Below, piece by piece: positions 1 to 64,000 of a stretch of 64,000 nt of DNA. The position numbers were made by a program, and so were the translations under genes. The stretch lies in contig JAQBYB010000005.1 of NCBI GenBank assembly GCA_027624235.1, forward strand, positions 1,794 through 65,793. Direction: 5' to 3'. This DNA comes from Pseudomonadota bacterium (GTDB lineage: Bacteria; Pseudomonadota; Alphaproteobacteria; Rhodospirillales; Casp-alpha2). The notes under the pieces were generated by a model. It saw only the letters and a list, made by a program, of their open reading frames with translations, made no database searches and was not told the origin of the DNA. Within the stretch, counting starts at the first letter, position 1. Every line of letters begins with the position of its first letter.

Positions 1-432
1 GAAGCTGGCGCTGATTTTGTTGGCGGTGATGATCTGGCTGAAAAAATTCAAAATGGCGAGACCGGTTTTGATCGCTGTATCGCCACCCCGGATATGATGG
101 CGGTCGTTGGTAAGTTGGGTAAAGTTTTGGGCCCCAAGGGGTTGATGCCTAATCCTAAGCTTGGCACCGTCACAATGGATGTTAAGGGTGCTATTGCTGC
201 GGCCAAGGCTGGCCAGATTGAGTTTCGCGTCGAGAAAGAAGGGATTATTCATGCCGGTGTCGGCAAAACGAGCTTTTCGCCCGAACAACTGGCCGAAAAT
301 GTTTCCGCTTTCATTGACGCAATTCTCAGGGCAAAGCCGACCGGCGTTAAAGGCAGCTATTTAAAACGAGCATCCCTGAGTTCGACCATGGGGCCGGGCA
401 TTAAATTGGATGTCGGCCAACTAACGAGCTGA
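1..432 (+). CDS. rplA: 50S ribosomal protein L1, 5'-truncated by window edge
   Basis: Frame 1 is open from nt 1. The translation (...[35 protein letters not shown]...) is the conserved C-terminal part of L1, with TGA at 430-432. It is followed by rplJ-rplL-rpoBC as in the conserved cluster. Confidence 0.95.
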
Positions 433-447
433 TGGCCTGAATGTTTG

Positions 448-469
448 ATCCCGGCTTTGCCGCCGGGAT
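448..469 (+). other. Stem-loop just downstream of the rplA stop
   Basis: atcccggc / tttgcc / gccgggat forms a perfect 8-bp stem. No T-run follows, so it is not a clear intrinsic terminator. Confidence 0.4.
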
Positions 470-795
470 GAAGAAATTAAGGAATTGCCGCAAAGACTGT
501 GTTTATTGGTCAATGCGGTGGTGGAAGCAGAAGTTAATTGCTTCCAACCTGTCCGAGACCGTAGGTGCCGCCGACTATGAGGTGGTTTAAGGGGACGTTC
601 CCGCCTACCGAGACAGTATGAGATCCGTTTTTGAACGCCTTTTATGGGTTCCCGAACGGCTTGAACTGTTGCACGGGACGGGCAAGTTGATCCTCAAGGA
701 TTGGCCCGTTTTGGGTCTCTTGGGGATCAAAGTGCAACGACGGTACGGCTCTTGTTTTCTTTTGGGCCTGCCGTCACGAAACTGGAGACGATCAA
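470..795 (+). promoter_or_regulatory. rplJ 5' leader region (candidate L10-leader autoregulatory RNA)
   Basis: There is a 364-nt non-coding gap between rplA and rplJ, and the only ORF there (618-809) is Trp/Arg/Leu-rich with no RBS. In many bacteria this position holds the L10(L12)4-binding leader. The fold was not verified here. Confidence 0.35.
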
Positions 796-1314
796 GTGGA
801 CCGAGTTGAAAAAGAAGAAGTGATCGCTTCGTTGCATAAGACGTTTGAGGATTCGTCCATCGTCGTCGTTACCCACTTTTCCGGGTTAACGGTAGCTGAG
901 ATGAGCGATCTTCGAAATAAAATGCGCGAGGTCGGCGCCAGCTTCAAGGTGTCGAAAAACCGGCTCACGCGTCGCGCTCTCGAAGGAACAAAGTATCAGC
1001 CCCTGGACAGCCTGTTCACCGGCCCGACTGGGATAGCCTATTCCCAAGATCCGGTGGCGGCGGCAAAGGCGGCTGTTAATTTTTCCAAGACCAACGACAA
1101 GCTCATTGTTCTGGGCGGCGCCCTGGGTGATGAGCATCTCGACGTCGCGAAAATTATATCACTCGCGAGCCTACCGTCGTTGGACGAATTGAGAGCAAAA
1201 ATCGTTGGCATGATTTGTACGCCAGCGACACGCATCGTCGGAGTACTGCAAGCGCCTGCGGGGCAAATAGCCCGTGTCATCAGCGCCCACAGTGCATCGG
1301 GCGAGGCCGCGTGA
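796..1314 (+). CDS. rplJ: 50S ribosomal protein L10
   Basis: GTG start with GGAG 8 nt upstream. The 172-aa product (MDRVEKEEVIASLHKTFEDSSIVVVTHFSGLTVAEMSDLR...) is typical L10, located upstream of rplL. Confidence 0.95.
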   Translation: MDRVEKEEVIASLHKTFEDSSIVVVTHFSGLTVAEMSDLRNKMREVGASFKVSKNRLTRRALEGTKYQPLDSLFTGPTGIAYSQDPVAAAKAAVNFSKTNDKLIVLGGALGDEHLDVAKIISLASLPSLDELRAKIVGMICTPATRIVGVLQAPAGQIARVISAHSASGEAA

Positions 1315-1371
1315 TCCGAATAACGAAGTTTCAGTATCAAATATAGTTCAAGCCCAAGGAGAAATGAGAAA

Positions 1372-1749
1372 ATGGCTAATCTAGATAAAATCGTTGATGA
1401 ACTGTCGAGTCTGACGGTAATGGAAGCCGCCGAGCTTTCAAACCTACTCGAAGAAAAATGGGGTGTTTCCGCCGCTGCCCCGGTAGCAGTTGCCGCTGTC
1501 GCCGGTGCTGGTGACGGCGCCGCTGCGGAAGCCGCAAGTGACGGAGTGGACGTTATCTTGACTGCTTACGGTGACAAGAAAATCAACGTCATCAAGGAAG
1601 TTCGCGCCATTACCCATCTTGGCCTGAAAGAAGCCAAAGAACTGGTTGAAGGTGCGCCCAAGGTCGTCAAAGAAGGCGTTAAGAAAGAAGAGGCCGAGGA
1701 GCTGAAGAAGAAGCTGGAAGCAGCCGGCGCCACGGTCGAACTGAAATAA
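1372..1749 (+). CDS. rplL: 50S ribosomal protein L7/L12
   Basis: 125 aa with an Ala-rich hinge and a C-terminal ...[60 protein letters not shown] is present. Confidence 0.97.
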
Positions 1750-1752
1750 TGA

Positions 1753-1784
1753 ATTCCCGCCGGGTCGCAAGGCCCGGCGGGAAT
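1753..1784 (+). terminator. rplL-rpoB intercistronic hairpin (attenuator-type)
   Basis: A 12-bp perfect stem attcccgccggg (1753-1764) / cccggcgggaat (1773-1784) with an 8-nt loop, starting 4 nt after the rplL stop. The T-run is weak, consistent with partial termination ahead of rpoB. Confidence 0.6.
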
Positions 1785-2032
1785 AAGACTTTGTTACGAG
1801 AAGCTGTCGGTGGGAGGGCCTGCCGATTGCTTCAAATTGAACACGCATCCGCCTGTATTGACCTTGCCGCGGTCGGTAAAGCTGATGTGCATGCCCCGCC
1901 GGGCATTCTTACTCAGGGCCGATGGCCCTGTAGACGGGATGTCCATACGGCGGAAACGGAGTCTCTCCCATCTGGTAGCGGTGACCAGATGATCGAGGGA
2001 CTGGATTGAAATGAGAGCGTAAGGAAACTGTA

Positions 2033-5000
2033 ATGGAAACATCCTTCACGGGCCGTAAACGTGTGCGCAAGTATTTTGGCCGCCTGGCCGCGACCGTTGA
2101 AATGCCCAATCTGATCGAGGTTCAGAAAACCTCCTATGAACATTTTCTACAACGCGATACGGCTGTCGATAAAAGGACGAACACCGGGTTGCAGGAAGTT
2201 TTTAGGTCGGTTTATCCGATCAAGGATTTTTCCGAGCGCGGCACGCTTGAATTTGTCAGTTATAACTTCGAAGAACCGAAATATGACGTTGAAGAGTGCC
2301 AGCAGCGGGGAATGACCTATGCGGCGCCCTTGAAGGTGACGTTGCGTCTAGTGGTTTGGGACATCGACGAGGAAACCCAGGCCCGATCCATTCGGGACGT
2401 CAAGGAACAGGACGTCTATATGGGTGATATGCCGTTGATGACGGACAATGGCACTTTCGTTGTTAATGGCACGGAACGGGTTATCGTTTCGCAAATGCAC
2501 CGCTCTCCCGGTGTGTTTTTCGATCACGATAAAGGCAAGACCCATTCCTCTGGTAAATTCCTGTTTACCGCCCGCATCATTCCTTATCGGGGATCTTGGC
2601 TGGATTTGGAATTCGATTCCAAGGATCTGGTTTACGTGCGCATCGATCGGCGCCGCAAACTGCCGGCGACGACTTTGTTGCTGGCGCTGGACAGCGACGC
2701 GACCGAGAAACTCCGCGCCAAACGGAAAGTGGACGCCAAGCCACTTACGGCTGAAGAAAAAACTGGCATGAACCCAGAAGGGTTGCTCGATTATTTCTAC
2801 AAAAAGGTGGACTTTACCCGGGTACAGAAAAAGGGTTGGAAAACCGAATTCTTGGCTGACAGCCTACGGGCTGTGAAGCTGACCTCCGATCTGGTCAATG
2901 CTAAAACCAGCCGTGTCGCAGCCAAGACCGGCACCAAGATGACACCACGGTTGATTCGGGAATTGATCGATAAGGGGCTGAAGGAACTGTTGGTTCCGAC
3001 GGAAGACCTTATTGGGCGTTATGTTGCCTCGGATATTATCAACGAGAAAACCGGCGAAATCTACGTCGAGGCCGGTGATGAGATTACCGAAGAATCCATT
3101 AAAATTTTTGATGACGTTAAAATCGATGTCATTTCGACCCTCGCCATCGATCACATCAATGTCGGCCCCTATATCCGAAACACCCTTGCGGTCGATAAAA
3201 ACACAACCCGGGAAGAAGCCCTGATCGATATTTACCGTGTCATGCGACCGGGTGAACCGCCGACGCTGGATACCGCCGAGGCGTTGTTTGAGAGCCTCTT
3301 CTTTGACCCTGAACGATATGACCTATCTGCTGTAGGCCGGGTTAAAATGAATTCCCGTTTAGGCTTTGAAACCGATGATACCGTGAGGACCTTGCGCAAG
3401 CAGGACATCCTTGAAGTCGTTCGAACCATGGTCGAGATGAAAGATGGTCGTGGCGAAGTCGATGATATCGATCACCTTGGCAATCGCCGGGTCCGCTCGG
3501 TCGGTGAATTGATGGAAAACCAGTACCGGATTGGCCTGTTGCGAATGGAACGCGCCATTCGGGAACGCATGAGTTCCGTTGATATAGACACTGTCATGCC
3601 TCACGACCTGATCAATGCCAAACCGGCAGCGGGGGCAGTCCGTGAGTTTTTTGGCTCGTCACAGTTAAGCCAGTTCATGGACCAGACAAATCCATTGTCA
3701 GAAGTCACTCACAAACGACGGCTTTCAGCTCTGGGGCCGGGTGGCTTGACCCGTGAACGTGCCGGGTTCGAAGTTCGCGACGTGCATCCGACTCATTACG
3801 GCCGAATTTGTCCCATCGAAACCCCTGAAGGTCCAAATATTGGGCTTATCAACAGCCTTGCCACTTATGCTCGGGTCAACAAATACGGGTTCATCGAAAC
3901 CCCGTACCGACGGGTTGCAAATGGCAAATTAGGCAGTGAGGTCGTATATCTCTCGGCCATGGACGAAGGCCGCTACACTATCGCCCAGGCCAATGCCGAA
4001 GTTGATGAAAAAGGGAAGTTGATTCAGGATCTGGTCAGCAGCCGCAAAAGCGGTGACTTCGTAATGGTCCGCCCCGAAGATATCGATTTCATTGATGTTT
4101 CGCCCAAGCAGCTTGTGTCGGTGGCCACCGCGTTGATTCCTTTCTTGGAAAATGATGACGCCAACCGGGCCCTGATGGGTTCCAACATGATGCGCCAGGC
4201 GGTGCCGTTGATTCAACCCGAGGCGCCTTTGGTCGGTACCGGCATGGAAGCCACTGTTGCCCGTGATTCCGGGGCTACCATCGTTGCCAAGCGTTCCGGC
4301 GTTGTTGACCAAATCGATGCCACCCGCATCGTCGTCAGCGCCACCGAGGAAAAATCCCACTCCGAGACTGGGGTGGACATCTATAATCTCTTGAAGTTTC
4401 AACGCTCGAACCAAAACACCTACCTGCATCAGCGTCCGCTGGTGAAGGTTGGCGATAAGGTGAGAGTCGGTGATACTATTGCCGACGGCCCGTCTACGGA
4501 CCTTGGTGATCTGGCGCTTGGCCGTAATGTGCTTGTCGCCTTCATGCCTTGGCAAGGCTACAACTTCGAGGATTCGATCCTGATCTCGGAACGGATTGTG
4601 CGCGATGACGTCTTTACCTCAATTCATATTGAAGAATTCGAGGTCATGGCCCGAGACACGAAACTAGGCCAGGAAGAAATCACCCGGGACATTCCCAACG
4701 TCGGTGAAGAGGCGCTCAAGAATCTGGATGAAGCCGGCATCGTTTATATCGGCGCCGAAGTCAAACCGAGCGATATTCTGGTCGGCAAAGTGACGCCGAA
4801 GGGCGAAAGCCCGATGACTCCGGAAGAGAAACTGCTGCGCGCTATCTTTGGCGAGAAGGCTTCCGATGTACGCGATACCTCGTTGAAACTGCCGCCGGGC
4901 GTTTCCGGTACGGTTGTCGAGGTACGGGTGTTCTCTCGCCGCGGCGTTGACAAGGATGAACGTGCCTTAGCCATCGAACGGGCCGAAATTGATCGTTTGG

Positions 5001-6193
5001 CCAAGGACCGTGATGACGAGCGCGCGATCCTCGAACGTAGCTTTCAGGCGCGACTGAAGGCCCTGCTTTTGGATAAAAAATCAGCCGGAGGGCCTAAGGG
5101 ACTCAAAACGGGGACCAAGCTGACGAACGAAGTTCTGGATTCTTATACCCCGGGTCAATGCTCCCAAATCATTGTCGCAAATGATACGGTGATGAAGGAC
5201 ATCGAGGCTCTTAAAGGCAAATTCGAAGCCGATATCGCTATTCTTCAAGGGCGTTTCGAAAACAAAGTCGATAAGTTACAGCGTGGCGACGACCTCAGTC
5301 CCGGCGTGATGAAGATGGTCAAAGTCTTCGTTGCCGTGAAACGTAAATTACAACCCGGTGACAAAATGGCCGGTCGTCACGGTAACAAGGGCGTCATTTC
5401 GAAGATTATGCCCTCCGAAGATATGCCCTATCTTGAGGATGGTACGCCAGTGGATGTGCTGCTTAATCCGCTTGGGGTTCCATCCCGCATGAACGTCGGC
5501 CAGATTCTGGAAACTCATTTGGGTTGGGCTTGTGCCGGGCTCGGTATCCAGATCGGTGAAATGCTTGATGTTGCCCAAAAGGATGGCGACACCAAAAACC
5601 TTCGGGCCAAGCTCAAGGATGTTTACGGACCGCAGACCTATAAGGAAAGCGTCAGTGACCTGAATGATGTTGAGGTTCTTGAGCTCGCCAACAATCTCCG
5701 TGGCGGCGTTCCGATTGCTACCCCTGTGTTTGACGGCGCCCATGAAAGTGACATCGTCGAGATGCTTGAAAAGGCGGGGCTCAGCAGTTCCGGCCAAGTG
5801 ACCTTGGTTGATGGCCGCACCGGCGAAACCTTCGATCGCCAGGTAACGGTTGGATACATCTATATGCTGAAACTGCATCATCTTGTTGATGACAAGATTC
5901 ATGCCCGCTCAATCGGGCCTTACAGTCTGGTTACCCAGCAGCCGCTTGGCGGCAAGGCTCAGTTCGGCGGACAACGGTTCGGCGAGATGGAGGTTTGGGC
6001 GCTGGAAGCATATGGCGCTGCTTATACCTTGCAAGAAATGTTGACGGTTAAATCGGATGATGTATCCGGTCGTACCAAGGTCTACGAAGCCATCGTCCGT
6101 GGCGATGATACCTTCGAGGCCGGCATCCCTGAATCGTTCAATGTTTTGGTTAAGGAATTGCATTCCCTTGGCCTCAACCTTGAACTCGGTTAG
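2033..6193 (+). CDS. rpoB: DNA-directed RNA polymerase subunit beta
   Basis: 1386 aa. [16 protein letters not shown]..., with conserved blocks [26 protein letters not shown] and GRHGNKGV. Confidence 0.99.
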
Positions 6194-6209
6194 CCGCGAC
6201 TGGCGCTAG

Positions 6210-10415
<4,206 letters not shown>

Positions 10416-10499
10416 GGTCGATAAAGGCTGAAATTTATACCAGCGGCCCGGATAGTTCCGGGTCGCCGGAAACCCTTTGAAATTCAGCGTTTTTAGTGC

Positions 10500-10528
10500 T
10501 TGACGGGGTCGGAACCCGTATCTATATT
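10500..10528 (+). promoter_or_regulatory. Sigma70-type promoter for the rpsL-rpsG-fusA-tuf operon
   Basis: TTGACG (10500-10505), a 17-nt spacer, then TATATT (10523-10528). It lies in the 380-nt rpoC-rpsL gap and leaves a leader of about 260 nt. Confidence 0.6.
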
Positions 10529-10795
10529 CCGGCCACTTCGCAGGCGCTGGTGGTAGACTGTTCGGTCTAGACGCAGATGCCAACGCGATTTGAGAAAAAT
10601 TTGAATTAAGCCTCCGGGCGAATTTGCTACGACCGGAAGGTTTATCATTTTGCCCTTGATTAGTTAGTTATTTCAAGGGTTTGGCAGCAGGGAGCAAGGC
10701 CCTGGTGTCGTTGATTGTGTAAAGATATTGGCATTTTGCCGATTTAAGACTGGGTAACCGGTGGTTCGATCACCGAAAATAAACGGGATAATCCT

Positions 10796-11167
10796 ATGCC
10801 GACTATCAACCAACTGGTTCGTAAACCGCGCAAGCCGCCAGCAGAGCGCAACAAAGTTCCTGCTTTGGAACAGTGCCCGCAAAAGCGTGGCGTTTGCACA
10901 CGCGTCTATACGACGACGCCGAAAAAGCCTAACTCGGCCCTCCGTAAGGTTGCCCGTGTTCGTCTGACCAATGGTTTTGAGGTCACCTCTTATATACCCG
11001 GTGAGGGTCATAACCTGCAGGAGCACTCGGTCGTTATGATCCGTGGTGGCCGCGTTAAGGATCTTCCCGGTGTTCGTTATCACGTTATTCGCGGCATCCT
11101 TGACACTCAAGGTGTTTCCGAACGCCGCCAGCGCCGATCCAAATACGGCGCCAAACGGCCGAAATAA
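10796..11167 (+). CDS. rpsL: 30S ribosomal protein S12
   Basis: 123 aa, [13 protein letters not shown]...[19 protein letters not shown]... Confidence 0.98.
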
Positions 11168-11650
<483 letters not shown>

Positions 11651-11671
11651 AGCTTCCTAGGATTTAAAGTA

Positions 11672-13750
11672 ATGGCACGCGAAACCCCCCTCAACAAGTA
11701 CCGTAATATCGGCATCATGGCGCATATTGATGCTGGTAAGACGACGACCACGGAACGGATCCTGTATTACACCGGCAAGTCCTATAAAATGGGCGAGGTC
11801 CATGACGGCAACGCCACAATGGACTGGATGGAACAAGAGCAGGAACGCGGTATTACCATTACCTCGGCGGCGACGACATGCTTCTGGGATGACCACCGGA
11901 TCAACATCATTGATACCCCCGGTCACGTGGATTTCACCATCGAAGTGGAACGTAGCCTTCGTGTTCTGGACGGTGCTGTTGCCGTGTTCGATTCGGTTGC
12001 CGGCGTTGAGCCCCAGTCGGAAACGGTCTGGCGGCAAGCCGATAAGTACGATGTCCCGAGGATTTGCTTTATCAACAAGATGGACCGCATCGGTACCGAT
12101 TTTTACCGTTGTGTCGATATGATTATTGACCGCTTGGGCGCGAACCCCCTGGTTACGCAACTTCCCATTGGCAGCGAAGCCGATTTTGTCGGTCTTGTCG
12201 ATTTGATCACCATGAAAGCGATCGTTTGGAAAGATGAAAATCTTGGTGCCGAATTTGAACATTTAGACATCCCTGCTGACTTGGCCGACAAGGCTGCGCA
12301 ATACCGTGAAAAGCTTGTTGAAACTGCCCTCGAACAGGATGATGTGGCGCTGGAAGCGTACCTTGAAGGCGAACAGCCTGATGAGGCAACCCTCCTTAAA
12401 TGCATTCGTTCCGGCACCATCGCCGGTGACTTCGTTCCGGTGCTGCTTGGTTCGGCGTTCAAGAACAAAGGTGTTCAGCCGTTGTTGGACGCGGTTGTTA
12501 ATTATTTACCGTCTCCGATGGACGTCCCCGCCATTAAAGGCCTTAAAGTCGATAGCGATGAGGAAATCGTACGCAAGAGTTCAGACGAAGAGCCCTTCGC
12601 CGCGCTGGCCTTCAAGATCATGAATGATTCTTTCGTTGGCTCCCTGACCTTCATTCGGATTTATTCGGGCGTGCTCGAAACCGGAACCACCGTCATAAAC
12701 ACCGTCAAGGGAAAGCGCGAGCGGGTTGGCCGAATGTTGTTAATGCATTCAAACAGTCGCGAGGACGTCAAGGAAGCCCGCGCCGGCGATATTTTGGCCC
12801 TGGCCGGTCTAAAAGATACGACTACCGGCGACACCATTTGCGACTCCAATAATCAAGTGATCCTGGAACGGATGGAATTTCCGGATCCGGTTATTGAAAT
12901 TTCGGTCGAGCCCAAAACCCAAAGCGATCAGGAAAAAATGGGCGTCGCCTTGCACCGCTTGGCTGCTGAAGATCCTTCCTTCCGTGTTTCCACCGATATC
13001 GAATCCGGTCAGACCATCATCAAGGGCATGGGCGAACTTCACTTGGAAATTATTGTTGATCGAATGCGTCGGGAATTCCAGGTCGAGGCCAATATTGGCC
13101 AACCTCAAGTTGCCTACCGTGAAACTATTTCCAAAGTAGCCGACGTCGATTACACCCACAAAAAACAAACCGGCGGCTCAGGTCAATACGCCCGGATCAA
13201 GTTGAGGGCGGAACCGTTGCCGTCCGGTTCCGGCTTTGAATTTGAAAATAAAGTGGTTGGCGGCAACATTCCCAAGGAATTCATCCCAGGCGTTGAAAAA
13301 GGCCTCAAGAGTGCTTTGGAATCCGGCATTAAAACCGGTTTCCCGGTGACCGACTTGAAGGTAACTCTTTATGACGGCGCATCCCACGATGTTGATTCCA
13401 GCGTTATGGCTTTCGAGATCGCGGCGCGTGCTGCCTTTCGCGAATTGGCGGCAAAGGCTGGGCCAAAGGTTTTGGAACCGATGATGCGGGTCGAGGTGGT
13501 TACTCCAGATGAATATCTTGGTGACATCATCGGCGATTTGAATAGCCGTCGCGGTAGCATCGGCGGCATGGACCAGCGCGGCAATGCCCGCGTCGTCAAT
13601 GCCCAAGTCCCGCTTTCCAACATGTTTGGTTACGTTAATACGCTTCGTTCCATGAGTCAGGGGCGGGCCCAGTTTACAATGCATTTTGATCACTACGCGG
13701 TTGTTCCCGCACAGGTTTCCGATGAAATCCAAACCCGGCTTGCCGGATAA
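11672..13750 (+). CDS. fusA: Elongation factor G
   Basis: 692 aa with GTPase motifs [17 protein letters not shown] and NKMD. Confidence 0.98.
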
Positions 13751-13792
13751 GGTGCCTGGTTAAGAATCCCGCACGGCACGGAGAATATAAAA

Positions 13793-14983
13793 ATGGCCAA
13801 AGAAAAGTTTGAACGCACGAAACCGCACTGCAACATCGGCACGATTGGTCACGTTGACCATGGCAAGACGACGTTGACGGCGGCAATCACGAAGGTTTTG
13901 TCGGAGCAGGGCGGCGCCGAATTCATAGCGTTTGCGGATATCGATAAGGCGCCTGAAGAACGCGAGCGCGGGATCACGATTTCGACGGCGCACGTTGAGT
14001 ATTCGACGAAGGCCCGTCATTACGCGCACGTCGATTGCCCTGGTCACGCGGATTATGTGAAGAACATGATCACCGGTGCGGCGCAGATGGACGGCGCGAT
14101 TTTGGTTGTTTCGGCGGCCGATGGCCCGATGCCGCAGACCCGTGAGCATATTCTTCTGGCGCGTCAGGTTGGTGTACCGTCGCTTGTTGTATTTTTGAAC
14201 AAGATTGACCAGGTTGACGATCCGGAGCTTCTGGAACTCGTCGAGATGGAAATCCGCGAGCTTTTGTCGAGCTACGACTTTCCGGGCGACGATATTCCGA
14301 TTGTTGCGGGTTCGGCGCTGGCGGCCCTGGAAGGTCGTGACGACGATATCGGCAAGGAAGCGATTCTGAAGCTGATGGAAGCGGTTGACAGCTACATTCC
14401 GCAGCCCGACCGCCCGAAGGACCAGCCGTTCCTGATGCCGATCGAAGATGTGTTTTCGATTTCGGGCCGGGGCACTGTTGTGACGGGCCGTATTGAGCGC
14501 GGAGTTGTTAAGGTCGGCGAAGAGATCGAGATTGTCGGCGTCAAGGATACGCAAAAGACGACGTGCACGGGCGTTGAAATGTTCCGCAAGCTTCTCGACA
14601 CGGGGGAAGCGGGGGACAATGTCGGAGTTCTGCTTCGCGGCACCAAGCGCGAAGAGGTTGAGCGCGGTCAGGTTCTGGCGAAGCCGGGATCGATCACGCC
14701 GCACACCAAGTTCACGTGCGAAGCCTATGTCCTGACGAAGGATGAAGGTGGCCGTCACACGCCGTTTTTTGCCAACTACCGTCCGCAGTTTTACTTCCGC
14801 ACGACGGACGTGACGGGAACGGTTGAACTGCCGGCGGGCACGGAAATGGTAATGCCGGGCGACAACATCACGATGGACGTCACCCTGATTGCCCCGATCG
14901 CCATGGACGATGGCTTGCGCTTCGCTATTCGCGAAGGCGGCCGCACCGTCGGCGCCGGCGTCGTTGTCAAGGTTTTAGAGTAG
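13793..14983 (+). CDS. tuf: Elongation factor Tu
   Basis: 396 aa, [28 protein letters not shown]..., with DCPGHADY and NKID. Confidence 0.99.
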
Positions 14984-14995
14984 AGGATCAACTTG

Positions 14996-15023
14996 CCGGC
15001 CCGATTTTGGGCCGGTGGTTTTT
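14996..15023 (+). terminator. Rho-independent terminator/attenuator between tuf and rpsJ
   Basis: Stem ccggccc (14996-15002) / gggccgg (15009-15015) with loop gatttt, followed by tggttttt. Confidence 0.65.
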
Positions 15024-15040
15024 AATGGGACTTAAAGTCA

Positions 15041-15349
15041 ATGGATCAACAAAGCATCCGAATTCGTCTGAAGGCGTACGATCACAGAGTTCTTGATCAG
15101 TCGGCGAAAGAGATCGTCAACACCGCCCAGAGGACAGGCGCCCGAGTAAGGGGTCCCATTCCTTTACCTACGCGGATTGAAAAATTTACTGTTCTGCGTT
15201 CCCCGCACATCGATAAAAAGTCGCGGGAGCAGTTTGAGATAAGAACCCACAAACGGGTTTTGGACATTGTAGAGCCGACCCAGCAAACCGTTGATGCCTT
15301 GATGAAACTTGACCTCGCCGCTGGGGTCAATGTTGAAATCAAGCTTTAA
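15041..15349 (+). CDS. rpsJ: 30S ribosomal protein S10
   Basis: 102 aa, [26 protein letters not shown]... Confidence 0.98.
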
Positions 15350-15385
15350 CGGTTCCTAGGGATCGGGTTCAGGAATATAGACGTC

Positions 15386-16180
15386 ATGCGTACTGGTTTA
15401 ATAGCTCGCAAGCTTGGAATGTCGCGATTGTTCGGCGATGACGGCACCCACGTGCCTGTTACCGTTCTGGACGCCGGCGACTGTCAGGTTGTTGCACAGA
15501 AGGTCAAGGATCGGGACGGTTATAGCGCCCTGCAATTAGGCTTGGGTAAGGCGAAGGTAAAAAACGTTGGCAAGGCTATGCGCGGCCATTTTGCCAAGTC
15601 CAAGATCGAACCGAAACAGAAGCTTGTCGAATTTCGGGTGTCTGAAGATGCCATGGTTGACGTCGGCACTGAATTATCGGCGGCCCATTTTGTTACAGGC
15701 CAATTTGTTGATGTAACCGGAACATCCATCGGAAAGGGCTTCGCCGGCGGTATGAAGCGGCATGGATTTAGCGGCTTGCGCGCCTCTCATGGTGTATCAG
15801 TTTCGCATCGCTCGCTTGGTTCAATTGGCCAGTGTCAGGACCCCGGCAGGGTTTTTAAGGGCAAGAAAATGGCCGGGCAAATGGGCAATGTTCGTGTCAC
15901 CGCGCAAAACCTTAAAGTTATCGCCACTGATATCGAACGCGGTCTCATTCTGGTTAAAGGCGCGGTCCCCGGATCCAAAGGCGGGTACGTGCGAATTACC
16001 GACGCCGTCAAAAAGCAACTTCCCGACGGCGCTCCTTTCCCCTGCATGGTGAAAGGCCAAGAGACAACGGCATCGGTTGAAGAGGAAGCGGTCGTCGCGG
16101 CGGTCGAAGAAGTGGTCGAGCAAGGCGCCGCCCCTGAGAATGAAGCCCCTAATAATACAGCCGAAAAGAAAGAGGACTAA
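15386..16180 (+). CDS. rplC: 50S ribosomal protein L3
   Basis: 264 aa, [16 protein letters not shown]... It carries an acidic Ala/Glu/Val-rich C-terminal tail of about 55 aa after ...ITDAVKK. Confidence 0.97.
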
Positions 16181-16186
16181 TCGGTC

Positions 16187-16807
16187 ATGCAGTGCGACGT
16201 CATAACACTTGCCAACAAGAAGACAGGCACCATCGAACTCGACGATGCCGTTTTCGGGACTGATGTTCGCCGCGACCTCATGGCCCGCGCCGTTAATTGG
16301 CAATTGGCCAAGCGCCGTTCCGGTAACGCAAAGACCAAGGACCGCAGCGAGGTCAAGGCTAGAAAGGGAAAGCCTTTCGCTCAGAAAGGTGGTGGCCGAG
16401 CGCGTCAAGGCACCACAGTGGCGCCGCAGATGCGTGGCGGCGGCGTTGCTTTTGGACCCCAGGTTCGCTCTCACGCCCACAAATTGCCGAAAAAAGTTCG
16501 CCTGCTAGCTCTGAAATCGGCGTTGAGCGCCAAGCAGGCCGAAGGCAAGCTAGTGGTTATCGACGAAGCCAGGATGAAGCAGGCCAAGACACAGGATTTG
16601 ATGAAGCAGCTGGATAAGCTGAACTGGGGCAGGGTCTTGGTTATCGATGGCGCCGAAATTGACGGCAACTTTGCCAAAGCCGCCGGAAACATCAACGGTA
16701 TCGACATCCTGCCCTGCGCCGGCGCCAATGTTTATGACATTTTACGCCGCGATACCTTGGTGCTGACTCGTGACGGCGTGGAGAAGTTGATGGAGCGGTT
16801 AAAATGA
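16187..16807 (+). CDS. rplD: 50S ribosomal protein L4
   Basis: 206 aa containing [16 protein letters not shown], in the conserved S10-operon position. Confidence 0.97.
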
Positions 16808-17127
16808 AGAAATACGATGGCCGCAACGTCAAACCCAGCAAGGGCAGAATCTACGAGTTGATCAGAACTCCTGTGGTTACGGAAAAGGCGACTCTTATAT
16901 CTGAACATAACCAAGTCACCTTCCTGGTGCCGTTGGACGCTAATAAGTTCGAGATCAAGATTGCGGTTGAAAACTTGTTCAAAGTTAAGGTCTCGGCGGT
17001 CAATACGCTGCGTAAGAAAGGCAAGGTTAAAAGCTTCCGGGGCTATGTCGGAAAGCAGGTTGAAACGAAAAAAGCAGTCGTCACGCTGGCCGAAGGCCAG
17101 TCGATTGACGTTATGACTGGCATTTAG
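16804..17127 (+). CDS. rplW: 50S ribosomal protein L23
   Basis: 107 aa containing ...[11 protein letters not shown]... Its start forms an ATGA overlap with the rplD stop. Confidence 0.95.
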
Positions 17128-17145
17128 GCGGGGCTTGAGACGACC

Positions 17146-17976
17146 ATGGCATTGAAATCATTCAATCCGACCTCACCGGGACTCCGCGGCCTTGTGCTTG
17201 TTGACCGCTCCGGTCTGTGGAAAGGAAAACCGGAACGGTCCCTGACCGAAGGTCTGACTAAAAAGGGTGGCCGAAATAACAATGGCAGGATCACCGCGCG
17301 CCGTCGTGGCGGCGGGCATAAACGCCGTTATCGAATTATCGATTTCAAGCGCTTGAAATACGATACGGAGGCGACGGTCGAAAGGCTGGAATACGACCCC
17401 AACCGGACGGCGTTCATCGCCTTGCTCAAGTACAGCGATGGTGAACTTAATTACATCCTGGCACCGCAGCGTTTGCGGGCTGGGGACAAGGTGATCTCAG
17501 GGAAGGCGGTCGATATCAAACCCGGCAACGCCATGCCCATGCAAAGCATTCCCGTTGGCACCATTATTCACAACATTGAAATGAAGGTCGGCAAGGGTGG
17601 TCAAGTAGCCAGGTCTGCTGGCACCTATGCCCAGATCATCGGTAAGGACCAAGGCTACGTTCAATTGAGGCTCAGCTCTGGTGAGTTGCGTTTGGTCCGT
17701 GCTGAATGCATGGCGACCATCGGCGCCGTTTCCAACCCGGACCAACAGAATATAAAGCTTGGCAAGGCCGGGCGTAATCGCTGGCTTGGCAAACGCCCAG
17801 CAGTTCGCGGTGTCGCCATGAACCCCGTCGATCATCCCCATGGCGGTGGCGAAGGCCGCACCAGTGGCGGCCGGCATCCGGTAACGCCCTGGGGCAAACC
17901 CACCAAGGGCAAGAAAACACGTTCCAACAAAAAGACGGATCGCATGATTATGCGTCGCCGTCATGCGAAGAAATAA
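17146..17976 (+). CDS. rplB: 50S ribosomal protein L2
   Basis: 276 aa, [15 protein letters not shown]..., with [14 protein letters not shown]. Confidence 0.98.
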
Positions 17977-17990
17977 GGAGGACGCCCGCC

Positions 17991-18269
17991 GTGCCCCGTT
18001 CCATTTGGAAAGGACCTTTTGTCGACGGCTATCTGCTGAATAAAGCAGAGGTCATTCGCGCGGCTGCGCGTAACGACGTTATTAAGACATGGTCCCGGCG
18101 CTCTACGGTTTTGCCGCAGTTCGTTGGTTTGACCTTCGGCGTCTATAACGGCCACAAATTTATTCCAGTATTGGTGACCGAGGATATGATCGGTCACAAA
18201 CTTGGAGAGTTTTCTCCGACCCGTACGTACAACGGGCATACGGCGGACAAGAAAGCGCGGAGAGACTAG
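17991..18269 (+). CDS. rpsS: 30S ribosomal protein S19
   Basis: GTG start with an AAGGAGG RBS. 92 aa, [12 protein letters not shown]... Confidence 0.98.
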
Positions 18270-18272
18270 GTT

Positions 18273-18653
18273 ATGGGTAAAAAAACATTCGGACGCGGTC
18301 TGGCCGATAACGAAGCCTTGGCTTTCGCAAAGAACATTCGTGTCAGCCCGCAGAAATTGAATTTGGTGGCGGAAACCATCAGGGGCAAGAGTTGTGAGTC
18401 AGCGTTGGCTGAATTGGAATTTTCCAGACGGCGGATTTCAGGTGAGGTTAAAAAGTTATTGGAAAGCGCCATCGCCAATGCCGAAAACAACCACCAATTG
18501 GATGTCGATAAGCTTTTCGTTTCGGAAGCGACGGTCGGAAAAAGTATGGTTTTGAAACGTTGGCGCGCCCGTGCTCGTGGCCGTGTTGGCCGTATTCAGA
18601 AGCCTTTTAGCAATATGCGCTTGATTGTGCGCGAGCGTGAGGAGACAGCTTAA
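18273..18653 (+). CDS. rplV: 50S ribosomal protein L22
   Basis: 126 aa containing ...[18 protein letters not shown]... Confidence 0.97.
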
Positions 18654-19330
18654 TGGGACAAAAAGTTAACCCCATCGGCCTGCGGTTAGGGATCAACCGC
18701 ACCTGGGATTCCCGTTGGTTCGCTGATGGAAATTACGCAGAGCTTCTGCATGAGGACCTGAAAATTCGGAAATTCCTTTTCAAAAAACTGTCTCAGGCCG
18801 GTGTTTCAAAAATCATTATCGAAAGGCCCGCAAAAAAGGCTCGTGTCACCATCCATACGGCTCGGCCCGGCGTCGTCATTGGCAAGAAGGGCGCCGATAT
18901 CGAAAATCTACGCCGCGAGATTTCAGAGATGACCGGTTCGGAAGCACATTTGAACATCGTCGAAATCCGTAAACCTGAAATCGAGGCCCAGTTGGTCGCG
19001 GAAAACGTCGCCCAACAGATGGAACGCCGCGTTTCCATTCGCCGCGCCATGAAACGCGTCGTGCAGGCCGCCATGAGACTTGGCGCCGAGGGTATCCGGA
19101 TCAATTGCGCCGGACGTTTGGGCGGTGCTGAAATTGCCCGCACCCAATGGTACCGCGAAGGCCGGGTTCCGTTGCATACGCTGCGCGCCAATATCGATTA
19201 TGGTGAATCTACTGCCCACACCACGTATGGCGCTTGTGGCGTCAAGGTTTGGATCTACAAGGGCGTTATTATGGCCCACGACCCAATGGCGTTAGATAAG
19301 CAAGCTCAGGAACAGCAGCCTCAGCGTTAA
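18653..19330 (+). CDS. rpsC: 30S ribosomal protein S3
   Basis: 225 aa, [24 protein letters not shown]... Its start forms a TAATG overlap with rplV. Confidence 0.98.
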
Positions 19331-19366
19331 AGGCTGGGTTTGTAAGAAAATAATTGGAAGAGACCG

Positions 19367-19786
19367 ATGTTAAGTCCGAAAAATTTAAAATACCGGAAGG
19401 CCCACAAAGGGCGAATCCACGGCAAAGCCAAGGGCGGATTTACCCTGAATTTTGGCGCTTTCGGACTAAAAGCGTTGCAGCCTGAACGCGTTACGGCGCG
19501 TCAAATTGAGGCCGCCCGGCGGGCCATGACCCGCCACATGAAACGTGCCGGTCGCGTTTGGATCAGGGTGTTCCCGGATGTGCCGGTTTCAAAGAAGCCT
19601 GCCGAAGTCCGTCAGGGCAAAGGTAAGGGGGCCGTTGAATTTTGGGCCTGCCGGGTCAAACCGGGCCGGATCATGTTTGAAGTTGATGGGGTGTCGATCA
19701 ATGTCGCCAGGCGGGCGTTCGAACTTGCCGCCGCCAAGTTACCGTTAAGAACCAAATTCGTAACCCGTTTGGGTGAAGAGGGTTAA
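19367..19786 (+). CDS. rplP: 50S ribosomal protein L16
   Basis: 139 aa, [19 protein letters not shown]... Confidence 0.98.
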
Positions 19787-19790
19787 CGCC

Positions 19791-19997
19791 ATGAAAGCCG
19801 AAGATGTGCGCGCCAAATCGGATGATGAGCTGAAAGAACAGTTGTTGGACCTTCGAAAGGAATCCTTCAATCTGCGTTTTCAAAGTGTTAGTGGGCAGTT
19901 GGAAAACACTGCCCGGGTTCGTGATGTGCGCCGCTCCATTGGGCAGGTCAAGACGATTATAAATGAACGCCACCGCGCTGCGGTCAAAGCGTCCTAA
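19791..19997 (+). CDS. rpmC: 50S ribosomal protein L29
   Basis: The ATG at 19791 lies just after the rplP stop, and is preferred over the upstream GTG at 19773 that overlaps rplP. 68 aa, [31 protein letters not shown]... Confidence 0.93.
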
Positions 19998-20011
19998 GGA
20001 GTACGAAGACA

Positions 20012-20248
20012 ATGCCTAAACGCGTTATGCAGGGTGTCGTTGTCAGCGACAAGATGAATAAAACGGTGACCGTAAAGGTTGAACGGCGAATCATGCATCC
20101 GCTGTACAAAAAGTTCATTCTCCGGTCCAAGAAATATGCCGCGCACGATGAAGACAACGCCTGCAAGGTCGGTGATATCGTCAGCATTCGAGAATGCAGG
20201 CCGATTTCGAAACGTAAGAAATGGGAAGTTCTGAGCGAAGGCGCCTAA
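20012..20248 (+). CDS. rpsQ: 30S ribosomal protein S17
   Basis: 78 aa, [26 protein letters not shown]... Confidence 0.97.
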
Positions 20249-20285
20249 AGGCGATGCTCCAAGAACGAAATAAGGACAAGAGACG

Positions 20286-20654
20286 ATGATTCAAGTCGAG
20301 ACAAATCTAGAGGTTGCCGACAATTCGGGCGCTCGCCGGGTTCAGTGCATTAAAGTGCTGGGTGGTTCCAAGCGCCGGTATGCCTCTGTTGGCGACATCA
20401 TCGTCGTTAGCATTAAAGAGGCTATTCCCCGCGGTCGCGTCAAAAAAGGGGAAGTCGCCAAAGCCGTCGTCGTCAGAACGGCCAAGGATATCCATCGTCC
20501 GGATGGTTCAGTGATCCGGTTTGATTCCAATGCTGCAGTGTTGATCAATCCGCAGGGCGAACCCATCGGCACCCGCATTTTCGGTCCTGTTACCCGTGAG
20601 TTGCGCGCCAAAAAATACATGAAAATTATTTCTCTGGCGCCCGAGGTGCTGTGA
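20286..20654 (+). CDS. rplN: 50S ribosomal protein L14
   Basis: 122 aa, [27 protein letters not shown]... Confidence 0.98.
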
Positions 20655-20977
20655 TGGCTGAAAAATTAAAAATCAAGAAAGGCGACCGGGTAATCGTGAT
20701 CTCCGGCAGGGACAAGGGTAAAGCCGGCGATGTCCTGAAGGTCGTTCCGCAGAAGAACCGCGCCATCGTTCAGGGCGTCAATATGATCAAACGTCACCAA
20801 CGGCCTAGCCAGACCGTGCAAGGTGGCATCGTCGAAAAAGAGGCTGCAATCGATATTTCCAATCTGGCCCATATCGACCCCAAGGACCAAAAAGCTACCC
20901 GCATCGGCTTTAAGATCCTTGAAGGTGGCCGTAAAGTTCGCTTCGCCAAACGCTCCGGCGAAGTCATCGACACGTAA
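20654..20977 (+). CDS. rplX: 50S ribosomal protein L24
   Basis: ATG at 20654 forms a TGATG overlap with the rplN stop; a GTG at 20651 is also possible. Product is [23 protein letters not shown]... Confidence 0.95.
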
Positions 20978-20992
20978 ACGGATTGAATAAGC

Positions 20993-21715
20993 ATGACACG
21001 CTTGCAAGAACATTACATAAGTACGGTTAAGCCGAACCTGATAAAGGAATTCGGTTACAAAAACGCCATGCAGGCACCGCGGTTGGACAAAATTGTCATC
21101 AACATGGGTGTTGGCGAAGGCGCTTTGGACAAGAAAAAAGTCGTTGCTGCTGCCGAGGAATTAGCCCTGATCGCCGGTCAGAAGGCGGTCATTACCAAGG
21201 CCAAAAAATCCATTGCCGCCTTCAAGTTGCGCGATGGCATGACGGTCGGCTGCAAGGTTACGCTCAGGCGTCAACGCATGTATGAGTTTCTTGACCGACT
21301 GATCACCATTGCCTTGCCCAGAGTTCGAGATTTCCGCGGTATTCCTTCCTCCAGTTTTGACGGTTCCGGAAATTTTGCTCTTGGTTTGAAAGAACAGATC
21401 GTTTTCCCGGAAATCGATTATGACCAAGTGGCCCAAGTCAGAGGCATGAATGTGGTGATTTGCACCACGGCTAAGACCGATGAAGAGGCAAGGGCGCTAC
21501 TTAAGGGGTTCGACATGCCGTTCAGTGGCAGGAATCTTGAAAAAGAGAAGGAAGAGGAAGCCGCCCGTCGGGCCCAACAGGAAGCAGTGCAACAAGTTGC
21601 CCGTGATGCTCTGAAAGAAGTCGAGGACACCGAAAACCCTGACGATAAGGCGAAGACCAATACCCGCGAAACCTCGGGTGGTGACGACTCTAATGGAGAA
21701 GAGCCCAATGGCTAA
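20993..21715 (+). CDS. rplE: 50S ribosomal protein L5 with a 63-aa charged C-terminal extension
   Basis: 240 aa. The L5 core is MTRLQEHY...[14 protein letters not shown], followed by an acidic/lysine-rich tail that ends inside the rpsN start (ATGGCTAA). Confidence 0.96.
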
Positions 21716-22013
21716 AAAAAGCTCAATCGAAAGAAACAAGAAACGGACCCGCTTGGCAAAAAAATATGCGACCAAGCGCGCAGCCCTTAAAGCTGATGCC
21801 AGTGATAAGTCGCTTTCGCCAGAAGACCGTTTTGCCGCCAATGTTAAAATGGCTCAATTGCCGCGCAATTCGTCGGTTGTTCGTCAAAGACTGCGTTGCG
21901 AGCTTACGGGTCGGCCACGTGGGAATTACCGTAAATTTAAACTCAGCCGCATTGCGTTGCGCTTATTGGCCTTGTCCGGGCAGATCCCCGGCATGGTCAA
22001 ATCCAGCTGGTAA
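21708..22013 (+). CDS. rpsN: 30S ribosomal protein S14
   Basis: ATG at 21708; 101 aa, [20 protein letters not shown]...[11 protein letters not shown]. The longer ORF-track start at 21678 would add non-conserved residues. Confidence 0.95.
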
Positions 22014-22026
22014 GGAGAGACGTTTA

Positions 22027-22425
22027 ATGTCTATGACCGATCCTTTGGCCGATATGCTGACCCGCATCCGTAACGGACAGCGGGCAAAGAAAACCAGGGT
22101 TACGTCCCCGGCGTCCAAATTGCGCACCAGTGTTCTTGACGTTCTCAAACGGGAAGGGTTCATCCGTAATTTCACCCACAACGAAGTCCGTTCCGGGGTC
22201 ATGGAAATTGAAATAGAGCTGAAATATCACGAGGGAGACCCCGTGATCCGTGAAATTAGCCGTATTTCAACACCTGGCCGGCGTGTTTATTCGGGCATTA
22301 AAGACCTGCCCAGATTTTATGACGGTCTTGGTATTTCGATCCTGTCAACGCCCCGTGGTGTGCTTTCCGATTCTGAAGCACGCGACCAAAATGTCGGTGG
22401 CGAAATTCTTTGTCAGGTTTTTTAA
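22027..22425 (+). CDS. rpsH: 30S ribosomal protein S8
   Basis: ATG at 22027; 132 aa, [18 protein letters not shown]... The ORF-track start at 21766 lies inside rpsN and is an artefact. Confidence 0.96.
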
Positions 22426-22455
22426 GGTCTGTAGCGGAACGAGTGGAAGATACCT

Positions 22456-22989
22456 ATGTCGCGAATTGGTAAAGCCCCAGTAGAAATCCCGGACGGCGTA
22501 AGCGTCGATATTTCCGGTCTCATTGTTACAGTGAAGGGAAAGTTGGGTGAACTCAGCGCAACCTTGACCGATGACGTGGAAATTGGCCAAGAGGGAAATT
22601 TGCTGTCAGTGAAGCCACGCAATGACAGTCCTCTGGCCCGTAAAATGTGGGGAACGACCCAGAGTCTTCTCAGCAACTTGGTTACCGGTGTGAATGAGGG
22701 GTTCTCTCGTAATTTGGAAATCCAGGGCGTCGGTTACCGAGCCCAGGTCCAAGGCGAGAATTTAGTTCTTCAGTTGGGTTTCAGTCACGAAGTCCTGTTC
22801 CCGATTCCAGAAGGCATTAAGATTCAATGCTCCGATCAAACCCATATTAACGTTTCCGGAAACGATAAGTCACGGGTCGGCCAAACGGCTGCTGAGATCA
22901 GGAGATACCGTCCACCGGAGCCTTATAAAGGCAAGGGCATCAGATACGAAGGTGAGTTTGTCTACCGTAAGGAGGGCAAGAAGAAGTAA
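22456..22989 (+). CDS. rplF: 50S ribosomal protein L6
   Basis: 177 aa, [18 protein letters not shown]... Confidence 0.97.
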
Positions 22990-23351
22990 TGGGAAATTCA
23001 AAGGAATTATTTAATCGACGCAAAGGACGCACGCGTCAGAAAGTTCGGCGCAAATCCGAACTACGGCCCCGGCTGTCCGTTTTCCGGTCCGGCAAGCACA
23101 TCTATGCTCAGGTTATTGATGATCGCCAACAAGTAACGCTGGCGGCGGCCTCGACCCTGGAAAAAGACTTGCTGGGTAAATTAAAAAGTGGTGCCGATGT
23201 CGATGCTGCTGGCCAAGTCGGTAAAATCATTGCCGAAAGGGCTATCGCCAAGGGGGTCAAGAGTGTTGTCTTCGACCGTGGCGGATACAAATTCCATGGC
23301 CGGGTCAAAGCCTTGGCCGATGCCGCCCGTGAGGGCGGTCTGAATTTCTAG
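22989..23351 (+). CDS. rplR: 50S ribosomal protein L18
   Basis: 120 aa containing ...[18 protein letters not shown]...[26 protein letters not shown]. Confidence 0.97.
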
Positions 23352-23361
23352 GAGAGCACGA

Positions 23362-24015
23362 ATGGCGGAAGAACAAACTCCCTCACCACAAAACCGAGGC
23401 GCTCCCGCGGGCGGTCCCGGCAGAGGTCGTCCTGGTGGCGGTGGCAGAGGCCGTCCGGGCGGTGGCAGAGGTCGGGAAAATCAACGCGAAGAAGGTGATG
23501 ATCTTCTCGACAAACTAGTGCACATCAATCGTGTCGCCAAGGTGGTCAAGGGTGGCCGACGGTTCTCGTTCGGCGCCCTGGTCGTTGTTGGTGACGGGCG
23601 TGGCCGTGTCGGTTTTGGTACCGGCAAGGCGCGAGAAGTTCCCGAAGCCATTCGCAAGGCAACCGATCAGGCCAAGCGTAAGATGGTTCAAATTCCCCTG
23701 AGGGAGGGCCGGACCCTGCATCACGACGTTCAAGGACGTTATGGCGCCGGACGCGTGGTCATCAGGTCGGCGCCGCCGGGGACTGGTGTTATTGCCGGTG
23801 GCCCCATGCGCGCCGTGTTTGAGACCATGGGTGTTCAGGATGTGGTTGCTAAATCCATCGGTTCCTCCAATCCTCATAACATGGTCAAGGCCACGTTCCA
23901 GGCTCTTCAGACTTGTTCCTCACCGAGAAGTGTTGCTACCCGGCGTGGTAAAAAGGTTGCCGATATCGTTTCTCGTCGTGGCGGCGCCCCGGCGGAAGCC
24001 CAGGCTAAGGAATAA
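23362..24015 (+). CDS. rpsE: 30S ribosomal protein S5 with an RG/GG-rich N-terminal extension
   Basis: 217 aa. The S5 core is ...[35 protein letters not shown]..., and the first ~45 aa are Gly/Arg/Pro-rich. Confidence 0.96.
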
Positions 24016-24019
24016 CGCC

Positions 24020-24217
24020 ATGGCCGAGAGCAAAAAATCAGGGACCGTTAAAGTCACTCAAACCGGCAGTGCAATTGGACGACCGGGAGATCAACGTGCG
24101 ACGTTGATAGGGCTGGGTCTCAATAAAATGCATAAAACGCGTGAGCTTGAGAATACGCCCGCGGTCCAGGGCATGATTGACAAGGTTCGCCATCTGGTCC
24201 GTGTGGATGAAGACTGA
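24020..24217 (+). CDS. rpmD: 50S ribosomal protein L30
   Basis: ATG at 24020; 65 aa, [39 protein letters not shown]... The longer ORF-track frame overlaps rpsE. Confidence 0.95.
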
Positions 24218-24235
24218 GATAAGGAAGTTTAAGAC

Positions 24236-24871
24236 ATGCGACTTAATGAATTAAAAGACCGTCAAGGTGCGCACAAGGCCCGTAAAAGGGTCGGTCGTGG
24301 TATTGGCTCTGGTACCGGAAAGACTTCCGGTAAAGGTCAAAAAGGACAAAAATCCAGAAGTGGTGTCTCTCTTCTCGGTTTTGAAGGCGGCCAGATGCCT
24401 CTTTTCCGCCGCCTTCCGAAACGCGGGTTCAAGAATCCGTTTTCCAAGGACTATGCTGAGCTCACCCTCGGCGACCTTGAAAAAGCAGTGGCCAAGGGAA
24501 AGGTGGATTCTAAGAAACCTCTTACCGAGGAAGTGTTGCTTGCCGGCGGTGTGGTTAAAAAAAGCCGCGACGGAGTGCGGTTGTTGGCAACGGGCGAATT
24601 GAAAACTAAGCTGTCCATTGAAGTGACCGGCGCGACGAAGGGCGCCATTGCCGCCGTTGAAAAGGCAGGCGGCAGCATTACCGTCACGCCGCCGAAAGCG
24701 AGAATAGAAGGCAAGGGCAGGGCGCGTCACCGCAAATTCATGGAAGGCGCGGATGCTAGGAATATTAAAAAAGCTCAGCCCGAGGCCGACGAACAAGCCG
24801 AGAATAAAGCCGATGATAGCAAAGAAGCTAAAGACGGCGGGGCCGGCGAGACCGGTCAGGACGAAAGTTAA
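24236..24871 (+). CDS. rplO: 50S ribosomal protein L15 with a ~60-aa charged C-terminal extension
   Basis: 211 aa, [39 protein letters not shown]... The tail after ...AGGSITVT is Lys/Glu/Asp/Ala-rich. Confidence 0.96.
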
Positions 24872-24880
24872 AGGGAGCCC

Positions 24881-26221
24881 ATGGCATCAGCGGCCGAACA
24901 ATTTGCGTCCAATTTGAATTTCGGGGCCTTCTCCAAAGCCACTGAACTGAAGAAGCGTATTTGGTTCACTCTTGGCGCTTTGATTATTTATCGCTTAGGG
25001 ACTTATATCCCGCTGCCTGGGATCAATCCGGCAGTGTTGCAGGATATCTTTAAGCAGAACCAGGGCGGTGTCCTGGGAATGTTTGATATGTTCGCTGGCG
25101 GTGCGTTGAGCCGTATGACCATTTTTGCCCTTAATATCATGCCTTACATTTCGGCCTCCATCATCATGCAGTTGATGACGGCGGTGTCACCTCAGTTGGA
25201 GGCGTTAAAGAAAGAGGGCGAAACAGGCCGCAAAAAAATAAATCAATATACCCGCTACGGTACTGTATTGATTGCTGCGCTACAGGCCTATGGAATCTCC
25301 GCCGGTATCGAGGGCATGAGTTCCAGCGCCGGTCCTGCGGTTGCGGAACCCGGCCTTTTCTTCCGCTTTCAAGTTGTCGTGACGTTGGTCGGCGGAACAA
25401 TTTTCCTGATGTGGTTGGGTGAGCAGATCACTGCCAGGGGGGTTGGTAACGGAATTTCCCTGATTATTTTCTCCGGTATCGTCGCCAATCTTCCCAGCGC
25501 CCTTGCCGGCACCTTGGAACTTGGACGGACGGGGGCATTGTCCACGGGATTTATCATTTTCCTCTTGTTGATGTCCGTCGGCGTTATTTTCTTTATTGTT
25601 TTTGTTGAACGCGCCCAGCGCCGGATTCTTATCCAATATCCGAAACGACAGCGCGGCAACAAAATGTCTGGCGGCGAAAGCTCTCATTTGCCGTTAAAGA
25701 TTAATACTGCCGGGGTTATCCCGCCTATTTTCGCGTCGTCTCTTTTGTTGATGCCAATTACGGTGATCGGATTTTCCGCTGGCACCGGTCCTGAGTGGTT
25801 GACCCAGATGGCGGCCTATTTGGGGCGCGGCCAGCCTGTGTATTTGATTATTTATGTTTCCATGGTTGTGTTTTTTGCCTTTTTCTATACGGCAGTGGTG
25901 TTTAATCCTGCGGATACGGCCGACAACCTTAAGAAATATGGCGGGTTCATCCCCGGCATCCGGCCGGGAAATAACACCACGGAATATCTTGACTGGGTTC
26001 TGACCCGTTTGACCGTTGTCGGCGCCGCATATTTAGCAGCGATTGTCCTTTTACCGGAACTTTTGATTTCCCAGTATTCGGTGCCGTTCTATTTCGGTGG
26101 CACCAGTTTGCTGATCGTCGTGACCGTTACCATGGACACGGTCGCTCAAGTGCAATCTCATTTATTGGCGCATCAATACGAAGGCCTGATTAAAAAATCT
26201 AAACTCAGGGGTCGGCGCTAA
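24881..26221 (+). CDS. secY: Preprotein translocase subunit SecY
   Basis: 446 aa and polytopic, with ...[23 protein letters not shown]..., in the conserved position after rplO. Confidence 0.98.
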
Positions 26222-26865
26222 TGAATTTGATTTTGATGGGCCCCCCTGGGGCGGGTAAAGGAACTCAAGCCCAGCGCTTGCAGAAAACCTATTCCATTAT
26301 CCAGTTGTCCACCGGTGACATGCTTCGCGCGGAGGTGGCTTCCGGCAGCGACCTGGGCAAGCAGTTCAAGGAAGTGATGGATTCCGGCGGATTGGTGTCC
26401 GACGCCATGATTATCGCCATGATTTCATCCCGCATTGATCAGGATGATTGCAAAAATGGGTTCATTTTGGATGGTTTTCCGCGGACCACGCCACAGGCCG
26501 AGGCCCTGGACCAGATGCTTGCCGAAAAAGAGCTCAAAATCGATCATGTGATTGAAATGAAGGTTGATGATGATGCAATGGTCAAGCGGATCACAGGTCG
26601 TTTTACCTGCGCCGGGTGTGGCGCCGGCTATCACGATGAGTTCCAAAAGCCTGAAAAGGAAGGCGTTTGTGATCAATGCGAAGGCGGAAAATTCACCCGT
26701 CGCGATGATGATATCGAAGAAACCGTACGTTCCAGGCTTCAGATCTACCATGATCAAACAGCGCCGATCCTGGATTATTACAAAGATAAAGGCGTAATGG
26801 AGACCGTGGACGGTATGGCCGTTATTGATGACGTGACGGAGCAGATGAATGCCGTTTTGGGTTAA
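26221..26865 (+). CDS. adk: Adenylate kinase
   Basis: 214 aa, [18 protein letters not shown]... The lid carries CxxC...CxxC (CAGCG...CDQCEG). Confidence 0.98.
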
Positions 26866-26897
26866 ACAAAAGGGGAATATAAGTGGTGTGGAGCGTG

Positions 26898-26925
26898 TTG
26901 ACTTGAAGTTATCAACCCCTATAAT
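26898..26925 (+). promoter_or_regulatory. Consensus sigma70 promoter for rpsM-rpsK-rpoA-rplQ
   Basis: TTGACT (26898-26903), a 16-nt spacer, then TATAAT (26920-26925), 68 nt upstream of rpsM. Confidence 0.7.
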
Positions 26926-26993
26926 CGCGCCTCTTCCGGGCACCCATCGGACACTAAATATTGTTTTTTTCCATGCTTTAAGGAGAACGAGCC

Positions 26994-27365
26994 TTGGCGC
27001 GTATTGCTGGCGTTAATATTCCTACCGGAAAGCGAGTCGTTGTTGCACTCACTTATATTCACGGTATCGGTCCTACATCCTCGCGGAAAATCTGCGCGGA
27101 TATTGGAATTCCATTGGGGCGTAGGGTGAATGACCTGACCGATGTCGAATTAGGCCGGATCCGTGAAGCCATCGACCAGGATTTTCAAGTTGAAGGTGAT
27201 CTCCGCAGGGAAGTCGCGATGAATATCAAACGGTTGATGGACCTTGGTTGCTACAGGGGCTTGCGCCATCGTCGAGGGCTTCCTGTCCGAGGGCAGAGAA
27301 CCCATACCAATGCGCGCACTCGCAAGGGTCCCGCAAAAACCATCGCCGGTAAGAAGACCGTTTAG
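26994..27365 (+). CDS. rpsM: 30S ribosomal protein S13
   Basis: TTG start with an AAGGAG RBS. 123 aa, [26 protein letters not shown]... Confidence 0.97.
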
Positions 27366-27383
27366 GCGCATCTAGAGGAAAAA

Positions 27384-27776
27384 ATGGCAAAACCAACAAC
27401 TCAAAAGCCGCGCCGCCGAGAGCGCAAAAACATCGTGTCTGGCATTGCCCATGTCAATGCCACCTTCAACAACACGATGATTACAATTTCTGATGCCCAG
27501 GGCAATACTATTGCCTGGTCGTCGGCGGGTTCTCAGGGGTTTAAGGGCTCCAGAAAATCCACCCCCTATGCCGCGCAAGTCGCGGGCGAGGAGGCTGGAA
27601 AAAAAGCCATGGAACATGGCATGAAAACCCTCGAGGTTCTGGTTAAAGGCCCTGGTTCGGGCCGTGAATCGGCTTTGCGCGCGCTGCAGGCCGTCGGTTT
27701 CACAATTACCGCTATTCGAGATGTGACGCCGATACCCCATAATGGTTGTCGACCCCGGAAACGCCGTCGGGTTTAA
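27384..27776 (+). CDS. rpsK: 30S ribosomal protein S11
   Basis: 130 aa containing ...[30 protein letters not shown]... Confidence 0.98.
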
Positions 27777-27924
27777 GACGGATTGTATAAGTCGCATTCA
27801 GTGCGGCGGAACGAAGGGTTTCGTTCCAAAAATAGCCAGTCCGAAATGGATTTGGTGATTAGTATTTAGGGAAGGCTCTTTCTTATGCGCCTTCTATTAA
27901 CGTCGTGAGCGTGAGGTCACACAA

Positions 27925-28941
27925 GTGTTTCAAAAAAACTGGAAAGAACTAATCAAACCGTCAAAACTCGATGTGCAGCCGGGTGCCGATGCGGCGCGTA
28001 CGGCGACCATTGTTGCCGGACCGCTTGAAAGAGGCTTCGGCCTGACCCTCGGCAATGCGCTGAGACGGGTCTTGTTGTCATCTTTGCAAGGCGCTGCGGT
28101 AACTTCGGTGCAGATCGAAGGCGTACTTCATGAATTTTCCGCAATTCCGGGCGTCCGCGAAGATGTTACGGACATTGTGCTCAATATTAAGTCCCTTGAT
28201 ATAAAGTTGTCGGCGGAAGGCCCGAAGCGCTTAACGCTAAAGGCTTCCGGCCCCGGTGAAGTTAAGGCCTCGGCAATCGAAACCGGTGCCGATATCGAAA
28301 TCATGAACCCGGACCTTATTATTTGTCACCTGGATAAGGGCGCCAAGCTGAATATGGAACTGACCGTGGAAAATGGTAAAGGGTATGTGCCGGCAGCCCA
28401 AAACCGACCGGAAGAAAGCCCCATCGGCCTGATCCCTGTGGACGCCGCGTTCTCGCCGGTGCGCAAGGTAACCTATAAGGTTGATAACTCCCGTGTCGGC
28501 CAGGTCACTGATCACGACAAACTCAGCTTGGAAGTGACGACCAGCGGTGTTGTTTCGCCTGAGGATGCCGTCGCCTTGGCTGCGCGTATTTTGCAAGATC
28601 AATTGGCTTTATTCATTAACTTCGATGAGCCGAAAGCCGCTCTTGCCGAAAGTCGAGAAGAAGAACTGCCATTCAATAAGAATCTGCTTCGCAAGGTGGA
28701 TGAACTGGAGCTTTCAGTGCGTTCGGCCAATTGCTTGAAGAACGATAACATTATCTACATCGGCGATCTGGTCCAGAAAAGTGAGACGGACATGCTGCGA
28801 ACGCCGAATTTTGGACGTAAGTCGCTGAATGAAATTAAGGAAGTGTTGGGTCAGATGGGCCTTCATTTGGGTATGGAAATTCCCAATTGGCCGCCCGAAA
28901 ACATTGAAGACCTGGCGAAGAGGCTGGACGATCCGTTCTAA
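27925..28941 (+). CDS. rpoA: DNA-directed RNA polymerase subunit alpha
   Basis: GTG start; 338 aa, [15 protein letters not shown]... The C-terminal domain has ...[23 protein letters not shown]... Confidence 0.98.
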
Positions 28942-29028
28942 GCGGACGAACACCAGCCCACTAAAGTAAGAACGAACATGCGTGCGTGTAAAATGGCACG
29001 CGCACGGAAACAAAAAGGAGCCTGAACC

Positions 29029-29463
29029 ATGCGCCATCGTATCGGTGCCCGTAAACTAAATATAACCAGCAGTCACCGAAAGGCGATGTTCTCAAACATG
29101 GTCGTGTCACTGCTGACTCACGAACAGATTAAGACAACCCTGCCGAAGGCCAAAGAACTCCGTCGCATCACCGATAAGATAATCACGCTGGGAAAACGAG
29201 GCACATTGCATACCCGTCGTCGGGCATTCTCTTATCTTCGCGACGATGCCGCGCTTTCAAAGTTGTTTGGGGCGTTGGCCGAACGCTATAAGGACCGGAG
29301 CGGTGGTTACACCCGGGTGGTGAAGGCTGGCTTCCGGTATGGCGATAATGCGCCGTTGGCGGTGATCGAACTGGTCGACCGTGATCTCGATGCAAAGGGA
29401 GCGGATGACAAAGCCCGCCATGCCCTTGAGCAGGAAAATGAACCGCAGACCGAAGTGGCTTAA
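29029..29463 (+). CDS. rplQ: 50S ribosomal protein L17
   Basis: 144 aa, [24 protein letters not shown]... Confidence 0.97.
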
Positions 29464-29494
29464 ATCCGAACGGTTGGTTCTTTGCTTAGTTATT

Positions 29495-29527
29495 AAAAGG
29501 CAGCCTTCGTGGCTGCCTTTTGCTTTT
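29495..29527 (+). terminator. Rho-independent terminator ending the ribosomal super-cluster
   Basis: aaaaggcagcc / ttcgt / ggctgcctttt followed by gctttt, 32 nt after the rplQ stop. Confidence 0.85.
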
Positions 29528-29561
29528 ACGGGGTGTTAAATTGACTGGGCTGAATGTGGTG

Positions 29562-31001
29562 ATGAGATATAGAATGAAATTCGGGACTTTTAAATTAAAT
29601 AAGCTCATCGCGATAACGCTCGTTATCTTGGTAATGGCTTGGCCAGCTGTCGGGGCGGCTGAAAAACAAGCACCTTCTTCGAAAGCCGAAGTGCAAATGT
29701 CATTTGCACCGTTGGTCAAAAGTACGGCACCGGCGGTGGTTAATATTTACGCCCGCAAGGTTGTCCGCCAACGCGGTCAAACGCCCTTGTTCGACGATCC
29801 GTTCTTCAGGCGGTTTTTTGGCCAGGATTTTGCTTTTGGCCAGCCCCAGAAACGGGTGCAGAATTCCCTGGGTTCCGGCGTTATTGTTCGTTCCGATGGC
29901 CTTATTGTAACCAATAAACACGTCATCGAAGGTGCCGATCAAATCAACGTAGTTCTAGCCGACCGGCGGGAATTTTCCGCTACTTTGGTAATAACCGATG
30001 CAAGTACGGACCTTGCGGTTCTGCAAGTCGACACTGGGGGCAAGCCGTTGCCCATGCTTGAGCTAAGCGATTCTGATGATCTTGAGGTCGGTGACCTGGT
30101 TCTCGCCATCGGCAATCCGTTCGGCGTCGGCCAAACGGTGACCAGCGGCATTGTCTCGGCGTTAGCGCGCACACGTGTTACTTCGTCAGATTTTAATTTT
30201 TTCATTCAGACCGATGCCGCCATCAATCCAGGAAATTCGGGCGGCGCTTTGGTGTCCCTTGGCGGAAAGCTGGTTGGCGTGAACTCCGCTATATTTTCTA
30301 AATCCGGTGGATCGTTGGGTATTGGGTTTGCTATCCCCGCGAACATGGTGCGTGCCGTGCTAAACGGCATCACTAGAGACGGACGGCTGGTGCGGCCATG
30401 GCTTGGGGCCGCCGGCCAATCAATAAACCAGGACATTGCGACTTCTCTTGGTTTGCCCCTGCCTTCGGGTGTGTTGATCAGCAATATCTATAAGGGGGCT
30501 GCCGCTGCCGCCGCCGGGCTTAGGGTTGGTGACGTGGTGATGACCCTTGATGGCCATGAAGTTAATGATCAACAGGCTCTTCGCTATCGTATCGCTACGC
30601 TGCCAGTGGGGAGTGTGGTGCCGCTTCGGGTCTGGCGTTTGAAAAAAGTCCTTGAGTTGACTCTAACCCTGGCGCCGCCTCCGGAGACGCCACCCCGGAA
30701 TGTTATGACTCTGGATGGTCAACAGCCGTTGTCCGGCGCCAGGGTCGCAAACATGTCGCCTGGGTTTGCCATTGAGATCGGCTTGGATCCTTTTGCTAGG
30801 GGCGTGATGATTGTCGATTTGCAACGGGGCGCTCCTGCCCATCGCTTGGGGTTTCAGATTGGCGACATGGTGCGCACCGTCAACGGAGAGAAGGTCGCCA
30901 GCGTCGCTCAATTGCAATCTTTGGCGTCCAAGAAGGCGGCGAGTTGGGAGGTCACTTTTGAACGGGGCGGAAAAGTACTAAACTTGGTCATAAGGGGGTA
31001 A
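29562..31001 (+). CDS. DegP/HtrA-family periplasmic serine endoprotease (two PDZ regions)
   Basis: Signal-like N-terminus (KLIAITLVILVMAWPAVGAAE) and a trypsin-like core with TNKHV, DLAVLQV and GNSGGAL. The start is ambiguous (ATG 29562 or 29574); the ORF-track start at 29520 sits inside the terminator. Confidence 0.9.
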   Translation: MRYRMKFGTFKLNKLIAITLVILVMAWPAVGAAEKQAPSSKAEVQMSFAPLVKSTAPAVVNIYARKVVRQRGQTPLFDDPFFRRFFGQDFAFGQPQKRVQNSLGSGVIVRSDGLIVTNKHVIEGADQINVVLADRREFSATLVITDASTDLAVLQVDTGGKPLPMLELSDSDDLEVGDLVLAIGNPFGVGQTVTSGIVSALARTRVTSSDFNFFIQTDAAINPGNSGGALVSLGGKLVGVNSAIFSKSGGSLGIGFAIPANMVRAVLNGITRDGRLVRPWLGAAGQSINQDIATSLGLPLPSGVLISNIYKGAAAAAAGLRVGDVVMTLDGHEVNDQQALRYRIATLPVGSVVPLRVWRLKKVLELTLTLAPPPETPPRNVMTLDGQQPLSGARVANMSPGFAIEIGLDPFARGVMIVDLQRGAPAHRLGFQIGDMVRTVNGEKVASVAQLQSLASKKAASWEVTFERGGKVLNLVIRG

Positions 31002-31010
31002 TCACGGTTT

Positions 31011-31039
31011 TTGCATGGGTTGGCTCTGCCTCTGATAAT
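31011..31039 (+). promoter_or_regulatory. Candidate sigma70 promoter upstream of the dienelactone hydrolase gene
   Basis: TTGCAT (31011-31016), a 17-nt spacer, then GATAAT (31034-31039). Confidence 0.4.
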
Positions 31040-31084
31040 GCGATAATCTTGTCAGGTTCGAAAATCCAACTTTATGAGGGGTAT

Positions 31085-31786
31085 ATGACGATGAGCGGCA
31101 AGGAAATCACCATCAGCGCTGCCGATGGCGGTGAATTTATGGGATATCTTGCGACGCCGGAAACCGGTAGCGGCCCCGGTGTTGTCGTTATTCAGGAAAT
31201 TTTCGGTGTCAACGATGTCATGCGGGAGATCACCGATAGTTATGCCGAGGCGGGATACATGGCGCTTTGCCCCGATCTGTTTTGGCGTCAGGAACCGAAA
31301 ATTCGGTTAACCGACAAATCAGAAGAAGAATGGGCGCGGGCTATCGAATTATTAAATGGTTTTGATCTTGAAAAGGGTGTCCAGGATCTGGACACCACCA
31401 TCGAGACCCTTCGTGACCTTGAAGGTTGTTCGGACAAAGTCGGCACGGTCGGGTTCTGCTTAGGCGGTCGGCTCGCCTATTTGACCGCGACGCGGACGAA
31501 AGCGGATGCCGCAGTTGGGTATTATGGCGTCATGTTGACGGAACATCTAAATGAGAAGATCAACGCGCCCCTGGTTTTGCATGTGGCGACTGAAGACGAT
31601 TTTATGCCAAAGGAGCAACAGAACGAATTGCATGCTGTACTGGCCGGCAATGGTAAGGTCGCGGTTTATGTCTACGAAGGTCAGGGCCATGCTTTTGCCC
31701 GTGCCGGCGGTGAGCATTTTGATCAAGCCTCGGCCGATGCCGCCCGCGAACGGACCTTAGATCATTTTCGGGTGCATTTGGGCTGA
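31085..31786 (+). CDS. Dienelactone hydrolase family protein
   Basis: 233 aa from the ATG at 31085, with GAGGGG upstream. It has ...GPGVVVIQEIFGVN..., a nucleophile elbow GFCLGG and a C-terminal GQGHAF. Confidence 0.85.
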   Translation: MTMSGKEITISAADGGEFMGYLATPETGSGPGVVVIQEIFGVNDVMREITDSYAEAGYMALCPDLFWRQEPKIRLTDKSEEEWARAIELLNGFDLEKGVQDLDTTIETLRDLEGCSDKVGTVGFCLGGRLAYLTATRTKADAAVGYYGVMLTEHLNEKINAPLVLHVATEDDFMPKEQQNELHAVLAGNGKVAVYVYEGQGHAFARAGGEHFDQASADAARERTLDHFRVHLG

Positions 31787-31835
31787 GCCACCCAAAACGC
31801 CCCCTTCACCTCTTATACCGTAGGCCGGGGAGGAT

Positions 31836-33122
31836 ATGAGTACGCTCTTTGAATCCGCCGCTCCTCGCCCTCTTGCGGACAGGTTAAGGCCCCAAAAGCT
31901 GACCGATGTTGTCGGTCAGGACCATTTGCTTCAAGGGGATGGACCGATCGTGCGCATGACGGCTTCGGGAAATCTGACCTCGGTTATCCTTTGGGGGCCT
32001 CCGGGAACCGGTAAAACCACGATTGCCCGTCTTCTGGCCGATCAAACCAATCTTTATTTCGTACCACTGTCGGCGGTGTTTTCCGGTGTTGCCGATTTGC
32101 GTAAGGTTTTTGAGACGGCCAAGAATAAACGTGAAATGGGGCAAGGGACGCTTTTGTTTGTTGATGAGATTCACCGCTTCAACCGGGCGCAACAAGACGG
32201 CTTTCTTCCTTATGTTGAGAATGGAACCGTGATCCTGGTTGGGGCGACGACGGAAAACCCGTCGTTTGAGCTTAACGCGGCGTTGCTGTCCCGAACCCAG
32301 GTGTTGGTGTTGAACCGGCTCGACGATAGCGCCCTGGAAGAACTGTTGGTGCGCGCCGAAGCGGAGGAACGTCGTACCCTGCCGTTGGAGCCCGATGCCC
32401 GTGCCGCCCTTCGCGCCATGGCCGATGGTGATGGCCGGTATTTGCTGAATATGGTCGAAGCCGTGCTGGCGCTTCCTGCAGAACCGTTGATCGATACCGC
32501 CCAACTGGCCGAGGTCGTGCAACGCCGGGTGCCGTTATATGACAAATCCCAGGAAGGCCATTACAACCTGATCAGCGCGTTGCACAAATCGCTGCGCGGG
32601 TCGGATACGAATGCGGCGCTCTATTGGCTGGCCCGGATGTTATCCGGTGGCGAAGATCCACGTTACATCGCCCGTCGTTTGCTTCGTTTTGCTTCCGAGG
32701 ATATTGGACTGGCCGATCCACAGGCCCTGGTGCAAGCCATTGCGGCTTGGGAGGCTTATGAGCGCTTGGGCTCACCGGAAGGGGAGTTGGCCATCGTGCA
32801 ATGCGTGATTTATCTTGGCACGGCGCCAAAATCCAACGCCGCGTATAAGGCGGAAAAGGCGGCAGCCAAGGCGGCCAAAGAAAATGGTTCCCTGAACCCG
32901 CCGAAACATATCCTCAATGCGCCGACATCCTTGATGAAAGACTTAGGTTACGGCGCCGGTTATGAATATGACCACAACACCGAAGAAGGTTTCTCCGGTC
33001 AGAATTATTTCCCCGACGGCATGGATAGGCATCAATTCTACCAACCGGCGGAACGCGGATTTGAGCGGGAGATCGCCAAACGGCTCGAATACTGGGACAA
33101 GCTTCGCCGTGATAAGGAATAG
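31836..33122 (+). CDS. rarA: Replication-associated recombination protein A (AAA+ ATPase)
   Basis: 428 aa containing RPQKLTDVVGQDHLL, Walker A GPPGTGKTT, Walker B FVDEIHRFN, and the MgsA C-terminal block YDKSQEGHYNLISALHKSLRGSD. Confidence 0.93.
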   Translation: MSTLFESAAPRPLADRLRPQKLTDVVGQDHLLQGDGPIVRMTASGNLTSVILWGPPGTGKTTIARLLADQTNLYFVPLSAVFSGVADLRKVFETAKNKREMGQGTLLFVDEIHRFNRAQQDGFLPYVENGTVILVGATTENPSFELNAALLSRTQVLVLNRLDDSALEELLVRAEAEERRTLPLEPDARAALRAMADGDGRYLLNMVEAVLALPAEPLIDTAQLAEVVQRRVPLYDKSQEGHYNLISALHKSLRGSDTNAALYWLARMLSGGEDPRYIARRLLRFASEDIGLADPQALVQAIAAWEAYERLGSPEGELAIVQCVIYLGTAPKSNAAYKAEKAAAKAAKENGSLNPPKHILNAPTSLMKDLGYGAGYEYDHNTEEGFSGQNYFPDGMDRHQFYQPAERGFEREIAKRLEYWDKLRRDKE

Positions 33123-33128
33123 CCGAAT

Positions 33129-34385
33129 ATGATCGTCAGCCTCGCCGAACTTCTCATTCTCGGCCTTATTGTTGATTGGGCGTTTCGGAAGCTGACGGTT
33201 CCAGGCTTGGTCGGGATGTTATTATTGGGCTTCCTTTTTGGGCCCTATGCGCTGGGCTGGGTCAATCCGGAACTGCTGGCGGTATCCGGTGATTTTCGCC
33301 TGATCGCACTAATCGTCATTCTTCTCCGTGCCGGGTTAGAGCTCAGCAAGGATACTCTTAACCGCGTCGGCGGCAGGGCCGTAGTTTTGGCCGTCATTCC
33401 GGCGGTGATCGAGGGCGCCGCCATCATGGCCTTGGGACCATCATTGTTGGGCCTCAGTCTTATGGAATCCGCGATCCTGGGGTCCATATTGGCGGCGGTG
33501 TCGCCGGCAGTGGTGGTACTGTTAATGATCCGGTTCATGGAAGAGGGGAAGGGCGCTGAAAAGGGAATTCCGACGATGGTTCTTGCGGCATCAACCCTGG
33601 ACGACGTGTTCGTGATTGTCGTCTATAGCGTGCTGATCGGGATCTACACGGGAACATCCGTCAGTATTGCCTGGCAACTGGCTGGCATTCCAATATCGAT
33701 CGTTCTGGGGGTCGTCGTCGGATCTGTCCTCGGCGTCGTGTTATTTAAGGTTTTTCGTCGATTTGATCCACGCGCCACAAAACGGGTTCTGGTCCTGCTG
33801 GGGCTGTCGGTCCTTTTGGTAAGGGCCGAACATATGATGCAATCCTGGGTCCCGTTCGCGGCTCTGTTGGCGGTGATGGCCATGGGGTTCATCATCCTCG
33901 AAAAAGACGAACACATGGCCCATGAAATTTCGGCAAAACTGGGCAAGATCTGGGTGTTTGCTGAAATCGTTCTGTTCACCATGGTCGGCGCTCAGGTCAA
34001 TGTTGAGGTTGCGCTAGAGGCGGGACTAGCCGGAGCCTTGATTATCGGGCTGGGTCTCGTTGCCCGCAGCATCGGCACCTATGGTTGTCTGTTGGGAAGT
34101 GAGTTGAAATTTCCGGAACGAATGTTTGTGGTTGTTGCCTACCTACCAAAAGCCACCGTTCAGGCCGCGATCGGCGGCGCCCCCCTGGCGGCGATGGTCT
34201 TGGCTGGAATGGATACAGGCGCAGGCGAGATCATCCTGGCGGTAGCGGTGATGAGCATCGTTTTGACGGCCCCACTGGGCGCCTGGGCGACTTCCGTGAT
34301 CGGCGACAGGGTGTTACAGGTGGCGCCGGCAGAATTCCACGATGCTCGTGACGCCGTGATCGAAAGCGAAGGGCGCGAGAACTAG
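33129..34385 (+). CDS. Cation:proton antiporter (Na+/H+ exchanger family)
   Basis: 418 aa with about 11-12 hydrophobic segments and a composition and layout typical of CPA-type exchangers. Confidence 0.75.
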   Translation: MIVSLAELLILGLIVDWAFRKLTVPGLVGMLLLGFLFGPYALGWVNPELLAVSGDFRLIALIVILLRAGLELSKDTLNRVGGRAVVLAVIPAVIEGAAIMALGPSLLGLSLMESAILGSILAAVSPAVVVLLMIRFMEEGKGAEKGIPTMVLAASTLDDVFVIVVYSVLIGIYTGTSVSIAWQLAGIPISIVLGVVVGSVLGVVLFKVFRRFDPRATKRVLVLLGLSVLLVRAEHMMQSWVPFAALLAVMAMGFIILEKDEHMAHEISAKLGKIWVFAEIVLFTMVGAQVNVEVALEAGLAGALIIGLGLVARSIGTYGCLLGSELKFPERMFVVVAYLPKATVQAAIGGAPLAAMVLAGMDTGAGEIILAVAVMSIVLTAPLGAWATSVIGDRVLQVAPAEFHDARDAVIESEGREN

Positions 34386-34389
34386 AGGT

Positions 34390-35379
34390 ATGAGCGGCGT
34401 TCTAACCCTTCAGGTTAAAAGCGATGAAGCCGGGATGAGGATTGACCGTTGGTTCAAGCAACGCTTTCCGCAGCTTGGTCATGGCCGGTTGCAAAAGCTT
34501 CTGCGTACCGGTCAGGTCCGGGTCGAAGGAAAGCGCGTCAAATCCGGCACCCGGCTGGAACAAGGTCAAAAAATTCGGATTCCGCCGATTGACCCAAGCC
34601 CGCCGAAGTTTGAAAAAGTAACACCGGTGGTCTCCAAGGCCGACGCTAAGGATTTGAAAGATCGCGTCCTGCATCAGGATGAAGACGTCATTGTCATTAA
34701 TAAACCATCTGGTTTGGCAGTTCAGGGCGGCAGCGGTCTCAGCCGTCATCTCGATGCGATGTTGGATGCGCTTCGTTTCGGGGCAGAGGATAAACCGCGT
34801 CTTGTTCATCGGTTGGATAAAGATACCAGCGGTGTTTTGCTGTTGGCGCGTAACGCGTCAGTGGCGAGGATTCTCACCAATGCCTTTCGGACTAAGACAG
34901 TCCGTAAACTCTACTGGGCGGTTGTCGTCGGGGTGCCGCAAGCGTCCGAAGGGTTTGTCGATTTAGCGCTGGCGAAATTGCCCGGCCAGCACGGGGAACG
35001 GGTCGTCCCGGACGCGCCGGAGGGTAAAAAGGCGCTTACCCATTACCGGTTGATTGATCAGGCCGGCGGCAAGGCCGCATGGCTGGCGTTTGAGCCCTTG
35101 ACCGGACGCACCCACCAATTACGGGTACATGCCCTGGCCCTGGGCACACCTATATTGGGTGATGGAAAATACGGCGGCAGGGAGGCTTTCCTCGACGGTG
35201 AGGATATCGCCGGGCGGCTTCACCTTCATGCCCGCGCCCTTCGTTTTCCCCATCCCGCCGGTGGATTTCTTGAGATCAAAGCCCCCCTGCCTAAACACAT
35301 GCTGGAAACCTTCAAGGCGCTTGGCTTTGATGAACGGCAAGAACAAGAATTATTTATTGAAGTCAATGACTTGGGGTGA
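34390..35379 (+). CDS. RluA-family 23S rRNA pseudouridine synthase (RluC/D-like, with S4 domain)
   Basis: 329 aa with an N-terminal S4-like RIDRWFKQRF...LLRTGQVRVEG and the catalytic HRLDKDTSGVLLLA. Confidence 0.9.
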   Translation: MSGVLTLQVKSDEAGMRIDRWFKQRFPQLGHGRLQKLLRTGQVRVEGKRVKSGTRLEQGQKIRIPPIDPSPPKFEKVTPVVSKADAKDLKDRVLHQDEDVIVINKPSGLAVQGGSGLSRHLDAMLDALRFGAEDKPRLVHRLDKDTSGVLLLARNASVARILTNAFRTKTVRKLYWAVVVGVPQASEGFVDLALAKLPGQHGERVVPDAPEGKKALTHYRLIDQAGGKAAWLAFEPLTGRTHQLRVHALALGTPILGDGKYGGREAFLDGEDIAGRLHLHARALRFPHPAGGFLEIKAPLPKHMLETFKALGFDERQEQELFIEVNDLG

Positions 35380-35639
35380 ATTTATAAGTCCGGGCCAGAA
35401 TCTCAAGTTAAGTTAAACAAGATTCACTTCACAATTATTCCTTTCGGACTAGAATGGGGCTATTCCCGACCGTACTGGGGAGGTTCCTGAAATAATAATA
35501 AATAATCAGGGCGAGCGGCGGCTTTTTCTTGAGGTCAATTTTGTTTTGTCGATTGGAAGTACGCGTATTCGTACGTTCCAAGTGGGTGCGGTTGGCCTCT
35601 TTGCCGTTGTTAATAACTGTTATTATTTTGGGATAAGGT

Positions 35640-36341
35640 ATGCGGCTTTTATTGATCGAAGACCATCAACGGTTTGCCAATTTTGTTAAGGAAGGCCTGG
35701 AGAAAGAGGGCTTCACCGTTGATACAGTTGCAACCGCTGCCACGGGAGAAGCGGCGCAGTCAACGGTTCAATATGACGCCATCATCCTCGATCTCGGGCT
35801 TCCGGACCAGGATGGCCTTGAGCTTTTACGATCCTGGCGCGAAGACGGAAGCAAAACCCCGGTTTTGATCCTCACCGCCCGGGATGGCGTCGACGAGAGG
35901 GTCAAGGGTCTCAACAGCGGTGGCGATGACTATCTGCTCAAACCTTTTGCCATGGAAGAACTCGTCGCCCGTATCCGGGCCCTTTTGCGCCGCCCCGGTG
36001 GCGTCCTGGGGTTGGTGATCACGACCGGCAATGTGTCCTTCGACACCACAGCGCGAGAGGTTCGGATTAATGAAAAGACGATTTCCATTCCCAGGCGTGA
36101 AATGGGCGTGCTTGAGCATCTGATGCGCCGCAATGGCCGCGTCGTGCCAAAGGTTGTGCTGGAAGATAAAATTTACGGTTTCGGCAAGGAGGTTTCCTCA
36201 AATTCGGTAGAGGTCCATGTTTCAAGGTTGCGCAAACGGTTATCCGTTGCCGACGCTAACATTACCGTCCATACCCTTCGCGGCGTCGGCTATCTTTTAT
36301 CTGAAGAAGACACCCTGACGTCCCAAGAACCCTCGTCCTGA
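35640..36341 (+). CDS. OmpR/PhoB-family response regulator
   Basis: 233 aa. The receiver has the acid pocket IEDH, phospho-acceptor ILDLGLPD, LILTARD and LLKPF. The winged-helix C-terminus is ...VHVSRLRKRL...HTLRGVGYLL. No histidine kinase is adjacent. Confidence 0.92.
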   Translation: MRLLLIEDHQRFANFVKEGLEKEGFTVDTVATAATGEAAQSTVQYDAIILDLGLPDQDGLELLRSWREDGSKTPVLILTARDGVDERVKGLNSGGDDYLLKPFAMEELVARIRALLRRPGGVLGLVITTGNVSFDTTAREVRINEKTISIPRREMGVLEHLMRRNGRVVPKVVLEDKIYGFGKEVSSNSVEVHVSRLRKRLSVADANITVHTLRGVGYLLSEEDTLTSQEPSS

Positions 36342-36359
36342 TAACCAAACGGCACTGAT

Positions 36360-37043
36360 ATGCGTTTCTCCGATTCCTTACACTTGGCTGTATTCGACTG
36401 CGACGGCACGCTGGTCGACTCGCAACATTCGATCGTCGCCTCCATGAACGCCGCCTTTGATGCGCATGCCTATCCGCAGCCGGATGCCGAAGCCGTGCGG
36501 ATGGTGGTGGGGTTGCCGCTTCACGTTGCCATGGGTCGATTGCTCCCGGATGCCGACCCCGATGTGCCAGGGCAATTGGCAAACAGCTATATCGAGGCAT
36601 TCCATGGTTTGCGCGAGAAGGGGGAAGTCGCCGATCCGCTGTACCCCGGTGTGCTGGATATCCTTTCCGTTCTGGAAGACGCCAGCTGGATCCTCGGCAT
36701 TGCCACCGGAAAGGGACGGCGCGGTCTGCTGGCGACGCTTGAGACTCATGGCCTTGTCGATCGTTTCCAAACCCTGCAAACCGCCGACAGCGCCCCCGGC
36801 AAGCCCGATCCCGGTATGTTGTTGAATGCTATGAGGGAAACAGGGGCCGATGCCGCCGACACGGTAATGATCGGCGACACCACGTTCGACATGGAAATGG
36901 CCATCGCCGCCGGGACTATGGCGGTCGGGGTTTCCTGGGGCTATCATCCTGAAGAACATCTTCAAAAAGCCGGGGCGCATGTCGTTATCGACGATTTCGC
37001 GGCGCTTCCAAATGAAATAAAAAAACTCAGAGGATATTTGTAA
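36360..37043 (+). CDS. HAD-IA family hydrolase (phosphoglycolate phosphatase-like)
   Basis: 227 aa with motif I FDCDGTLVDS, motif II IATGK and motif IV GDTTFD. Confidence 0.88.
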   Translation: MRFSDSLHLAVFDCDGTLVDSQHSIVASMNAAFDAHAYPQPDAEAVRMVVGLPLHVAMGRLLPDADPDVPGQLANSYIEAFHGLREKGEVADPLYPGVLDILSVLEDASWILGIATGKGRRGLLATLETHGLVDRFQTLQTADSAPGKPDPGMLLNAMRETGADAADTVMIGDTTFDMEMAIAAGTMAVGVSWGYHPEEHLQKAGAHVVIDDFAALPNEIKKLRGYL

Positions 37044-39151
37044 TGAAACATTGGAAAAAAATTCTCTCTGCGATCGTTGTCTTGGCCGTGGCCGTTGTTG
37101 TTGCCGGGGTTGCGATTATCAAATCCCTGGATTTCAACGAGTACCGTGGCCTGATCGCCGAGCAGGTGAAAGCGGCGACCGGCCGGGATTTAACCATCAA
37201 TGGCAAATTGAATCTGGAACTTTCGCTGATCCCGGCGGTGTCTGTTGAGGGCGTGACCTTCGCCAATACGGCCTGGGGTTCCCGCAAGGAGATGGCGACC
37301 TTAAAAAAATTCGCCGCCGAAGTTGAACTGTTACCGTTGCTGAGCGGCGATATACGGGTCAAGAGGCTGGTGCTGGTGGGGCTGGATCTGTTGGCCGAAA
37401 CCGATGCCCAGGGGCGCGGCAACTGGGTATTGGGATCGGCGGATCAAAAGACTCAAAAAGCTGAATCAAAATCATCCGGCCTCTTGCCGGTCGTCCAAAA
37501 GGTCCGCATCGAAGATTTGACCGTGACCTATAAGGATGGTCGCAGCGGCCAAAAAACGGCGCTTCATATCGACACCTTGGACCTTCAGACCGATGGCCTC
37601 GGCGCCCCCATGACCGTTGGGCTTTCCGGTAACCTCAATGGCAATGCCCTTCAGGCCAAAGGCCAGCTCGGCCCCCTTGACGTCCTGCTCAAGGGCGGAA
37701 AGCCTTATCCGATCACCCTCACCCTGACAGCCCCCGGCGTCAGCATGGATGTTGCCGGGACCATCGCCGAGCCGCGCAAGGGCCGTGGGATTAACCTGAA
37801 ATTGTCGGTGGATGGCAAGGATCTCGCGGCGACAGCCAAGGCCGCCGGTGTCGTCCTGGCGACGCTACCGCCGGTTACATTCTCCCTGGTGCTGACCGAC
37901 CCTGAAGGCGCCTATCAACTTGCCGGCCTGGATGCCAAAATTGGCGGAAGCGACCTTAAGGGCCGGGTCACGGTAAAACTGACCGGCGCCAGTCCATCCA
38001 TCAATGCGGACTTGTCGTCGGCGTTGCTTGATCTGGATTCTCTGTTGCCGAAGCAATCAGGCGCGGCCAAAGCCCCCGCTAAAAAAGATAGCAAACGTGT
38101 GTTCCCGTCCTCGGCCCTGCCGGTGGATGGCCTCAAGGCCGTCGACGCAAAAATTCGCTTAAAGGCCAATCGCATCATCACCGGCGGGATCGCGGTTGAA
38201 GACCTAAACCTGAATTTGACGCTTGGCGCCGGTCGCCTGGAGATCAAACCCCTTGCCGCCGTGATTAGCAGTGGCAAGGTTAACGCCACCATTGTTGTTG
38301 ACGGTTCGCGTTCCCCCGTGGCCTTAAGCGTAAATCTGGACGCCCAGAAAATAGATTTCGGGGCGCTTTTGAAACAGTTGAAGTTGACCGATATCGCCAC
38401 CGGCAACGTCGATGCAAAAATCGATTTAAAGGGCCAAGGCGCTTCCGTCGCCGCCATCATGGCCGGGCTGAATGGCCGCGCCCGGATCGTCACCGAAGGC
38501 GGCAAAATCGATAGCGGTGTGCTGAATGTGGTGTCGTCGGACATTATTGCGGCGCTGCCGTTCGTGGACAGCAAGGGCGATAAGCAGATCCGCTGCGGCG
38601 TCATTGATTTCGAATTCCGTACCGGCCAGGCCAAGGTCAAGTCGCTGGTTTTCGAGACCGGTGGCCTGAGCATGATCGGCACCGGCGGCATCAATCTGGC
38701 CGATGAAACCATCGACATTAAGATCAACCCGCGCGCCAAAAAGGTCAGCCTGCTTCAATTGGCCATGCTGCCGGTCAATGTCGGCGGCACCCTGGCGTCT
38801 CCTTCGGCCCTACCAGATGTCGGCGGGGCGGCGATCGGGGCGGTGACGGGGGCGGTGTCGACGACCAAGGATATTGCCTCCGGCGGTCTTTCGGCGATCG
38901 GCAATCTGGTCGGCGTCGGCGGCAATAAAAGCGGCGCAAGTATCGACGAAACGGATTACTGCAAGGCGGCGCTTGCCGGACAAACCGTCGTGCGCTCAAA
39001 GGCGAAACCGAAACCGGCATCAACCTCGACATCCTCGACGCCACCACCGCCAGGGCAGCCGTCCGGTTCGATGATCGATAAAATCGACAAAAAAGCGGAT
39101 GAGATCGGCAAGGGCATCGACGGCGCCCTAAAAGGGTTGTTCGGGAAGTAA
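37043..39151 (+). CDS. AsmA family outer-membrane biogenesis protein
   Basis: 702 aa with an N-terminal anchor (ILSAIVVLAVAVVVAGVAII), a long Gly/Leu/Lys/Asp-rich beta-type body, and a C-terminal Ser/Thr/Pro tract. Its start forms a TAATG overlap with the HAD gene. Confidence 0.8.
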   Translation: MKHWKKILSAIVVLAVAVVVAGVAIIKSLDFNEYRGLIAEQVKAATGRDLTINGKLNLELSLIPAVSVEGVTFANTAWGSRKEMATLKKFAAEVELLPLLSGDIRVKRLVLVGLDLLAETDAQGRGNWVLGSADQKTQKAESKSSGLLPVVQKVRIEDLTVTYKDGRSGQKTALHIDTLDLQTDGLGAPMTVGLSGNLNGNALQAKGQLGPLDVLLKGGKPYPITLTLTAPGVSMDVAGTIAEPRKGRGINLKLSVDGKDLAATAKAAGVVLATLPPVTFSLVLTDPEGAYQLAGLDAKIGGSDLKGRVTVKLTGASPSINADLSSALLDLDSLLPKQSGAAKAPAKKDSKRVFPSSALPVDGLKAVDAKIRLKANRIITGGIAVEDLNLNLTLGAGRLEIKPLAAVISSGKVNATIVVDGSRSPVALSVNLDAQKIDFGALLKQLKLTDIATGNVDAKIDLKGQGASVAAIMAGLNGRARIVTEGGKIDSGVLNVVSSDIIAALPFVDSKGDKQIRCGVIDFEFRTGQAKVKSLVFETGGLSMIGTGGINLADETIDIKINPRAKKVSLLQLAMLPVNVGGTLASPSALPDVGGAAIGAVTGAVSTTKDIASGGLSAIGNLVGVGGNKSGASIDETDYCKAALAGQTVVRSKAKPKPASTSTSSTPPPPGQPSGSMIDKIDKKADEIGKGIDGALKGLFGK

Positions 39152-39160
39152 TCCGGCGCC

Positions 39161-39676
39161 ATGCCGAATTCGTCGCCAATCAAAAAAGCCGCCGCACAGG
39201 TCAGTGACGACCGCCCGTCGATGGCAACCTTTGTCCTGAAGTATGCGGACACCGACCTTTTGTGTTATCGGGCCGACCATCCGACCGAACTGCGGGAGCG
39301 CCAGCAGCAAGCCTGGCAGCCGCTGCTTGATTGGGCCGCGACGACGTTCCAGGCCCGTCTGCTGGTGACGAAAGGGATCAGCCCCGTTGATCAACCCGCC
39401 GAGGCGTTGTCCCACCTGCAAAGCGCGGTAGAAGCCCTGGATGATCGAGCCCTAGCGGCATTGGCGGTGCTGACCCAGGCGTGCGGTTCCTTGATTATCG
39501 GCCTTGCCGTCATCAAGGGCCATCTTGACGCCGAGCAAGCGATGCTGGCCTCGCAACTGGACGAACGCTGGCAAACGCAAAAATGGGGCGAAGACGAAGA
39601 CGACAGGAAACGCCGGGATGGATTAAAAGGTGAAATCCAGGCGGCGATTGATTTCCTTAAACTTGTTCCAAGTTAA
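39161..39676 (+). CDS. ATP12-like protein, short form (only the C-terminal helical portion)
   Basis: 171 aa containing ...[29 protein letters not shown]...[19 protein letters not shown]... This recalls the C-terminal half of the F1-ATPase assembly chaperone ATP12. An in-frame TAA three codons upstream (39149-39151) precludes a longer N-terminus. Confidence 0.6.
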
Positions 39677-39713
39677 TAAGAGTCTTAGGCTAACTTTCGG
39701 GTCGGGAGGGCTC

Positions 39714-41246
39714 ATGCAGAACATCATTCGACAACTTGAAGAAAAGCGTCAGCGCGCCCGTCTCGGCGGCGGTAAGGAACGGATCGATGCCCAACACGCC
39801 AAGGGCAAACTGACCGCCCGCGAACGTATTGATCTGTTGCTCGACCCCGATTCCTTCGAAGAATGGGATATGTTCGTCGAGCATCGCAGCACCGATTTCG
39901 GTATGGAAAAAAACTCCATTCCAAGTGATGGTGTCGTCACTGGTTTCGGCACCGTCAACGGCCGCCTGATTTTCCTCTATTCTCAGGATTTCACCGTCTT
40001 CGGCGGCTCGCTGTCCGAGGCCCATGCCGAAAAAATCTGCAAGATCATGGACCAGGCGATGAAGGTCGGTGCACCGGTGATCGGCATCAACGATTCCGGC
40101 GGCGCCCGGATTCAGGAAGGGGTGGCGGCCCTGGCCGGGTACGCCGAGGTGTTCCAACGCAACGTCCTGGCATCGGGCGTCATTCCGCAAATTTCCATCA
40201 TCATGGGGCCGTGCGCCGGCGGGGCGGTGTATTCCCCGGCGATTACCGACTTTATTTTCATGGTCGAAGGAACATCTTATATGTTCGTTACCGGACCCGA
40301 TGTGGTCAAGACCGTCACCCATGAGGAAGTTACGCAAGAGCAATTGGGCGGCGCCGTCACCCATACGACCAAATCCGGCGTCGCCGACAAGGCGTTCAAT
40401 GACGATGCCGAGGCGCTGTTGATGCTTCGCCGGTTCATTGATTATCTGCCAGCCAATAATCGGGAACAGCCACCGTCCCGGCCGACCCCGGATCTCGGCG
40501 ACCGGGTTGAGATCGGCCTCGATACCCTCATCCCCGACGACCCGGCGAAGCCCTACGACATGATGGAACTGATCACCAAGGTCGTCGATGAAGGCGATTT
40601 TTTCGAACTGCAACCGGGCTACGCCGGCAATATCATCGTCGGGTTCGGCCGCATGGAGGGCTCGACCGTCGGCATCGTCGCCAATCAGCCGATGGTGCTG
40701 GCCGGTTGCCTGGATATCTCGTCCTCGATCAAGGCGGCCCGGTTCGTGCGGTTCTGCGACTGCTTCAACATTCCCATCGTCACCTTTGTCGATGTGCCAG
40801 GCTTCCTGCCCGGCACCGCCCAGGAATACGGCGGCATCATCAAACATGGGGCGAAACTGCTGTTCGCCTATGCCGAGGCGACGGTGCCCAAGGTCACGGT
40901 GATCACCCGCAAGGCCTATGGCGGGGCCTATGACGTGATGAGTTCAAAACACCTGCGCGGCGACGTTAATTTCGCCTGGCCGTCGGCGGAAATAGCGGTG
41001 ATGGGGCCGAAGGGCGCGGTCGAAATCATCTTTCGCGGCGACATCGGCGATGCGGACAAGATCGCGGCCCGCACCGAGGAATACCGGCAACGCTTCGCCA
41101 ACCCGTTTATCGCCGGCCACCGCGGCTATATCGACGACGTCATCATGCCGCACAACACCCGGGTGCGGATTGCCAAGAGCCTGCGTATGCTGCGCGGCAA
41201 AAAGCTCGATAACCCGTGGAAGAAGCACGGCAATATTCCGCTGTGA
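39714..41246 (+). CDS. pccB: Propionyl-CoA carboxylase beta subunit (carboxyltransferase)
   Basis: ATG at 39714 with a GGGAGGG RBS. 510 aa, [20 protein letters not shown]...[18 protein letters not shown]..., a carboxyltransferase fold throughout. Confidence 0.93.
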
Positions 41247-41738
41247 GCGGGCCATGCGACGGACGGTCACGGAATGCGACGCCAAAATAACGCATACCCA
41301 CTTGAATTTTAAAAGAAAATTATCCAGATAATAACGGATCGCACCGGAAAAATTGTCAGCAATAGTACACATAGGTCTACATTTGTCGTCATTGGCATTT
41401 TTGTTCAGCCCATAGTAAGCATCCGCCAACGAAACGCCGCCCATCCGACGTCATTGTAACAACCTTGATTCTTGCCAGTGGCGCACACCCATACCCACCC
41501 GCCCCTTTGGGCAGGCCGGAAAATTGAGCCGCCGGTTTGCATCCCTAACGCCAGATACCTACCGGCCCATATTCACCGTGTTAAAGAGCAAAAAAAATAA
41601 CAGAACAAATATAGAACATTTTCTGAAAAAAGTCAAGGGGGGGAATATTGGTAGGTCATATTGATGATGTCTTGTGTGGATGGCTCCCGCAAATGACCGG
41701 CCATTTTGTCTAATTTCGTGTTCGGCAAAATTTTAGCC

Positions 41739-41770
41739 TTGATTCAGTACTATGGTACGGGGTTTATGGT
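41739..41770 (+). promoter_or_regulatory. MerR-type promoter/operator upstream of the regulator gene
   Basis: TTGATT (41739-41744), an over-long 19-20-nt spacer carrying the dyad cAGTACtatgGTACgg, then TATGGT (41765-41770). Confidence 0.6.
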
Positions 41771-41785
41771 CTGACGAGGTGCTTC

Positions 41786-42208
41786 ATGGAAATACTGACG
41801 ATAAGCAAGGCAGCCATACAGGCAGGTGTGGGCGTGGAAACGATCCGTTTCTACGAACGCAAGGGATTGATCCGACAACCGCTTAAACCTCAAAATAGTG
41901 GATACCGGAATTATCCAAGCGACACCGTCAAAACAATTCGTTTCATTCGGCAGGCTCAGGAACTTGGTTTTTCTTTACGAGAAATCGAAGAGTTGCTGGC
42001 TCTCAAAGCCGATCCTGCAACCGATTGTGCCGATGTCCGCGAGCGTGCAATTGAGAAATTGGAAGAGGTCGAACGAAAGATTTCTCAATTATATAAAATG
42101 GGCTCAGCCCTCAAATCCGTTATCGCGTCATGTCCTTCTCGCGGGGGTTTAGATGGTTGTTCGATTATGGAGGCGCTGGAAAGCTCCTCTTCCGAGAGTG
42201 AGCGATAG
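41786..42208 (+). CDS. merR: MerR-family metal-responsive regulator, three-Cys MerR/PbrR type
   Basis: 140 aa. The HTH is ...AGVGVETIRFYERKGLI..., and Cys81, Cys116 and Cys125 have the same spacing as C82/C117/C126 of Tn21/Tn501 MerR. Confidence 0.8.
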   Translation: MEILTISKAAIQAGVGVETIRFYERKGLIRQPLKPQNSGYRNYPSDTVKTIRFIRQAQELGFSLREIEELLALKADPATDCADVRERAIEKLEEVERKISQLYKMGSALKSVIASCPSRGGLDGCSIMEALESSSSESER

Positions 42209-42231
42209 CTGGCCATCTAAAGGTTATTTAT

Positions 42232-42276
42232 TAAGCTAAGCTAAGCTAAGCTAAGCTAAGCTAAGCTAAGCTAAGC
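42232..42276. repeat. Pentanucleotide microsatellite (TAAGC)x9
   Basis: Nine perfect tandem TAAGC units, 24 nt after the regulator stop and 72 nt before the next -35 box. Confidence 0.98.
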
Positions 42277-42348
42277 CCGCCTGGAAAGAGCCGGATTAGG
42301 CAATTGCTTCACGCAAACACCGTATCCCGCTTTCTGTAAAATCCCTTA

Positions 42349-42380
42349 TTGACTCCGTACTATACTACGGCATTTAGCAT
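42349..42380 (+). promoter_or_regulatory. mer-operator-like promoter for the HMA-to-ATPase operon
   Basis: TTGACTCCGTACtataCTACGGcatTTAGCAT. The -35 box plus left half-site are identical to the Tn21 merT promoter start (TTGACTCCGTAC, from memory). Spacer is 19-20 nt and the -10 box is TTAGCA/TAGCAT. Confidence 0.65.
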
Positions 42381-42480
42381 GCCTTACATGGTGAGAGCAT
42401 CGATGTATGAGTCCCGCTTGCATCTCAGGAAACAGCTAGGCGTCCCGCCCCTGCTGTTTTTATTGTAACGGAGAATCAAA

Positions 42481-42705
42481 ATGAACACTCTTGATCTAAC
42501 TATTGACGGTATGCACTGTGATGGTTGTGCAACGCGCATCCGCTCCCTGCTCGAAAAGGACAGCGGCATTCGCGAGGTTTCCGTTTCGTTCGAAACAGGA
42601 ATGGGCCGCATCATTTATAGCCCGCAATCAACCGACGAGGAACGGATCGTCGCGATCATCGAACGCGCCAGGTTCACCATTACCAATGGCATAAGCCATG
42701 GTTGA
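42481..42705 (+). CDS. Heavy-metal-associated (HMA) domain protein, cytoplasmic chaperone-like
   Basis: 74 aa, MNTLDLTIDGMHCDGCATRIRSLLEK... (GMxCxxC), with no signal peptide. GGAG RBS lies 7 nt upstream. Confidence 0.88.
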   Translation: MNTLDLTIDGMHCDGCATRIRSLLEKDSGIREVSVSFETGMGRIIYSPQSTDEERIVAIIERARFTITNGISHG

Positions 42706-43372
42706 CGATCAACTTATTAATTTGGTTCTACTCTCCATTGGCCTCGGGCTTTTCGGCTTTGTCGAGCCTTGTTCGGTCGGCTCCAGCCTTTTGTTTATTA
42801 AATTCATCGAAGGCCGCGACCGGGCAGCCAAAATTTCCCAGGTCGTCATTTTCATGATGACGCGAGCTCTGTTCATCGGTGTCATGGGGGCGGGCGCGGC
42901 TTTTATCGGCGCCTTGTTCATCAACCTTCAAAAAGGCGGATGGTTGGTACTAGGAGTGGCCTACATCCTGTTGGGCATATTGTATGTAATCGGCAAGGGC
43001 GGCGTTATTTCCCGGTCCATCGGTATCGGCATGTCACGGATTTCAGGGAAGCAGGGAAGCGCAGTATTGGGTGTCTTTTTCGGCCTCAACATACCGGCTT
43101 GCGCAGCACCTCTTATTTTTGCGCTTCTCGGAGTAACCGCCCTGGGAACCACCCCCAATGTGAGCAACGGGTTTATCTCTCTGTCCTTGTTCGGTTTGGC
43201 TTTGTCGATGCCCTTGTTGGCGGCTTTGCTGTTCGCACCGGTGCGCCGCGCCCTTGATCGCCTCACCGGTCTGTCCGTTCGAATGCCGTTTTGGACCGGC
43301 GTCCTGTTTGTCGCACTCGGCCTGTGGTCGGTGTATTTCGGGCTGTTTGTAAATTTGGAGGATTGGACTTGA
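42698..43372 (+). CDS. CcdA/DsbD_2-like six-TM membrane protein with two intramembrane Cys
   Basis: 224 aa and about 6 TM helices, with Cys in VEPCSVGS (TM1) and NIPACAAPL (TM4) as in cytochrome c biogenesis/UreH-like transmembrane families. Its start overlaps the HMA gene by 8 nt. Confidence 0.65.
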   Translation: MVDDQLINLVLLSIGLGLFGFVEPCSVGSSLLFIKFIEGRDRAAKISQVVIFMMTRALFIGVMGAGAAFIGALFINLQKGGWLVLGVAYILLGILYVIGKGGVISRSIGIGMSRISGKQGSAVLGVFFGLNIPACAAPLIFALLGVTALGTTPNVSNGFISLSLFGLALSMPLLAALLFAPVRRALDRLTGLSVRMPFWTGVLFVALGLWSVYFGLFVNLEDWT

Positions 43373-44811
43373 AAAGAGCGCTCTCTGTCACTGCGTTGGC
43401 GGTATCCCTGTGGACCTCGTCTGCCGTGGCCGACGACAAAGGGTTTCACTACGACGAAAATAGCGTCGGGCCCGCCACCTATTACGCTGCGATTTCCAAC
43501 CTCGCCAACGCCGTCATGTTCTCGGGGTTGGGTGAAGAGTTGATTGTGTCGCCCTATGAACGGGACGACTGGCTGCGCCGAGCGGGATACGTCACCCGCC
43601 CGCCGATGCCCGATATGGGGATTGTCGGCCCGGTTTACGCGTCGTCCGAACCGGCGTTTGAGAAGGCCCCTGATTTTTCCAAACCGGAGACCCTGCGTTG
43701 GAAGACTGACGGCGTCGATCGCACACTCGATCCCGGTGCTCAGGCATGGACGTTACTAAAAATCACCAGTCCTCAGTTCCATCTTCAATTTCACGACCTG
43801 CCGGAAAACAAGATTGCTGCGTTGATGATGGTTCCGCAGGCCCGTGTTCAGGCCAGCGTTCTTGTTGATCGCCTTCGTAATGATGATGGCGTATTCGCGC
43901 CCCGGTCGCCGGATGGAAAGTTTCTTAGCGCCACCCCTCGTGATCAGGCGGCGGTGCTGTGGGCGGCATCCAGTTTAATCCATGCCGGGAGCAGCTCACG
44001 AGATGACTACTGGCATAAGGCTTATGGTGATCTCACCAAGGCCGATAAATACCGCCCCCTTGCCGATCACGCTTTTGCCGCCCTCGACAAACTGCCGCCG
44101 CGCAGACCGGCTGAACGCGCCATCGCCATCGAAGCGCTTGGCCTCTACGCGTTGGCTTTGCGCGATGACGCCAAGCGCCGTCAAGCCATCGAGCGAGCGC
44201 GCACACACGCTAATGTATTGAAAAAGGAAACGCTGAGCGCGCTCGAAGATATCGCACTCGGTATCTATGGCCTTGTCGAAGCGGGCCGCTTGCTGGGCGA
44301 CAAAAGCTATGCCGACGCTGCCGCTGAACGGTTCCGGTCTACCTTGATGCCGCTATGGAATGACACCGCCGGTGTTTTCCTGTCGTCGAACGGCAAAGGC
44401 ATCTACACGCCGAACACGGTAGGCGCCGTCGTCGCCGCGCTGAACGCCCTCCGCTGGTACGGCCCGGACGATCTGGCCGGTGAGGCGGCCCGCCTCTACC
44501 CCAGGTTCTTCGAGAACGCGATCATCCGTTCCGGCCTGTTGCGTGCTAGTCCATTGGCCTTGGTTTCCAAGAATTACCGCGATGCTCAACCGGCCGCTTA
44601 TTTCGCCCATCCCCTACTGCCCGACTCGAAGGACACCGGCACCGCACCCGTGTTCGCCGCCATGGTCGTCTACGAAGGCGGAACGTGGTCGGTAGCTGAA
44701 ACCGCCTTCGAGACCAGCGCCGCCATGTTCCTGTCCAACATGTTGGCCTTGAAAAGCGATGGCCGAGCCGACCCCTTCCTGCCCGACGACTTGTTGTCGG
44801 CGATCCGTTAA
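43369..44811 (+). CDS. Secreted protein of unknown function (cysteine-free, helix-rich)
   Basis: TTG start at 43369 forms a TTGA overlap with the upstream stop, with GGAGG 7 nt upstream. The signal peptide is KRALSVTALAVSLWTSSAVA/DD. 480 aa with no recognisable catalytic or metal motif. Confidence 0.7.
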   Translation: MKRALSVTALAVSLWTSSAVADDKGFHYDENSVGPATYYAAISNLANAVMFSGLGEELIVSPYERDDWLRRAGYVTRPPMPDMGIVGPVYASSEPAFEKAPDFSKPETLRWKTDGVDRTLDPGAQAWTLLKITSPQFHLQFHDLPENKIAALMMVPQARVQASVLVDRLRNDDGVFAPRSPDGKFLSATPRDQAAVLWAASSLIHAGSSSRDDYWHKAYGDLTKADKYRPLADHAFAALDKLPPRRPAERAIAIEALGLYALALRDDAKRRQAIERARTHANVLKKETLSALEDIALGIYGLVEAGRLLGDKSYADAAAERFRSTLMPLWNDTAGVFLSSNGKGIYTPNTVGAVVAALNALRWYGPDDLAGEAARLYPRFFENAIIRSGLLRASPLALVSKNYRDAQPAAYFAHPLLPDSKDTGTAPVFAAMVVYEGGTWSVAETAFETSAAMFLSNMLALKSDGRADPFLPDDLLSAIR

Positions 44812-44820
44812 AGGAAAAAA

Positions 44821-47352
44821 ATGATGACTTCTACCTCCACTATGGCGGCTTCTGCGGATCGGGGTCTCGCGACCCTGCAACTGAAGATCGGCGGCATGAG
44901 CTGCTCATTCTGCGCCAACTCCATCGAGAAAGCCTTGTTCAAGGAAAAGGGTGTCGATGAGGTCCACGTCTCGCTCGCCCACGAGGAAACCCTGGTCCGC
45001 TATTACGCCGACAAGACGTCTCCCTCTGCGATCAAGGACACCATGCGGGCGTTGGGTTTCATCATTCGTGACCCCAACAAAGTAAAAGCTTTTGAGGAAC
45101 AGCAGAAGGCGGCACGGGAAGAACGCCACGACCTGATGACATCGGCGACTTGCGCCATAACATTGTTTGTCGCCATGTCGGCGATGTGGCTGGACCTGTG
45201 GCGGATGCAGAACTGGCACGTTTGGAGTGCGTGGGGGATATCGACGTTTGTTTTCCTGTGGAACGGTCGCCGTATTATCCGCATGGCCTGGGGTGCGGCA
45301 TGGCGCGGCATCACCAACCAGCATGTTCTGCTGAGCATCGGCGCTATCGGTGCCTATATCGGTGGTGTGTTAGGGAGTCCAATACCGTTTTTGGATTGGT
45401 ACGGTTTTGTCGGTTTCCCTGCTGTCGACTTCTTCGGCGTCGTGGTGTTCCTCACCACGTACCACCTGTTGTCGGGCTACATTTCGATGCTCGTTCGGAC
45501 CAAGGCATCCGAAAGCGTCCGTAAACTTCTCGACATGCAACCGGCAACGGCGCGCGTCGTTCGCGACGGCGTGGAAGAGGAAGTCGATATCGAAGTCGTT
45601 CTGGTCGGTGACCATGTCCGTATCCGCCCCGGCGAGAAGGTTCCTGTCGATGGCCGGGTGCTGGAAGGTCATAGCGCCATCGACGAATCTCTTGTCACAG
45701 GCGAACCCATTCCTTTAGATAAAAATGCTGGCACAGAAGTGATCGGCGGCAGCACCAACCAGACTGGCACTCTGCTGGTTGAGGTAACCCGGATTGGCGA
45801 GGACAGTTTCCTGCGCCAGGTCGCCCGCCATGTTGAGGAAGCCAAGGCGATGAAGCCCGGCATCATCGTTCTCGTTGACCGGGTGCTCAAACATTACGTT
45901 CCGGCGGTCCTCACCATCTCTCTGGCGGCCCTTCTCTTCTGGGGCTTCACCCCGGACGCCTGGACGGCGGAGCCCCACTGGGTGCGAGCCATCTACGCCG
46001 CCGTAACGGTCCTGGTGATGGGCTATCCGTGTGCACTCGGCATGGCGACACCGCTGGCGTTAATACGAGGCGGCGGTATGGCGGCCGAGCGTGGAATCCT
46101 GATCCGTTCGGGCGAGGCGTTCCAAACTCTCAAGGATGTCACCCACGTCGTCCTCGATAAAACCGGCACCATCACCGAAGGAAAACCGAGTGTCACCGAG
46201 ATTGATAGCCTGGGCGCACTCAGCCGAGACGAGGTTTTGCGTTTTGTCGCATCGGTGGAGGCGCCGTCCGAGCATCCCTTGGGCCGCGCCATCGTTGCCG
46301 CCGCAGAAGACGAAGGGCTGAGCCTGGCCTCGTGTGAAGGTTTTCAGGCCGTCACCGGCGCCGGGGTCGAGGCCACGGTGGACGGTAGAAAGGTTGTCGC
46401 CGGCACCCATCGTTTTTTGACCTCGCACGGCATCGACAGCCAAGCAGCGACGGCGTTGCTGACGCGCCATGAGAAAAACGCACACACCGCCATCCTTGTT
46501 GCCGTCAATGGTCAAGTAGCGGGTATCGTCGCCATCACCGATGCCATCAAGGCGGATGCGGCAGAAAGCATTGTTGAGATGAAGGCACGCGGGCTCGTTC
46601 CCTTGTTGGTTACCGGTGACAATCGCCACACGGCTGAAGCCGTAGCCCGGCAAGTGGGAATCGATGACGTTCGCGCGGAAGTATTGCCCCAGGAGAAGGC
46701 GGCGATTGTCCGTGACCTCCAGGCCGAAGGCGGTCGCGTCGCAATGGTAGGAGACGGCATCAACGACGCTCCGGCGCTGATGCAGGCCGACGTTGGCATA
46801 GCCATCGGTGCGGGAACCGACATCGCCATTGAAAGTTCGGACGTTATCATTGTCGGCAACCGGGTCGGCGCCATTCTGGACGCCCGCGACATCGGTGCCG
46901 CGAGTTACAGTAAGACGGTACAGAACCTCTGGCTGGCATTCTTCTTCAACGGTGTCGGTGTGCCGTTGGCGACGACGGGCCTGGTCCATCCTTCCTGGGC
47001 GATGATCGCCATGGCCGCCAGTGTGAGCGCCGTGCTCGCCAACTCCTTCGGTGGGCGGCTGCTTGTCTCCAAAGCGAACATTACCGATGGGATTGAAACA
47101 CCGAAGCTGATTGCTGACAAGAAACTGGTCTTTTCGGTGCCCGGCATTCACTGTGCCGGGTGCGTTAACACCATCAGCATGTACCTGAAGACCAATCCCG
47201 GGGTTGATTCGGTTGAGGGAGACGCGAAAGAAAAAACCGTAAAGGTCTCTTTTCAATCGGACACAGTAACCATTGAACGGCTACAAGAAATGTTCCAGGA
47301 AATCGGCTTTGATGCCAGCGATCCCACAACTCCGTCTTCTCCGCCGCACTAA
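44821..47352 (+). CDS. Heavy-metal translocating P1B-type ATPase with N- and C-terminal HMA domains
   Basis: 843 aa. It contains GMSCSFC (N-terminal HMA), TGEP, DKTGT, SEHPL, GDGINDAP and GIHCAGC (C-terminal HMA). The TM6 motif reads YPC instead of CPC. Confidence 0.93.
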   Translation: MMTSTSTMAASADRGLATLQLKIGGMSCSFCANSIEKALFKEKGVDEVHVSLAHEETLVRYYADKTSPSAIKDTMRALGFIIRDPNKVKAFEEQQKAAREERHDLMTSATCAITLFVAMSAMWLDLWRMQNWHVWSAWGISTFVFLWNGRRIIRMAWGAAWRGITNQHVLLSIGAIGAYIGGVLGSPIPFLDWYGFVGFPAVDFFGVVVFLTTYHLLSGYISMLVRTKASESVRKLLDMQPATARVVRDGVEEEVDIEVVLVGDHVRIRPGEKVPVDGRVLEGHSAIDESLVTGEPIPLDKNAGTEVIGGSTNQTGTLLVEVTRIGEDSFLRQVARHVEEAKAMKPGIIVLVDRVLKHYVPAVLTISLAALLFWGFTPDAWTAEPHWVRAIYAAVTVLVMGYPCALGMATPLALIRGGGMAAERGILIRSGEAFQTLKDVTHVVLDKTGTITEGKPSVTEIDSLGALSRDEVLRFVASVEAPSEHPLGRAIVAAAEDEGLSLASCEGFQAVTGAGVEATVDGRKVVAGTHRFLTSHGIDSQAATALLTRHEKNAHTAILVAVNGQVAGIVAITDAIKADAAESIVEMKARGLVPLLVTGDNRHTAEAVARQVGIDDVRAEVLPQEKAAIVRDLQAEGGRVAMVGDGINDAPALMQADVGIAIGAGTDIAIESSDVIIVGNRVGAILDARDIGAASYSKTVQNLWLAFFFNGVGVPLATTGLVHPSWAMIAMAASVSAVLANSFGGRLLVSKANITDGIETPKLIADKKLVFSVPGIHCAGCVNTISMYLKTNPGVDSVEGDAKEKTVKVSFQSDTVTIERLQEMFQEIGFDASDPTTPSSPPH

Positions 47353-47468
47353 ACCCTCGACGATAACTTTGCTTCATCCGCGGACACGCCATCTTTGCGT
47401 TTAAGATAAAGAGTTGCGTCGATCAGTTGAGACTACCCCCCGAAAGCGGACCATTTTTAGGGAGACGC
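47316..47468 (-). mobile_element. IS30-family element remnant (left end plus the first ~20 codons of the transposase)
   Basis: The minus-strand reading MKQSYRRGFSAAEKTELWDRW (47377 down to ~47316) matches, from memory, the N-terminal HTH region of IS30-family transposases. Homology then breaks off inside the ATPase 3' end. The upstream ~100 bp is repeated at 48762-48877. Confidence 0.55.
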
Positions 47469-47520
47469 AATACTGCTGCTTTATTCCACATCGCTAAAGC
47501 CGGTAAGCCAGTTCCAATCC

Positions 47521-48216
47521 TTATTTTAAGGGTTTCTGGAAGAGTGCGACGATATCCTTATACCCTCTTTGTTTTGCATGGGCCAACGGGGTAACTCCTT
47601 GGCGATCGGAAATGGTGACGTCGGCACCGGCTTTGATCAAGGCACGGGCTGTGTTGACGTGCCGCGGTCCGCCATCGCCCAAGACAACCGCTTCAATAAG
47701 GGCTGTCCAACCCAGATTATTGATGTGATTAAGAGGCGCCCCGGCTTTTATTAACGTTCTGACTATATCGAAATGGCCAAGATGCGCTGCTGCAATCAAA
47801 GCCGTTCCGTCATAAGGGCTGGTAATATTCCTGGGATTTCCTCCAAGAGAAATTGCCAATCGCATCATCTCCACATCATTGGCGACAGCGGCAATGGTGA
47901 TCACATCATAGGAGTCATTCTCAAAAGCATTCATATCTGCACCGGCCTTGGCCAATGCTTCGACGGCTTCCTCATGAGATTTGAAAGCGGCGACATGAAG
48001 CGGCGTTCGCCCGGCTCGGTCACGGGCTTCGACTTTGGCTCCTTGGACAATTAACCGGCGGATCTGGTCTGCATCTCCCTTGGATGCAGCCGCATGCAAG
48101 TCTGAATACGCTGATTCTTCAATTTGAGACGGAGCTGTTTGAGCCAAAATACTGCCAGGGATCATCAGCAAATAAGCCAAGAACAACCCAACCCTGCATA
48201 CTCGCCGTGCATTCAT
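47521..48216 (-). CDS. Ankyrin-repeat protein with signal peptide
   Basis: 231 aa. The N-terminus is MNARRVCRVGLFLAYLLMIPGSILAQ, followed by several ANK units (GRTPLHVAA..., DGTALIAAAHLGH..., GWTALIEAV..., GVTPLAHAKQRGY). Confidence 0.88.
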   Translation of the reverse strand: MNARRVCRVGLFLAYLLMIPGSILAQTAPSQIEESAYSDLHAAASKGDADQIRRLIVQGAKVEARDRAGRTPLHVAAFKSHEEAVEALAKAGADMNAFENDSYDVITIAAVANDVEMMRLAISLGGNPRNITSPYDGTALIAAAHLGHFDIVRTLIKAGAPLNHINNLGWTALIEAVVLGDGGPRHVNTARALIKAGADVTISDRQGVTPLAHAKQRGYKDIVALFQKPLK

Positions 48217-48334
48217 GTCCTTCTCCCCGTCCTATCACCGTCAGTTCTACGCCTCTATCGCCAGAGTCATAGACGCGCTGCTAGCCCTCCCAGGGGGGGG
48301 AATCGAACCATTTTTTTTGATCTTTGGCTTGCAC

Positions 48335-48685
48335 TCAAGACCCTAAAAGTTGGACTGGCGGGCCAGCAGCCGCCTCGGCTATGTTTCCACAAGTTGTTTC
48401 CAATTGATCGAGAATTCCGTCAACCATATCCAGGGTCGTTCCAAAAACAAAATCCCTAGGTGCCAATTTTACCGTCGGTCCCTTGTGGCAATGACCAAAG
48501 CATAGGACACGTTCAACTTCAATATCGATGCGTCGCGCAAGGACGCCCGATTCAATTGCCTCGGCGATAGCGACGCTGCCACGAGCCGCACAAGAGGGCT
48601 CATCACCTTGAAAACGCCGGTTCACACAGATCAGAATTTGTGTAGGCCCATTTCCCAAACGCATCTCCACTTTGCGGACTAACAA
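48335..48685 (-). CDS. Thioredoxin-like [2Fe-2S] ferredoxin domain protein
   Basis: 116 aa. The four-Cys pattern ILICVN...PSCAARG...VLCFGHCHKGPTV is typical of (2Fe-2S) ferredoxin-domain proteins. The start may instead be the internal Met at 48664. Confidence 0.65.
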   Translation of the reverse strand: MLVRKVEMRLGNGPTQILICVNRRFQGDEPSCAARGSVAIAEAIESGVLARRIDIEVERVLCFGHCHKGPTVKLAPRDFVFGTTLDMVDGILDQLETTCGNIAEAAAGPPVQLLGS

Positions 48686-48761
48686 TTGCGGGTTTTAATT
48701 ATGTTGTTTGCAGGCCAATGAATTTCAATGAATGTCCGCATTGGGTTGCCACCTCACCCAA

Positions 48762-48877
48762 CGATATAGCTGCTTCATCTGCAGACACCCCATCTTTGCG
48801 GTAAAGATAAAGAGTTGCGTCGAACAGTTGAGACCACCCTCCCATAACGGACATTCTCTGGGTTACGAGGACATACT
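48762..48877. repeat. Second copy of the IS30-like end sequence (direct repeat of 47361-47478)
   Basis: At a constant offset of 1401 bp, 69 of 80 ungapped positions (47371-47450 vs 48772-48851) are identical by manual count. Similarity decays on both sides. Confidence 0.8.
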
Positions 48878-49054
48878 TTAACCACGGTTTCCCAGTGGTC
48901 ATCGTCACCGTGACGGTGGTTCATTTGTCCTGGTGAAAAAGACGGAAAAGGTGCGTCTAGTTGTGATGTCTCAACAGGTTGTTCACATCCTAGCCTGACC
49001 GGCTGTTTCGGGGGTTTTTCGGATCGGTCTTTTCGGCACTGCCTGCGCCCGGCT

Positions 49055-50440
49055 TCAAATCAAATGCCGGATGGCGATGATGATGCCGGCGATCACCGCG
49101 CCATTGAGAAAGGCCGTCGGCGCCATCCAGCGCCAGCCGATGATATGGGCGGGGACGCCGGTGACGCGCGACATGTACAGGGTCGTCCCGGAAAACGGCG
49201 AGACCATCGTGCTCAAGCCCCACACCCCGACATAGGTCAGGCCCATCACCCAGTCCCTCATGCCGATGGCTTCGGGCGGAAGAATGGAGCTCAACGCAAT
49301 CACGACGATGACCGCGTGCAGACCGATCATGCTGGTGATCAGGAAAAACAGGATAATGGCGATGACCTTAGCATCGGTCCACGGCAACACCGCGTTGACC
49401 AGGGCGGCCACATCCTGAGACGGGATGGCGCTGGAAAGGCCGACGCCGAGGATGTTGGCGGCGACAAAAACCAGCACCTCGTTGCGAAGGGTCGGCAGCC
49501 CCTTCATGACCTCATAAGTCAAGCTTTTGGCGCGATGCGGAAATCTGGTGCCTTTGGCCCCGAAGGACATATACCAAAATATCGCAAACGGCGGCCCCAT
49601 CAGACCAAGGGTTACGGGAATGGAGGTTCCGGTGATGTCAACAACCGCAATGGTCAGACCGACAAGCGATCCCAACAGGGCCGCTGTTCGCCAAAAATGC
49701 TGTCTTGAAATGGCGACCGGGCTGGAAGCCGCCTCGGACGGCATCGCCGCGCGCAGAACCAATCGGTCATAGAGCCAGCCTATGGTTATGATGGTGAGCG
49801 CGAGAATTATCCCCAACGGCCCGATATCGCGCCATGACAGGGTCGGGATGGCGACCAGAACAACGATCATGCCGATAAAAAACGGCGACCAGCATGACGC
49901 ACTGCCGAACCCGTTGATGAGGGCCATGGTCATCCGCCGGCGCAGGTGAGGGTCCTTTTGGCCCTCGACCATGGTCGATAGCAAACCAAGTCCGGCCAGA
50001 TTCAGCACCGAGCCTAAAACATGAACCCCGAAGGACATATACATAAAACGCCGTCCGGGTGGCTGACTAACGATGGTTTCTCGCGCCGCCTGCATGGAAG
50101 GGCTTTGCTTGACCGGTAATTGCAGCCAGGAAACCGCGAAGAACAACAGCAGGAAAATCCTGGACCGCGCAATGCCATCGATGACCACACCGGCCCAATG
50201 ATCGGATGCCGCCGCCCCGATCAGGCCGATGAGGGTTAAGACGAGGCCGGCTATTTTTTGCGGAAACGGGATTTGCCTAAATTGAAGAACGATGAAAAGA
50301 ACAATCAATCCGGCCGTGACCGGCACCAATTGGGGCAGGTGAACAAAGGCGTCGATCAGGGCGAGTACGGCGACCGCAAGGTACACCCAAGCTGAAATCC
50401 CGATGCGGTGTTGAGGCAAATCGTTGTCCAGTTGGTACAA
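49055..50440 (-). CDS. Polytopic membrane protein, unassigned family (permease-like)
   Basis: 461 aa with a TTG start and at least 11 hydrophobic segments. It is a long uninterrupted ORF with membrane-protein composition, and I recognise no diagnostic motif. Confidence 0.6.
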   Translation of the reverse strand: MYQLDNDLPQHRIGISAWVYLAVAVLALIDAFVHLPQLVPVTAGLIVLFIVLQFRQIPFPQKIAGLVLTLIGLIGAAASDHWAGVVIDGIARSRIFLLLFFAVSWLQLPVKQSPSMQAARETIVSQPPGRRFMYMSFGVHVLGSVLNLAGLGLLSTMVEGQKDPHLRRRMTMALINGFGSASCWSPFFIGMIVVLVAIPTLSWRDIGPLGIILALTIITIGWLYDRLVLRAAMPSEAASSPVAISRQHFWRTAALLGSLVGLTIAVVDITGTSIPVTLGLMGPPFAIFWYMSFGAKGTRFPHRAKSLTYEVMKGLPTLRNEVLVFVAANILGVGLSSAIPSQDVAALVNAVLPWTDAKVIAIILFFLITSMIGLHAVIVVIALSSILPPEAIGMRDWVMGLTYVGVWGLSTMVSPFSGTTLYMSRVTGVPAHIIGWRWMAPTAFLNGAVIAGIIIAIRHLI

Positions 50441-50546
50441 TGGTGGCTTGAAAGCAGCTTGTTACAACATGTATCTAGCTGCCGCTAAAAATGACTTTCT
50501 ACTATTCCGTTCCGGCGCGGTATAATGAATTTGAGGATCAAAGGTA

Positions 50547-51056
50547 TTGACAGTTGAGAGGAGCCGCAAGGCGCGTTTACAAAAAGCCATGGCAAATGAA
50601 AAAGACATCAACCGCAATTTTGCGCCGTCGACGGTAGAAGCGCCGAGCCGGGCGTCTAAAGAGGCGGTTTCTTCAACGAAACGTTCGCCGTCTCGGGGGA
50701 TGCCCAAGGTTAGGGTCAACCCCAAGATAGCGATGGAATTCGAAAACGAACTGGTCGAAAAATTATCGTCCGGACGAAAGCGTATGTTTTGGTTCGCAAA
50801 TCACTTCATCTTATTTGTCATTGGCGTTGCCGTTGCCATCGCGCTTAAACTTTCTATTTTTGCGAAATTGGAAAACGAATTTTTTCTGGTAGGCCTTGGC
50901 GCCTGGGTCGGGATTTTGGCGATCCACGCCCGCTATGCCCTGGCCCCGATTTTCAGGCGATCCGAAAAAGAAAGCCAATTGAAGGCTATTATTCCCGATG
51001 CCTCGGGTTCGAAAACAGGAAAACCTGATAACCGTGACCAAAGGCGTGGGCGATAA
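50547..51056 (+). CDS. 2TM-domain membrane protein with a basic/Ser-rich N-terminal region
   Basis: 169 aa from the TTG at 50547 (an alternative ATG lies at 50589). Two hydrophobic helices, FWFANHFILFVIGVAVAIAL and LVGLGAWVGILAIHARYAL, fit the 2TM pattern. Confidence 0.6.
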   Translation: MTVERSRKARLQKAMANEKDINRNFAPSTVEAPSRASKEAVSSTKRSPSRGMPKVRVNPKIAMEFENELVEKLSSGRKRMFWFANHFILFVIGVAVAIALKLSIFAKLENEFFLVGLGAWVGILAIHARYALAPIFRRSEKESQLKAIIPDASGSKTGKPDNRDQRRGR

Positions 51057-51273
51057 TGCCGGGGAAGATCAGGCGGGTCGCCGATTGAAGGGACTTGGCC
51101 TTCATTTGGCGATTTATTTCGGGGTGATGGTGTTGGCGGTGCCGTTGAATTTATATTTATTACCGGAAAACCCCTTATTCCTTTTGCCGATGATTGGCTG
51201 GGGCGCGGTGTTGGCGCTGCATGTGGCATATGTTATGGGATTATTCCGGGGGCTTTTCGGTCCATCCGGCTAA
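50998..51273 (+). CDS. 2TM-domain membrane protein (second, tandem copy)
   Basis: ...RRLKGLGLHLAIYFGVMVLAVPLNLYLL...LPMIGWGAVLALHVAYVMGLF. The start is uncertain: the ATG at 50998 overlaps the upstream gene by 59 nt, and a GTG at 51046 is an alternative. Confidence 0.55.
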   Translation: MPRVRKQENLITVTKGVGDNAGEDQAGRRLKGLGLHLAIYFGVMVLAVPLNLYLLPENPLFLLPMIGWGAVLALHVAYVMGLFRGLFGPSG

Positions 51274-51288
51274 GGGGCGCCAGGGCGC

Positions 51289-53274
51289 ATGTTCAAGAAA
51301 ATTCTAATCGCCAACCGGGGTGAAATCGCCTGCCGGATCATGCGCACCGCCAGGGAAATGGGGATCAAGACCGTTGCGGTTTGCTCCGAGGCCGATACCA
51401 GGGCCTTGCATGTGGAAATGGCCGACGAAACCGTTATGATCGGCCCGCCGGTGGCTGCGGAAAGTTATCTGAACGTCGCCAATATCATGAACGCGATTAA
51501 GCAAACCAGGGCCGACGCGGTTCATCCCGGATACGGCTTTCTTTCGGAAAATGCCTCTTTCGCCAAGGCCTTGAAAAAAGCCGGGATCGCCTTCATCGGT
51601 CCAGGGCCGAAGGCGATCACCGTCATGGGTGATAAGATCGAGTCCAAAAAAGTCGCGATCAAGGCCGGCATCAATACGGTTCCGGGCGACGGCGGGGCGC
51701 TTTCAAGCGCGGACGAAGCGGTCAAGGTTGCCAGAAAAATCGGTTATCCGGTGATGCTGAAGGCATCCGCCGGCGGCGGCGGAAAGGGGATGCGGATCGC
51801 GCGAAATGACGCCGAATGCCGCGACGGCCTAAAACGCGCCAGCAGCGAGGCCGAAACCGCATTCGGTGATGGCCGGGTGTTTGTCGAAAAATACATCGAA
51901 CATCCCCGCCATATTGAAATTCAAATATTGGCCGATTCGGCCGGCAACACCGTTTACCTGGGCGAACGTGAATGTTCGATCCAACGCCGCCATCAAAAAG
52001 TCATCGAGGAAGCGCCGTCGCCTTTCCTGGATTCCGATACCCGCCGAGCCATGGGAACCCAAGCCGTCGCCCTGGCCAAAGCGGTGGGATATACATCCGC
52101 CGGCACCGTCGAATTTATCGTCGATCAAGACAAAAACTTTTATTTCCTTGAGATGAACACGCGGCTTCAGGTCGAGCACCCGGTGACTGAAAAAATCACC
52201 GGGCTTGATCTGGTGGAATGGATGATCCGCATTGCCGCCGGCGAATCGTTGACGTTCGGCCAGGATGACGTACAGCTCAATGGGTGGGCCATGGAAGCGC
52301 GTGTTTACGCCGAAAACCCGTTGCGCAATTTCATGCCGTCGACGGGACGGCTGACGGCATACCGCCCGCCGCTGGAAGATGAGAGCCTGCGCGTTGATAC
52401 CGGGGTGTGCGAAGGCGGCGAGATTTCCATTTTTTACGATCCGATGATCGCCAAGGTTATTTCCTATGGCGCCACCCGCGAGCTGGCCAGGGCCCGCATG
52501 TCCGTTGCCCTCGACGAATTCCACATTAGGGGCGTCCAACACAATATCGGCTTTCTGGCGGCGTTGATGGGCCATCCCCGCTTCGCCGAAGGACGCCTGA
52601 GCACTGATTTTATCGCCGAGGAATACCCGGATGGTTTTCATGCGCAGGACCTAATGCCGGATGATCCAAAACTGCTAATTTGTGTCGCCGCCTGTGTGCA
52701 TCGGGCCTATCAGGAGCGCGCCTCGATGATCTCAGGCCAGATTCAAGGCCGCCAACGGGTTGTCGCCGATGATTGGGTCGTCTTGATGCATGGCGGAAAA
52801 TACGACGTGTCCGTCACCCTCAGGGACGGCGGCTACGACCTTTCCCTGAAATCCGGGTCGGTGGCGATACAGTCCGACTGGAAAATCGGCGAAGCCCTAT
52901 TTCAAGGCGACATCGAAGGCCGGCGGTTTTGCATTCAGGTCGAACGGGTCGGAATCGCCTACCGCCTGACCCACGCAGGCGCGGAAGCCGATGCCTTGGT
53001 GATGAACGCCAGGACCGCCGAGTTGCAGGCGCTGATGCCGGTCAAGGTGGCCCCGGATACGTCCAAGTTCCTGTTGTCGCCGATGCCGGGGTTGCTGGTA
53101 TCGCTGTCCGTCGGCCCCGGCCAGGAGGTCAAGTTCGGCGAAGAACTGGCCGTCGTCGAGGCGATGAAGATGGAAAATGTCCTGCGCGCCGAACAGGACG
53201 GGGTGGTTGCCGCCGTCAGGGCGAAAGCCGGCGAAAGTCTGACGGTCGATCAGGTCATCCTGGAATTCGAATAG
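51289..53274 (+). CDS. pccA: Propionyl-CoA carboxylase alpha subunit (biotin carboxylase plus BCCP domain)
   Basis: 661 aa, MFKKILIANRGEIACRIMRTAREMGI... It has an ATP-grasp GGGGKGMRIA and the C-terminal biotinylation motif VVEAMKMEN. Confidence 0.93.
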   Translation: MFKKILIANRGEIACRIMRTAREMGIKTVAVCSEADTRALHVEMADETVMIGPPVAAESYLNVANIMNAIKQTRADAVHPGYGFLSENASFAKALKKAGIAFIGPGPKAITVMGDKIESKKVAIKAGINTVPGDGGALSSADEAVKVARKIGYPVMLKASAGGGGKGMRIARNDAECRDGLKRASSEAETAFGDGRVFVEKYIEHPRHIEIQILADSAGNTVYLGERECSIQRRHQKVIEEAPSPFLDSDTRRAMGTQAVALAKAVGYTSAGTVEFIVDQDKNFYFLEMNTRLQVEHPVTEKITGLDLVEWMIRIAAGESLTFGQDDVQLNGWAMEARVYAENPLRNFMPSTGRLTAYRPPLEDESLRVDTGVCEGGEISIFYDPMIAKVISYGATRELARARMSVALDEFHIRGVQHNIGFLAALMGHPRFAEGRLSTDFIAEEYPDGFHAQDLMPDDPKLLICVAACVHRAYQERASMISGQIQGRQRVVADDWVVLMHGGKYDVSVTLRDGGYDLSLKSGSVAIQSDWKIGEALFQGDIEGRRFCIQVERVGIAYRLTHAGAEADALVMNARTAELQALMPVKVAPDTSKFLLSPMPGLLVSLSVGPGQEVKFGEELAVVEAMKMENVLRAEQDGVVAAVRAKAGESLTVDQVILEFE

Positions 53275-53285
53275 GGCTGCCGCCG

Positions 53286-53561
53286 ATGCTTGAAACGGCG
53301 ATACGGGTTGTCATCGAAGGCCGGGTCCAGGGCGTCTGGTTCCGGGGCTGGACGGCAGGGGAGGCCAAGCGGCTGAACCTGCGCGGCTGGGTCCGTAATC
53401 TTGCGGACGGTTCGGTGGAAGCCGTGTTCGCCGGGCCGGCGGAAATCGTGGACAAAATGATAAACGCCTGCCGGAAAGGGCCGCCGGCGGCCAGGGTCGA
53501 GGCGCTGACCCAGTATCCGGCCGATGTCCCCGAGGAGGCGGGATTTCGGGCTATCGGTTAA
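53286..53561 (+). CDS. acyP: Acylphosphatase
   Basis: 91 aa, MLETAIRVVIEGRVQGVWFRGWTAGEAKRLNLRGWVRNLADGSVEAVF... (V-x-G-x-VQGV-x-FR signature). Confidence 0.9.
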   Translation: MLETAIRVVIEGRVQGVWFRGWTAGEAKRLNLRGWVRNLADGSVEAVFAGPAEIVDKMINACRKGPPAARVEALTQYPADVPEEAGFRAIG

Positions 53562-54429
53562 TCGCGATATAGGCCACCGATGGCACCACCATGAAGACCG
53601 CGATGACGATTCGGGCGGTTAGTTTTTCCCGGCGGAAAACGATAATACTCAGCAACATCGAAAAAATCGGCGCCGCCGCAATAATCGGCACGACGGTGAC
53701 GAGTTCGCCGCGCAACAGGGCGGTGTTCAGGCAAATGACCGCGGCACTGAAGGAAAAGCCCGCGGCGACAAACCAGAAAAGACCCTTGTTCCGCCATTGC
53801 ACGGCGACCGATTTTTTGCGCATGGATTGATTGAGAATGGTAACGATGGCCGATACGGAAAAGCCGACCAGTCCAACAAAATAAGGGTCCGGGATATCTT
53901 CCATCCCGATCTTGGACAGGACATGGGCGAAGGAGCGCACCGCCGCCGCCCCGATCGGCAGCGACAGTGCCCATAAAGGCCACGTCGCCGGCACGCGGGT
54001 ATCTTTTTTGGACAGCAAAATGATGGCCAGGATCACCCCGCCGGTACCGATGGCAATCGGCCAGGTCATGGTTTCGCCCAGCACCAGAACGCCCAAGGTG
54101 GTGCCGAAGATGGGGTTGGTGGCGCTTAGCGTGCTCGCCAGGGTCGGCCCCAGGTGGCGGATGCCGGCCACCGACAGGTTCGCGGAAACCGAGGGCCGAA
54201 ACAATCCGGCGAGAACAAAAATCAAGACGGCCGGTTGGGTCCAATGGGCGCCATCAAGAAGAAACGGCGACAGCGACCAATAAATCACGGCGGCGGTGGT
54301 GATCGAAACCATCGTGCCGCTGCGTAAATCGACCGTCGATACGCCAATGAATTGCATCTGCCCACCGAAGGCAAAAAGAAAGGCCGATGTCAGCGCGAAT
54401 ACATACGGGGGGATATTTTCGAATACCAT
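53551..54429 (-). CDS. EamA/DMT-superfamily transporter
   Basis: 292 aa with ten hydrophobic segments in two similar halves. Its 3' end is convergent with and overlaps acyP by 11 nt. Confidence 0.8.
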   Translation of the reverse strand: MVFENIPPYVFALTSAFLFAFGGQMQFIGVSTVDLRSGTMVSITTAAVIYWSLSPFLLDGAHWTQPAVLIFVLAGLFRPSVSANLSVAGIRHLGPTLASTLSATNPIFGTTLGVLVLGETMTWPIAIGTGGVILAIILLSKKDTRVPATWPLWALSLPIGAAAVRSFAHVLSKIGMEDIPDPYFVGLVGFSVSAIVTILNQSMRKKSVAVQWRNKGLFWFVAAGFSFSAAVICLNTALLRGELVTVVPIIAAAPIFSMLLSIIVFRREKLTARIVIAVFMVVPSVAYIAINR

Positions 54430-54443
54430 TGCAGCGCTCCCGT

Positions 54444-55133
54444 TTATATAGGACGAAGCGGCGTTTTAAAGACGTCTTCAAAGGCCGTCATCAGGGCGCT
54501 ATCCAGTTCGGGCATGGAGGTGGTCAGGCCCAGGTCCCACAGCGAGGTGACGCCATGATCGGCAATGCCGCACGGCACGATGCCGGAGAAGTGTTCAAGG
54601 TCCGGCTCCAGGTTGACGGCGATACCGTGAAACGTGACCCAGTGACGGACCCGGACGCCGATGGCGGCAATTTTGTCTTCGCGCATGGCCGGGTTGTCAG
54701 GGGCGCCGCGCCGCACCCAGATGCCGACCCGGTCGTCAAAGGTCTCGCCGATAACATTGAACTGCGCCAGCGCCCGGATGATCCAGTCTTCCAGGTCATG
54801 GACGAAGCCGCGGACGTCGTTTCCGCGTCCTTTCAGGTCGATCATCACATAGGCGATGCGTTGGCCGGGGCCGTGATAGGTATATCTCCCGCCGCGCCCG
54901 GTGCGGTATATGGGAAACCTGTCCGGGTCGAGAAGCTCGGCGTCTTCGGCGCTGGTGCCGGCGGTGTAAAGGGGCGGGTGTTCCAGCAGCCAGACCATCT
55001 CCGCCACCCGGCCGGCATGAATGTCCTCAACGCGTTGTTCCATATAGGAAATGGCGTCGGTATAGGCAACGGGGGCATCGCTGATCCGCCATTCGACGGG
55101 GGCGGCGGTATTATTGCTCTTATCCGCTGTCAT
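54444..55133 (-). CDS. lipB: Octanoyltransferase LipB
   Basis: 229 aa containing ...[16 protein letters not shown]...[21 protein letters not shown]...KIAAIGVRV...IVPCGI... Confidence 0.93.
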
Positions 55134-55208
55134 CGACTTTCCTTAGCGGGCTTGATTGGACGGCCTGCATTTGGTATTCCCCCTCACAGTACATTTGTAA
55201 AGGAATTT

Positions 55209-55295
55209 GCGGTCGTGGCGGAACTGGTAGACGCGCAGCGTTGAGGTCGCTGTGGGAGCAATCCCGTGGAAGTTCGAGTCTTCTCGACCGCACCA
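55209..55295 (+). tRNA. tRNA-Leu (anticodon GAG)
   Basis: 87 nt. Acceptor stem is gcggtcg/cgaccgc, and the anticodon stem cagcg/cgctg carries loop ttGAGgt. It has a long variable arm, a T-arm ggaag-ttcgagt-cttct and an encoded CCA. Confidence 0.93.
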
Positions 55296-55301
55296 AATTC
55301 C

Positions 55302-55336
55302 AAGGCCCGCCGCAACCGCGACGGGCCTTTTTTTTG
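55302..55336 (+). terminator. Rho-independent terminator after tRNA-Leu
   Basis: aaggcccg (55302-55309) / 12-nt loop / cgggcctt (55322-55329), running into a T8 tract. Confidence 0.8.
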
Positions 55337-55353
55337 ATGTAGGGAATTTCTGG

Positions 55354-56769
55354 GTGGTGGATACGGATAAAGCAACGGTCGCCCCCGAAGACCAGGTCCA
55401 CGACCTGGAGGGCGGTATCGAACAGGATGTCGTCGAGGCCCTCGCCGCCGACGAGCAGGGCCGCCTGCGCCAACTGATCGAGCCCCTACATCACGCCGAT
55501 GTCGCCTCCCTGCTGGAACGGCTTGGCGCCGGTGACCGCGACCAGGTCGTCGATATCCTTCGCCCCGATTTCGACCATGAAATTCTCGCCGAACTGGATG
55601 AAACGGTCCGTGATCACGTCATCGATCGGCTGGGCGTTGAGGAAGTGGCGGCGGCGCTTCAGGAAATGGATTCCGACGATGCGCTGGATGTCATCGAGGA
55701 GCTGGACGACGAAGAACAACAACAGGTCCTGGACGCCATTCCCGCCGGTGACAGGACGCTGATCGAAGAAGGCTTATCCTATCCGGAAGACAGCGCCGGG
55801 CGATTGATGCAGCGAGAGGTGGTGACGATTCCGACGTTCTGGAGCGTTGGTGAGACGATCGACTTCCTCCGCAAAAGCGCCGATCGGGAGGATGGCCAGG
55901 CCGGCGGCGAAAACGAATTGCCGACGCAGTTCTATGACATTTTCGTTGTTGACCCAATGCACAAGCCGGTCGGCACCATCCCGCTGAGCCGTATCTTGCG
56001 GACCGCGCGCCAGGTTCCGGTGACCGACATCCTGGAAACGGACATGAAACTGTTACCCGTGACCACCGATCAGGAAGACGTCGCCATCGTGTTTCGTCAA
56101 CGTAATCTGGTGTCGGCGCCGGTGGTCGATAACGCCGGGCGCCTGGTCGGCGCCATCACCATTGATGACGTGGTCGATGTTATCGATGAAGAGCACGAAG
56201 AAGACATCATGCTTCTGGGCGGCGTTAAGGAAGATGATCTCTATGACGCCACCCTGGATACCACGCGGGCGCGTTTTGGCTGGCTGTTGATTAATCTGGC
56301 GACGGCGATTCTGGCCTCCATCGTCATCGGTCTTTTCGATGCCACCCTGGATCAAATGGTCGCCTTGGCGGTGCTGATGCCGATCGTCGCGTCCATGGGC
56401 GGCAATGCCGGCACCCAGACCCTGACCGTCGCCGTCAGGGCGCTGGCGATGAAGGAACTGACGCCGACCAACGCGGCGCGGGTGATCGGTAAGGAAGCCC
56501 TGGTTGGGTTGTTCAACGGCGTGATGTTCGCTGCCTTGATCGGCGTTGTCGCCTGGTTGTGGTTCGACAATCTTGGCTTGGGGGCGGTGATCGGACTGGC
56601 GATGGTCGTCAACATGTTCGTCGCCGGTCTGGCCGGCACGACCATACCATTGGCCCTCGACAAGTTGGGTATCGATCCGGCGGTTGCGTCGAGCGTGTTC
56701 CTGACCACCATCACCGATGTCGTCGGGTTTTTCGTCTTCTTGGGGTTGGCGGCGCTGCTGCTCTTCTAA
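55354..56769 (+). CDS. mgtE: Magnesium transporter MgtE
   Basis: GTG start at 55354 or 55357; the ORF-track start at 55252 lies inside the tRNA. The product has the N-domain, tandem CBS region and C-terminal TM domain (...PIVASMGGNAGTQTLTV...TITDVVGFFVFLGLA). Confidence 0.92.
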   Translation: MVDTDKATVAPEDQVHDLEGGIEQDVVEALAADEQGRLRQLIEPLHHADVASLLERLGAGDRDQVVDILRPDFDHEILAELDETVRDHVIDRLGVEEVAAALQEMDSDDALDVIEELDDEEQQQVLDAIPAGDRTLIEEGLSYPEDSAGRLMQREVVTIPTFWSVGETIDFLRKSADREDGQAGGENELPTQFYDIFVVDPMHKPVGTIPLSRILRTARQVPVTDILETDMKLLPVTTDQEDVAIVFRQRNLVSAPVVDNAGRLVGAITIDDVVDVIDEEHEEDIMLLGGVKEDDLYDATLDTTRARFGWLLINLATAILASIVIGLFDATLDQMVALAVLMPIVASMGGNAGTQTLTVAVRALAMKELTPTNAARVIGKEALVGLFNGVMFAALIGVVAWLWFDNLGLGAVIGLAMVVNMFVAGLAGTTIPLALDKLGIDPAVASSVFLTTITDVVGFFVFLGLAALLLF

Positions 56770-56783
56770 TTTCCAAGGCTTCT

Positions 56784-56803
56784 TTACGTTAACGTCAACG
56801 TAA
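56784..56803. promoter_or_regulatory. LiuR-type operator (box 1) upstream of liuR
   Basis: ttACGTtaACGTcaACGTaa is 18/20 palindromic, with three ACGT cores at 6-bp spacing, 15 nt upstream of the liuR ATG. Confidence 0.6.
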
Positions 56804-56817
56804 GTTACCCTGCGGCC

Positions 56818-57201
56818 ATGACTGATAGCTTTGGCATTGCCGAACTGGCCCGGGAATTCGACGTTACCACCCGGACCATTCGTTTCTATGAGGATAAGGG
56901 CCTGCTGACGCCTGTCCGTAAGGGCCAACGCCGGGTCTATATGCCCCGCGACCGGGTCCGCCTGAAACTGATCATGCGCGGCAAGCGGCTGGGGTTTTCG
57001 TTGGACGAAATCCGCGCCATGATCGACCTCTACGATGTTGACCCAACGGAGGTAACGCAGCTTCGCCACTTCATTGATAAGATTCTTGAACGCAAGGCGG
57101 CCCTGGAACGTCAACAGGCCGATATTGCCGAAACCTTGGCGGAAATCAGCCGTATCGAGGCCCAGTGTTCGTCGCTGTTGAAGGAAAAGCAGAAAAAATG
57201 A
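56818..57201 (+). CDS. liuR: MerR-family regulator of branched-chain acyl-CoA catabolism (LiuR-like)
   Basis: 127 aa, ...IAELAREFDVTTRTIRFYEDKGLL..., with no metal-binding Cys. It sits next to ivd and has ACGT-palindrome boxes. Confidence 0.75.
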   Translation: MTDSFGIAELAREFDVTTRTIRFYEDKGLLTPVRKGQRRVYMPRDRVRLKLIMRGKRLGFSLDEIRAMIDLYDVDPTEVTQLRHFIDKILERKAALERQQADIAETLAEISRIEAQCSSLLKEKQKK

Positions 57202-58037
57202 CCACACCGGATACCGCCCATGGCAAAGCCGCATTAAGAGTCGGGATCGGCGGCCTCGGCACGGTCGGCTTGCCGGTGGCAAAGTGGTTAGATGGTGAGA
57301 CGGAAGCGGGACTAACCCTGGCGGCGGTCGCATCGGGGAACAAGGAACGCGCCCTGGAACGTGTTGCCGATTTCAACACCCCCGTCCCCGTCGTCGAACT
57401 TGGCGAATTGGCGGACTGTTGCGACGTCATCGTCGAATGTGCGCCACCCGGAAAATTTGAGGAAATCGCGGACCCGGCGATCCAGGCCGGGCGAATATTC
57501 ATGCCTTTAAGCGTCACCTCATTGCTGGACCGTATGGACCTGATTGAAACGGCGCGTCAAACGGGGGCGCGCATTATCGTGCCGACGGGGGCGCTGCTGG
57601 GTCTTGATGCGCTCAGGGCCGCTGCGCTCGGCACCATCCATTCCGTTACCATGATTACCCGCAAGCCGCCGAGGGGGTTGGCGAAGGCGACATTCGTGAT
57701 TGAACAGGGGATTGATCTCGATGGCCTCACCGAGCCCAAGAAACTCTTCCAAGGCTACGTTTCCGAGGCGGCGGCACTGTTTCCGGCCAATGTCAATGTC
57801 GCCGTCGCCGTGGGTCTTGCCGGGATCGGCCCGGACAAGACTGAATATGAGATTTGGGCCGACCCCGGCGTGACCCGCAACACCCATACCATCAAGGTCG
57901 ATGCCGACACCGTTCATTTTGAGATGACCATCGCCAATGTGCCGACCGAAGAAAATCCGGCGACCGGAAAATTGGTGCCGTTGAGCGTCATCGAAACGCT
58001 GCGTGGCCTGGTGACGCCGTTCAAGGTCGGCACGTAA
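57198..58037 (+). CDS. Aspartate dehydrogenase-family protein (NadX-like)
   Basis: The ATG at 57198 forms an ATGA overlap with the liuR stop. 279 aa with a Rossmann motif VGIGGLGTVG and a C-terminal ...NTHTIKVDADTVHFEMTIANVPTEENPATGKL... typical of the family. Confidence 0.75.
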   Translation: MTTPDTAHGKAALRVGIGGLGTVGLPVAKWLDGETEAGLTLAAVASGNKERALERVADFNTPVPVVELGELADCCDVIVECAPPGKFEEIADPAIQAGRIFMPLSVTSLLDRMDLIETARQTGARIIVPTGALLGLDALRAAALGTIHSVTMITRKPPRGLAKATFVIEQGIDLDGLTEPKKLFQGYVSEAAALFPANVNVAVAVGLAGIGPDKTEYEIWADPGVTRNTHTIKVDADTVHFEMTIANVPTEENPATGKLVPLSVIETLRGLVTPFKVGT

Positions 58038-58050
58038 GAGGAGGCGGGGG

Positions 58051-58506
58051 ATGACGGACTTCACCGCCAAGGATCCGAACTTCGAGGCGCGGGTGCGAAA
58101 AAGCTTCGAGGCGCAAGGCATCATGGGCCACCTTGGCGCCAGGCTGGTCTCGGTTACCCCCGGCGCTTGCGAAATTGATCTTCCGTATTCGGACGCGGTA
58201 TCTCAACAACATGGTTTTTTCCATGGCGGCGTCATTGGCACCATCGCCGACAGCGCCGGCGGTTATGCCGGTTTTAGCCTGATGGATGCCGATGACGGGG
58301 TTTTGACGGTTGAATACAAGATCAACCTGATGGCGCCGGCATCCGGGGAATTGCTGATTGCGCGCGGCCAGGTGTGGCGGCCGGGGCGGACCCTGACCGT
58401 CACCATGGCCGAGGTCTCCGTGGTCAACGATGGCAAGGAGACCGTCTGCGCCGCCATGCAGCAAACCTTGATGCGCATCGTCGGCCGCGCCGACGTTTCC
58501 GGCTAA
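58051..58506 (+). CDS. PaaI-family hotdog-fold thioesterase
   Basis: 151 aa containing ...QQHGFFHGGVIGTIADSAGGYA...VEYKINLMAPA... Confidence 0.8.
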   Translation: MTDFTAKDPNFEARVRKSFEAQGIMGHLGARLVSVTPGACEIDLPYSDAVSQQHGFFHGGVIGTIADSAGGYAGFSLMDADDGVLTVEYKINLMAPASGELLIARGQVWRPGRTLTVTMAEVSVVNDGKETVCAAMQQTLMRIVGRADVSG

Positions 58507-58515
58507 GGTCGGTCC

Positions 58516-59748
58516 ATGCAAACCGGGATTCCCTTCGTTCAGTTTCTCCTGACCATCGCGGGCGCGGTCACCGCTGCTCTCGGCCTCGCCCTTTGGGCGC
58601 TGGAAAGCGGTCGGGATGAGGAACTGACGCCGTCTCGCCGCCGTCTCGGTGAAAGCTGGCGGATGCTATCACAAGCCCCTTGGCGCGATATCATCCCCTG
58701 CATAACCGGTTGGCTGGTGAAAAAAACCAATGATCTGATTCGGTCGTTTTTTCAGGAAGCGGATCAGGGCATTGCCTTCGGCGGGGTGGTTTTTATCATC
58801 CTGTTCATCTTCATCCCCCTTGCCGCCGCCCTGAATGCGTTGTTCGGGGGGTCTTCGTTTCTGTTTTGGTATTACGGGACGTTGTTGGCGGCCCTGGCAT
58901 TTCTGAACGTATCCGGAGAAACGGGACGGTTGCGGATTGTCAGCAGCATGGTCGCGGTTTATCTGGGCTTATCGTTTTTTGTCGTTATCCCGGTCTATGT
59001 CCTCCAGTCCTTTACCGAGGTGACCATCAATTCCATTTTCTCTCATAGCGTCCTCAAAAGTCTGCTGGTTGCCATTATCTGGTACGTGGCGGCCTATGGG
59101 GCAGGGGTGTTGATCGATACTTGGTTCCGGTCGCGTGGAATTGACCCGGTCGCCTCGCCGACGGCGCGGTTTATTAATCAGTTCCTGGCGGCGTTGCCGG
59201 TGGCCTATGTGTTGACCTTCTTTGCCCTGCTGGCCGGTCATTTCGGGGTGCTGGAGCAAAGTCCCGCCCGGTCGTGGCGACTGGTTCTGGCCAGCACCGG
59301 GCTGACGGCGCTCAGTCTGCCGACGACGTTGTTGATTCTGGGCCTTGGTGCGAAAAACAGGTCTTTGCTGCCGGTTTGGTATTTATTAGCGTTGTTCGCG
59401 ATTTTTGATTATTCGGTTCTGGTCGCCATTGTCGCCTATGCGGGCACCGATCAATCGGTTACCCAAACCGGGGTCCTCAACGTCTTGATTGGCCTGACCC
59501 AGGACGGCAAGGCGGTTTATATGGGCCCGCAATTCTGGATTTTACACCTGCCGTTTTTGCCGTTGGTTGTGTTTTTCCTTGGCATTGGAAGCGGGTTCAT
59601 TGTCAAAGGCGTTATCCGTGGCGTTGGCGCTTTCTCTGGTCCCGCGTTTGCCTTCGATCAGCCCTATCTTGCGTCCGCCTTTGTCTGCGCGGGGTGGGCT
59701 CTTGTGTTTTGGGGCGTGGCATTGCTGCTTAAATTGACGTTTACGTAA
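58516..59748 (+). CDS. Polytopic membrane protein of unknown function
   Basis: 410 aa with about 10 hydrophobic segments and no recognisable motif. Its stop codon lies inside LiuR box 2. Confidence 0.6.
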   Translation: MQTGIPFVQFLLTIAGAVTAALGLALWALESGRDEELTPSRRRLGESWRMLSQAPWRDIIPCITGWLVKKTNDLIRSFFQEADQGIAFGGVVFIILFIFIPLAAALNALFGGSSFLFWYYGTLLAALAFLNVSGETGRLRIVSSMVAVYLGLSFFVVIPVYVLQSFTEVTINSIFSHSVLKSLLVAIIWYVAAYGAGVLIDTWFRSRGIDPVASPTARFINQFLAALPVAYVLTFFALLAGHFGVLEQSPARSWRLVLASTGLTALSLPTTLLILGLGAKNRSLLPVWYLLALFAIFDYSVLVAIVAYAGTDQSVTQTGVLNVLIGLTQDGKAVYMGPQFWILHLPFLPLVVFFLGIGSGFIVKGVIRGVGAFSGPAFAFDQPYLASAFVCAGWALVFWGVALLLKLTFT

Positions 59749-59755
59749 ACGTCAA
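59734..59755. promoter_or_regulatory. LiuR-type operator (box 2) upstream of ivd
   Basis: TTGACGTTTACGTAAACGTCAA is a perfect 22-bp palindrome with three ACGT cores at 6-bp spacing. Confidence 0.7.
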
Positions 59756-59802
59756 GTATGGTTTCGATATCCATCAACCCTGCCTGGGAGATAGGAAGCC
59801 CA

Positions 59803-60978
59803 ATGATTGCCAACGATTTTCCGGCCCTGGATTTCAATCTCGGTGAAACCGCCGATATGTTGCGGAATACGGTGCGCAGCTTCGCCGCCGACGAAATTGC
59901 GCCACGTGCCGCCGGCATCGATGCAAGCAATGAATTCCCGGCTGATTTATGGCGCAAGATGGGTGACCTTGGCCTGCTTGGGATCACCGCCGACGAAGCC
60001 TACGGCGGCGCCGGCATGGGCTACCGCGAACATGTCGTGGCGATGGAGGAAATCAGCCGCGCGTCCGCGTCCGTGGGCTTAAGCTACGGCGCCCATTCCA
60101 ACCTCGCCGTCAATCAGCTTCAGATCAACGGCTCCGAGGATCAAAAACAACGCTACCTGCCGAAGATGATCTCCGGCGAACACGTCGGCGCGTTGGCGAT
60201 GAGTGAGCCCAATGCCGGATCCGACGTCATCGGCATGAAGTTAAAGGCCGATAAAAAGGGCGACCGCTATATCCTCAACGGCACCAAAATGTGGATCACC
60301 AACGGCCCCGACGCCGACACCCTGATCATCTATGGCAAGACCGATGCGGACGCCGGCTCCAGGGGCCTGACCAGCTTTATCGTCGAAAAAGGCTTCAAGG
60401 GCTTTTCCACGACCGCCAAGCTGGACAAGCTCGGCATGCGGGGCTCAAACACCTGTGAGTTGGTGTTCACCGATTGCGAGGTGCCGGCGGAAAACGTGCT
60501 GGGTGGGATCGGCAACGGCTCCAGGGTATTGATGAGCGGCCTTGATTTTGAGCGCACCGTGTTGGCCGCCGGGCCGTTGGGCATCATGCAGGCATGCATG
60601 GATGTGGTGCTGCCCTATGTGCATGAGCGCAAGCAGTTCGGCGAGGCCATCGGGACGTTTCAGCTGATGCAGGGAAAGCTGGCCGATATGTACACCACCA
60701 TGAACGCCGCCAAGGCCTACGTCTATGCCGTGGCGGCGGCGTGTGATGCGGGCGCCGGGGCCAGGAAAGACGCCGCCGGGGCGATCCTGTTCGCCGCCGA
60801 AAAAGCCACCTGGATGGCGCTGGAAGCCATACAATGCCTGGGCGGCATGGGTTATATGAACGAAAGCCCGACGGGCCGCCTGCTCAGGGACGCCAAACTG
60901 TACGAAATCGGCGCCGGCACCTCGGAAATCCGCCGCTGGCTGATCGGCCGCGAGTTGTTCGAGGAAACTGGTAACTAG
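59803..60978 (+). CDS. ivd: Isovaleryl-CoA dehydrogenase
   Basis: ATG at 59803 gives 391 aa. The ORF-track ATG at 59758 abuts the operator and adds a non-conserved leader. Product is [28 protein letters not shown]...; the acyl-CoA dehydrogenase signature includes the C-terminal [12 protein letters not shown]. Confidence 0.92.
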
Positions 60979-61043
60979 TTTGTTTGACAAATAAGGTCAT
61001 TTTGTGACATATACACAGGGTAACTTGAATTTGGAGGTGTACT

Positions 61044-61526
61044 ATGACCAAGGTTTTGGAACGACAAACCTGGAATGACATGACGAAAATTGCTGATGGG
61101 CTGCCTTCAAAGGCGGAAAAGATTCGGCAACTCCATAGTAGCGGTTACCCCCTCGCCGATATCGCCCGTTTTCTCGAAATCCGTTATCAGCATGTTCGCG
61201 GTGTGGTGATTCGGGCCAAGGAAAAGGAAGCGCGGCAAGTAAAAGACGATCAATCGGCGATGCCGCCGGCCCAAGTCTCCGCGCAAGTGGGGCCAGAAGG
61301 GCGGATCGTTATTCCAGCACCCTATCGCCGGCTTCTCGGAATAGAGAGCGGCGGCCATGTCACCATGCTGTGGGAAGATGGTGAGATTAGACTGTTCGGT
61401 CGTGACAGGGCTATTGCGCGGGCGCAGGCACTCGTTGCCCCCTACCTCGAAGATGAGTCGACTTCGACCGAAGCCTTCCTTGCCGAACGCCGCCAAGAGG
61501 CCCAACGTGAGGCTTCCGGTGGGTGA
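61044..61526 (+). CDS. AbrB/SpoVT-domain antitoxin (VapB-like) with an extra N-terminal HTH-like domain
   Basis: 160 aa. The C-terminal half, GRIVIPAPYRRLLGIESGGHVTMLWEDGEIRLF, is a swapped-hairpin AbrB-type motif. The N-terminal ~70 aa, ...AEKIRQLHSSGYPLADIARFLEIRYQHVRGVV, looks HTH-like. Confidence 0.75.
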   Translation: MTKVLERQTWNDMTKIADGLPSKAEKIRQLHSSGYPLADIARFLEIRYQHVRGVVIRAKEKEARQVKDDQSAMPPAQVSAQVGPEGRIVIPAPYRRLLGIESGGHVTMLWEDGEIRLFGRDRAIARAQALVAPYLEDESTSTEAFLAERRQEAQREASGG

Positions 61527-61905
61527 GGTTGTGCTTGACGCGTCCGCGGTAATCGCGCTGTTGCGCCGCGAGGCGGGAGCCGATGTCGTCGCATCCGCAC
61601 TTCCGGGCGCCATGATATCGGCGGTGAATTTGTCGGAAGTTGCTGTCTGGCTTTCGGATGCGGGCGTTAAGGACGACACTGTTCGACAGACATTGGACGG
61701 ATTGAGGCTTGACCATTGCACCTTCGATAGCGAAACAGCGTTCAGATCGGCAGGGCTCAGAAAGTCGACACGGAATAAAGGGCTTTCACTGGGCGATCGT
61801 GCGTGTTTGACCCTTGCCTTGGAATTGGATCTTCCCGTATTAACCGCCGATCGAATCTGGGCCGAATTGGATATTGGGGTTGACGTCTTGCTTATTCGGG
61901 AATGA
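61519..61905 (+). CDS. vapC: PIN-domain toxin (VapC-like)
   Basis: The GTG at 61519 overlaps the antitoxin stop by 8 nt (a GTG at 61507 is also possible). Product is ...VVLDASAVIALL...SAVNLSEV...LSLGDRACLTLA...VLTADR..., with the acidic PIN residues in place. Confidence 0.82.
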   Translation: MGEVVLDASAVIALLRREAGADVVASALPGAMISAVNLSEVAVWLSDAGVKDDTVRQTLDGLRLDHCTFDSETAFRSAGLRKSTRNKGLSLGDRACLTLALELDLPVLTADRIWAELDIGVDVLLIRE

Positions 61906-61918
61906 AAGAAATTATCTA

Positions 61919-62401
61919 ATGGCGACACACGCAAAGTTAATAACCCCCGCCCTCGACCCGGAAACGGTCGCGGTTCGCGTCGGCACCACCTACCCGGAAC
62001 CGTTCAAGCTGGGCGTCGAGGCGCGGCAAAAGCGGGTCATCGGCGACGCCCTCGGCTTGAGCCAGTTTGGCGTCAATACGGTGCGGCTGACTGCCGGCGT
62101 GATGTCGTCGCAGCGTCATTGGCACAGCCATGAGGACGAATTCGTGATGGTGCTGGAAGGCGAGTTGGTCCTCGTCACCGACGCCGGGGAGCAAGTATTG
62201 GGGCCGGGCATGGCCGCCGGGTTTCCGGCCGGATCGGGTGATGGCCATCATTTGATTAATCGCACCGACAGTGACGCGGTTTACCTGGAAGTCGGTGGCC
62301 GCGACGGGCAAGATGACGTCGACTATCCGGACATCGACATGATCCGCCGCACCCGTGGCGGCACGAAGGTATTTCTGCACAAGGATGAAACGCCCTATTG
62401 A
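61919..62401 (+). CDS. Cupin domain protein
   Basis: ATG at 61919; 160 aa containing ...HWHSHEDEFVMVLEGELVLVTD...GFPAGSGDGHHLIN... Confidence 0.8.
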   Translation: MATHAKLITPALDPETVAVRVGTTYPEPFKLGVEARQKRVIGDALGLSQFGVNTVRLTAGVMSSQRHWHSHEDEFVMVLEGELVLVTDAGEQVLGPGMAAGFPAGSGDGHHLINRTDSDAVYLEVGGRDGQDDVDYPDIDMIRRTRGGTKVFLHKDETPY

Positions 62402-62414
62402 GGGCAGGAATGGA

Positions 62415-63620
62415 ATGAGCGCCATGAGCGACAATAAAGACCCCATCGTCATCGTCGGCGCCGCCAGGACGCCCATGGGCGGCTTCCAGGGCGACCTGTC
62501 GCCGGTCACGGCGCCGGAGCTGGGCGGCGTCGCCATCAAGGCGGCGATTGAGAGAAGCGGATTGACAGGCGACGACATCGACGAGGTGATCATGGGGCTT
62601 TGCCTGTTCGCCGGTCTCGGCCAAGCCCCGTCCCGCCAGGCCGCCCATCACGCCGGACTTCCCTGGGACACTGGATGCACCACCATCTCGAAGATGTGCG
62701 GTTCCGCCATGAAGGCGGCAATGCAGGCCCACGACGGCATTGTTGCCGGATCATCGACGGTGACCGTCGCCGGCGGCATGGAAAGCATGTCCAACGCGCC
62801 CTATTTGCTGGAGAAAGCCCGGCAGGGCTATCGGCTTGGCCACGGTGGTACGGTCAAGGATCATATGTTTATCGACGGCCTGGAAGACGCCTATGACCGG
62901 GGCAAATTGATGGGCTGTTTCGCCGAGGACACGGCAACCAAATACCAGTTCACCCGTGATGCCCAGGATGATTTCGCCATTGAATCTCTCCGCCGCGCCA
63001 AAACGGCCATCGAAGACGGCAGCTTCAAGGGGGAGGTCGTGCCGGTGACGGTCAAGACCCGCAAGGGCGATGTCGTTGTCGACCAGGATGAGCAGCCGCT
63101 CAAGGCCAACATCGATAAAATTCGCCAGTTGAAGCCGGCGTTTACCGCAGACGGTACCGTGACGCCGGCCAATTCCAGTTCCATTTCCGATGGCGGTGCG
63201 GCGCTGGTATTAATGCGGATGTCGGAGGCTGAAAAACGTGCACTTACACCTTTAGCGGCGATCCGCGGCCATGCCACCCATGCCCAGGAACCGGCCTGGT
63301 TTACCACCGCCCCCATCGGCGCCGTTAAGAAATTGTTGGACAAGACCGGCTGGGACAAGGCCGAGGTCGATTTGTTTGAGATCAATGAAGCCTTCGCCGT
63401 CGTCACCATGGCGGCGATGCGCGATCTGGGTATTCCGCACGATAAGGTCAACGTCCATGGCGGGGCGTGCGCATTGGGCCATCCCGTCGGCGCGTCCGGG
63501 GCGCGGATAATCGTTACCTTGCTGGCGGCGCTGCAAAAATACGATCTGAAAAAGGGCGTCGCGTCGCTGTGCATCGGCGGCGGCGAGGCGACGGCCATGG
63601 CCATCGAGCGGATAAGCTGA
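62415..63620 (+). CDS. Acetyl-CoA C-acetyltransferase (thiolase II)
   Basis: ATG at 62415 (or 62424); about 401 aa. Product is ...PIVIVGAARTPMGGFQG..., with active-site KMCGSAMKA, NEAFA, GGACALGHPVGASG and CIGGGEA. Confidence 0.93.
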   Translation: MSAMSDNKDPIVIVGAARTPMGGFQGDLSPVTAPELGGVAIKAAIERSGLTGDDIDEVIMGLCLFAGLGQAPSRQAAHHAGLPWDTGCTTISKMCGSAMKAAMQAHDGIVAGSSTVTVAGGMESMSNAPYLLEKARQGYRLGHGGTVKDHMFIDGLEDAYDRGKLMGCFAEDTATKYQFTRDAQDDFAIESLRRAKTAIEDGSFKGEVVPVTVKTRKGDVVVDQDEQPLKANIDKIRQLKPAFTADGTVTPANSSSISDGGAALVLMRMSEAEKRALTPLAAIRGHATHAQEPAWFTTAPIGAVKKLLDKTGWDKAEVDLFEINEAFAVVTMAAMRDLGIPHDKVNVHGGACALGHPVGASGARIIVTLLAALQKYDLKKGVASLCIGGGEATAMAIERIS

Positions 63621-63621
63621 C

Positions 63622-64000
63622 ATGGCGCGGCGCAATATTTCCCAGGGATCAAAATTCGAAGAACTGGCCGGGTATTCTCGTGCCGTGGTCGATGATCCGT
63701 GGGTGTTCGTTTCCGGCACCACCGGGTTCGATTATGCCGCCGGGACTATATCGGACGATATCACCGAGCAGACGGAGCAGATATTCCGCAACTTAAACTG
63801 GGCACTGAAGGAAGCGGGCGCATCCCTGGACGATGTAGTTCGAGTGCGGGTCTATCTGGCGGCGGCTGAATATTTCAAGCCGGTTGCCGCAGTACTGGGC
63901 CGTGAGTTCGCATCGGTGCGCCCCACCAATACCACAGTCGTTACGGACCTCGTCTATCCCACCATGAAGGTGGAGATCGAAGTCACGGCGAAAAAGAGAG
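63622..64000 (+). CDS. RidA/YjgF-family protein, 3'-truncated by window edge
   Basis: The frame is open from the ATG at 63622 to the window end. Product is MARRNISQGSKFEELAGYSRAVVDDPWVFVSGTTGFD...LDDVVRVRVYL... It is absent from the ORF track because no stop lies in the window. Confidence 0.8.
   Translation, partial: MARRNISQGSKFEELAGYSRAVVDDPWVFVSGTTGFDYAAGTISDDITEQTEQIFRNLNWALKEAGASLDDVVRVRVYLAAAEYFKPVAAVLGREFASVRPTNTTVVTDLVYPTMKVEIEVTAKKR

What the first reader, a model, noticed from the sequence alone, without database searches (positions are those of the whole stretch)
41739..47352. mer-type sensor and operators wired to a non-canonical four-gene cargo with no merA, merT or merP
**Seen in sequence, regulator and promoters:**
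- The 140-aa regulator keeps Cys81, Cys116 and Cys125. The 35- and 9-residue spacings equal those of the Hg(II)-ligand cysteines C82, C117 and C126 of Tn21/Tn501 MerR (established knowledge).
- Two promoters have over-long 19-20-bp spacers and GTAC-type dyads. The second begins TTGACTCCGTAC, as the classical merT promoter does.

**Seen in sequence, cargo:** four same-strand genes follow.
- A 74-aa HMA protein with GMHCDGC and no signal peptide.
- A six-TM CcdA/DsbD_2-like protein with one Cys in each of two helices.
- A Sec-signal, cysteine-free 480-aa protein that I cannot assign to any family.
- A P1B ATPase carrying an HMA domain at each end.

Start/stop overlaps at 42698-42705 and 43369-43372 (TTGA) imply translational coupling.

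**Inference:** no mercuric reductase or MerT/P/C/F-type importer is present anywhere in the 64 kb. One reading is a thiophilic-metal response (Hg, or Pb/Cd as for the three-Cys PbrR/CadR relatives) built on relay and transport rather than reduction. The other is a decaying remnant. The gene combination, and especially the secreted 480-aa member, is not a system I can name.
Basis: partly seen in the sequence, partly recalled or inferred. Interest (0 to 1): 0.8.

Follow-up and report, generated by a model that had tools for sequence, protein, structure and literature searches.

The report
Mercury-type sensor controlling unusual metal pump
A genuine mercury-type genetic switch here controls an intact, conserved gene set built around an unusual metal-pumping ATPase instead of the classical mercury-reducing enzyme, which points to an undescribed way for marine bacteria to handle mercury.

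Summary

**What is in the window**
- A 3-Cys MerR regulator and two mer-type operators in 20-bp-spacer promoters.
- A cytosolic HMA protein.
- A CcdA-fold 2-Cys membrane protein.
- A Cys-free secreted 480-aa protein.
- A P1B ATPase with HMA domains at both ends.
- No merA, merT, merP or merF in the 64 kb.

**It is not a remnant**
- All five genes are under purifying selection (dN/dS 0.03-0.36).
- The module recurs in at least 22 marine Alpha- and Gammaproteobacterial species.
- In 12 of 16 loci with enough flank it sits next to a canonical merR-merTP(F)A operon. It has its own MerR and a differently spelled operator.

**New findings**
- The pump belongs to a widespread subfamily with an invariant NQH / YPC / FN / MxxSV membrane signature, where Cu pumps have M / CPC / YN / MxxSS.
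- This subfamily also lies beside merA, merT or merP in Haloarcula, Natrinema, Afipia, Nitrobacter and Marinobacter plasmids.
- The 480-aa protein is a divergent (α/α)6 barrel.

**Best reading (about 0.5)**
A Hg(II)-induced, reductase-independent chaperone-to-pump export module. The roles of the two periplasm-facing partners are unresolved. I found no description of it in the literature searched.

The parts
41739..41770 (+). Promoter/operator P1 of the regulator gene: -35 TTGATT, 7-4-7 dyad TCAGTAC-TATG-GTACGGG, 20-bp spacer, -10 TATGGT
   Evidence: Read directly from the sequence. One of only two merO-consensus hits in the 64 kb, against 0.14 expected. An orthologous site lies upstream of merRx in nearly all related loci.
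41786..42208 (+). merRx: 140-aa MerR-type (Hg-type) metalloregulator with Cys81, Cys116 and Cys125
   Evidence: Pfam MerR domains. TIGR02051 MerR is the best NCBIfam model at 130.5 bits, with CueR at 114.8. Best solved-structure match is Tn501 MerR 5crl, with the three Cys aligned. Sister to Tn501 MerR in an NJ tree. dN/dS 0.03.
42349..42380 (+). Promoter/operator P2 of the cargo operon: -35 TTGACT, dyad TCCGTAC-TATA-CTACGGC, 20-bp spacer, -10 TAGCAT
   Evidence: In loci where the regulator is fused to HMA, the second operator sits upstream of the 480-aa gene instead.
42481..42705 (+). 74-aa cytosolic HMA metallochaperone (GMHCDGC); in some relatives it is fused to the C-terminus of the regulator
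   Evidence: Pfam HMA, 51.8 bits. MerR-HMA fusions occur in L001, L012-14, L022, L024 and M. salarius pSMR5. GGAG ribosome-binding site upstream.
42698..43372 (+). TM224: 6-TM CcdA-fold membrane protein with one invariant Cys in TM1 (EPC25) and one in TM4 (PAC135)
   Evidence: At least 1800 homologues, some named CcdA by their sources. Invariant columns listed. hhalign 91% to PF02683-type proteins of related loci. Top Foldseek hit is CcdA 5vkv, TM-score 0.51, 24% identity. The 8-nt ATGGTTGA overlap with the HMA gene was verified.
43369..44811 (+). P480: Sec-exported, Cys-free 480-aa (α/α)6-barrel protein of unknown function
   Evidence: 127 close homologues, all annotated hypothetical. AF2 pLDDT 91.1, pTM 0.92. 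Weak Foldseek matches to AGE epimerases, GH9, GH76 and 7tkv: TM-score 0.31-0.51 among the E<=0.001 matches, 9-15% identity. The TTGA overlap and GGAGGA SD were verified. dN/dS about 0.11.
44821..47352 (+). 843-aa P1B-type ATPase with an N-terminal (GMSCSFC) and a C-terminal (GIHCAGC) HMA domain. Membrane signature NQH167-168 / Y400-P-C402 / FN / MAASV replaces the M / CPC / YN / MxxSS of Cu(I) pumps.
   Evidence: alignment to AfCopA 3j09. Residue roles from PMC9433437. The signature is invariant in 17 module orthologues and near-universal (NQ[HD] / YPC / [FLIV]N / MxxS[VLIT], F and V predominant) among the more than 100 metagenomic relatives recovered by scanning for the GYPC motif.

Best explanation
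This is a Hg(II)-inducible, reductase-independent mercury-handling module built around a specialised P1B export pump.

**Shown by tool results**
- A MerR-proper regulator with the trigonal 3-Cys site binds merO-type 7-4-7 dyads inside two over-long 20-bp-spacer promoters. One promoter drives the regulator gene, the other the cargo.
- The cargo is conserved as a unit and under purifying selection.
- In most relatives it is physically attached to merTP(F)A operons.

**Inferred**
1. Hg(II) binding to MerRx realigns the promoters, the classical MerR mechanism.
2. The cytosolic 74-aa HMA protein captures Hg(II) as a bis-thiolate and hands it to the pump's N- and C-terminal HMA domains.
3. The pump moves the metal from cytoplasm to periplasm through a site reduced to one thiolate plus Met and Asn (Y-P-C402, N, M). 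This avoids an over-stable linear Hg(Cys)2 complex and allows release.

**Weakly inferred**
- The translationally coupled TM224 (CcdA fold, two membrane-embedded Cys) and the periplasmic P480 act on the exit side.
- Possible roles are a thiol relay or repair conduit and a periplasmic acceptor or processing protein.

In genomes that also carry merTPFA, the module would be a second, separately wired line of defence. In this window it stands alone.
For: **Regulator**
- MerR is the top NCBIfam model, with a 15.7-bit margin over CueR.
- Control: bona fide alphaproteobacterial MerRs next to a true MerA (TIGR02053 543 against a cut-off of 454) score the same (132.2 and 116.7) and also miss the cut-off, with no margin over CueR.
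- Tn501 MerR is the best solved relative, with all three Cys aligned.
- In the NJ tree MerRx is sister to Tn501 MerR. Identity is 41%, more than Tn501 MerR shares with other accepted MerRs (37-38%).
- Where Cys81 is lost, three of four orthologues gain a Cys next to Cys125.

**Operators**
- They match the consensus of PMC1526738.
- 2 hits against 0.14 expected.
- Conserved with a 20-bp spacer in related loci.
- In M. salarius pSMR5 a MerRx-HMA gene is divergent from merT, with such operators between them.

**Linkage to mercury genes**
- 12 of 16 GTDB loci with at least 5 kb upstream carry merR-merTP(F)A(-merK) directly upstream or nearby.
- YPC pumps lie within 7 kb of merA, merT or merP in Haloarcula pNG600, Natrinema pNVE500, Afipia pOC167, Nitrobacter plasmid 2 and Marinobacter pSMR5.
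- About 16 of 120 short metagenomic YPC loci also carry MerT, MerF or MerA.

**Pump**
- It loses the Cu(I) ligands M158, C380, Y682 and S715 but keeps C382, N683, M711 and S714.
- It lacks the Lys and Asp of Zn/Cd/Pb pumps.
- Neighbouring regulators almost always have the Cys typical of divalent-metal sensors.
- P1B pumps can transport Hg2+, and deviation from linear 2S coordination is argued to favour release (PMC10246665).

**Integrity**
- dN/dS is 0.03-0.36.
- Gene overlaps and SD sites are intact.
Against: - There is no experimental datum on this module. Inducer, substrate and direction of transport are all inferred.
- Mercury resistance by efflux is not an accepted mechanism, and exported Hg(II) would still be in the periplasm.
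- Islands that already have a Hg-sensing MerR carry MerRx as a second regulator. That could mean MerRx senses something else.
- The only tested pump reported with YPC and terminal HMA domains, CopAL6, lowered Cu resistance and raised Cu accumulation in E. coli ΔcopA. That phenotype looks like import (PMC11082258).
- P480 has no Cys, and no ligand set is conserved across its superfamily. A Hg-binding role for it is unsupported.
- Only 9 of 120 metagenomic YPC loci have the GTAC-type operator, so the wider subfamily may not all be Hg-controlled.
- Adjacency on integrative or plasmid islands can reflect co-carriage of unrelated metal systems.
Confidence: 0.5

Rival explanations
1. ATP-driven Hg(II) uptake. 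The pump, possibly with TM224 as the membrane thiol relay, imports Hg(II) and passes it to cytosolic HMA proteins for reduction by a MerA encoded next door (in relatives) or elsewhere in this genome. It would be another accessory mer importer, like MerC, MerE or MerF.
For: - In 12 of 16 loci the module abuts merTP(F)A.
- mer operons commonly carry several redundant importers (established knowledge).
- MerA in these loci lacks the N-terminal HMA domain (476 aa), so a free HMA protein could substitute for it.
- CopAL6 (YPC, HMA at both ends) raised metal accumulation and sensitivity in E. coli.
Against: - Every structurally or biochemically defined P1B ATPase binds its ion from the cytoplasm and exports it (established knowledge; PMC9433437).
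- All metal-binding domains and the chaperone are cytosolic, as in exporters.
- The periplasmic partner has no thiols.
- Stand-alone copies with no merA within 10-40 kb exist: this window, the Leisingera plasmid, Litchfieldella and Arhodomonas. Import would be harmful there.
Confidence: 0.12
2. The module responds to and exports another thiophilic metal (Cd, Pb, Zn, or Cu/Ag/Au). Its proximity to mer operons merely reflects clustering of metal-resistance cargo on mobile islands.
For: - Three-Cys sites also occur in PbrR and CadR (established knowledge).
- A second Hg sensor beside a canonical MerR looks redundant.
- By HMM score the pump is closest to Cu(I) pumps: TIGR01511 465 bits against TIGR01512 374.
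- The Cupriavidus example lies beside cop genes.
- The CopAL6 phenotype involved Cu.
Against: - The regulator is distant from CadR, PbrR and ZntR (87.8-105 against 130.5 bits; 45-56 against 91 bits; tree).
- It uses the merO sequence, not the CueR, ZntR or CadR operators.
- It has Cys where monovalent-metal sensors have Ser.
- The pump has lost four of the eight Cu(I) signature residues.
- The pump lacks the TM5 Lys and TM6 Asp of Zn/Cd/Pb pumps.
- The mer association recurs in bacteria and haloarchaea with unrelated island backbones.
Confidence: 0.15
3. A periplasm-centred thiol or redox protection system. TM224 (and the DsbD-type protein of relatives) carries reducing power outward. P480 is the periplasmic effector that repairs or processes Hg-damaged targets, or reduces Hg(II) outside the cytoplasm. 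The pump plays a secondary role.
For: - CcdA-fold proteins accompany about a quarter of YPC pumps.
- Thioredoxin-family genes sit in the Nitrobacter, Afipia and Cupriavidus versions.
- Distant P480 relatives are fused to cupredoxin or cytochrome c and neighbour thioredoxin and peroxiredoxin genes.
- In M. salarius, periplasmic redox proteins occupy the P480 position.
Against: - P480 has no Cys and no conserved catalytic or ligand set.
- The DsbD-type partner lacks the TM1 Cys needed for the CcdA disulfide cascade.
- The pump and regulator, not P480, are the invariant core.
Confidence: 0.12
4. A decaying remnant of a mer island that has lost merA and merTP and is no longer functional.
For: - There is no merA, merT or merP in the window.
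- The closest relative, L004, has merTPFA upstream.
- Broken copies of P480 and the pump exist in Hwanghaeella (L024, L025) and Leisingera aquimarina (L015).
Against: - All five ORFs are intact, with SD sites and coupled starts.
- dN/dS is 0.03-0.36.
- Both operators are retained.
- Independent stand-alone copies occur in four other lineages.
Confidence: 0.03

Closest known systems
Canonical proteobacterial mer operon (Tn21/Tn501 merR-merTP(C/F)A(D))
   Same: - MerR-type regulator with the three Hg-ligand Cys.
- TCCGTAC-N4-GTACGGA dyad inside an over-long promoter spacer.
- HMA-fold Hg-binding protein.
- Frequent physical adjacency in relatives.
   Different: - No mercuric reductase.
- No MerT, MerP, MerC or MerF.
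- The regulator is co-directional with its cargo rather than divergent.
- 20-bp rather than 19-bp spacer.
- The cargo is a P1B ATPase, a CcdA-fold protein and an (α/α)6 periplasmic protein.
CueR-CopZ-CopA type Cu(I) efflux (P1B-1 ATPases; A. fulgidus CopA also has N- and C-terminal metal-binding domains)
   Same: - A MerR-family activator, a cytosolic HMA chaperone and a P1B pump.
- The pump's best solved relative is AfCopA (444 bits).
- It passes the TIGR01511 cut-off.
- HMA domains at both ends, as in AfCopA.
   Different: - The regulator has Cys, not Ser, at the mono/divalent discriminator position and binds merO rather than the CueR box.
- The pump has NQH / YPC / FN / MxxSV instead of M158 / CPC / YN / MxxSS.
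ZntR-ZntA and CadR-CadA (P1B-2 Zn/Cd/Pb pumps, which can transport Hg2+ in vitro)
   Same: - Thiophilic divalent-metal logic.
- A MerR-family sensor with three Cys.
- P1B-2 pumps show that a P1B pump can move Hg2+ (PMC10246665).
   Different: - The pump lacks CPC, the TM5 Lys and the TM6 Asp.
- The regulator and operator do not belong to the ZntR or CadR groups.
pbr lead-resistance operon of C. metallidurans (PbrR, PbrA pump, PbrB/C periplasm-facing helpers, PbrD)
   Same: Architecture by analogy: a 3-Cys MerR-family sensor, a P1B exporter, a cytosolic metal-binding protein, and non-transporter helpers acting on the periplasmic side.
   Different: - No homology between the helpers (PbrB is a phosphatase; P480 is an (α/α)6 barrel).
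- The regulator is remote from PbrR (26% identity; 45 bits).
CcdA / DsbD transmembrane electron transporters (PF02683; T. thermophilus CcdA, 5vkv)
   Same: - Six TM helices.
- One Cys after a Pro in TM1 and one in TM4.
- Top structural match and 91% profile-profile probability.
   Different: - No Pfam or NCBIfam hit.
- No thioredoxin-like periplasmic partner in the window.
- Genetically tied to a metal pump rather than to cytochrome c maturation.
Six-hairpin (α/α)6 proteins (AGE epimerases, GH9/GH76 hydrolases, thioredoxin-fused Bab1_2064, 7tkv)
   Same: The predicted fold of P480.
   Different: - TM-score 0.31-0.51 among the E<=0.001 matches, with 9-15% identity.
- No sequence-family membership.
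- No recognisable catalytic residues.
- Periplasmic, and encoded in a metal operon.

Membership tests
MerR sensu stricto (Hg(II)-responsive regulator, TIGR02051) | Three Hg-ligand cysteines equivalent to C82, C117 and C126 of Tn501 MerR | tested here: met
   C81, C116 and C125 align to them. C116 and C125 are invariant in orthologues. C81 is present in most, and in three of the four orthologues that lack it a Cys is gained next to C125.
MerR sensu stricto (Hg(II)-responsive regulator, TIGR02051) | Score above the curated equivalog cut-off (150.85 bits) | tested here: not met
   130.5 bits. The test is uninformative here: MerRs divergent from true merTPFA in L001 and L004 score 132.2 and 116.7 and also fail.
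MerR sensu stricto (Hg(II)-responsive regulator, TIGR02051) | Binds a 7-4-7 TCCGTAC-N4-GTACGGA dyad within a 19-20-bp promoter spacer | tested here: met
   Two such sites with 20-bp spacers, conserved in orthologous loci. Actual binding was not tested.
MerR sensu stricto (Hg(II)-responsive regulator, TIGR02051) | Phylogenetic placement with Hg sensors rather than CueR, ZntR, CadR or PbrR | tested here: met
The score ranking agrees.
MerR sensu stricto (Hg(II)-responsive regulator, TIGR02051) | Transcription activated by Hg(II) | not testable with these tools
   Needs a reporter or in vitro transcription assay.
mer operon (mercury resistance by uptake and reduction) | Mercuric reductase MerA | tested here: not met
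   No MerA-like or other pyridine-nucleotide disulfide reductase ORF in the 64 kb at E<=1e-5. Upstream contig sequence holds only core genes.
mer operon (mercury resistance by uptake and reduction) | A Hg(II) importer of the MerT, MerP, MerC or MerF type | tested here: not met
   No hit in the window apart from generic HMA similarity.
P1B-1 Cu(I)-exporting ATPase | Core P-type motifs (DKTGT, HAD and E1-E2 domains) and the subfamily HMM | tested here: met
   DKTGT at residue 446. Pfam domains. TIGR01511 465 bits against a cut-off of 397.
P1B-1 Cu(I)-exporting ATPase | Invariant membrane ligands M158, CPC (C380, C382), YN (Y682, N683) and MxxSS (M711, S714, S715) | tested here: not met
   M158 is replaced by Q, C380 by Y, Y682 by F and S715 by V. 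C382, N683, M711 and S714 are kept. The pattern is invariant in 17 orthologues.
P1B-2 Zn/Cd/Pb ATPase | CPC in TM4, Lys in TM5 and Asp in TM6 | tested here: not met
   YPC, FN and MAASV are found instead. A P1B-2-like pump in L024 shows CPC, K and D in the same alignment columns.
CcdA/DsbD transmembrane family (PF02683 / PF13386) | Pfam model match | tested here: not met
   No Pfam or NCBIfam hit at E<=0.01. No PDB sequence hit at E<=10.
CcdA/DsbD transmembrane family (PF02683 / PF13386) | Six-TM fold with one Pro-associated Cys in TM1 and one in TM4 | tested here: met
   EPC25 and PAC135 are invariant. hhalign 91% to PF02683 proteins. CcdA 5vkv is the top fold match, TM-score 0.51; the model is only pLDDT 68.6.
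CcdA/DsbD transmembrane family (PF02683 / PF13386) | Transfers electrons to a periplasmic thioredoxin-like partner | not testable with these tools
   No thioredoxin-like gene in the module. P480 has no Cys.
Six-hairpin (α/α)6 glycosidase/epimerase superfamily | (α/α)6 barrel fold | tested here: met
   AF2 pLDDT 91.1. 14 PDB matches at E<=0.001, all (α/α)6 proteins (TM-score 0.31-0.51).
Six-hairpin (α/α)6 glycosidase/epimerase superfamily | Family-specific catalytic residues or a sequence-model match | tested here: inconclusive
   No Pfam or NCBIfam hit. Only G53, G55, P95, W111, L197, W440 and F447 are conserved across the wider family. Model coordinates could not be inspected.

The most novel reading that the evidence does not exclude
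YPC-type P1B ATPases are dedicated mercury pumps. Together with a MerR-proper sensor, a cytosolic HMA chaperone, a CcdA-fold thiol protein and (in a marine clade) a periplasmic six-hairpin protein, they give bacteria and haloarchaea a MerA-independent, efflux-based route of mercury detoxification. This route may be coupled to periplasmic processing of the exported metal. It would overturn the textbook view that mercury is the one toxic metal handled by uptake and reduction rather than by efflux.
Probability: 0.35. Interest if true: 0.85.

Novelty: new variant of a known kind. Interest (0 to 1): 0.72.

Why it matters
**A possible second route of mercury resistance**
- Mercury resistance is taught as the exception among metal resistances: the cell imports Hg(II) and reduces it with MerA.
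- Here a true mercury-type switch drives a pump-centred gene set. It is conserved, under selection, and repeatedly attached to mer operons from marine Proteobacteria to haloarchaeal plasmids.
- If the pump moves Hg(II), this is a second, ATP-driven route. Current merA-based surveys of environmental mercury cycling do not count it.

**Concrete objects for follow-up**
- An unrecognised P1B subclass (NQH / YPC / FN / MxxSV) whose single-thiolate site can be tested directly.
- Two partner families (TM224 and P480) that no Pfam-A or NCBIfam model matches. TM224 is sometimes annotated as CcdA.
- A MerR variant and operator pair that coexists with, and appears insulated from, a canonical MerR circuit. 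This could be useful for biosensor design.
- Culturable carriers exist, so the question can be tested immediately.

Tried and rejected
**Family and sequence searches that returned nothing**
- Pfam and NCBIfam on TM224 and P480: no hits.
- PDB sequence search with the TM224 profile: nothing at E<=10.
- Rfam on the whole window: no family, so no known RNA element in the 540-bp region upstream of merRx.
- The standard sigma-70 scan (16-18-bp spacers) does not see P1 or P2, as expected for MerR promoters. It finds no convincing terminator after the pump.

**Literature**
- Seven searches were run. Topics: MerR + P-type ATPase + CcdA, YPC, mercury efflux/export, mer operon + ATPase, and P1B-ATPase ion-binding structure.
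- None describes this module. The only YPC mention is CopAL6 (PMC11082258).
- The CopAL6 sequence is not in the held supplements, so its membership in this subfamily could not be verified.

**Checks that changed or limited an argument**
- I considered using the regulator's failure to reach the TIGR02051 cut-off as evidence against MerR identity. I rejected this after the control.
- I considered P480 as a glycoside hydrolase or epimerase. There is no conserved catalytic set and only fold-level similarity.
- I considered TM224 as a canonical CcdA. It lacks a thiol partner, and the related DsbD-type protein lacks the TM1 Cys.
- I tested whether the island is shared with the closest relative. Only the module itself is syntenic with L004, L005, L006 and L010.
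- The look-up of the last window gene, meant to extend the contig, failed.
- Only 1 of 72,556 PLSDB plasmids carries P480. The Sinorhizobium mer plasmids of PMC11227200 are therefore not carriers.

Full report
**1. Observation**

The region holds five co-directional ORFs exactly as described.

*Regulator.* The 140-aa regulator (41786-42208) has the MerR HTH and MerR-DNA-bind domains. Its Cys81, Cys116 and Cys125 align residue for residue with C82, C117 and C126 of Tn501 MerR (5crl, 91 bits).

*Promoters.* Reading the intergenic DNA gives:
- P1: TTGATT, then TCAGTAC-TATG-GTACGGG, then TATGGT.
- P2: TTGACT, then TCCGTAC-TATA-CTACGGC, then TAGCAT.

Each has a 20-bp spacer. The published proteobacterial merO consensus is TCCGTAC-N4-GTACGGA in a 19-bp spacer, with known 'mixed' cases of this dyad in 20-bp spacers (PMC1526738). 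With up to 2 mismatches the consensus occurs twice in the 64 kb, at these two sites, against 0.14 expected.

*Junctions.* Gene junctions are as stated:
- ATGGTTGA overlap at 42698-42705.
- TTGA at 43369-43372, preceded by GGAGGA.
- AAGGA before the ATPase start.

*Absence of mer genes.* BLASTP of all window ORFs against MerA, MerT, MerP, MerF and MerK from a related locus finds none. The rest of the window is housekeeping:
- rpoBC and ribosomal-protein operons.
- AsmA, then pccB immediately upstream and pccA 4 kb downstream.
- MgtE, acyl-CoA dehydrogenase and thiolase.

A second MerR-family gene at 56818 has no metal-binding Cys and sits among acyl-CoA genes.

**2. The individual proteins**

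*HMA protein.* The 74-aa protein has GMHCDGC from residue 10, so it is cytosolic.

*TM224.*
- It has no Pfam, NCBIfam or PDB sequence match.
- It has at least 1800 homologues, some labelled CcdA by their sources.
- Invariant motifs are EPC25 and N-x-PAC135-AAP.
- Profile-profile probability is 91% to the PF02683 proteins found in related loci.
- CcdA 5vkv is its top fold match: TM-score 0.51, 24% identity, from a model of pLDDT 68.6.

*P480.*
- It starts at the TTG at 43369, as in the deposited MAG protein of 480 aa.
- It has a Sec signal with cleavage at AVA/DD and contains no Cys.
- It folds confidently (pLDDT 91.1, pTM 0.92) into an (α/α)6 barrel.
- The barrel resembles AGE epimerases, GH9 and GH76 enzymes and the thioredoxin-fused protein 7tkv only at fold level: TM-score 0.31-0.51 among the matches at E<=0.001, 9-15% identity.
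- A profile search of 1.84 billion representative proteins finds only 226 clusters.
- Some distant members are fused to cupredoxin or cytochrome c domains. Some lie beside thioredoxin and peroxiredoxin genes.
- Across this wider family almost nothing polar is invariant.

*ATPase.*
- It has all P-type core motifs and an HMA domain at each end.
- Its best solved relative is A. fulgidus CopA (444 bits).
- P1B-1 signature residues are listed in PMC9433437: M158; C380-P-C382; Y682-N683; M711-x-x-S714-S715.
- The pump has Q167 (NQH), Y400-P-C402, F-N and M-A-A-S-V. It keeps only C382, N683, M711 and S714.
- It also lacks the TM5 Lys and TM6 Asp seen in a P1B-2-type pump aligned alongside.

**3. Conservation and context**

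*The module in relatives.*
- P480 homologues occur in 22 loci of GTDB species representatives, all marine or saline Alpha- and Gammaproteobacteria.
- In every locus long enough to judge, P480 is followed by the YPC pump.
- In most of them it is preceded by TM224 and by a MerRx orthologue of 58-78% identity. L011 has only a DsbD-type protein upstream, and L017 has a divergent CueR-like regulator.
- The HMA protein is either free or fused to the C-terminus of MerRx.
- Many loci add a PF02683 protein whose TM1 Cys is replaced (APSS) and whose TM4 carries CPAC.

*Attachment to mer operons.*
- In 12 of the 16 loci with at least 5 kb upstream, a canonical merR-merT-merP-(merF)-merA operon lies directly upstream or within a few kb. 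It is often followed by a glutathione-reductase-like gene, the 'MerK' of PMC11227200.
- The identities were confirmed by NCBIfam: MerA scores 543 against a cut-off of 454, and MerF 109 against 50.
- The canonical operons use a different operator, TCTGTAG-N4-CTACAGA. MerRx promoters use TCCGTAC-N4-GTACGGA with a 20-bp spacer. The two circuits therefore look insulated from each other.

*Stand-alone copies.* These occur in this window, on a Leisingera plasmid, in Litchfieldella, in Arhodomonas and in a Hyphomicrobiales MAG.

*Selection.* Against L004 and L005, dN/dS is 0.03-0.36 for all five genes, with synonymous sites near saturation. Only the module, not its flanks, is shared with these relatives.

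**4. The pump subfamily is much wider than the module**

*Metagenomes.*
- Nearly all of the pumps recovered share NQ[HD] / YPC / [FLIV]N / MxxS[VLIT], with F and V predominant.
- Adjacent MerR-family regulators almost always carry the Cys that marks divalent-metal sensors.
- About a quarter of loci have a TM224- or DsbD-type gene.
- About 16 loci have MerT, MerF or MerA, despite the short contigs.
- P480 is confined to the clade at 64% identity or above, and even there it is absent from some loci (L055, L098, L121).

*Annotated plasmids.* YPC pumps are labelled only 'cation-translocating P-type ATPase'. Their contexts are:
- Haloarcula marismortui pNG600 and Natrinema pNVE500: about 2 kb from merA.
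- Afipia carboxidovorans pOC167: between a merRTPA set and an HMA-pump-MFS-MerR-thioredoxin-CcdA-merT-merP cluster.
- Nitrobacter hamburgensis plasmid 2: the same cluster.
- Cupriavidus: pump-HMA-MerR-thioredoxin-CcdA-MFS, next to cop genes and a Tn501-like mer transposon.
- Marinobacter salarius pSMR5: a MerRx-HMA fusion is divergent from merT, with GTAC-type operators between them. A further operator lies in front of the pump, just after a TM224 orthologue.

**5. Is the regulator a mercury sensor?**

- NCBIfam ranks MerR (130.5) above CueR (114.8), ZntR (105) and CadR/PbrR (87.8). All are below their cut-offs.
- The control shows the cut-off is not decisive. MerRs that sit divergently from true merTPFA in L001 and L004 score 132.2 and 116.7 and cannot be told apart from CueR.
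- In an NJ tree the MerRx clade is sister to Tn501 MerR. It lies inside the group of accepted MerRs and apart from CueR, ZntR, CadR and PbrR.
- Identity to Tn501 MerR is 41%, above the 37-38% between accepted MerRs.
- Where Cys81 is replaced by Ala (L003, L018, L021, L023, M. salarius), all except L021 gain a Cys adjacent to Cys125. This suggests selection for a three-thiolate site.

**6. Mechanism**

*Shown:*
- A Hg-type sensor and operator pair.
- A conserved, selected cargo.
- Recurrent attachment to mercury genes.
- A pump whose membrane site differs systematically from both Cu(I) and Zn/Cd/Pb pumps.

*Inferred:*
- Hg(II) activates P1 and P2 by the MerR DNA-distortion mechanism.
- The HMA protein and the two terminal HMA domains receive cytosolic Hg(II).
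- The pump exports it through a single-thiolate Cys/Met/Asn site.
- The single thiolate fits the argument in PMC10246665 that departure from linear bis-thiolate Hg coordination is what allows turnover in P1B pumps, which do transport Hg2+ in vitro.

*Open:*
- The roles of TM224 and P480 on the periplasmic side.
- Start/stop overlap links the HMA, TM224 and P480 genes, and P480 is followed 9 nt later by the pump, all in one operon. This argues that the proteins work together.
- The redox-domain fusions of distant P480 relatives, and the thioredoxin or cytochrome genes in variant clusters, hint at periplasmic thiol or redox chemistry.

*Main counter-evidence:*
- There is no experimental evidence of any kind.
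- A second Hg sensor beside a canonical MerR looks redundant.
- The one tested YPC pump, CopAL6, gave an import-like Cu phenotype, though its membership is unverified.

I put the export model at about 0.5. The rivals are import for MerA at 0.12, another metal at 0.15, a periplasmic redox- or repair-centred system at 0.12, and a remnant at 0.03.

**7. Comparison and novelty**

- In outline the system works like a CueR-CopZ-CopA or ZntR-ZntA efflux operon, and by analogy like the pbr operon with its periplasm-side helpers.
- It is not a member of the mer operon as defined by MerA and MerT/P.
- Its pump fails the residue signatures of both P1B-1 and P1B-2.
- TM224 and P480 match no Pfam-A or NCBIfam model.
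- Seven full-text searches found no description of the module or of YPC pumps as mercury-linked.
- I therefore rate it a new variant of a known kind: a MerR-regulated P1B efflux operon.
- There is a realistic chance, about 0.35, that it represents a reductase-independent mercury resistance mechanism.

Noticed in passing
window 42232-42276: A perfect pentanucleotide microsatellite, (TAAGC)9, lies between the merRx stop codon and promoter P2. Copy-number changes would alter the distance between the regulator gene and P2. Its function, if any, is unknown.
   Followed up: partly
window 41247-51288: The module sits in a 10-kb stretch between pccB (39714-41246) and pccA (51289-53274). The stretch also holds, on the minus strand, a secreted ankyrin-repeat protein (47521-48216), a 116-aa Cys-rich ORF and a 461-aa membrane protein with no family hit. 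No integrase or transposase was seen. Only the module is shared with the closest relatives.
   Followed up: partly
window 41247-41785: An unusually long (540 bp) non-coding region lies upstream of merRx. It contains a strong sigma-70-like site on the minus strand (41636-41608, 10 of 12 matches). There is no Rfam hit.
   Followed up: partly
window 56818-57201: A second MerR-family regulator without metal-binding cysteines lies among aspartate dehydrogenase, acyl-CoA dehydrogenase and thiolase genes. It is probably a LiuR-type metabolic regulator unrelated to the finding.
   Followed up: yes
window 1-64000: No Rfam family reaches its gathering score anywhere in the window. This is despite the presence of the rpoBC and S10/spc/alpha ribosomal-protein operons, where leader RNAs are often found.
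   Followed up: no
L003 8480-15219 (Litchfieldella qijiaojingensis): Here the operon continues past the pump into overlapping genes for an LPG_synthase_TM protein, an MFS transporter and a gamma-glutamylcyclotransferase-like protein. A further MerRx-type operator at 13898 precedes a signal-peptide MerP-like HMA protein (GLACPFC) and a Phenol_MetA_deg outer-membrane channel. These are extra regulon members that face the periplasm and outer membrane.
   Followed up: partly
L001 11036-11758, L004 8361-9101 and other related loci: The PF02683 'DsbD_TM' protein that accompanies many modules has lost the TM1 cysteine (APSS) and carries a CPAC motif in TM4. It cannot run the usual CcdA disulfide cascade and looks more like a membrane metal-binding site. 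The Nitrobacter and Afipia versions have CPIC.
   Followed up: partly
L024 and L025 9983-13145; L015 11403-13895: In Hwanghaeella (an isolate and a MAG) P480 is split into three ORFs and the pump into several. In Leisingera aquimarina the pump is split in two and TM224 is truncated. These look like genuinely decaying copies, in contrast to the intact window copy.
   Followed up: no
L003 4706-5752; L026 3790-4734; L027 2631-3575: A DUF3179 gene lies next to the module in Litchfieldella. It also lies next to a distant cupredoxin-fused P480 homologue in an unrelated, probably archaeal, context with thioredoxin and peroxiredoxin genes. This may be a recurrent partner.
   Followed up: no
L155 1354-6013 (Marinobacter salarius pSMR5): Between the MerRx-HMA gene and the TM224-pump pair lie genes for a cytochrome d1-domain protein, an ECF sigma/anti-sigma pair, a sulfite oxidase and a cytochrome c. 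Periplasmic redox proteins thus occupy the place that P480 has in the window.
   Followed up: no
L001 1110-1200, L004 2660-2780 and others: The canonical alphaproteobacterial merR/merT intergenic regions use a TCTGTAG-N4-CTACAGA operator. The textbook TCCGTAC-N4-GTACGGA is instead used by the MerRx circuit a few kb away.
   Followed up: yes

Follow-up and report, generated by a model that had tools for sequence, protein, structure and literature searches.

A cysteine-free exported protein of 480 aa, encoded in a MerR-controlled metal operon within a 64,000-nucleotide stretch of alphaproteobacterial DNA (the window), was found to be obligately linked to, and co-evolving with, a P1B-type ATPase subtype marked by a YPC transmembrane motif. 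The protein is predicted by modelling to belong to the six-hairpin (alpha/alpha)6 toroid fold class and, given its constant place directly before this pump under a mercury-type switch, probably assists metal transport in the periplasm in a way not seen before. The toroid component is undescribed, and the operon is of a known kind. The features of the module, all on the + strand, are the following.

41739–41770, + strand: merO-like promoter/operator before merR, TTGATT CAGTAC TATG GTACGG ... TATGGT (by reading and pattern scan)
41786–42208, + strand: 140-aa metal sensor of the MerR family; Cys81/Cys116/Cys125 (C-x34-C-x8-C) (Pfam MerR, MerR_1, MerR-DNA-bind)
42349–42380, + strand: cargo-gene promoter/operator, merO-like; TTGACT, dyad CCGTAC-TATA-CTACGG, TAGCAT
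42481–42705, + strand: 74-aa HMA protein with GMHCDGC, no signal peptide (Pfam HMA, 1.1e-13)
42698–43372, + strand: 224-aa polytopic membrane protein, distantly CcdA/DsbD_TM-like (by alignment)
43369–44811, + strand: target gene; the 480-aa product is exported, lacks Cys, is modelled as an (alpha/alpha)6 toroid and belongs to a family that has no name
43369–43434, + strand: residues 1–22 of the target protein, a signal peptide cleaved after AVA (by sequence; AF2 pLDDT <50 for residues 1–23)
44821–47352, + strand: P1B-type ATPase, 843 aa, with an HMA domain at each end (GMSCSFC at the N-terminus, GIHCAGC at the C-terminus) (Pfam, NCBIfam)

The target gene is real and its product is exported. 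As the preliminary description had read from the letters, the TTG start codon (43369–43371) shares TTGA with the TGA stop (43370–43372) of the preceding open reading frame (42698–43372), and a GGAGG at 43357–43361 precedes it with a spacer of 7 nt. This TTG was favoured over an upstream in-frame TTG at 43291, since the closest homologue (79% identity) is likewise 480 aa long; at least 143 homologous clusters were found, with lengths of about 475–510 aa and alignments over 95–100% of the length. The translation opens with MKRALSVTALAVSLWTSSAVA/DD, a Sec signal peptide (…SSAVA/DD) that ends AVA/DD as proposed earlier, with cleavage after residue 22. A seeming fusion in one genome (G188, open frame of 1063 aa) was discarded as a merely stop-free upstream frame in GC-rich DNA, the gene starting at its own signal peptide.

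The linkage of the toroid gene to HMA or P1B-ATPase genes, which had been raised as a question, was followed through 33 fetched loci, 28 of them from 185,579 species genomes and 5 from elsewhere. The family is rare; most of the 28 come from marine Alpha- and Gammaproteobacteria, and one mobilizable plasmid adds to these. Culturable carriers include Leisingera aquaemixtae S166 (on a plasmid), Thalassospira profundimaris WP0211 and Litchfieldella qijiaojingensis KCTC 22228. Wherever downstream DNA was available, the gene next downstream of the toroid gene was an orthologue of the P1B ATPase (57–87% identity), which in the window starts 10 nt past the toroid-gene stop, and the gene for the 224-aa membrane protein lies upstream in nearly all loci. 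A MerR with the Hg-type Cys pattern and a merO-like promoter are also usual on the upstream side. Additionally, the pairwise divergence of the toroid and that of the ATPase were strongly correlated (Mantel r 0.92, reached by 0 of 2000 permutations). On the strength of the complete linkage (100%), the coupled starts and the correlated divergence, the idea that the gene is a mere passenger with no bearing on the operon was rejected.

The partner ATPase carries GYPCALGMATP in TM4 (YPC, not CPC), FFN in TM5 (not YN) and MAASVS in TM6; every ATPase orthologue adjoining a toroid gene keeps YPC, FN and MAASVS unchanged, and YPC occurs in TM4 of every toroid-linked ATPase whose TM4 region is on the contig. 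A periplasmic VHPSW loop ahead of TM6 is likewise conserved. Its best NCBIfam match was the Cu-type TIGR01511, with 465 bits (cut-off 397). It resembles the P1B-1 CopA in passing this model, in its HMA domains and in the TM6 pattern M-x2-S-x-S, but differs in having YPC in place of CPC in TM4 and FN in place of YN in TM5, so that the full CopA motif set (TM4 CPC, TM5 YN, TM6 MxxSS) was not found in it. The subtype motifs listed in PMC13460109 are CPC, SPC, PCP, SCA and CSC, and YPC is absent from that list. A metagenomic CopA-like protein, CopAL6, is reported to combine a YPC trimer with an HMA domain at each end, and in E. coli without copA it led to lower Cu resistance and the highest Cu accumulation (PMC11082258); the ATPase of the window is like CopAL6 in the YPC and in the HMA domains at both ends, and orthology between the two would be drawn from these two features.

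The earlier guess of an alpha/alpha-toroid was borne out by structure prediction and fold search. The AF2 model was of high quality (pLDDT 91.7, pTM 0.92), and six-hairpin proteins made up nearly all of the top 40 Foldseek matches in the PDB, at a probability of 1.0 but with modest E values of 9e-5 to 1e-2. The nearest solved folds were AGE epimerases (with PDB 3gt5 and 6f04 among the AGE-superfamily and six-hairpin proteins compared), GH9, cellobiose 2-epimerase, GH76 and GH88/105, and a search against viral structures gave the six-hairpin signal again and nothing further. The target shares the (alpha/alpha)6 fold of these neighbours, but its identity to them is about 10%, with TM values of 0.41–0.57 and TMt up to 0.59, and it differs in matching none of their HMMs and in being exported, Cys-free and encoded in a metal operon. 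Searches of Pfam, NCBIfam and PDB sequences with the protein, the alignment and each aligned member returned nothing useful: Pfam gave 0 families at E ≤ 0.01 for the target and none at E ≤ 1 for its 37 closest homologues, the AGE family HMM (PF07221) matched neither the target nor these 37, and the GH9 HMM gave no Pfam match for the target, the likeness being one of fold only (9–12% identity). The sole PDB profile match, leghemoglobin (E 0.1), was regarded as noise. In none of these searches did an enzyme family remote from metals, with members unlinked to metal genes, match confidently. Literature searches that paired P1B ATPases with MerR and with periplasmic proteins, or toroids with copper resistance, yielded no account of the target protein.

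The target contains 8 His, 9 Met and, over its whole 480 aa, no Cys, the last as reported in the preliminary description; across 38 aligned homologues, 24 have no Cys, 12 have one and two have two, and the alignment thus presents Cys scarcity as a trait of the toroid family. The exclusion of a thiolate-ligand role was therefore correct for this Cys-free protein, yet Met and His could form a thioether/imidazole site. The same description had considered His and Met to be only scattered, which holds for their low number but not for their placement, several being invariant or at least 95% conserved in the 38 homologues. M50, M154, M458 and H216 are invariant, M80, M153, H138 and H142 are kept in at least 95%, and conservation of Met and His in the family hardly reaches beyond these eight positions (five Met, three His); the near-invariant residues could be a candidate thioether/imidazole metal site. 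A role of the MerP/CopZ type is ruled out by the missing Cys (hence no CxxC), the lack of an HMA match and a toroid in place of the ferredoxin-like fold.

Conservation also extends to other residue types. Seven Trp are invariant in the toroid family, as are Asp, Glu, Arg, Lys, His and Tyr residues, H216, E304, R307 and R362 among them, and the positions common to the whole superfamily (a profile search with 228 matches) are K131, H138, H142, Q193, W198, E304, R307, R362 and W440. In domain scans of 63 distant relatives, 4 proved to be fused to cupredoxin, and fusions to GSDH and to cytochrome c were seen as well; other distant relatives adjoin HMA, CsoR-like, multicopper-oxidase or cytochrome c genes; the superfamily has metal/redox associations. 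Two of the 63 matched PF07221 (GlcNAc 2-epimerase; best E 3.9e-5) and one matched C5-epim_C. These epimerase matches, together with the fact that the top fold matches are all enzymes (AGE-family epimerases, GH9, GH76, GH88/105), suggest an alternative that we consider unlikely, though worth weighing: the toroid would be a six-hairpin enzyme (epimerase, isomerase, hydrolase or lyase) acting on a periplasmic sugar, glycan or small molecule, with a product that helps under metal stress, for instance by sequestering exported metal or in envelope repair, paralleling PbrB of the pbr operon. The seven invariant Trp and the invariant polar and aromatic residues resemble a carbohydrate-type pocket, and the superfamily-wide K/H/H/Q/W/E/R/R core is consistent with such an activity. 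However, the target and its 37 closest homologues match no glycosidase or epimerase model, the structural neighbours are as distant as given above, and no sugar-metabolism gene stands beside the module in any locus, while the cupredoxin and cytochrome c fusions of the relatives point to redox or metal rather than glycan chemistry.

The setting in a metal operon, as first described, is supplied by the MerR, the 74-aa HMA protein, the membrane protein and the P1B ATPase that flank the toroid gene. The HMA protein would be a cytoplasmic CopZ-like chaperone, since it has no signal peptide, and in L005, L014, L015 and L016 it is fused to the MerR C-terminus. The membrane protein has two invariant membrane Cys motifs, EPCS[IV]GS and NIPACAAP. 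It aligned with a DsbD_TM protein in hhalign at E 6.5e-4 with a probability of only 27%, one of 14 family members matched PF02683 (E 0.02), and the orthologue on a Leisingera plasmid is labelled 'cytochrome c biogenesis protein CcdA' in RefSeq. Its AF2 model was of low confidence (pLDDT 66), and a fold search with this poor model gave no match below E 0.1; the CcdA assignment therefore stays weak. DUF7482 was not found in the genome of the window, to which little weight attaches, since control genomes were equally silent.

The regulatory elements were found to be of the mer type, with both a three-Cys MerR and merO-type operator/promoters present. The C-x34-C-x8-C pattern, also looked at in the orthologues, has the Hg-MerR/PbrR spacing, although the best NCBIfam match of the sensor (TIGR02051 MerR, 130.5 bits) lies under the cut-off of 150.85. 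The cargo promoter (42349–42380) has a 19–20 nt spacer between TTGACT and TAGCAT, with the dyad inside, and TTGACTCCGTAC-N4-GTACGG heads the module in L001, L006, L007, L008, L014, L015, L018, L027, L032, L053, L054 and L063. The Tn21/Tn501 mer operon shares the three-Cys MerR, the TTGACTCCGTAC-N4-GTACGG operator and the long spacer, but has MerT/MerP/MerA where the module has the HMA protein, the CcdA-like protein, the toroid and the P1B ATPase; Pfam and NCBIfam detected no MerT, MerP or MerA within the module. The genome of the window has no MerA above the 454-bit cut-off (best 364), so the module must work there without mercury reduction. Elsewhere the module adjoins canonical mer genes (L002/L017 and L005), its direct neighbours being merT, merP, merF and merA in L005 and merT and merR in L002, and a second merR-like match in L014, L015, L018 and L032/33 suggests the same adjacency there.

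Mer operons switch on uptake, and the mer-like regulation and the direct neighbourhood of merT/merP/merF/merA or merT/merR would fit a module that imports metal by mer logic, with the toroid as a periplasmic capture protein feeding the YPC ATPase, the two-Cys membrane protein or both, and the imported metal held by cytoplasmic HMA domains or, where present, reduced by MerA. The lowered Cu resistance and highest Cu accumulation seen with CopAL6, of the same architecture, are also in keeping with import. This reading appears quite improbable. Orthology to CopAL6 would be drawn from two common features, and overexpression of a membrane protein rich in HMA domains might by itself increase the Cu bound to cells, with no import involved. 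Transport by established P1B ATPases runs out of the cytoplasm, and the import of a toxic metal would be purposeless in the window's own genome, where no MerA passes the cut-off.

The YPC ATPase subtype was also found without a toroid in G176 and G314, which means that the pump can do without it; in G176, a cassette of an NHL-propeller and an outer-membrane barrel lies upstream of the ATPase in place of the toroid. That the toroid can be lost, or swapped for an unrelated propeller cassette, while the pump stays, and that adjacency is obligate and the two co-evolve as expected of a subunit, would suit a structural or regulatory subunit with neither metal binding nor catalysis, serving to stabilise, gate or position the ATPase or the CcdA-like protein. 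We hold this to be very unlikely: the near-invariant polar, Met and His residues exceed the usual needs of a docking surface, some toroid relatives occur without any ATPase nearby, and we know of no P1B ATPase that needs such a subunit.

The reading that we favour, tentatively and with rather more doubt than conviction, is that the toroid is a dedicated periplasmic pump partner that handles a soft metal through its conserved Met and His. The three-Cys MerR-type sensor would bind a thiophilic metal (Hg(II)-like, with Cu(I)/Ag(I) possible) and switch on the merO-like promoter with its 19–20 nt spacer, and the operon would then yield the cytoplasmic HMA chaperone, the two-Cys CcdA-like membrane protein, the toroid and the YPC-type P1B ATPase. 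The ATPase would carry the metal across the inner membrane, and we infer that the direction is outward and that the toroid contacts the pump at its periplasmic face, where it may receive and hold the metal, presumed to be a soft one, on M50, M80, M153, M154, M458, H138, H142 and H216. Metal held in this way would be kept from periplasmic thiols and from re-entry to the cell, and the whole set would act as a mobile, mer-like soft-metal module. The fold, the ATPase linkage, the mer-like regulation, the Met/His ligand candidates, the superfamily associations and the mer adjacency are all consistent with a pump partner. Against it, the target has no metal-binding motif of any known family, 480 aa and an enzyme-like toroid are large for a metallochaperone, the superfamily-wide residues resemble a small-molecule or sugar pocket as much as a metal site, several of the Met specific to the toroid family are not kept in distant relatives, and the ATPase subtype exists without a toroid. 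Additionally, the metal signals disagree, the sensor and operator being Hg-like, whereas the ATPase scores best as Cu-type and the distant toroid relatives lie in Cu contexts.

Known systems offer partial parallels to a toroid acting as a pump partner. CusF, CopC/PcoC and CopM-type proteins bind Cu(I)/Ag(I) in the periplasm in concert with CopA or Cus; like the target, they are periplasmic and Cys-poor, have conserved Met/His (candidate ligands in the target) and are genetically tied to a metal exporter, but they are small beta-barrels or helical bundles, whereas the target is a 458-aa toroid, a fold found in none of the known binders, in which the metal site is a candidate. The pbr operon encodes PbrR (MerR-family), the P1B ATPase PbrA and PbrB, a membrane phosphatase handling the exported metal, and thus shares with the module a MerR-family regulator, a P1B ATPase and a periplasm-facing accessory protein; PbrB is unrelated in fold to the toroid, and the module bears no phosphatase signature. 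The preliminary description knew of no obvious precedent for such a protein in a MerR-controlled transporter operon, which stands for the toroid fold but, given PbrB, not for the general idea.

P1B ATPases are the main cellular exit route for Cu, Ag, Zn, Cd, Pb and Hg, and to our knowledge the periplasmic fate of the exported metal is known only for CopA-CusF, while the six-hairpin toroid fold has never before been tied to metals. The transmembrane site YPC/FN of the pump has no counterpart among the described subtypes; the set combines a fixed, co-evolving periplasmic partner, this pump and a mercury-type switch with no reductase. It is conceivable, though on balance unlikely, that YPC P1B ATPases are an undescribed pump subclass with interchangeable dedicated periplasmic partners, that the toroid is the first six-hairpin periplasmic metal acceptor or metallo-redox partner, and that its superfamily comprises widespread, unrecognised extracytoplasmic handlers of soft metals (Cu/Hg). 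Should the toroid prove to bind or transform the metal, this would represent a new mechanism of resistance or trafficking, spread among marine bacteria by plasmids and conjugative elements, and would give a function to an unannotated superfamily of more than 200 sequence clusters.

The toroid, an exported cysteine-free (alpha/alpha)6 protein, is encoded among the following features of the window:

41739-41770, mer-type promoter/operator before merR, TTGATT-CAGTACTATGGTACGG-…TATGGT
41786-42208, MerR-family regulator gene, first in order
42349-42380, mer-type promoter/operator before the cargo genes, TTGACT-CCGTACTATACTACGG-…TAGCAT
42481-42705, gene of a 74-aa HMA protein without signal peptide, second in order
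42698-43372, gene of a 224-aa membrane protein, third in order, directly before the toroid gene
43369-44811, + strand, toroid gene, TTG start at 43369-43371, 480-residue product
44821-47352, gene of a P1B ATPase of 843 aa, HMA domains at its N- and C-terminus, directly after the toroid gene

The HMA gene shares 8 nt with the membrane-protein gene, which in turn shares 4 nt with the toroid gene, and the toroid stop is followed by the ATPase start after 10 nt. What the preliminary description had observed on ORF 43369-44811 was confirmed: the TTG start, said to share bases with the upstream stop, overlaps the TGA (43370-43372) of ORF 42698-43372; the GGAGG placed 7 bases 5' of the start was found at 43357-43361; the proposed secretion with cleavage before DD agrees with an N-terminus reading MKRALSVTALAVSLWTSSAVA/DD, as in typical Sec signals cleaved after AxA; and the product contains 0 Cys, 8 His and 9 Met in 480 residues, as the claimed lack of any cysteine demands. 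Among 5.8 billion proteins, a word-indexed search brought up at least 143 clusters of homologues; the 120 listed are 433–593 aa long (nearly all 471–511) with query coverage of 90–100%, and this broad full-length set indicates that the gene is real. The start at 43369 was favoured over the in-frame TTG at 43291, since the closest homologue among the matches listed (79% identity) is also 480 aa long. Cysteine is absent from 24 of 38 aligned homologues, and its near-absence is a family trait.

No sequence match was found in Pfam, NCBIfam or PDB for the protein, for the 38-homologue profile or for each of the 38 scanned singly. The structure prediction and Foldseek search that had been proposed were run and returned the six-hairpin fold. 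The AlphaFold2 model, based on the 38-homologue alignment, was confident (pLDDT 91.7, pTM 0.92), with disorder confined to the signal peptide. Foldseek against PDB gave six-hairpin (alpha/alpha)6 proteins all through the top of the list, namely AGE-family epimerases (3gt5, 6f04), cellobiose 2-epimerases, and GH9 (6gdt, 5dgr, 1ia6), GH76 and GH88/105 enzymes; the earlier guess of an alpha/alpha-toroid was therefore correct. These matches had a probability of 1.0, yet modest E values (9e-5 to 1e-2), TM scores of 0.41–0.59 and identities of 8–14%; the toroid is an outlier within the fold class, outside every solved family.

Both promoters have a long spacer (19–20 nt), as is typical for MerR-activated promoters, and bear a close resemblance to the merO of Tn501. 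The window MerR carries Cys81, Cys116 and Cys125 (C-x34-C-x8-C), the spacing of Hg-MerR and PbrR, unlike CueR, and its best NCBIfam match was MerR (TIGR02051), with 130.5 bits, under the 150.85 cut-off. The interval from the merR stop codon to the cargo promoter holds a tandem repeat of a pentanucleotide (AAGCT/GCTAA, some 8.8 copies, 42233-42276), possibly a slippage-prone tract. Just 3' of the ATPase, a convergent gene (47521-48216, − strand) encodes a protein of 231 aa with ankyrin repeats and a signal-like segment at its N-terminus, exported ankyrin proteins being uncommon among free-living bacteria, and a 461-aa polytopic membrane protein (49055-50440, − strand) had no Pfam or NCBIfam match.

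All toroid-adjacent ATPases present GYPC[AS]LGMATP in TM4, FFN in TM5, MA(A/L)SVS in TM6 and the N-terminal HMA motif G(M/I)SCSFC; the window ATPase has MAASVS in TM6 and a conserved VHPSW periplasmic loop. Their TM4 YPC contrasts with the CPC of Cu and Zn pumps, and FFN with the YN of CopA. YPC is absent from the described P1B subtype motifs (CPC, SPC, PCP, SCA and CSC; PMC13460109), none of which the window ATPase fits, and the pump is atypical. The sole experimental lead found on YPC-type ATPases was the synthetic metagenomic gene 'CopAL6', which in a copA-deficient E. coli reduced Cu resistance and gave the highest Cu accumulation (PMC11082258); as it shares the YPC trimer and an HMA domain at either terminus, it may be an orthologue of the toroid-linked ATPase.

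In a scan of one genome per species (185,579 species), only 28 toroid loci were found, with hosts that include marine Alphaproteobacteria (Hoeflea, Nitratireductor, Leisingera, Stappia, Thalassospira, Tepidicaulis, Hwanghaeella, together with several MAGs) as well as some Gammaproteobacteria (Litchfieldella, Arhodomonas, Sedimenticola and Competibacteraceae), with an extra copy on a mobilizable Leisingera plasmid; among sampled genomes of the same class, 3 of 401 carried the gene. The linkage of homologues to P1B-ATPase genes was borne out when five window proteins were compared with all loci by tblastn: the next downstream gene is an ATPase orthologue (57–87% identity) wherever the locus extends that far. 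The 224-aa membrane-protein homologue is upstream everywhere except in loci L012 and L027 (degraded in L025, split in L019), and a MerR orthologue, sometimes HMA-fused, is upstream in most. At least 12 loci have a merO-like element, TTGACTCCGTAC-N4-GTACGG, at the head of the module. Across 19 loci, the pairwise identities of the toroid correlate strongly with those of the ATPase (Mantel r 0.92, reached by 0 of 2000 permutations), the toroid evolving faster (mean identity 56% vs. 69%), and the two genes are inherited as a unit. The module is located in mobile metal islands: in L005 it comes after merR-merT-merP-merF-merA and ahead of genes for type IV secretion; in L002, merT/merR and IS66 elements are close by; and a canonical CcdA/DsbD_TM gene often flanks it. 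In the Sedimenticola loci L003/L004 (6311-6971), the MerR gene is transcribed divergently from the module and pairs with a small Thioredoxin_3 gene and an HlyIII-family gene, a different regulatory layout round an unchanged membrane-protein/toroid/ATPase core. Split copies of the toroid gene, interrupted by a frame change in L032/L033 (6001-7460, Hwanghaeella/SP123) and by a TAA at G127:C7 47539-48989, may be pseudogenes or reflect assembly errors.

With HMMER, a full profile search over 1.84 billion representatives yielded 228 toroid hits at E ≤ 1e-3, their lengths spanning about 450–5473 aa. In 63 distant full-length relatives, domains comprised cupredoxin (4), cytochrome c (1), a GSDH propeller (1), a DUF7482 segment (1, the fusion P0140), weakly matching GlcNAc 2-epimerase (2) and cell-surface Ig-like repeats (several). 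Gene contexts were readable for seven of them, the contigs of P0143 and P0145 being too short. Neighbours were a small HMA gene (P0134); cupredoxin, CsoR-like and Pyr_redox_dim genes (P0138); a CsoR-like gene on one flank, with multicopper oxidase and cytochrome c on the other (P0160); an ECF sigma factor and a TPR/NHL protein (P0167); and a glycosyltransferase (P0135), those of P0140 being uninformative. The link with metal and redox functions thus reaches past the family tied to the ATPase. Residues conserved superfamily-wide are mostly structural, with a polar core of K131, H138, H142, Q193, W198, E304, R307, R362 and W440, to which the ATPase-linked family adds near-invariant M50, M80, M153, M154, M458 and H216.

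A DNA pattern for the YPC motif occurred in 5 of the 401 genomes, the three toroid carriers and two of one family, G176 and G314, whose YPC ATPases (L053, G176:C60 3988-6390; L054, G314:C96, its contig ending just upstream of the ATPase) lack a toroid. In G176, genes of a Phenol_MetA_deg outer-membrane barrel and an NHL beta-propeller replace the membrane-protein and toroid genes, and a 27-residue relic of the toroid C-terminus persists in front of the ATPase, which suggests replacement of the periplasmic partner; the pump can thus exchange its companion. A cassette similar to that barrel cassette, encoding a 107-aa HMA protein, a Phenol_MetA_deg barrel and an unknown protein of 315 aa, lies downstream of the toroid module in L001 (Litchfieldella, 14893-17211) under its own, second merO-like promoter and looks like a separate mobile MerR-controlled module.

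The toroid is established as an exported six-hairpin protein and a fixed, co-evolving part of a module that is controlled by MerR/merO and centred on a YPC-type P1B ATPase, its superfamily keeping company with Cu, Hg and redox genes. Its most likely role, held tentatively, would be that of a periplasmic acceptor or holder: the ATPase would move a soft metal, which the toroid would accept or hold through its conserved Met/His candidate ligands. Met/His chemistry serves CusF, CopC and CopM in the oxidising periplasm, and the lack of cysteine suits a protein that has to escape poisoning by Hg or Cu. The metal signals diverge, sensor and operator being Hg-like, the pump scoring Cu-like and the relatives lying in Cu contexts; with no MerA above the cut-off in the window's genome, the module must act without reduction. 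By analogy with PbrB, the toroid might instead be an AGE/GH-like enzyme whose product helps with the metal, a rather unlikely reading. A capture protein feeding an uptake pump would follow mer logic and the 'CopAL6' result (PMC11082258), and is less probable still. A non-binding structural subunit is the least probable alternative. The initial interpretation was supported overall, through the fold and the constant linkage to the ATPase module. The family is undescribed, its fold already known, and the toroid adds a new accessory part to a system of known type, the MerR-controlled P1B-ATPase metal operon, with a chemistry that is directly testable.
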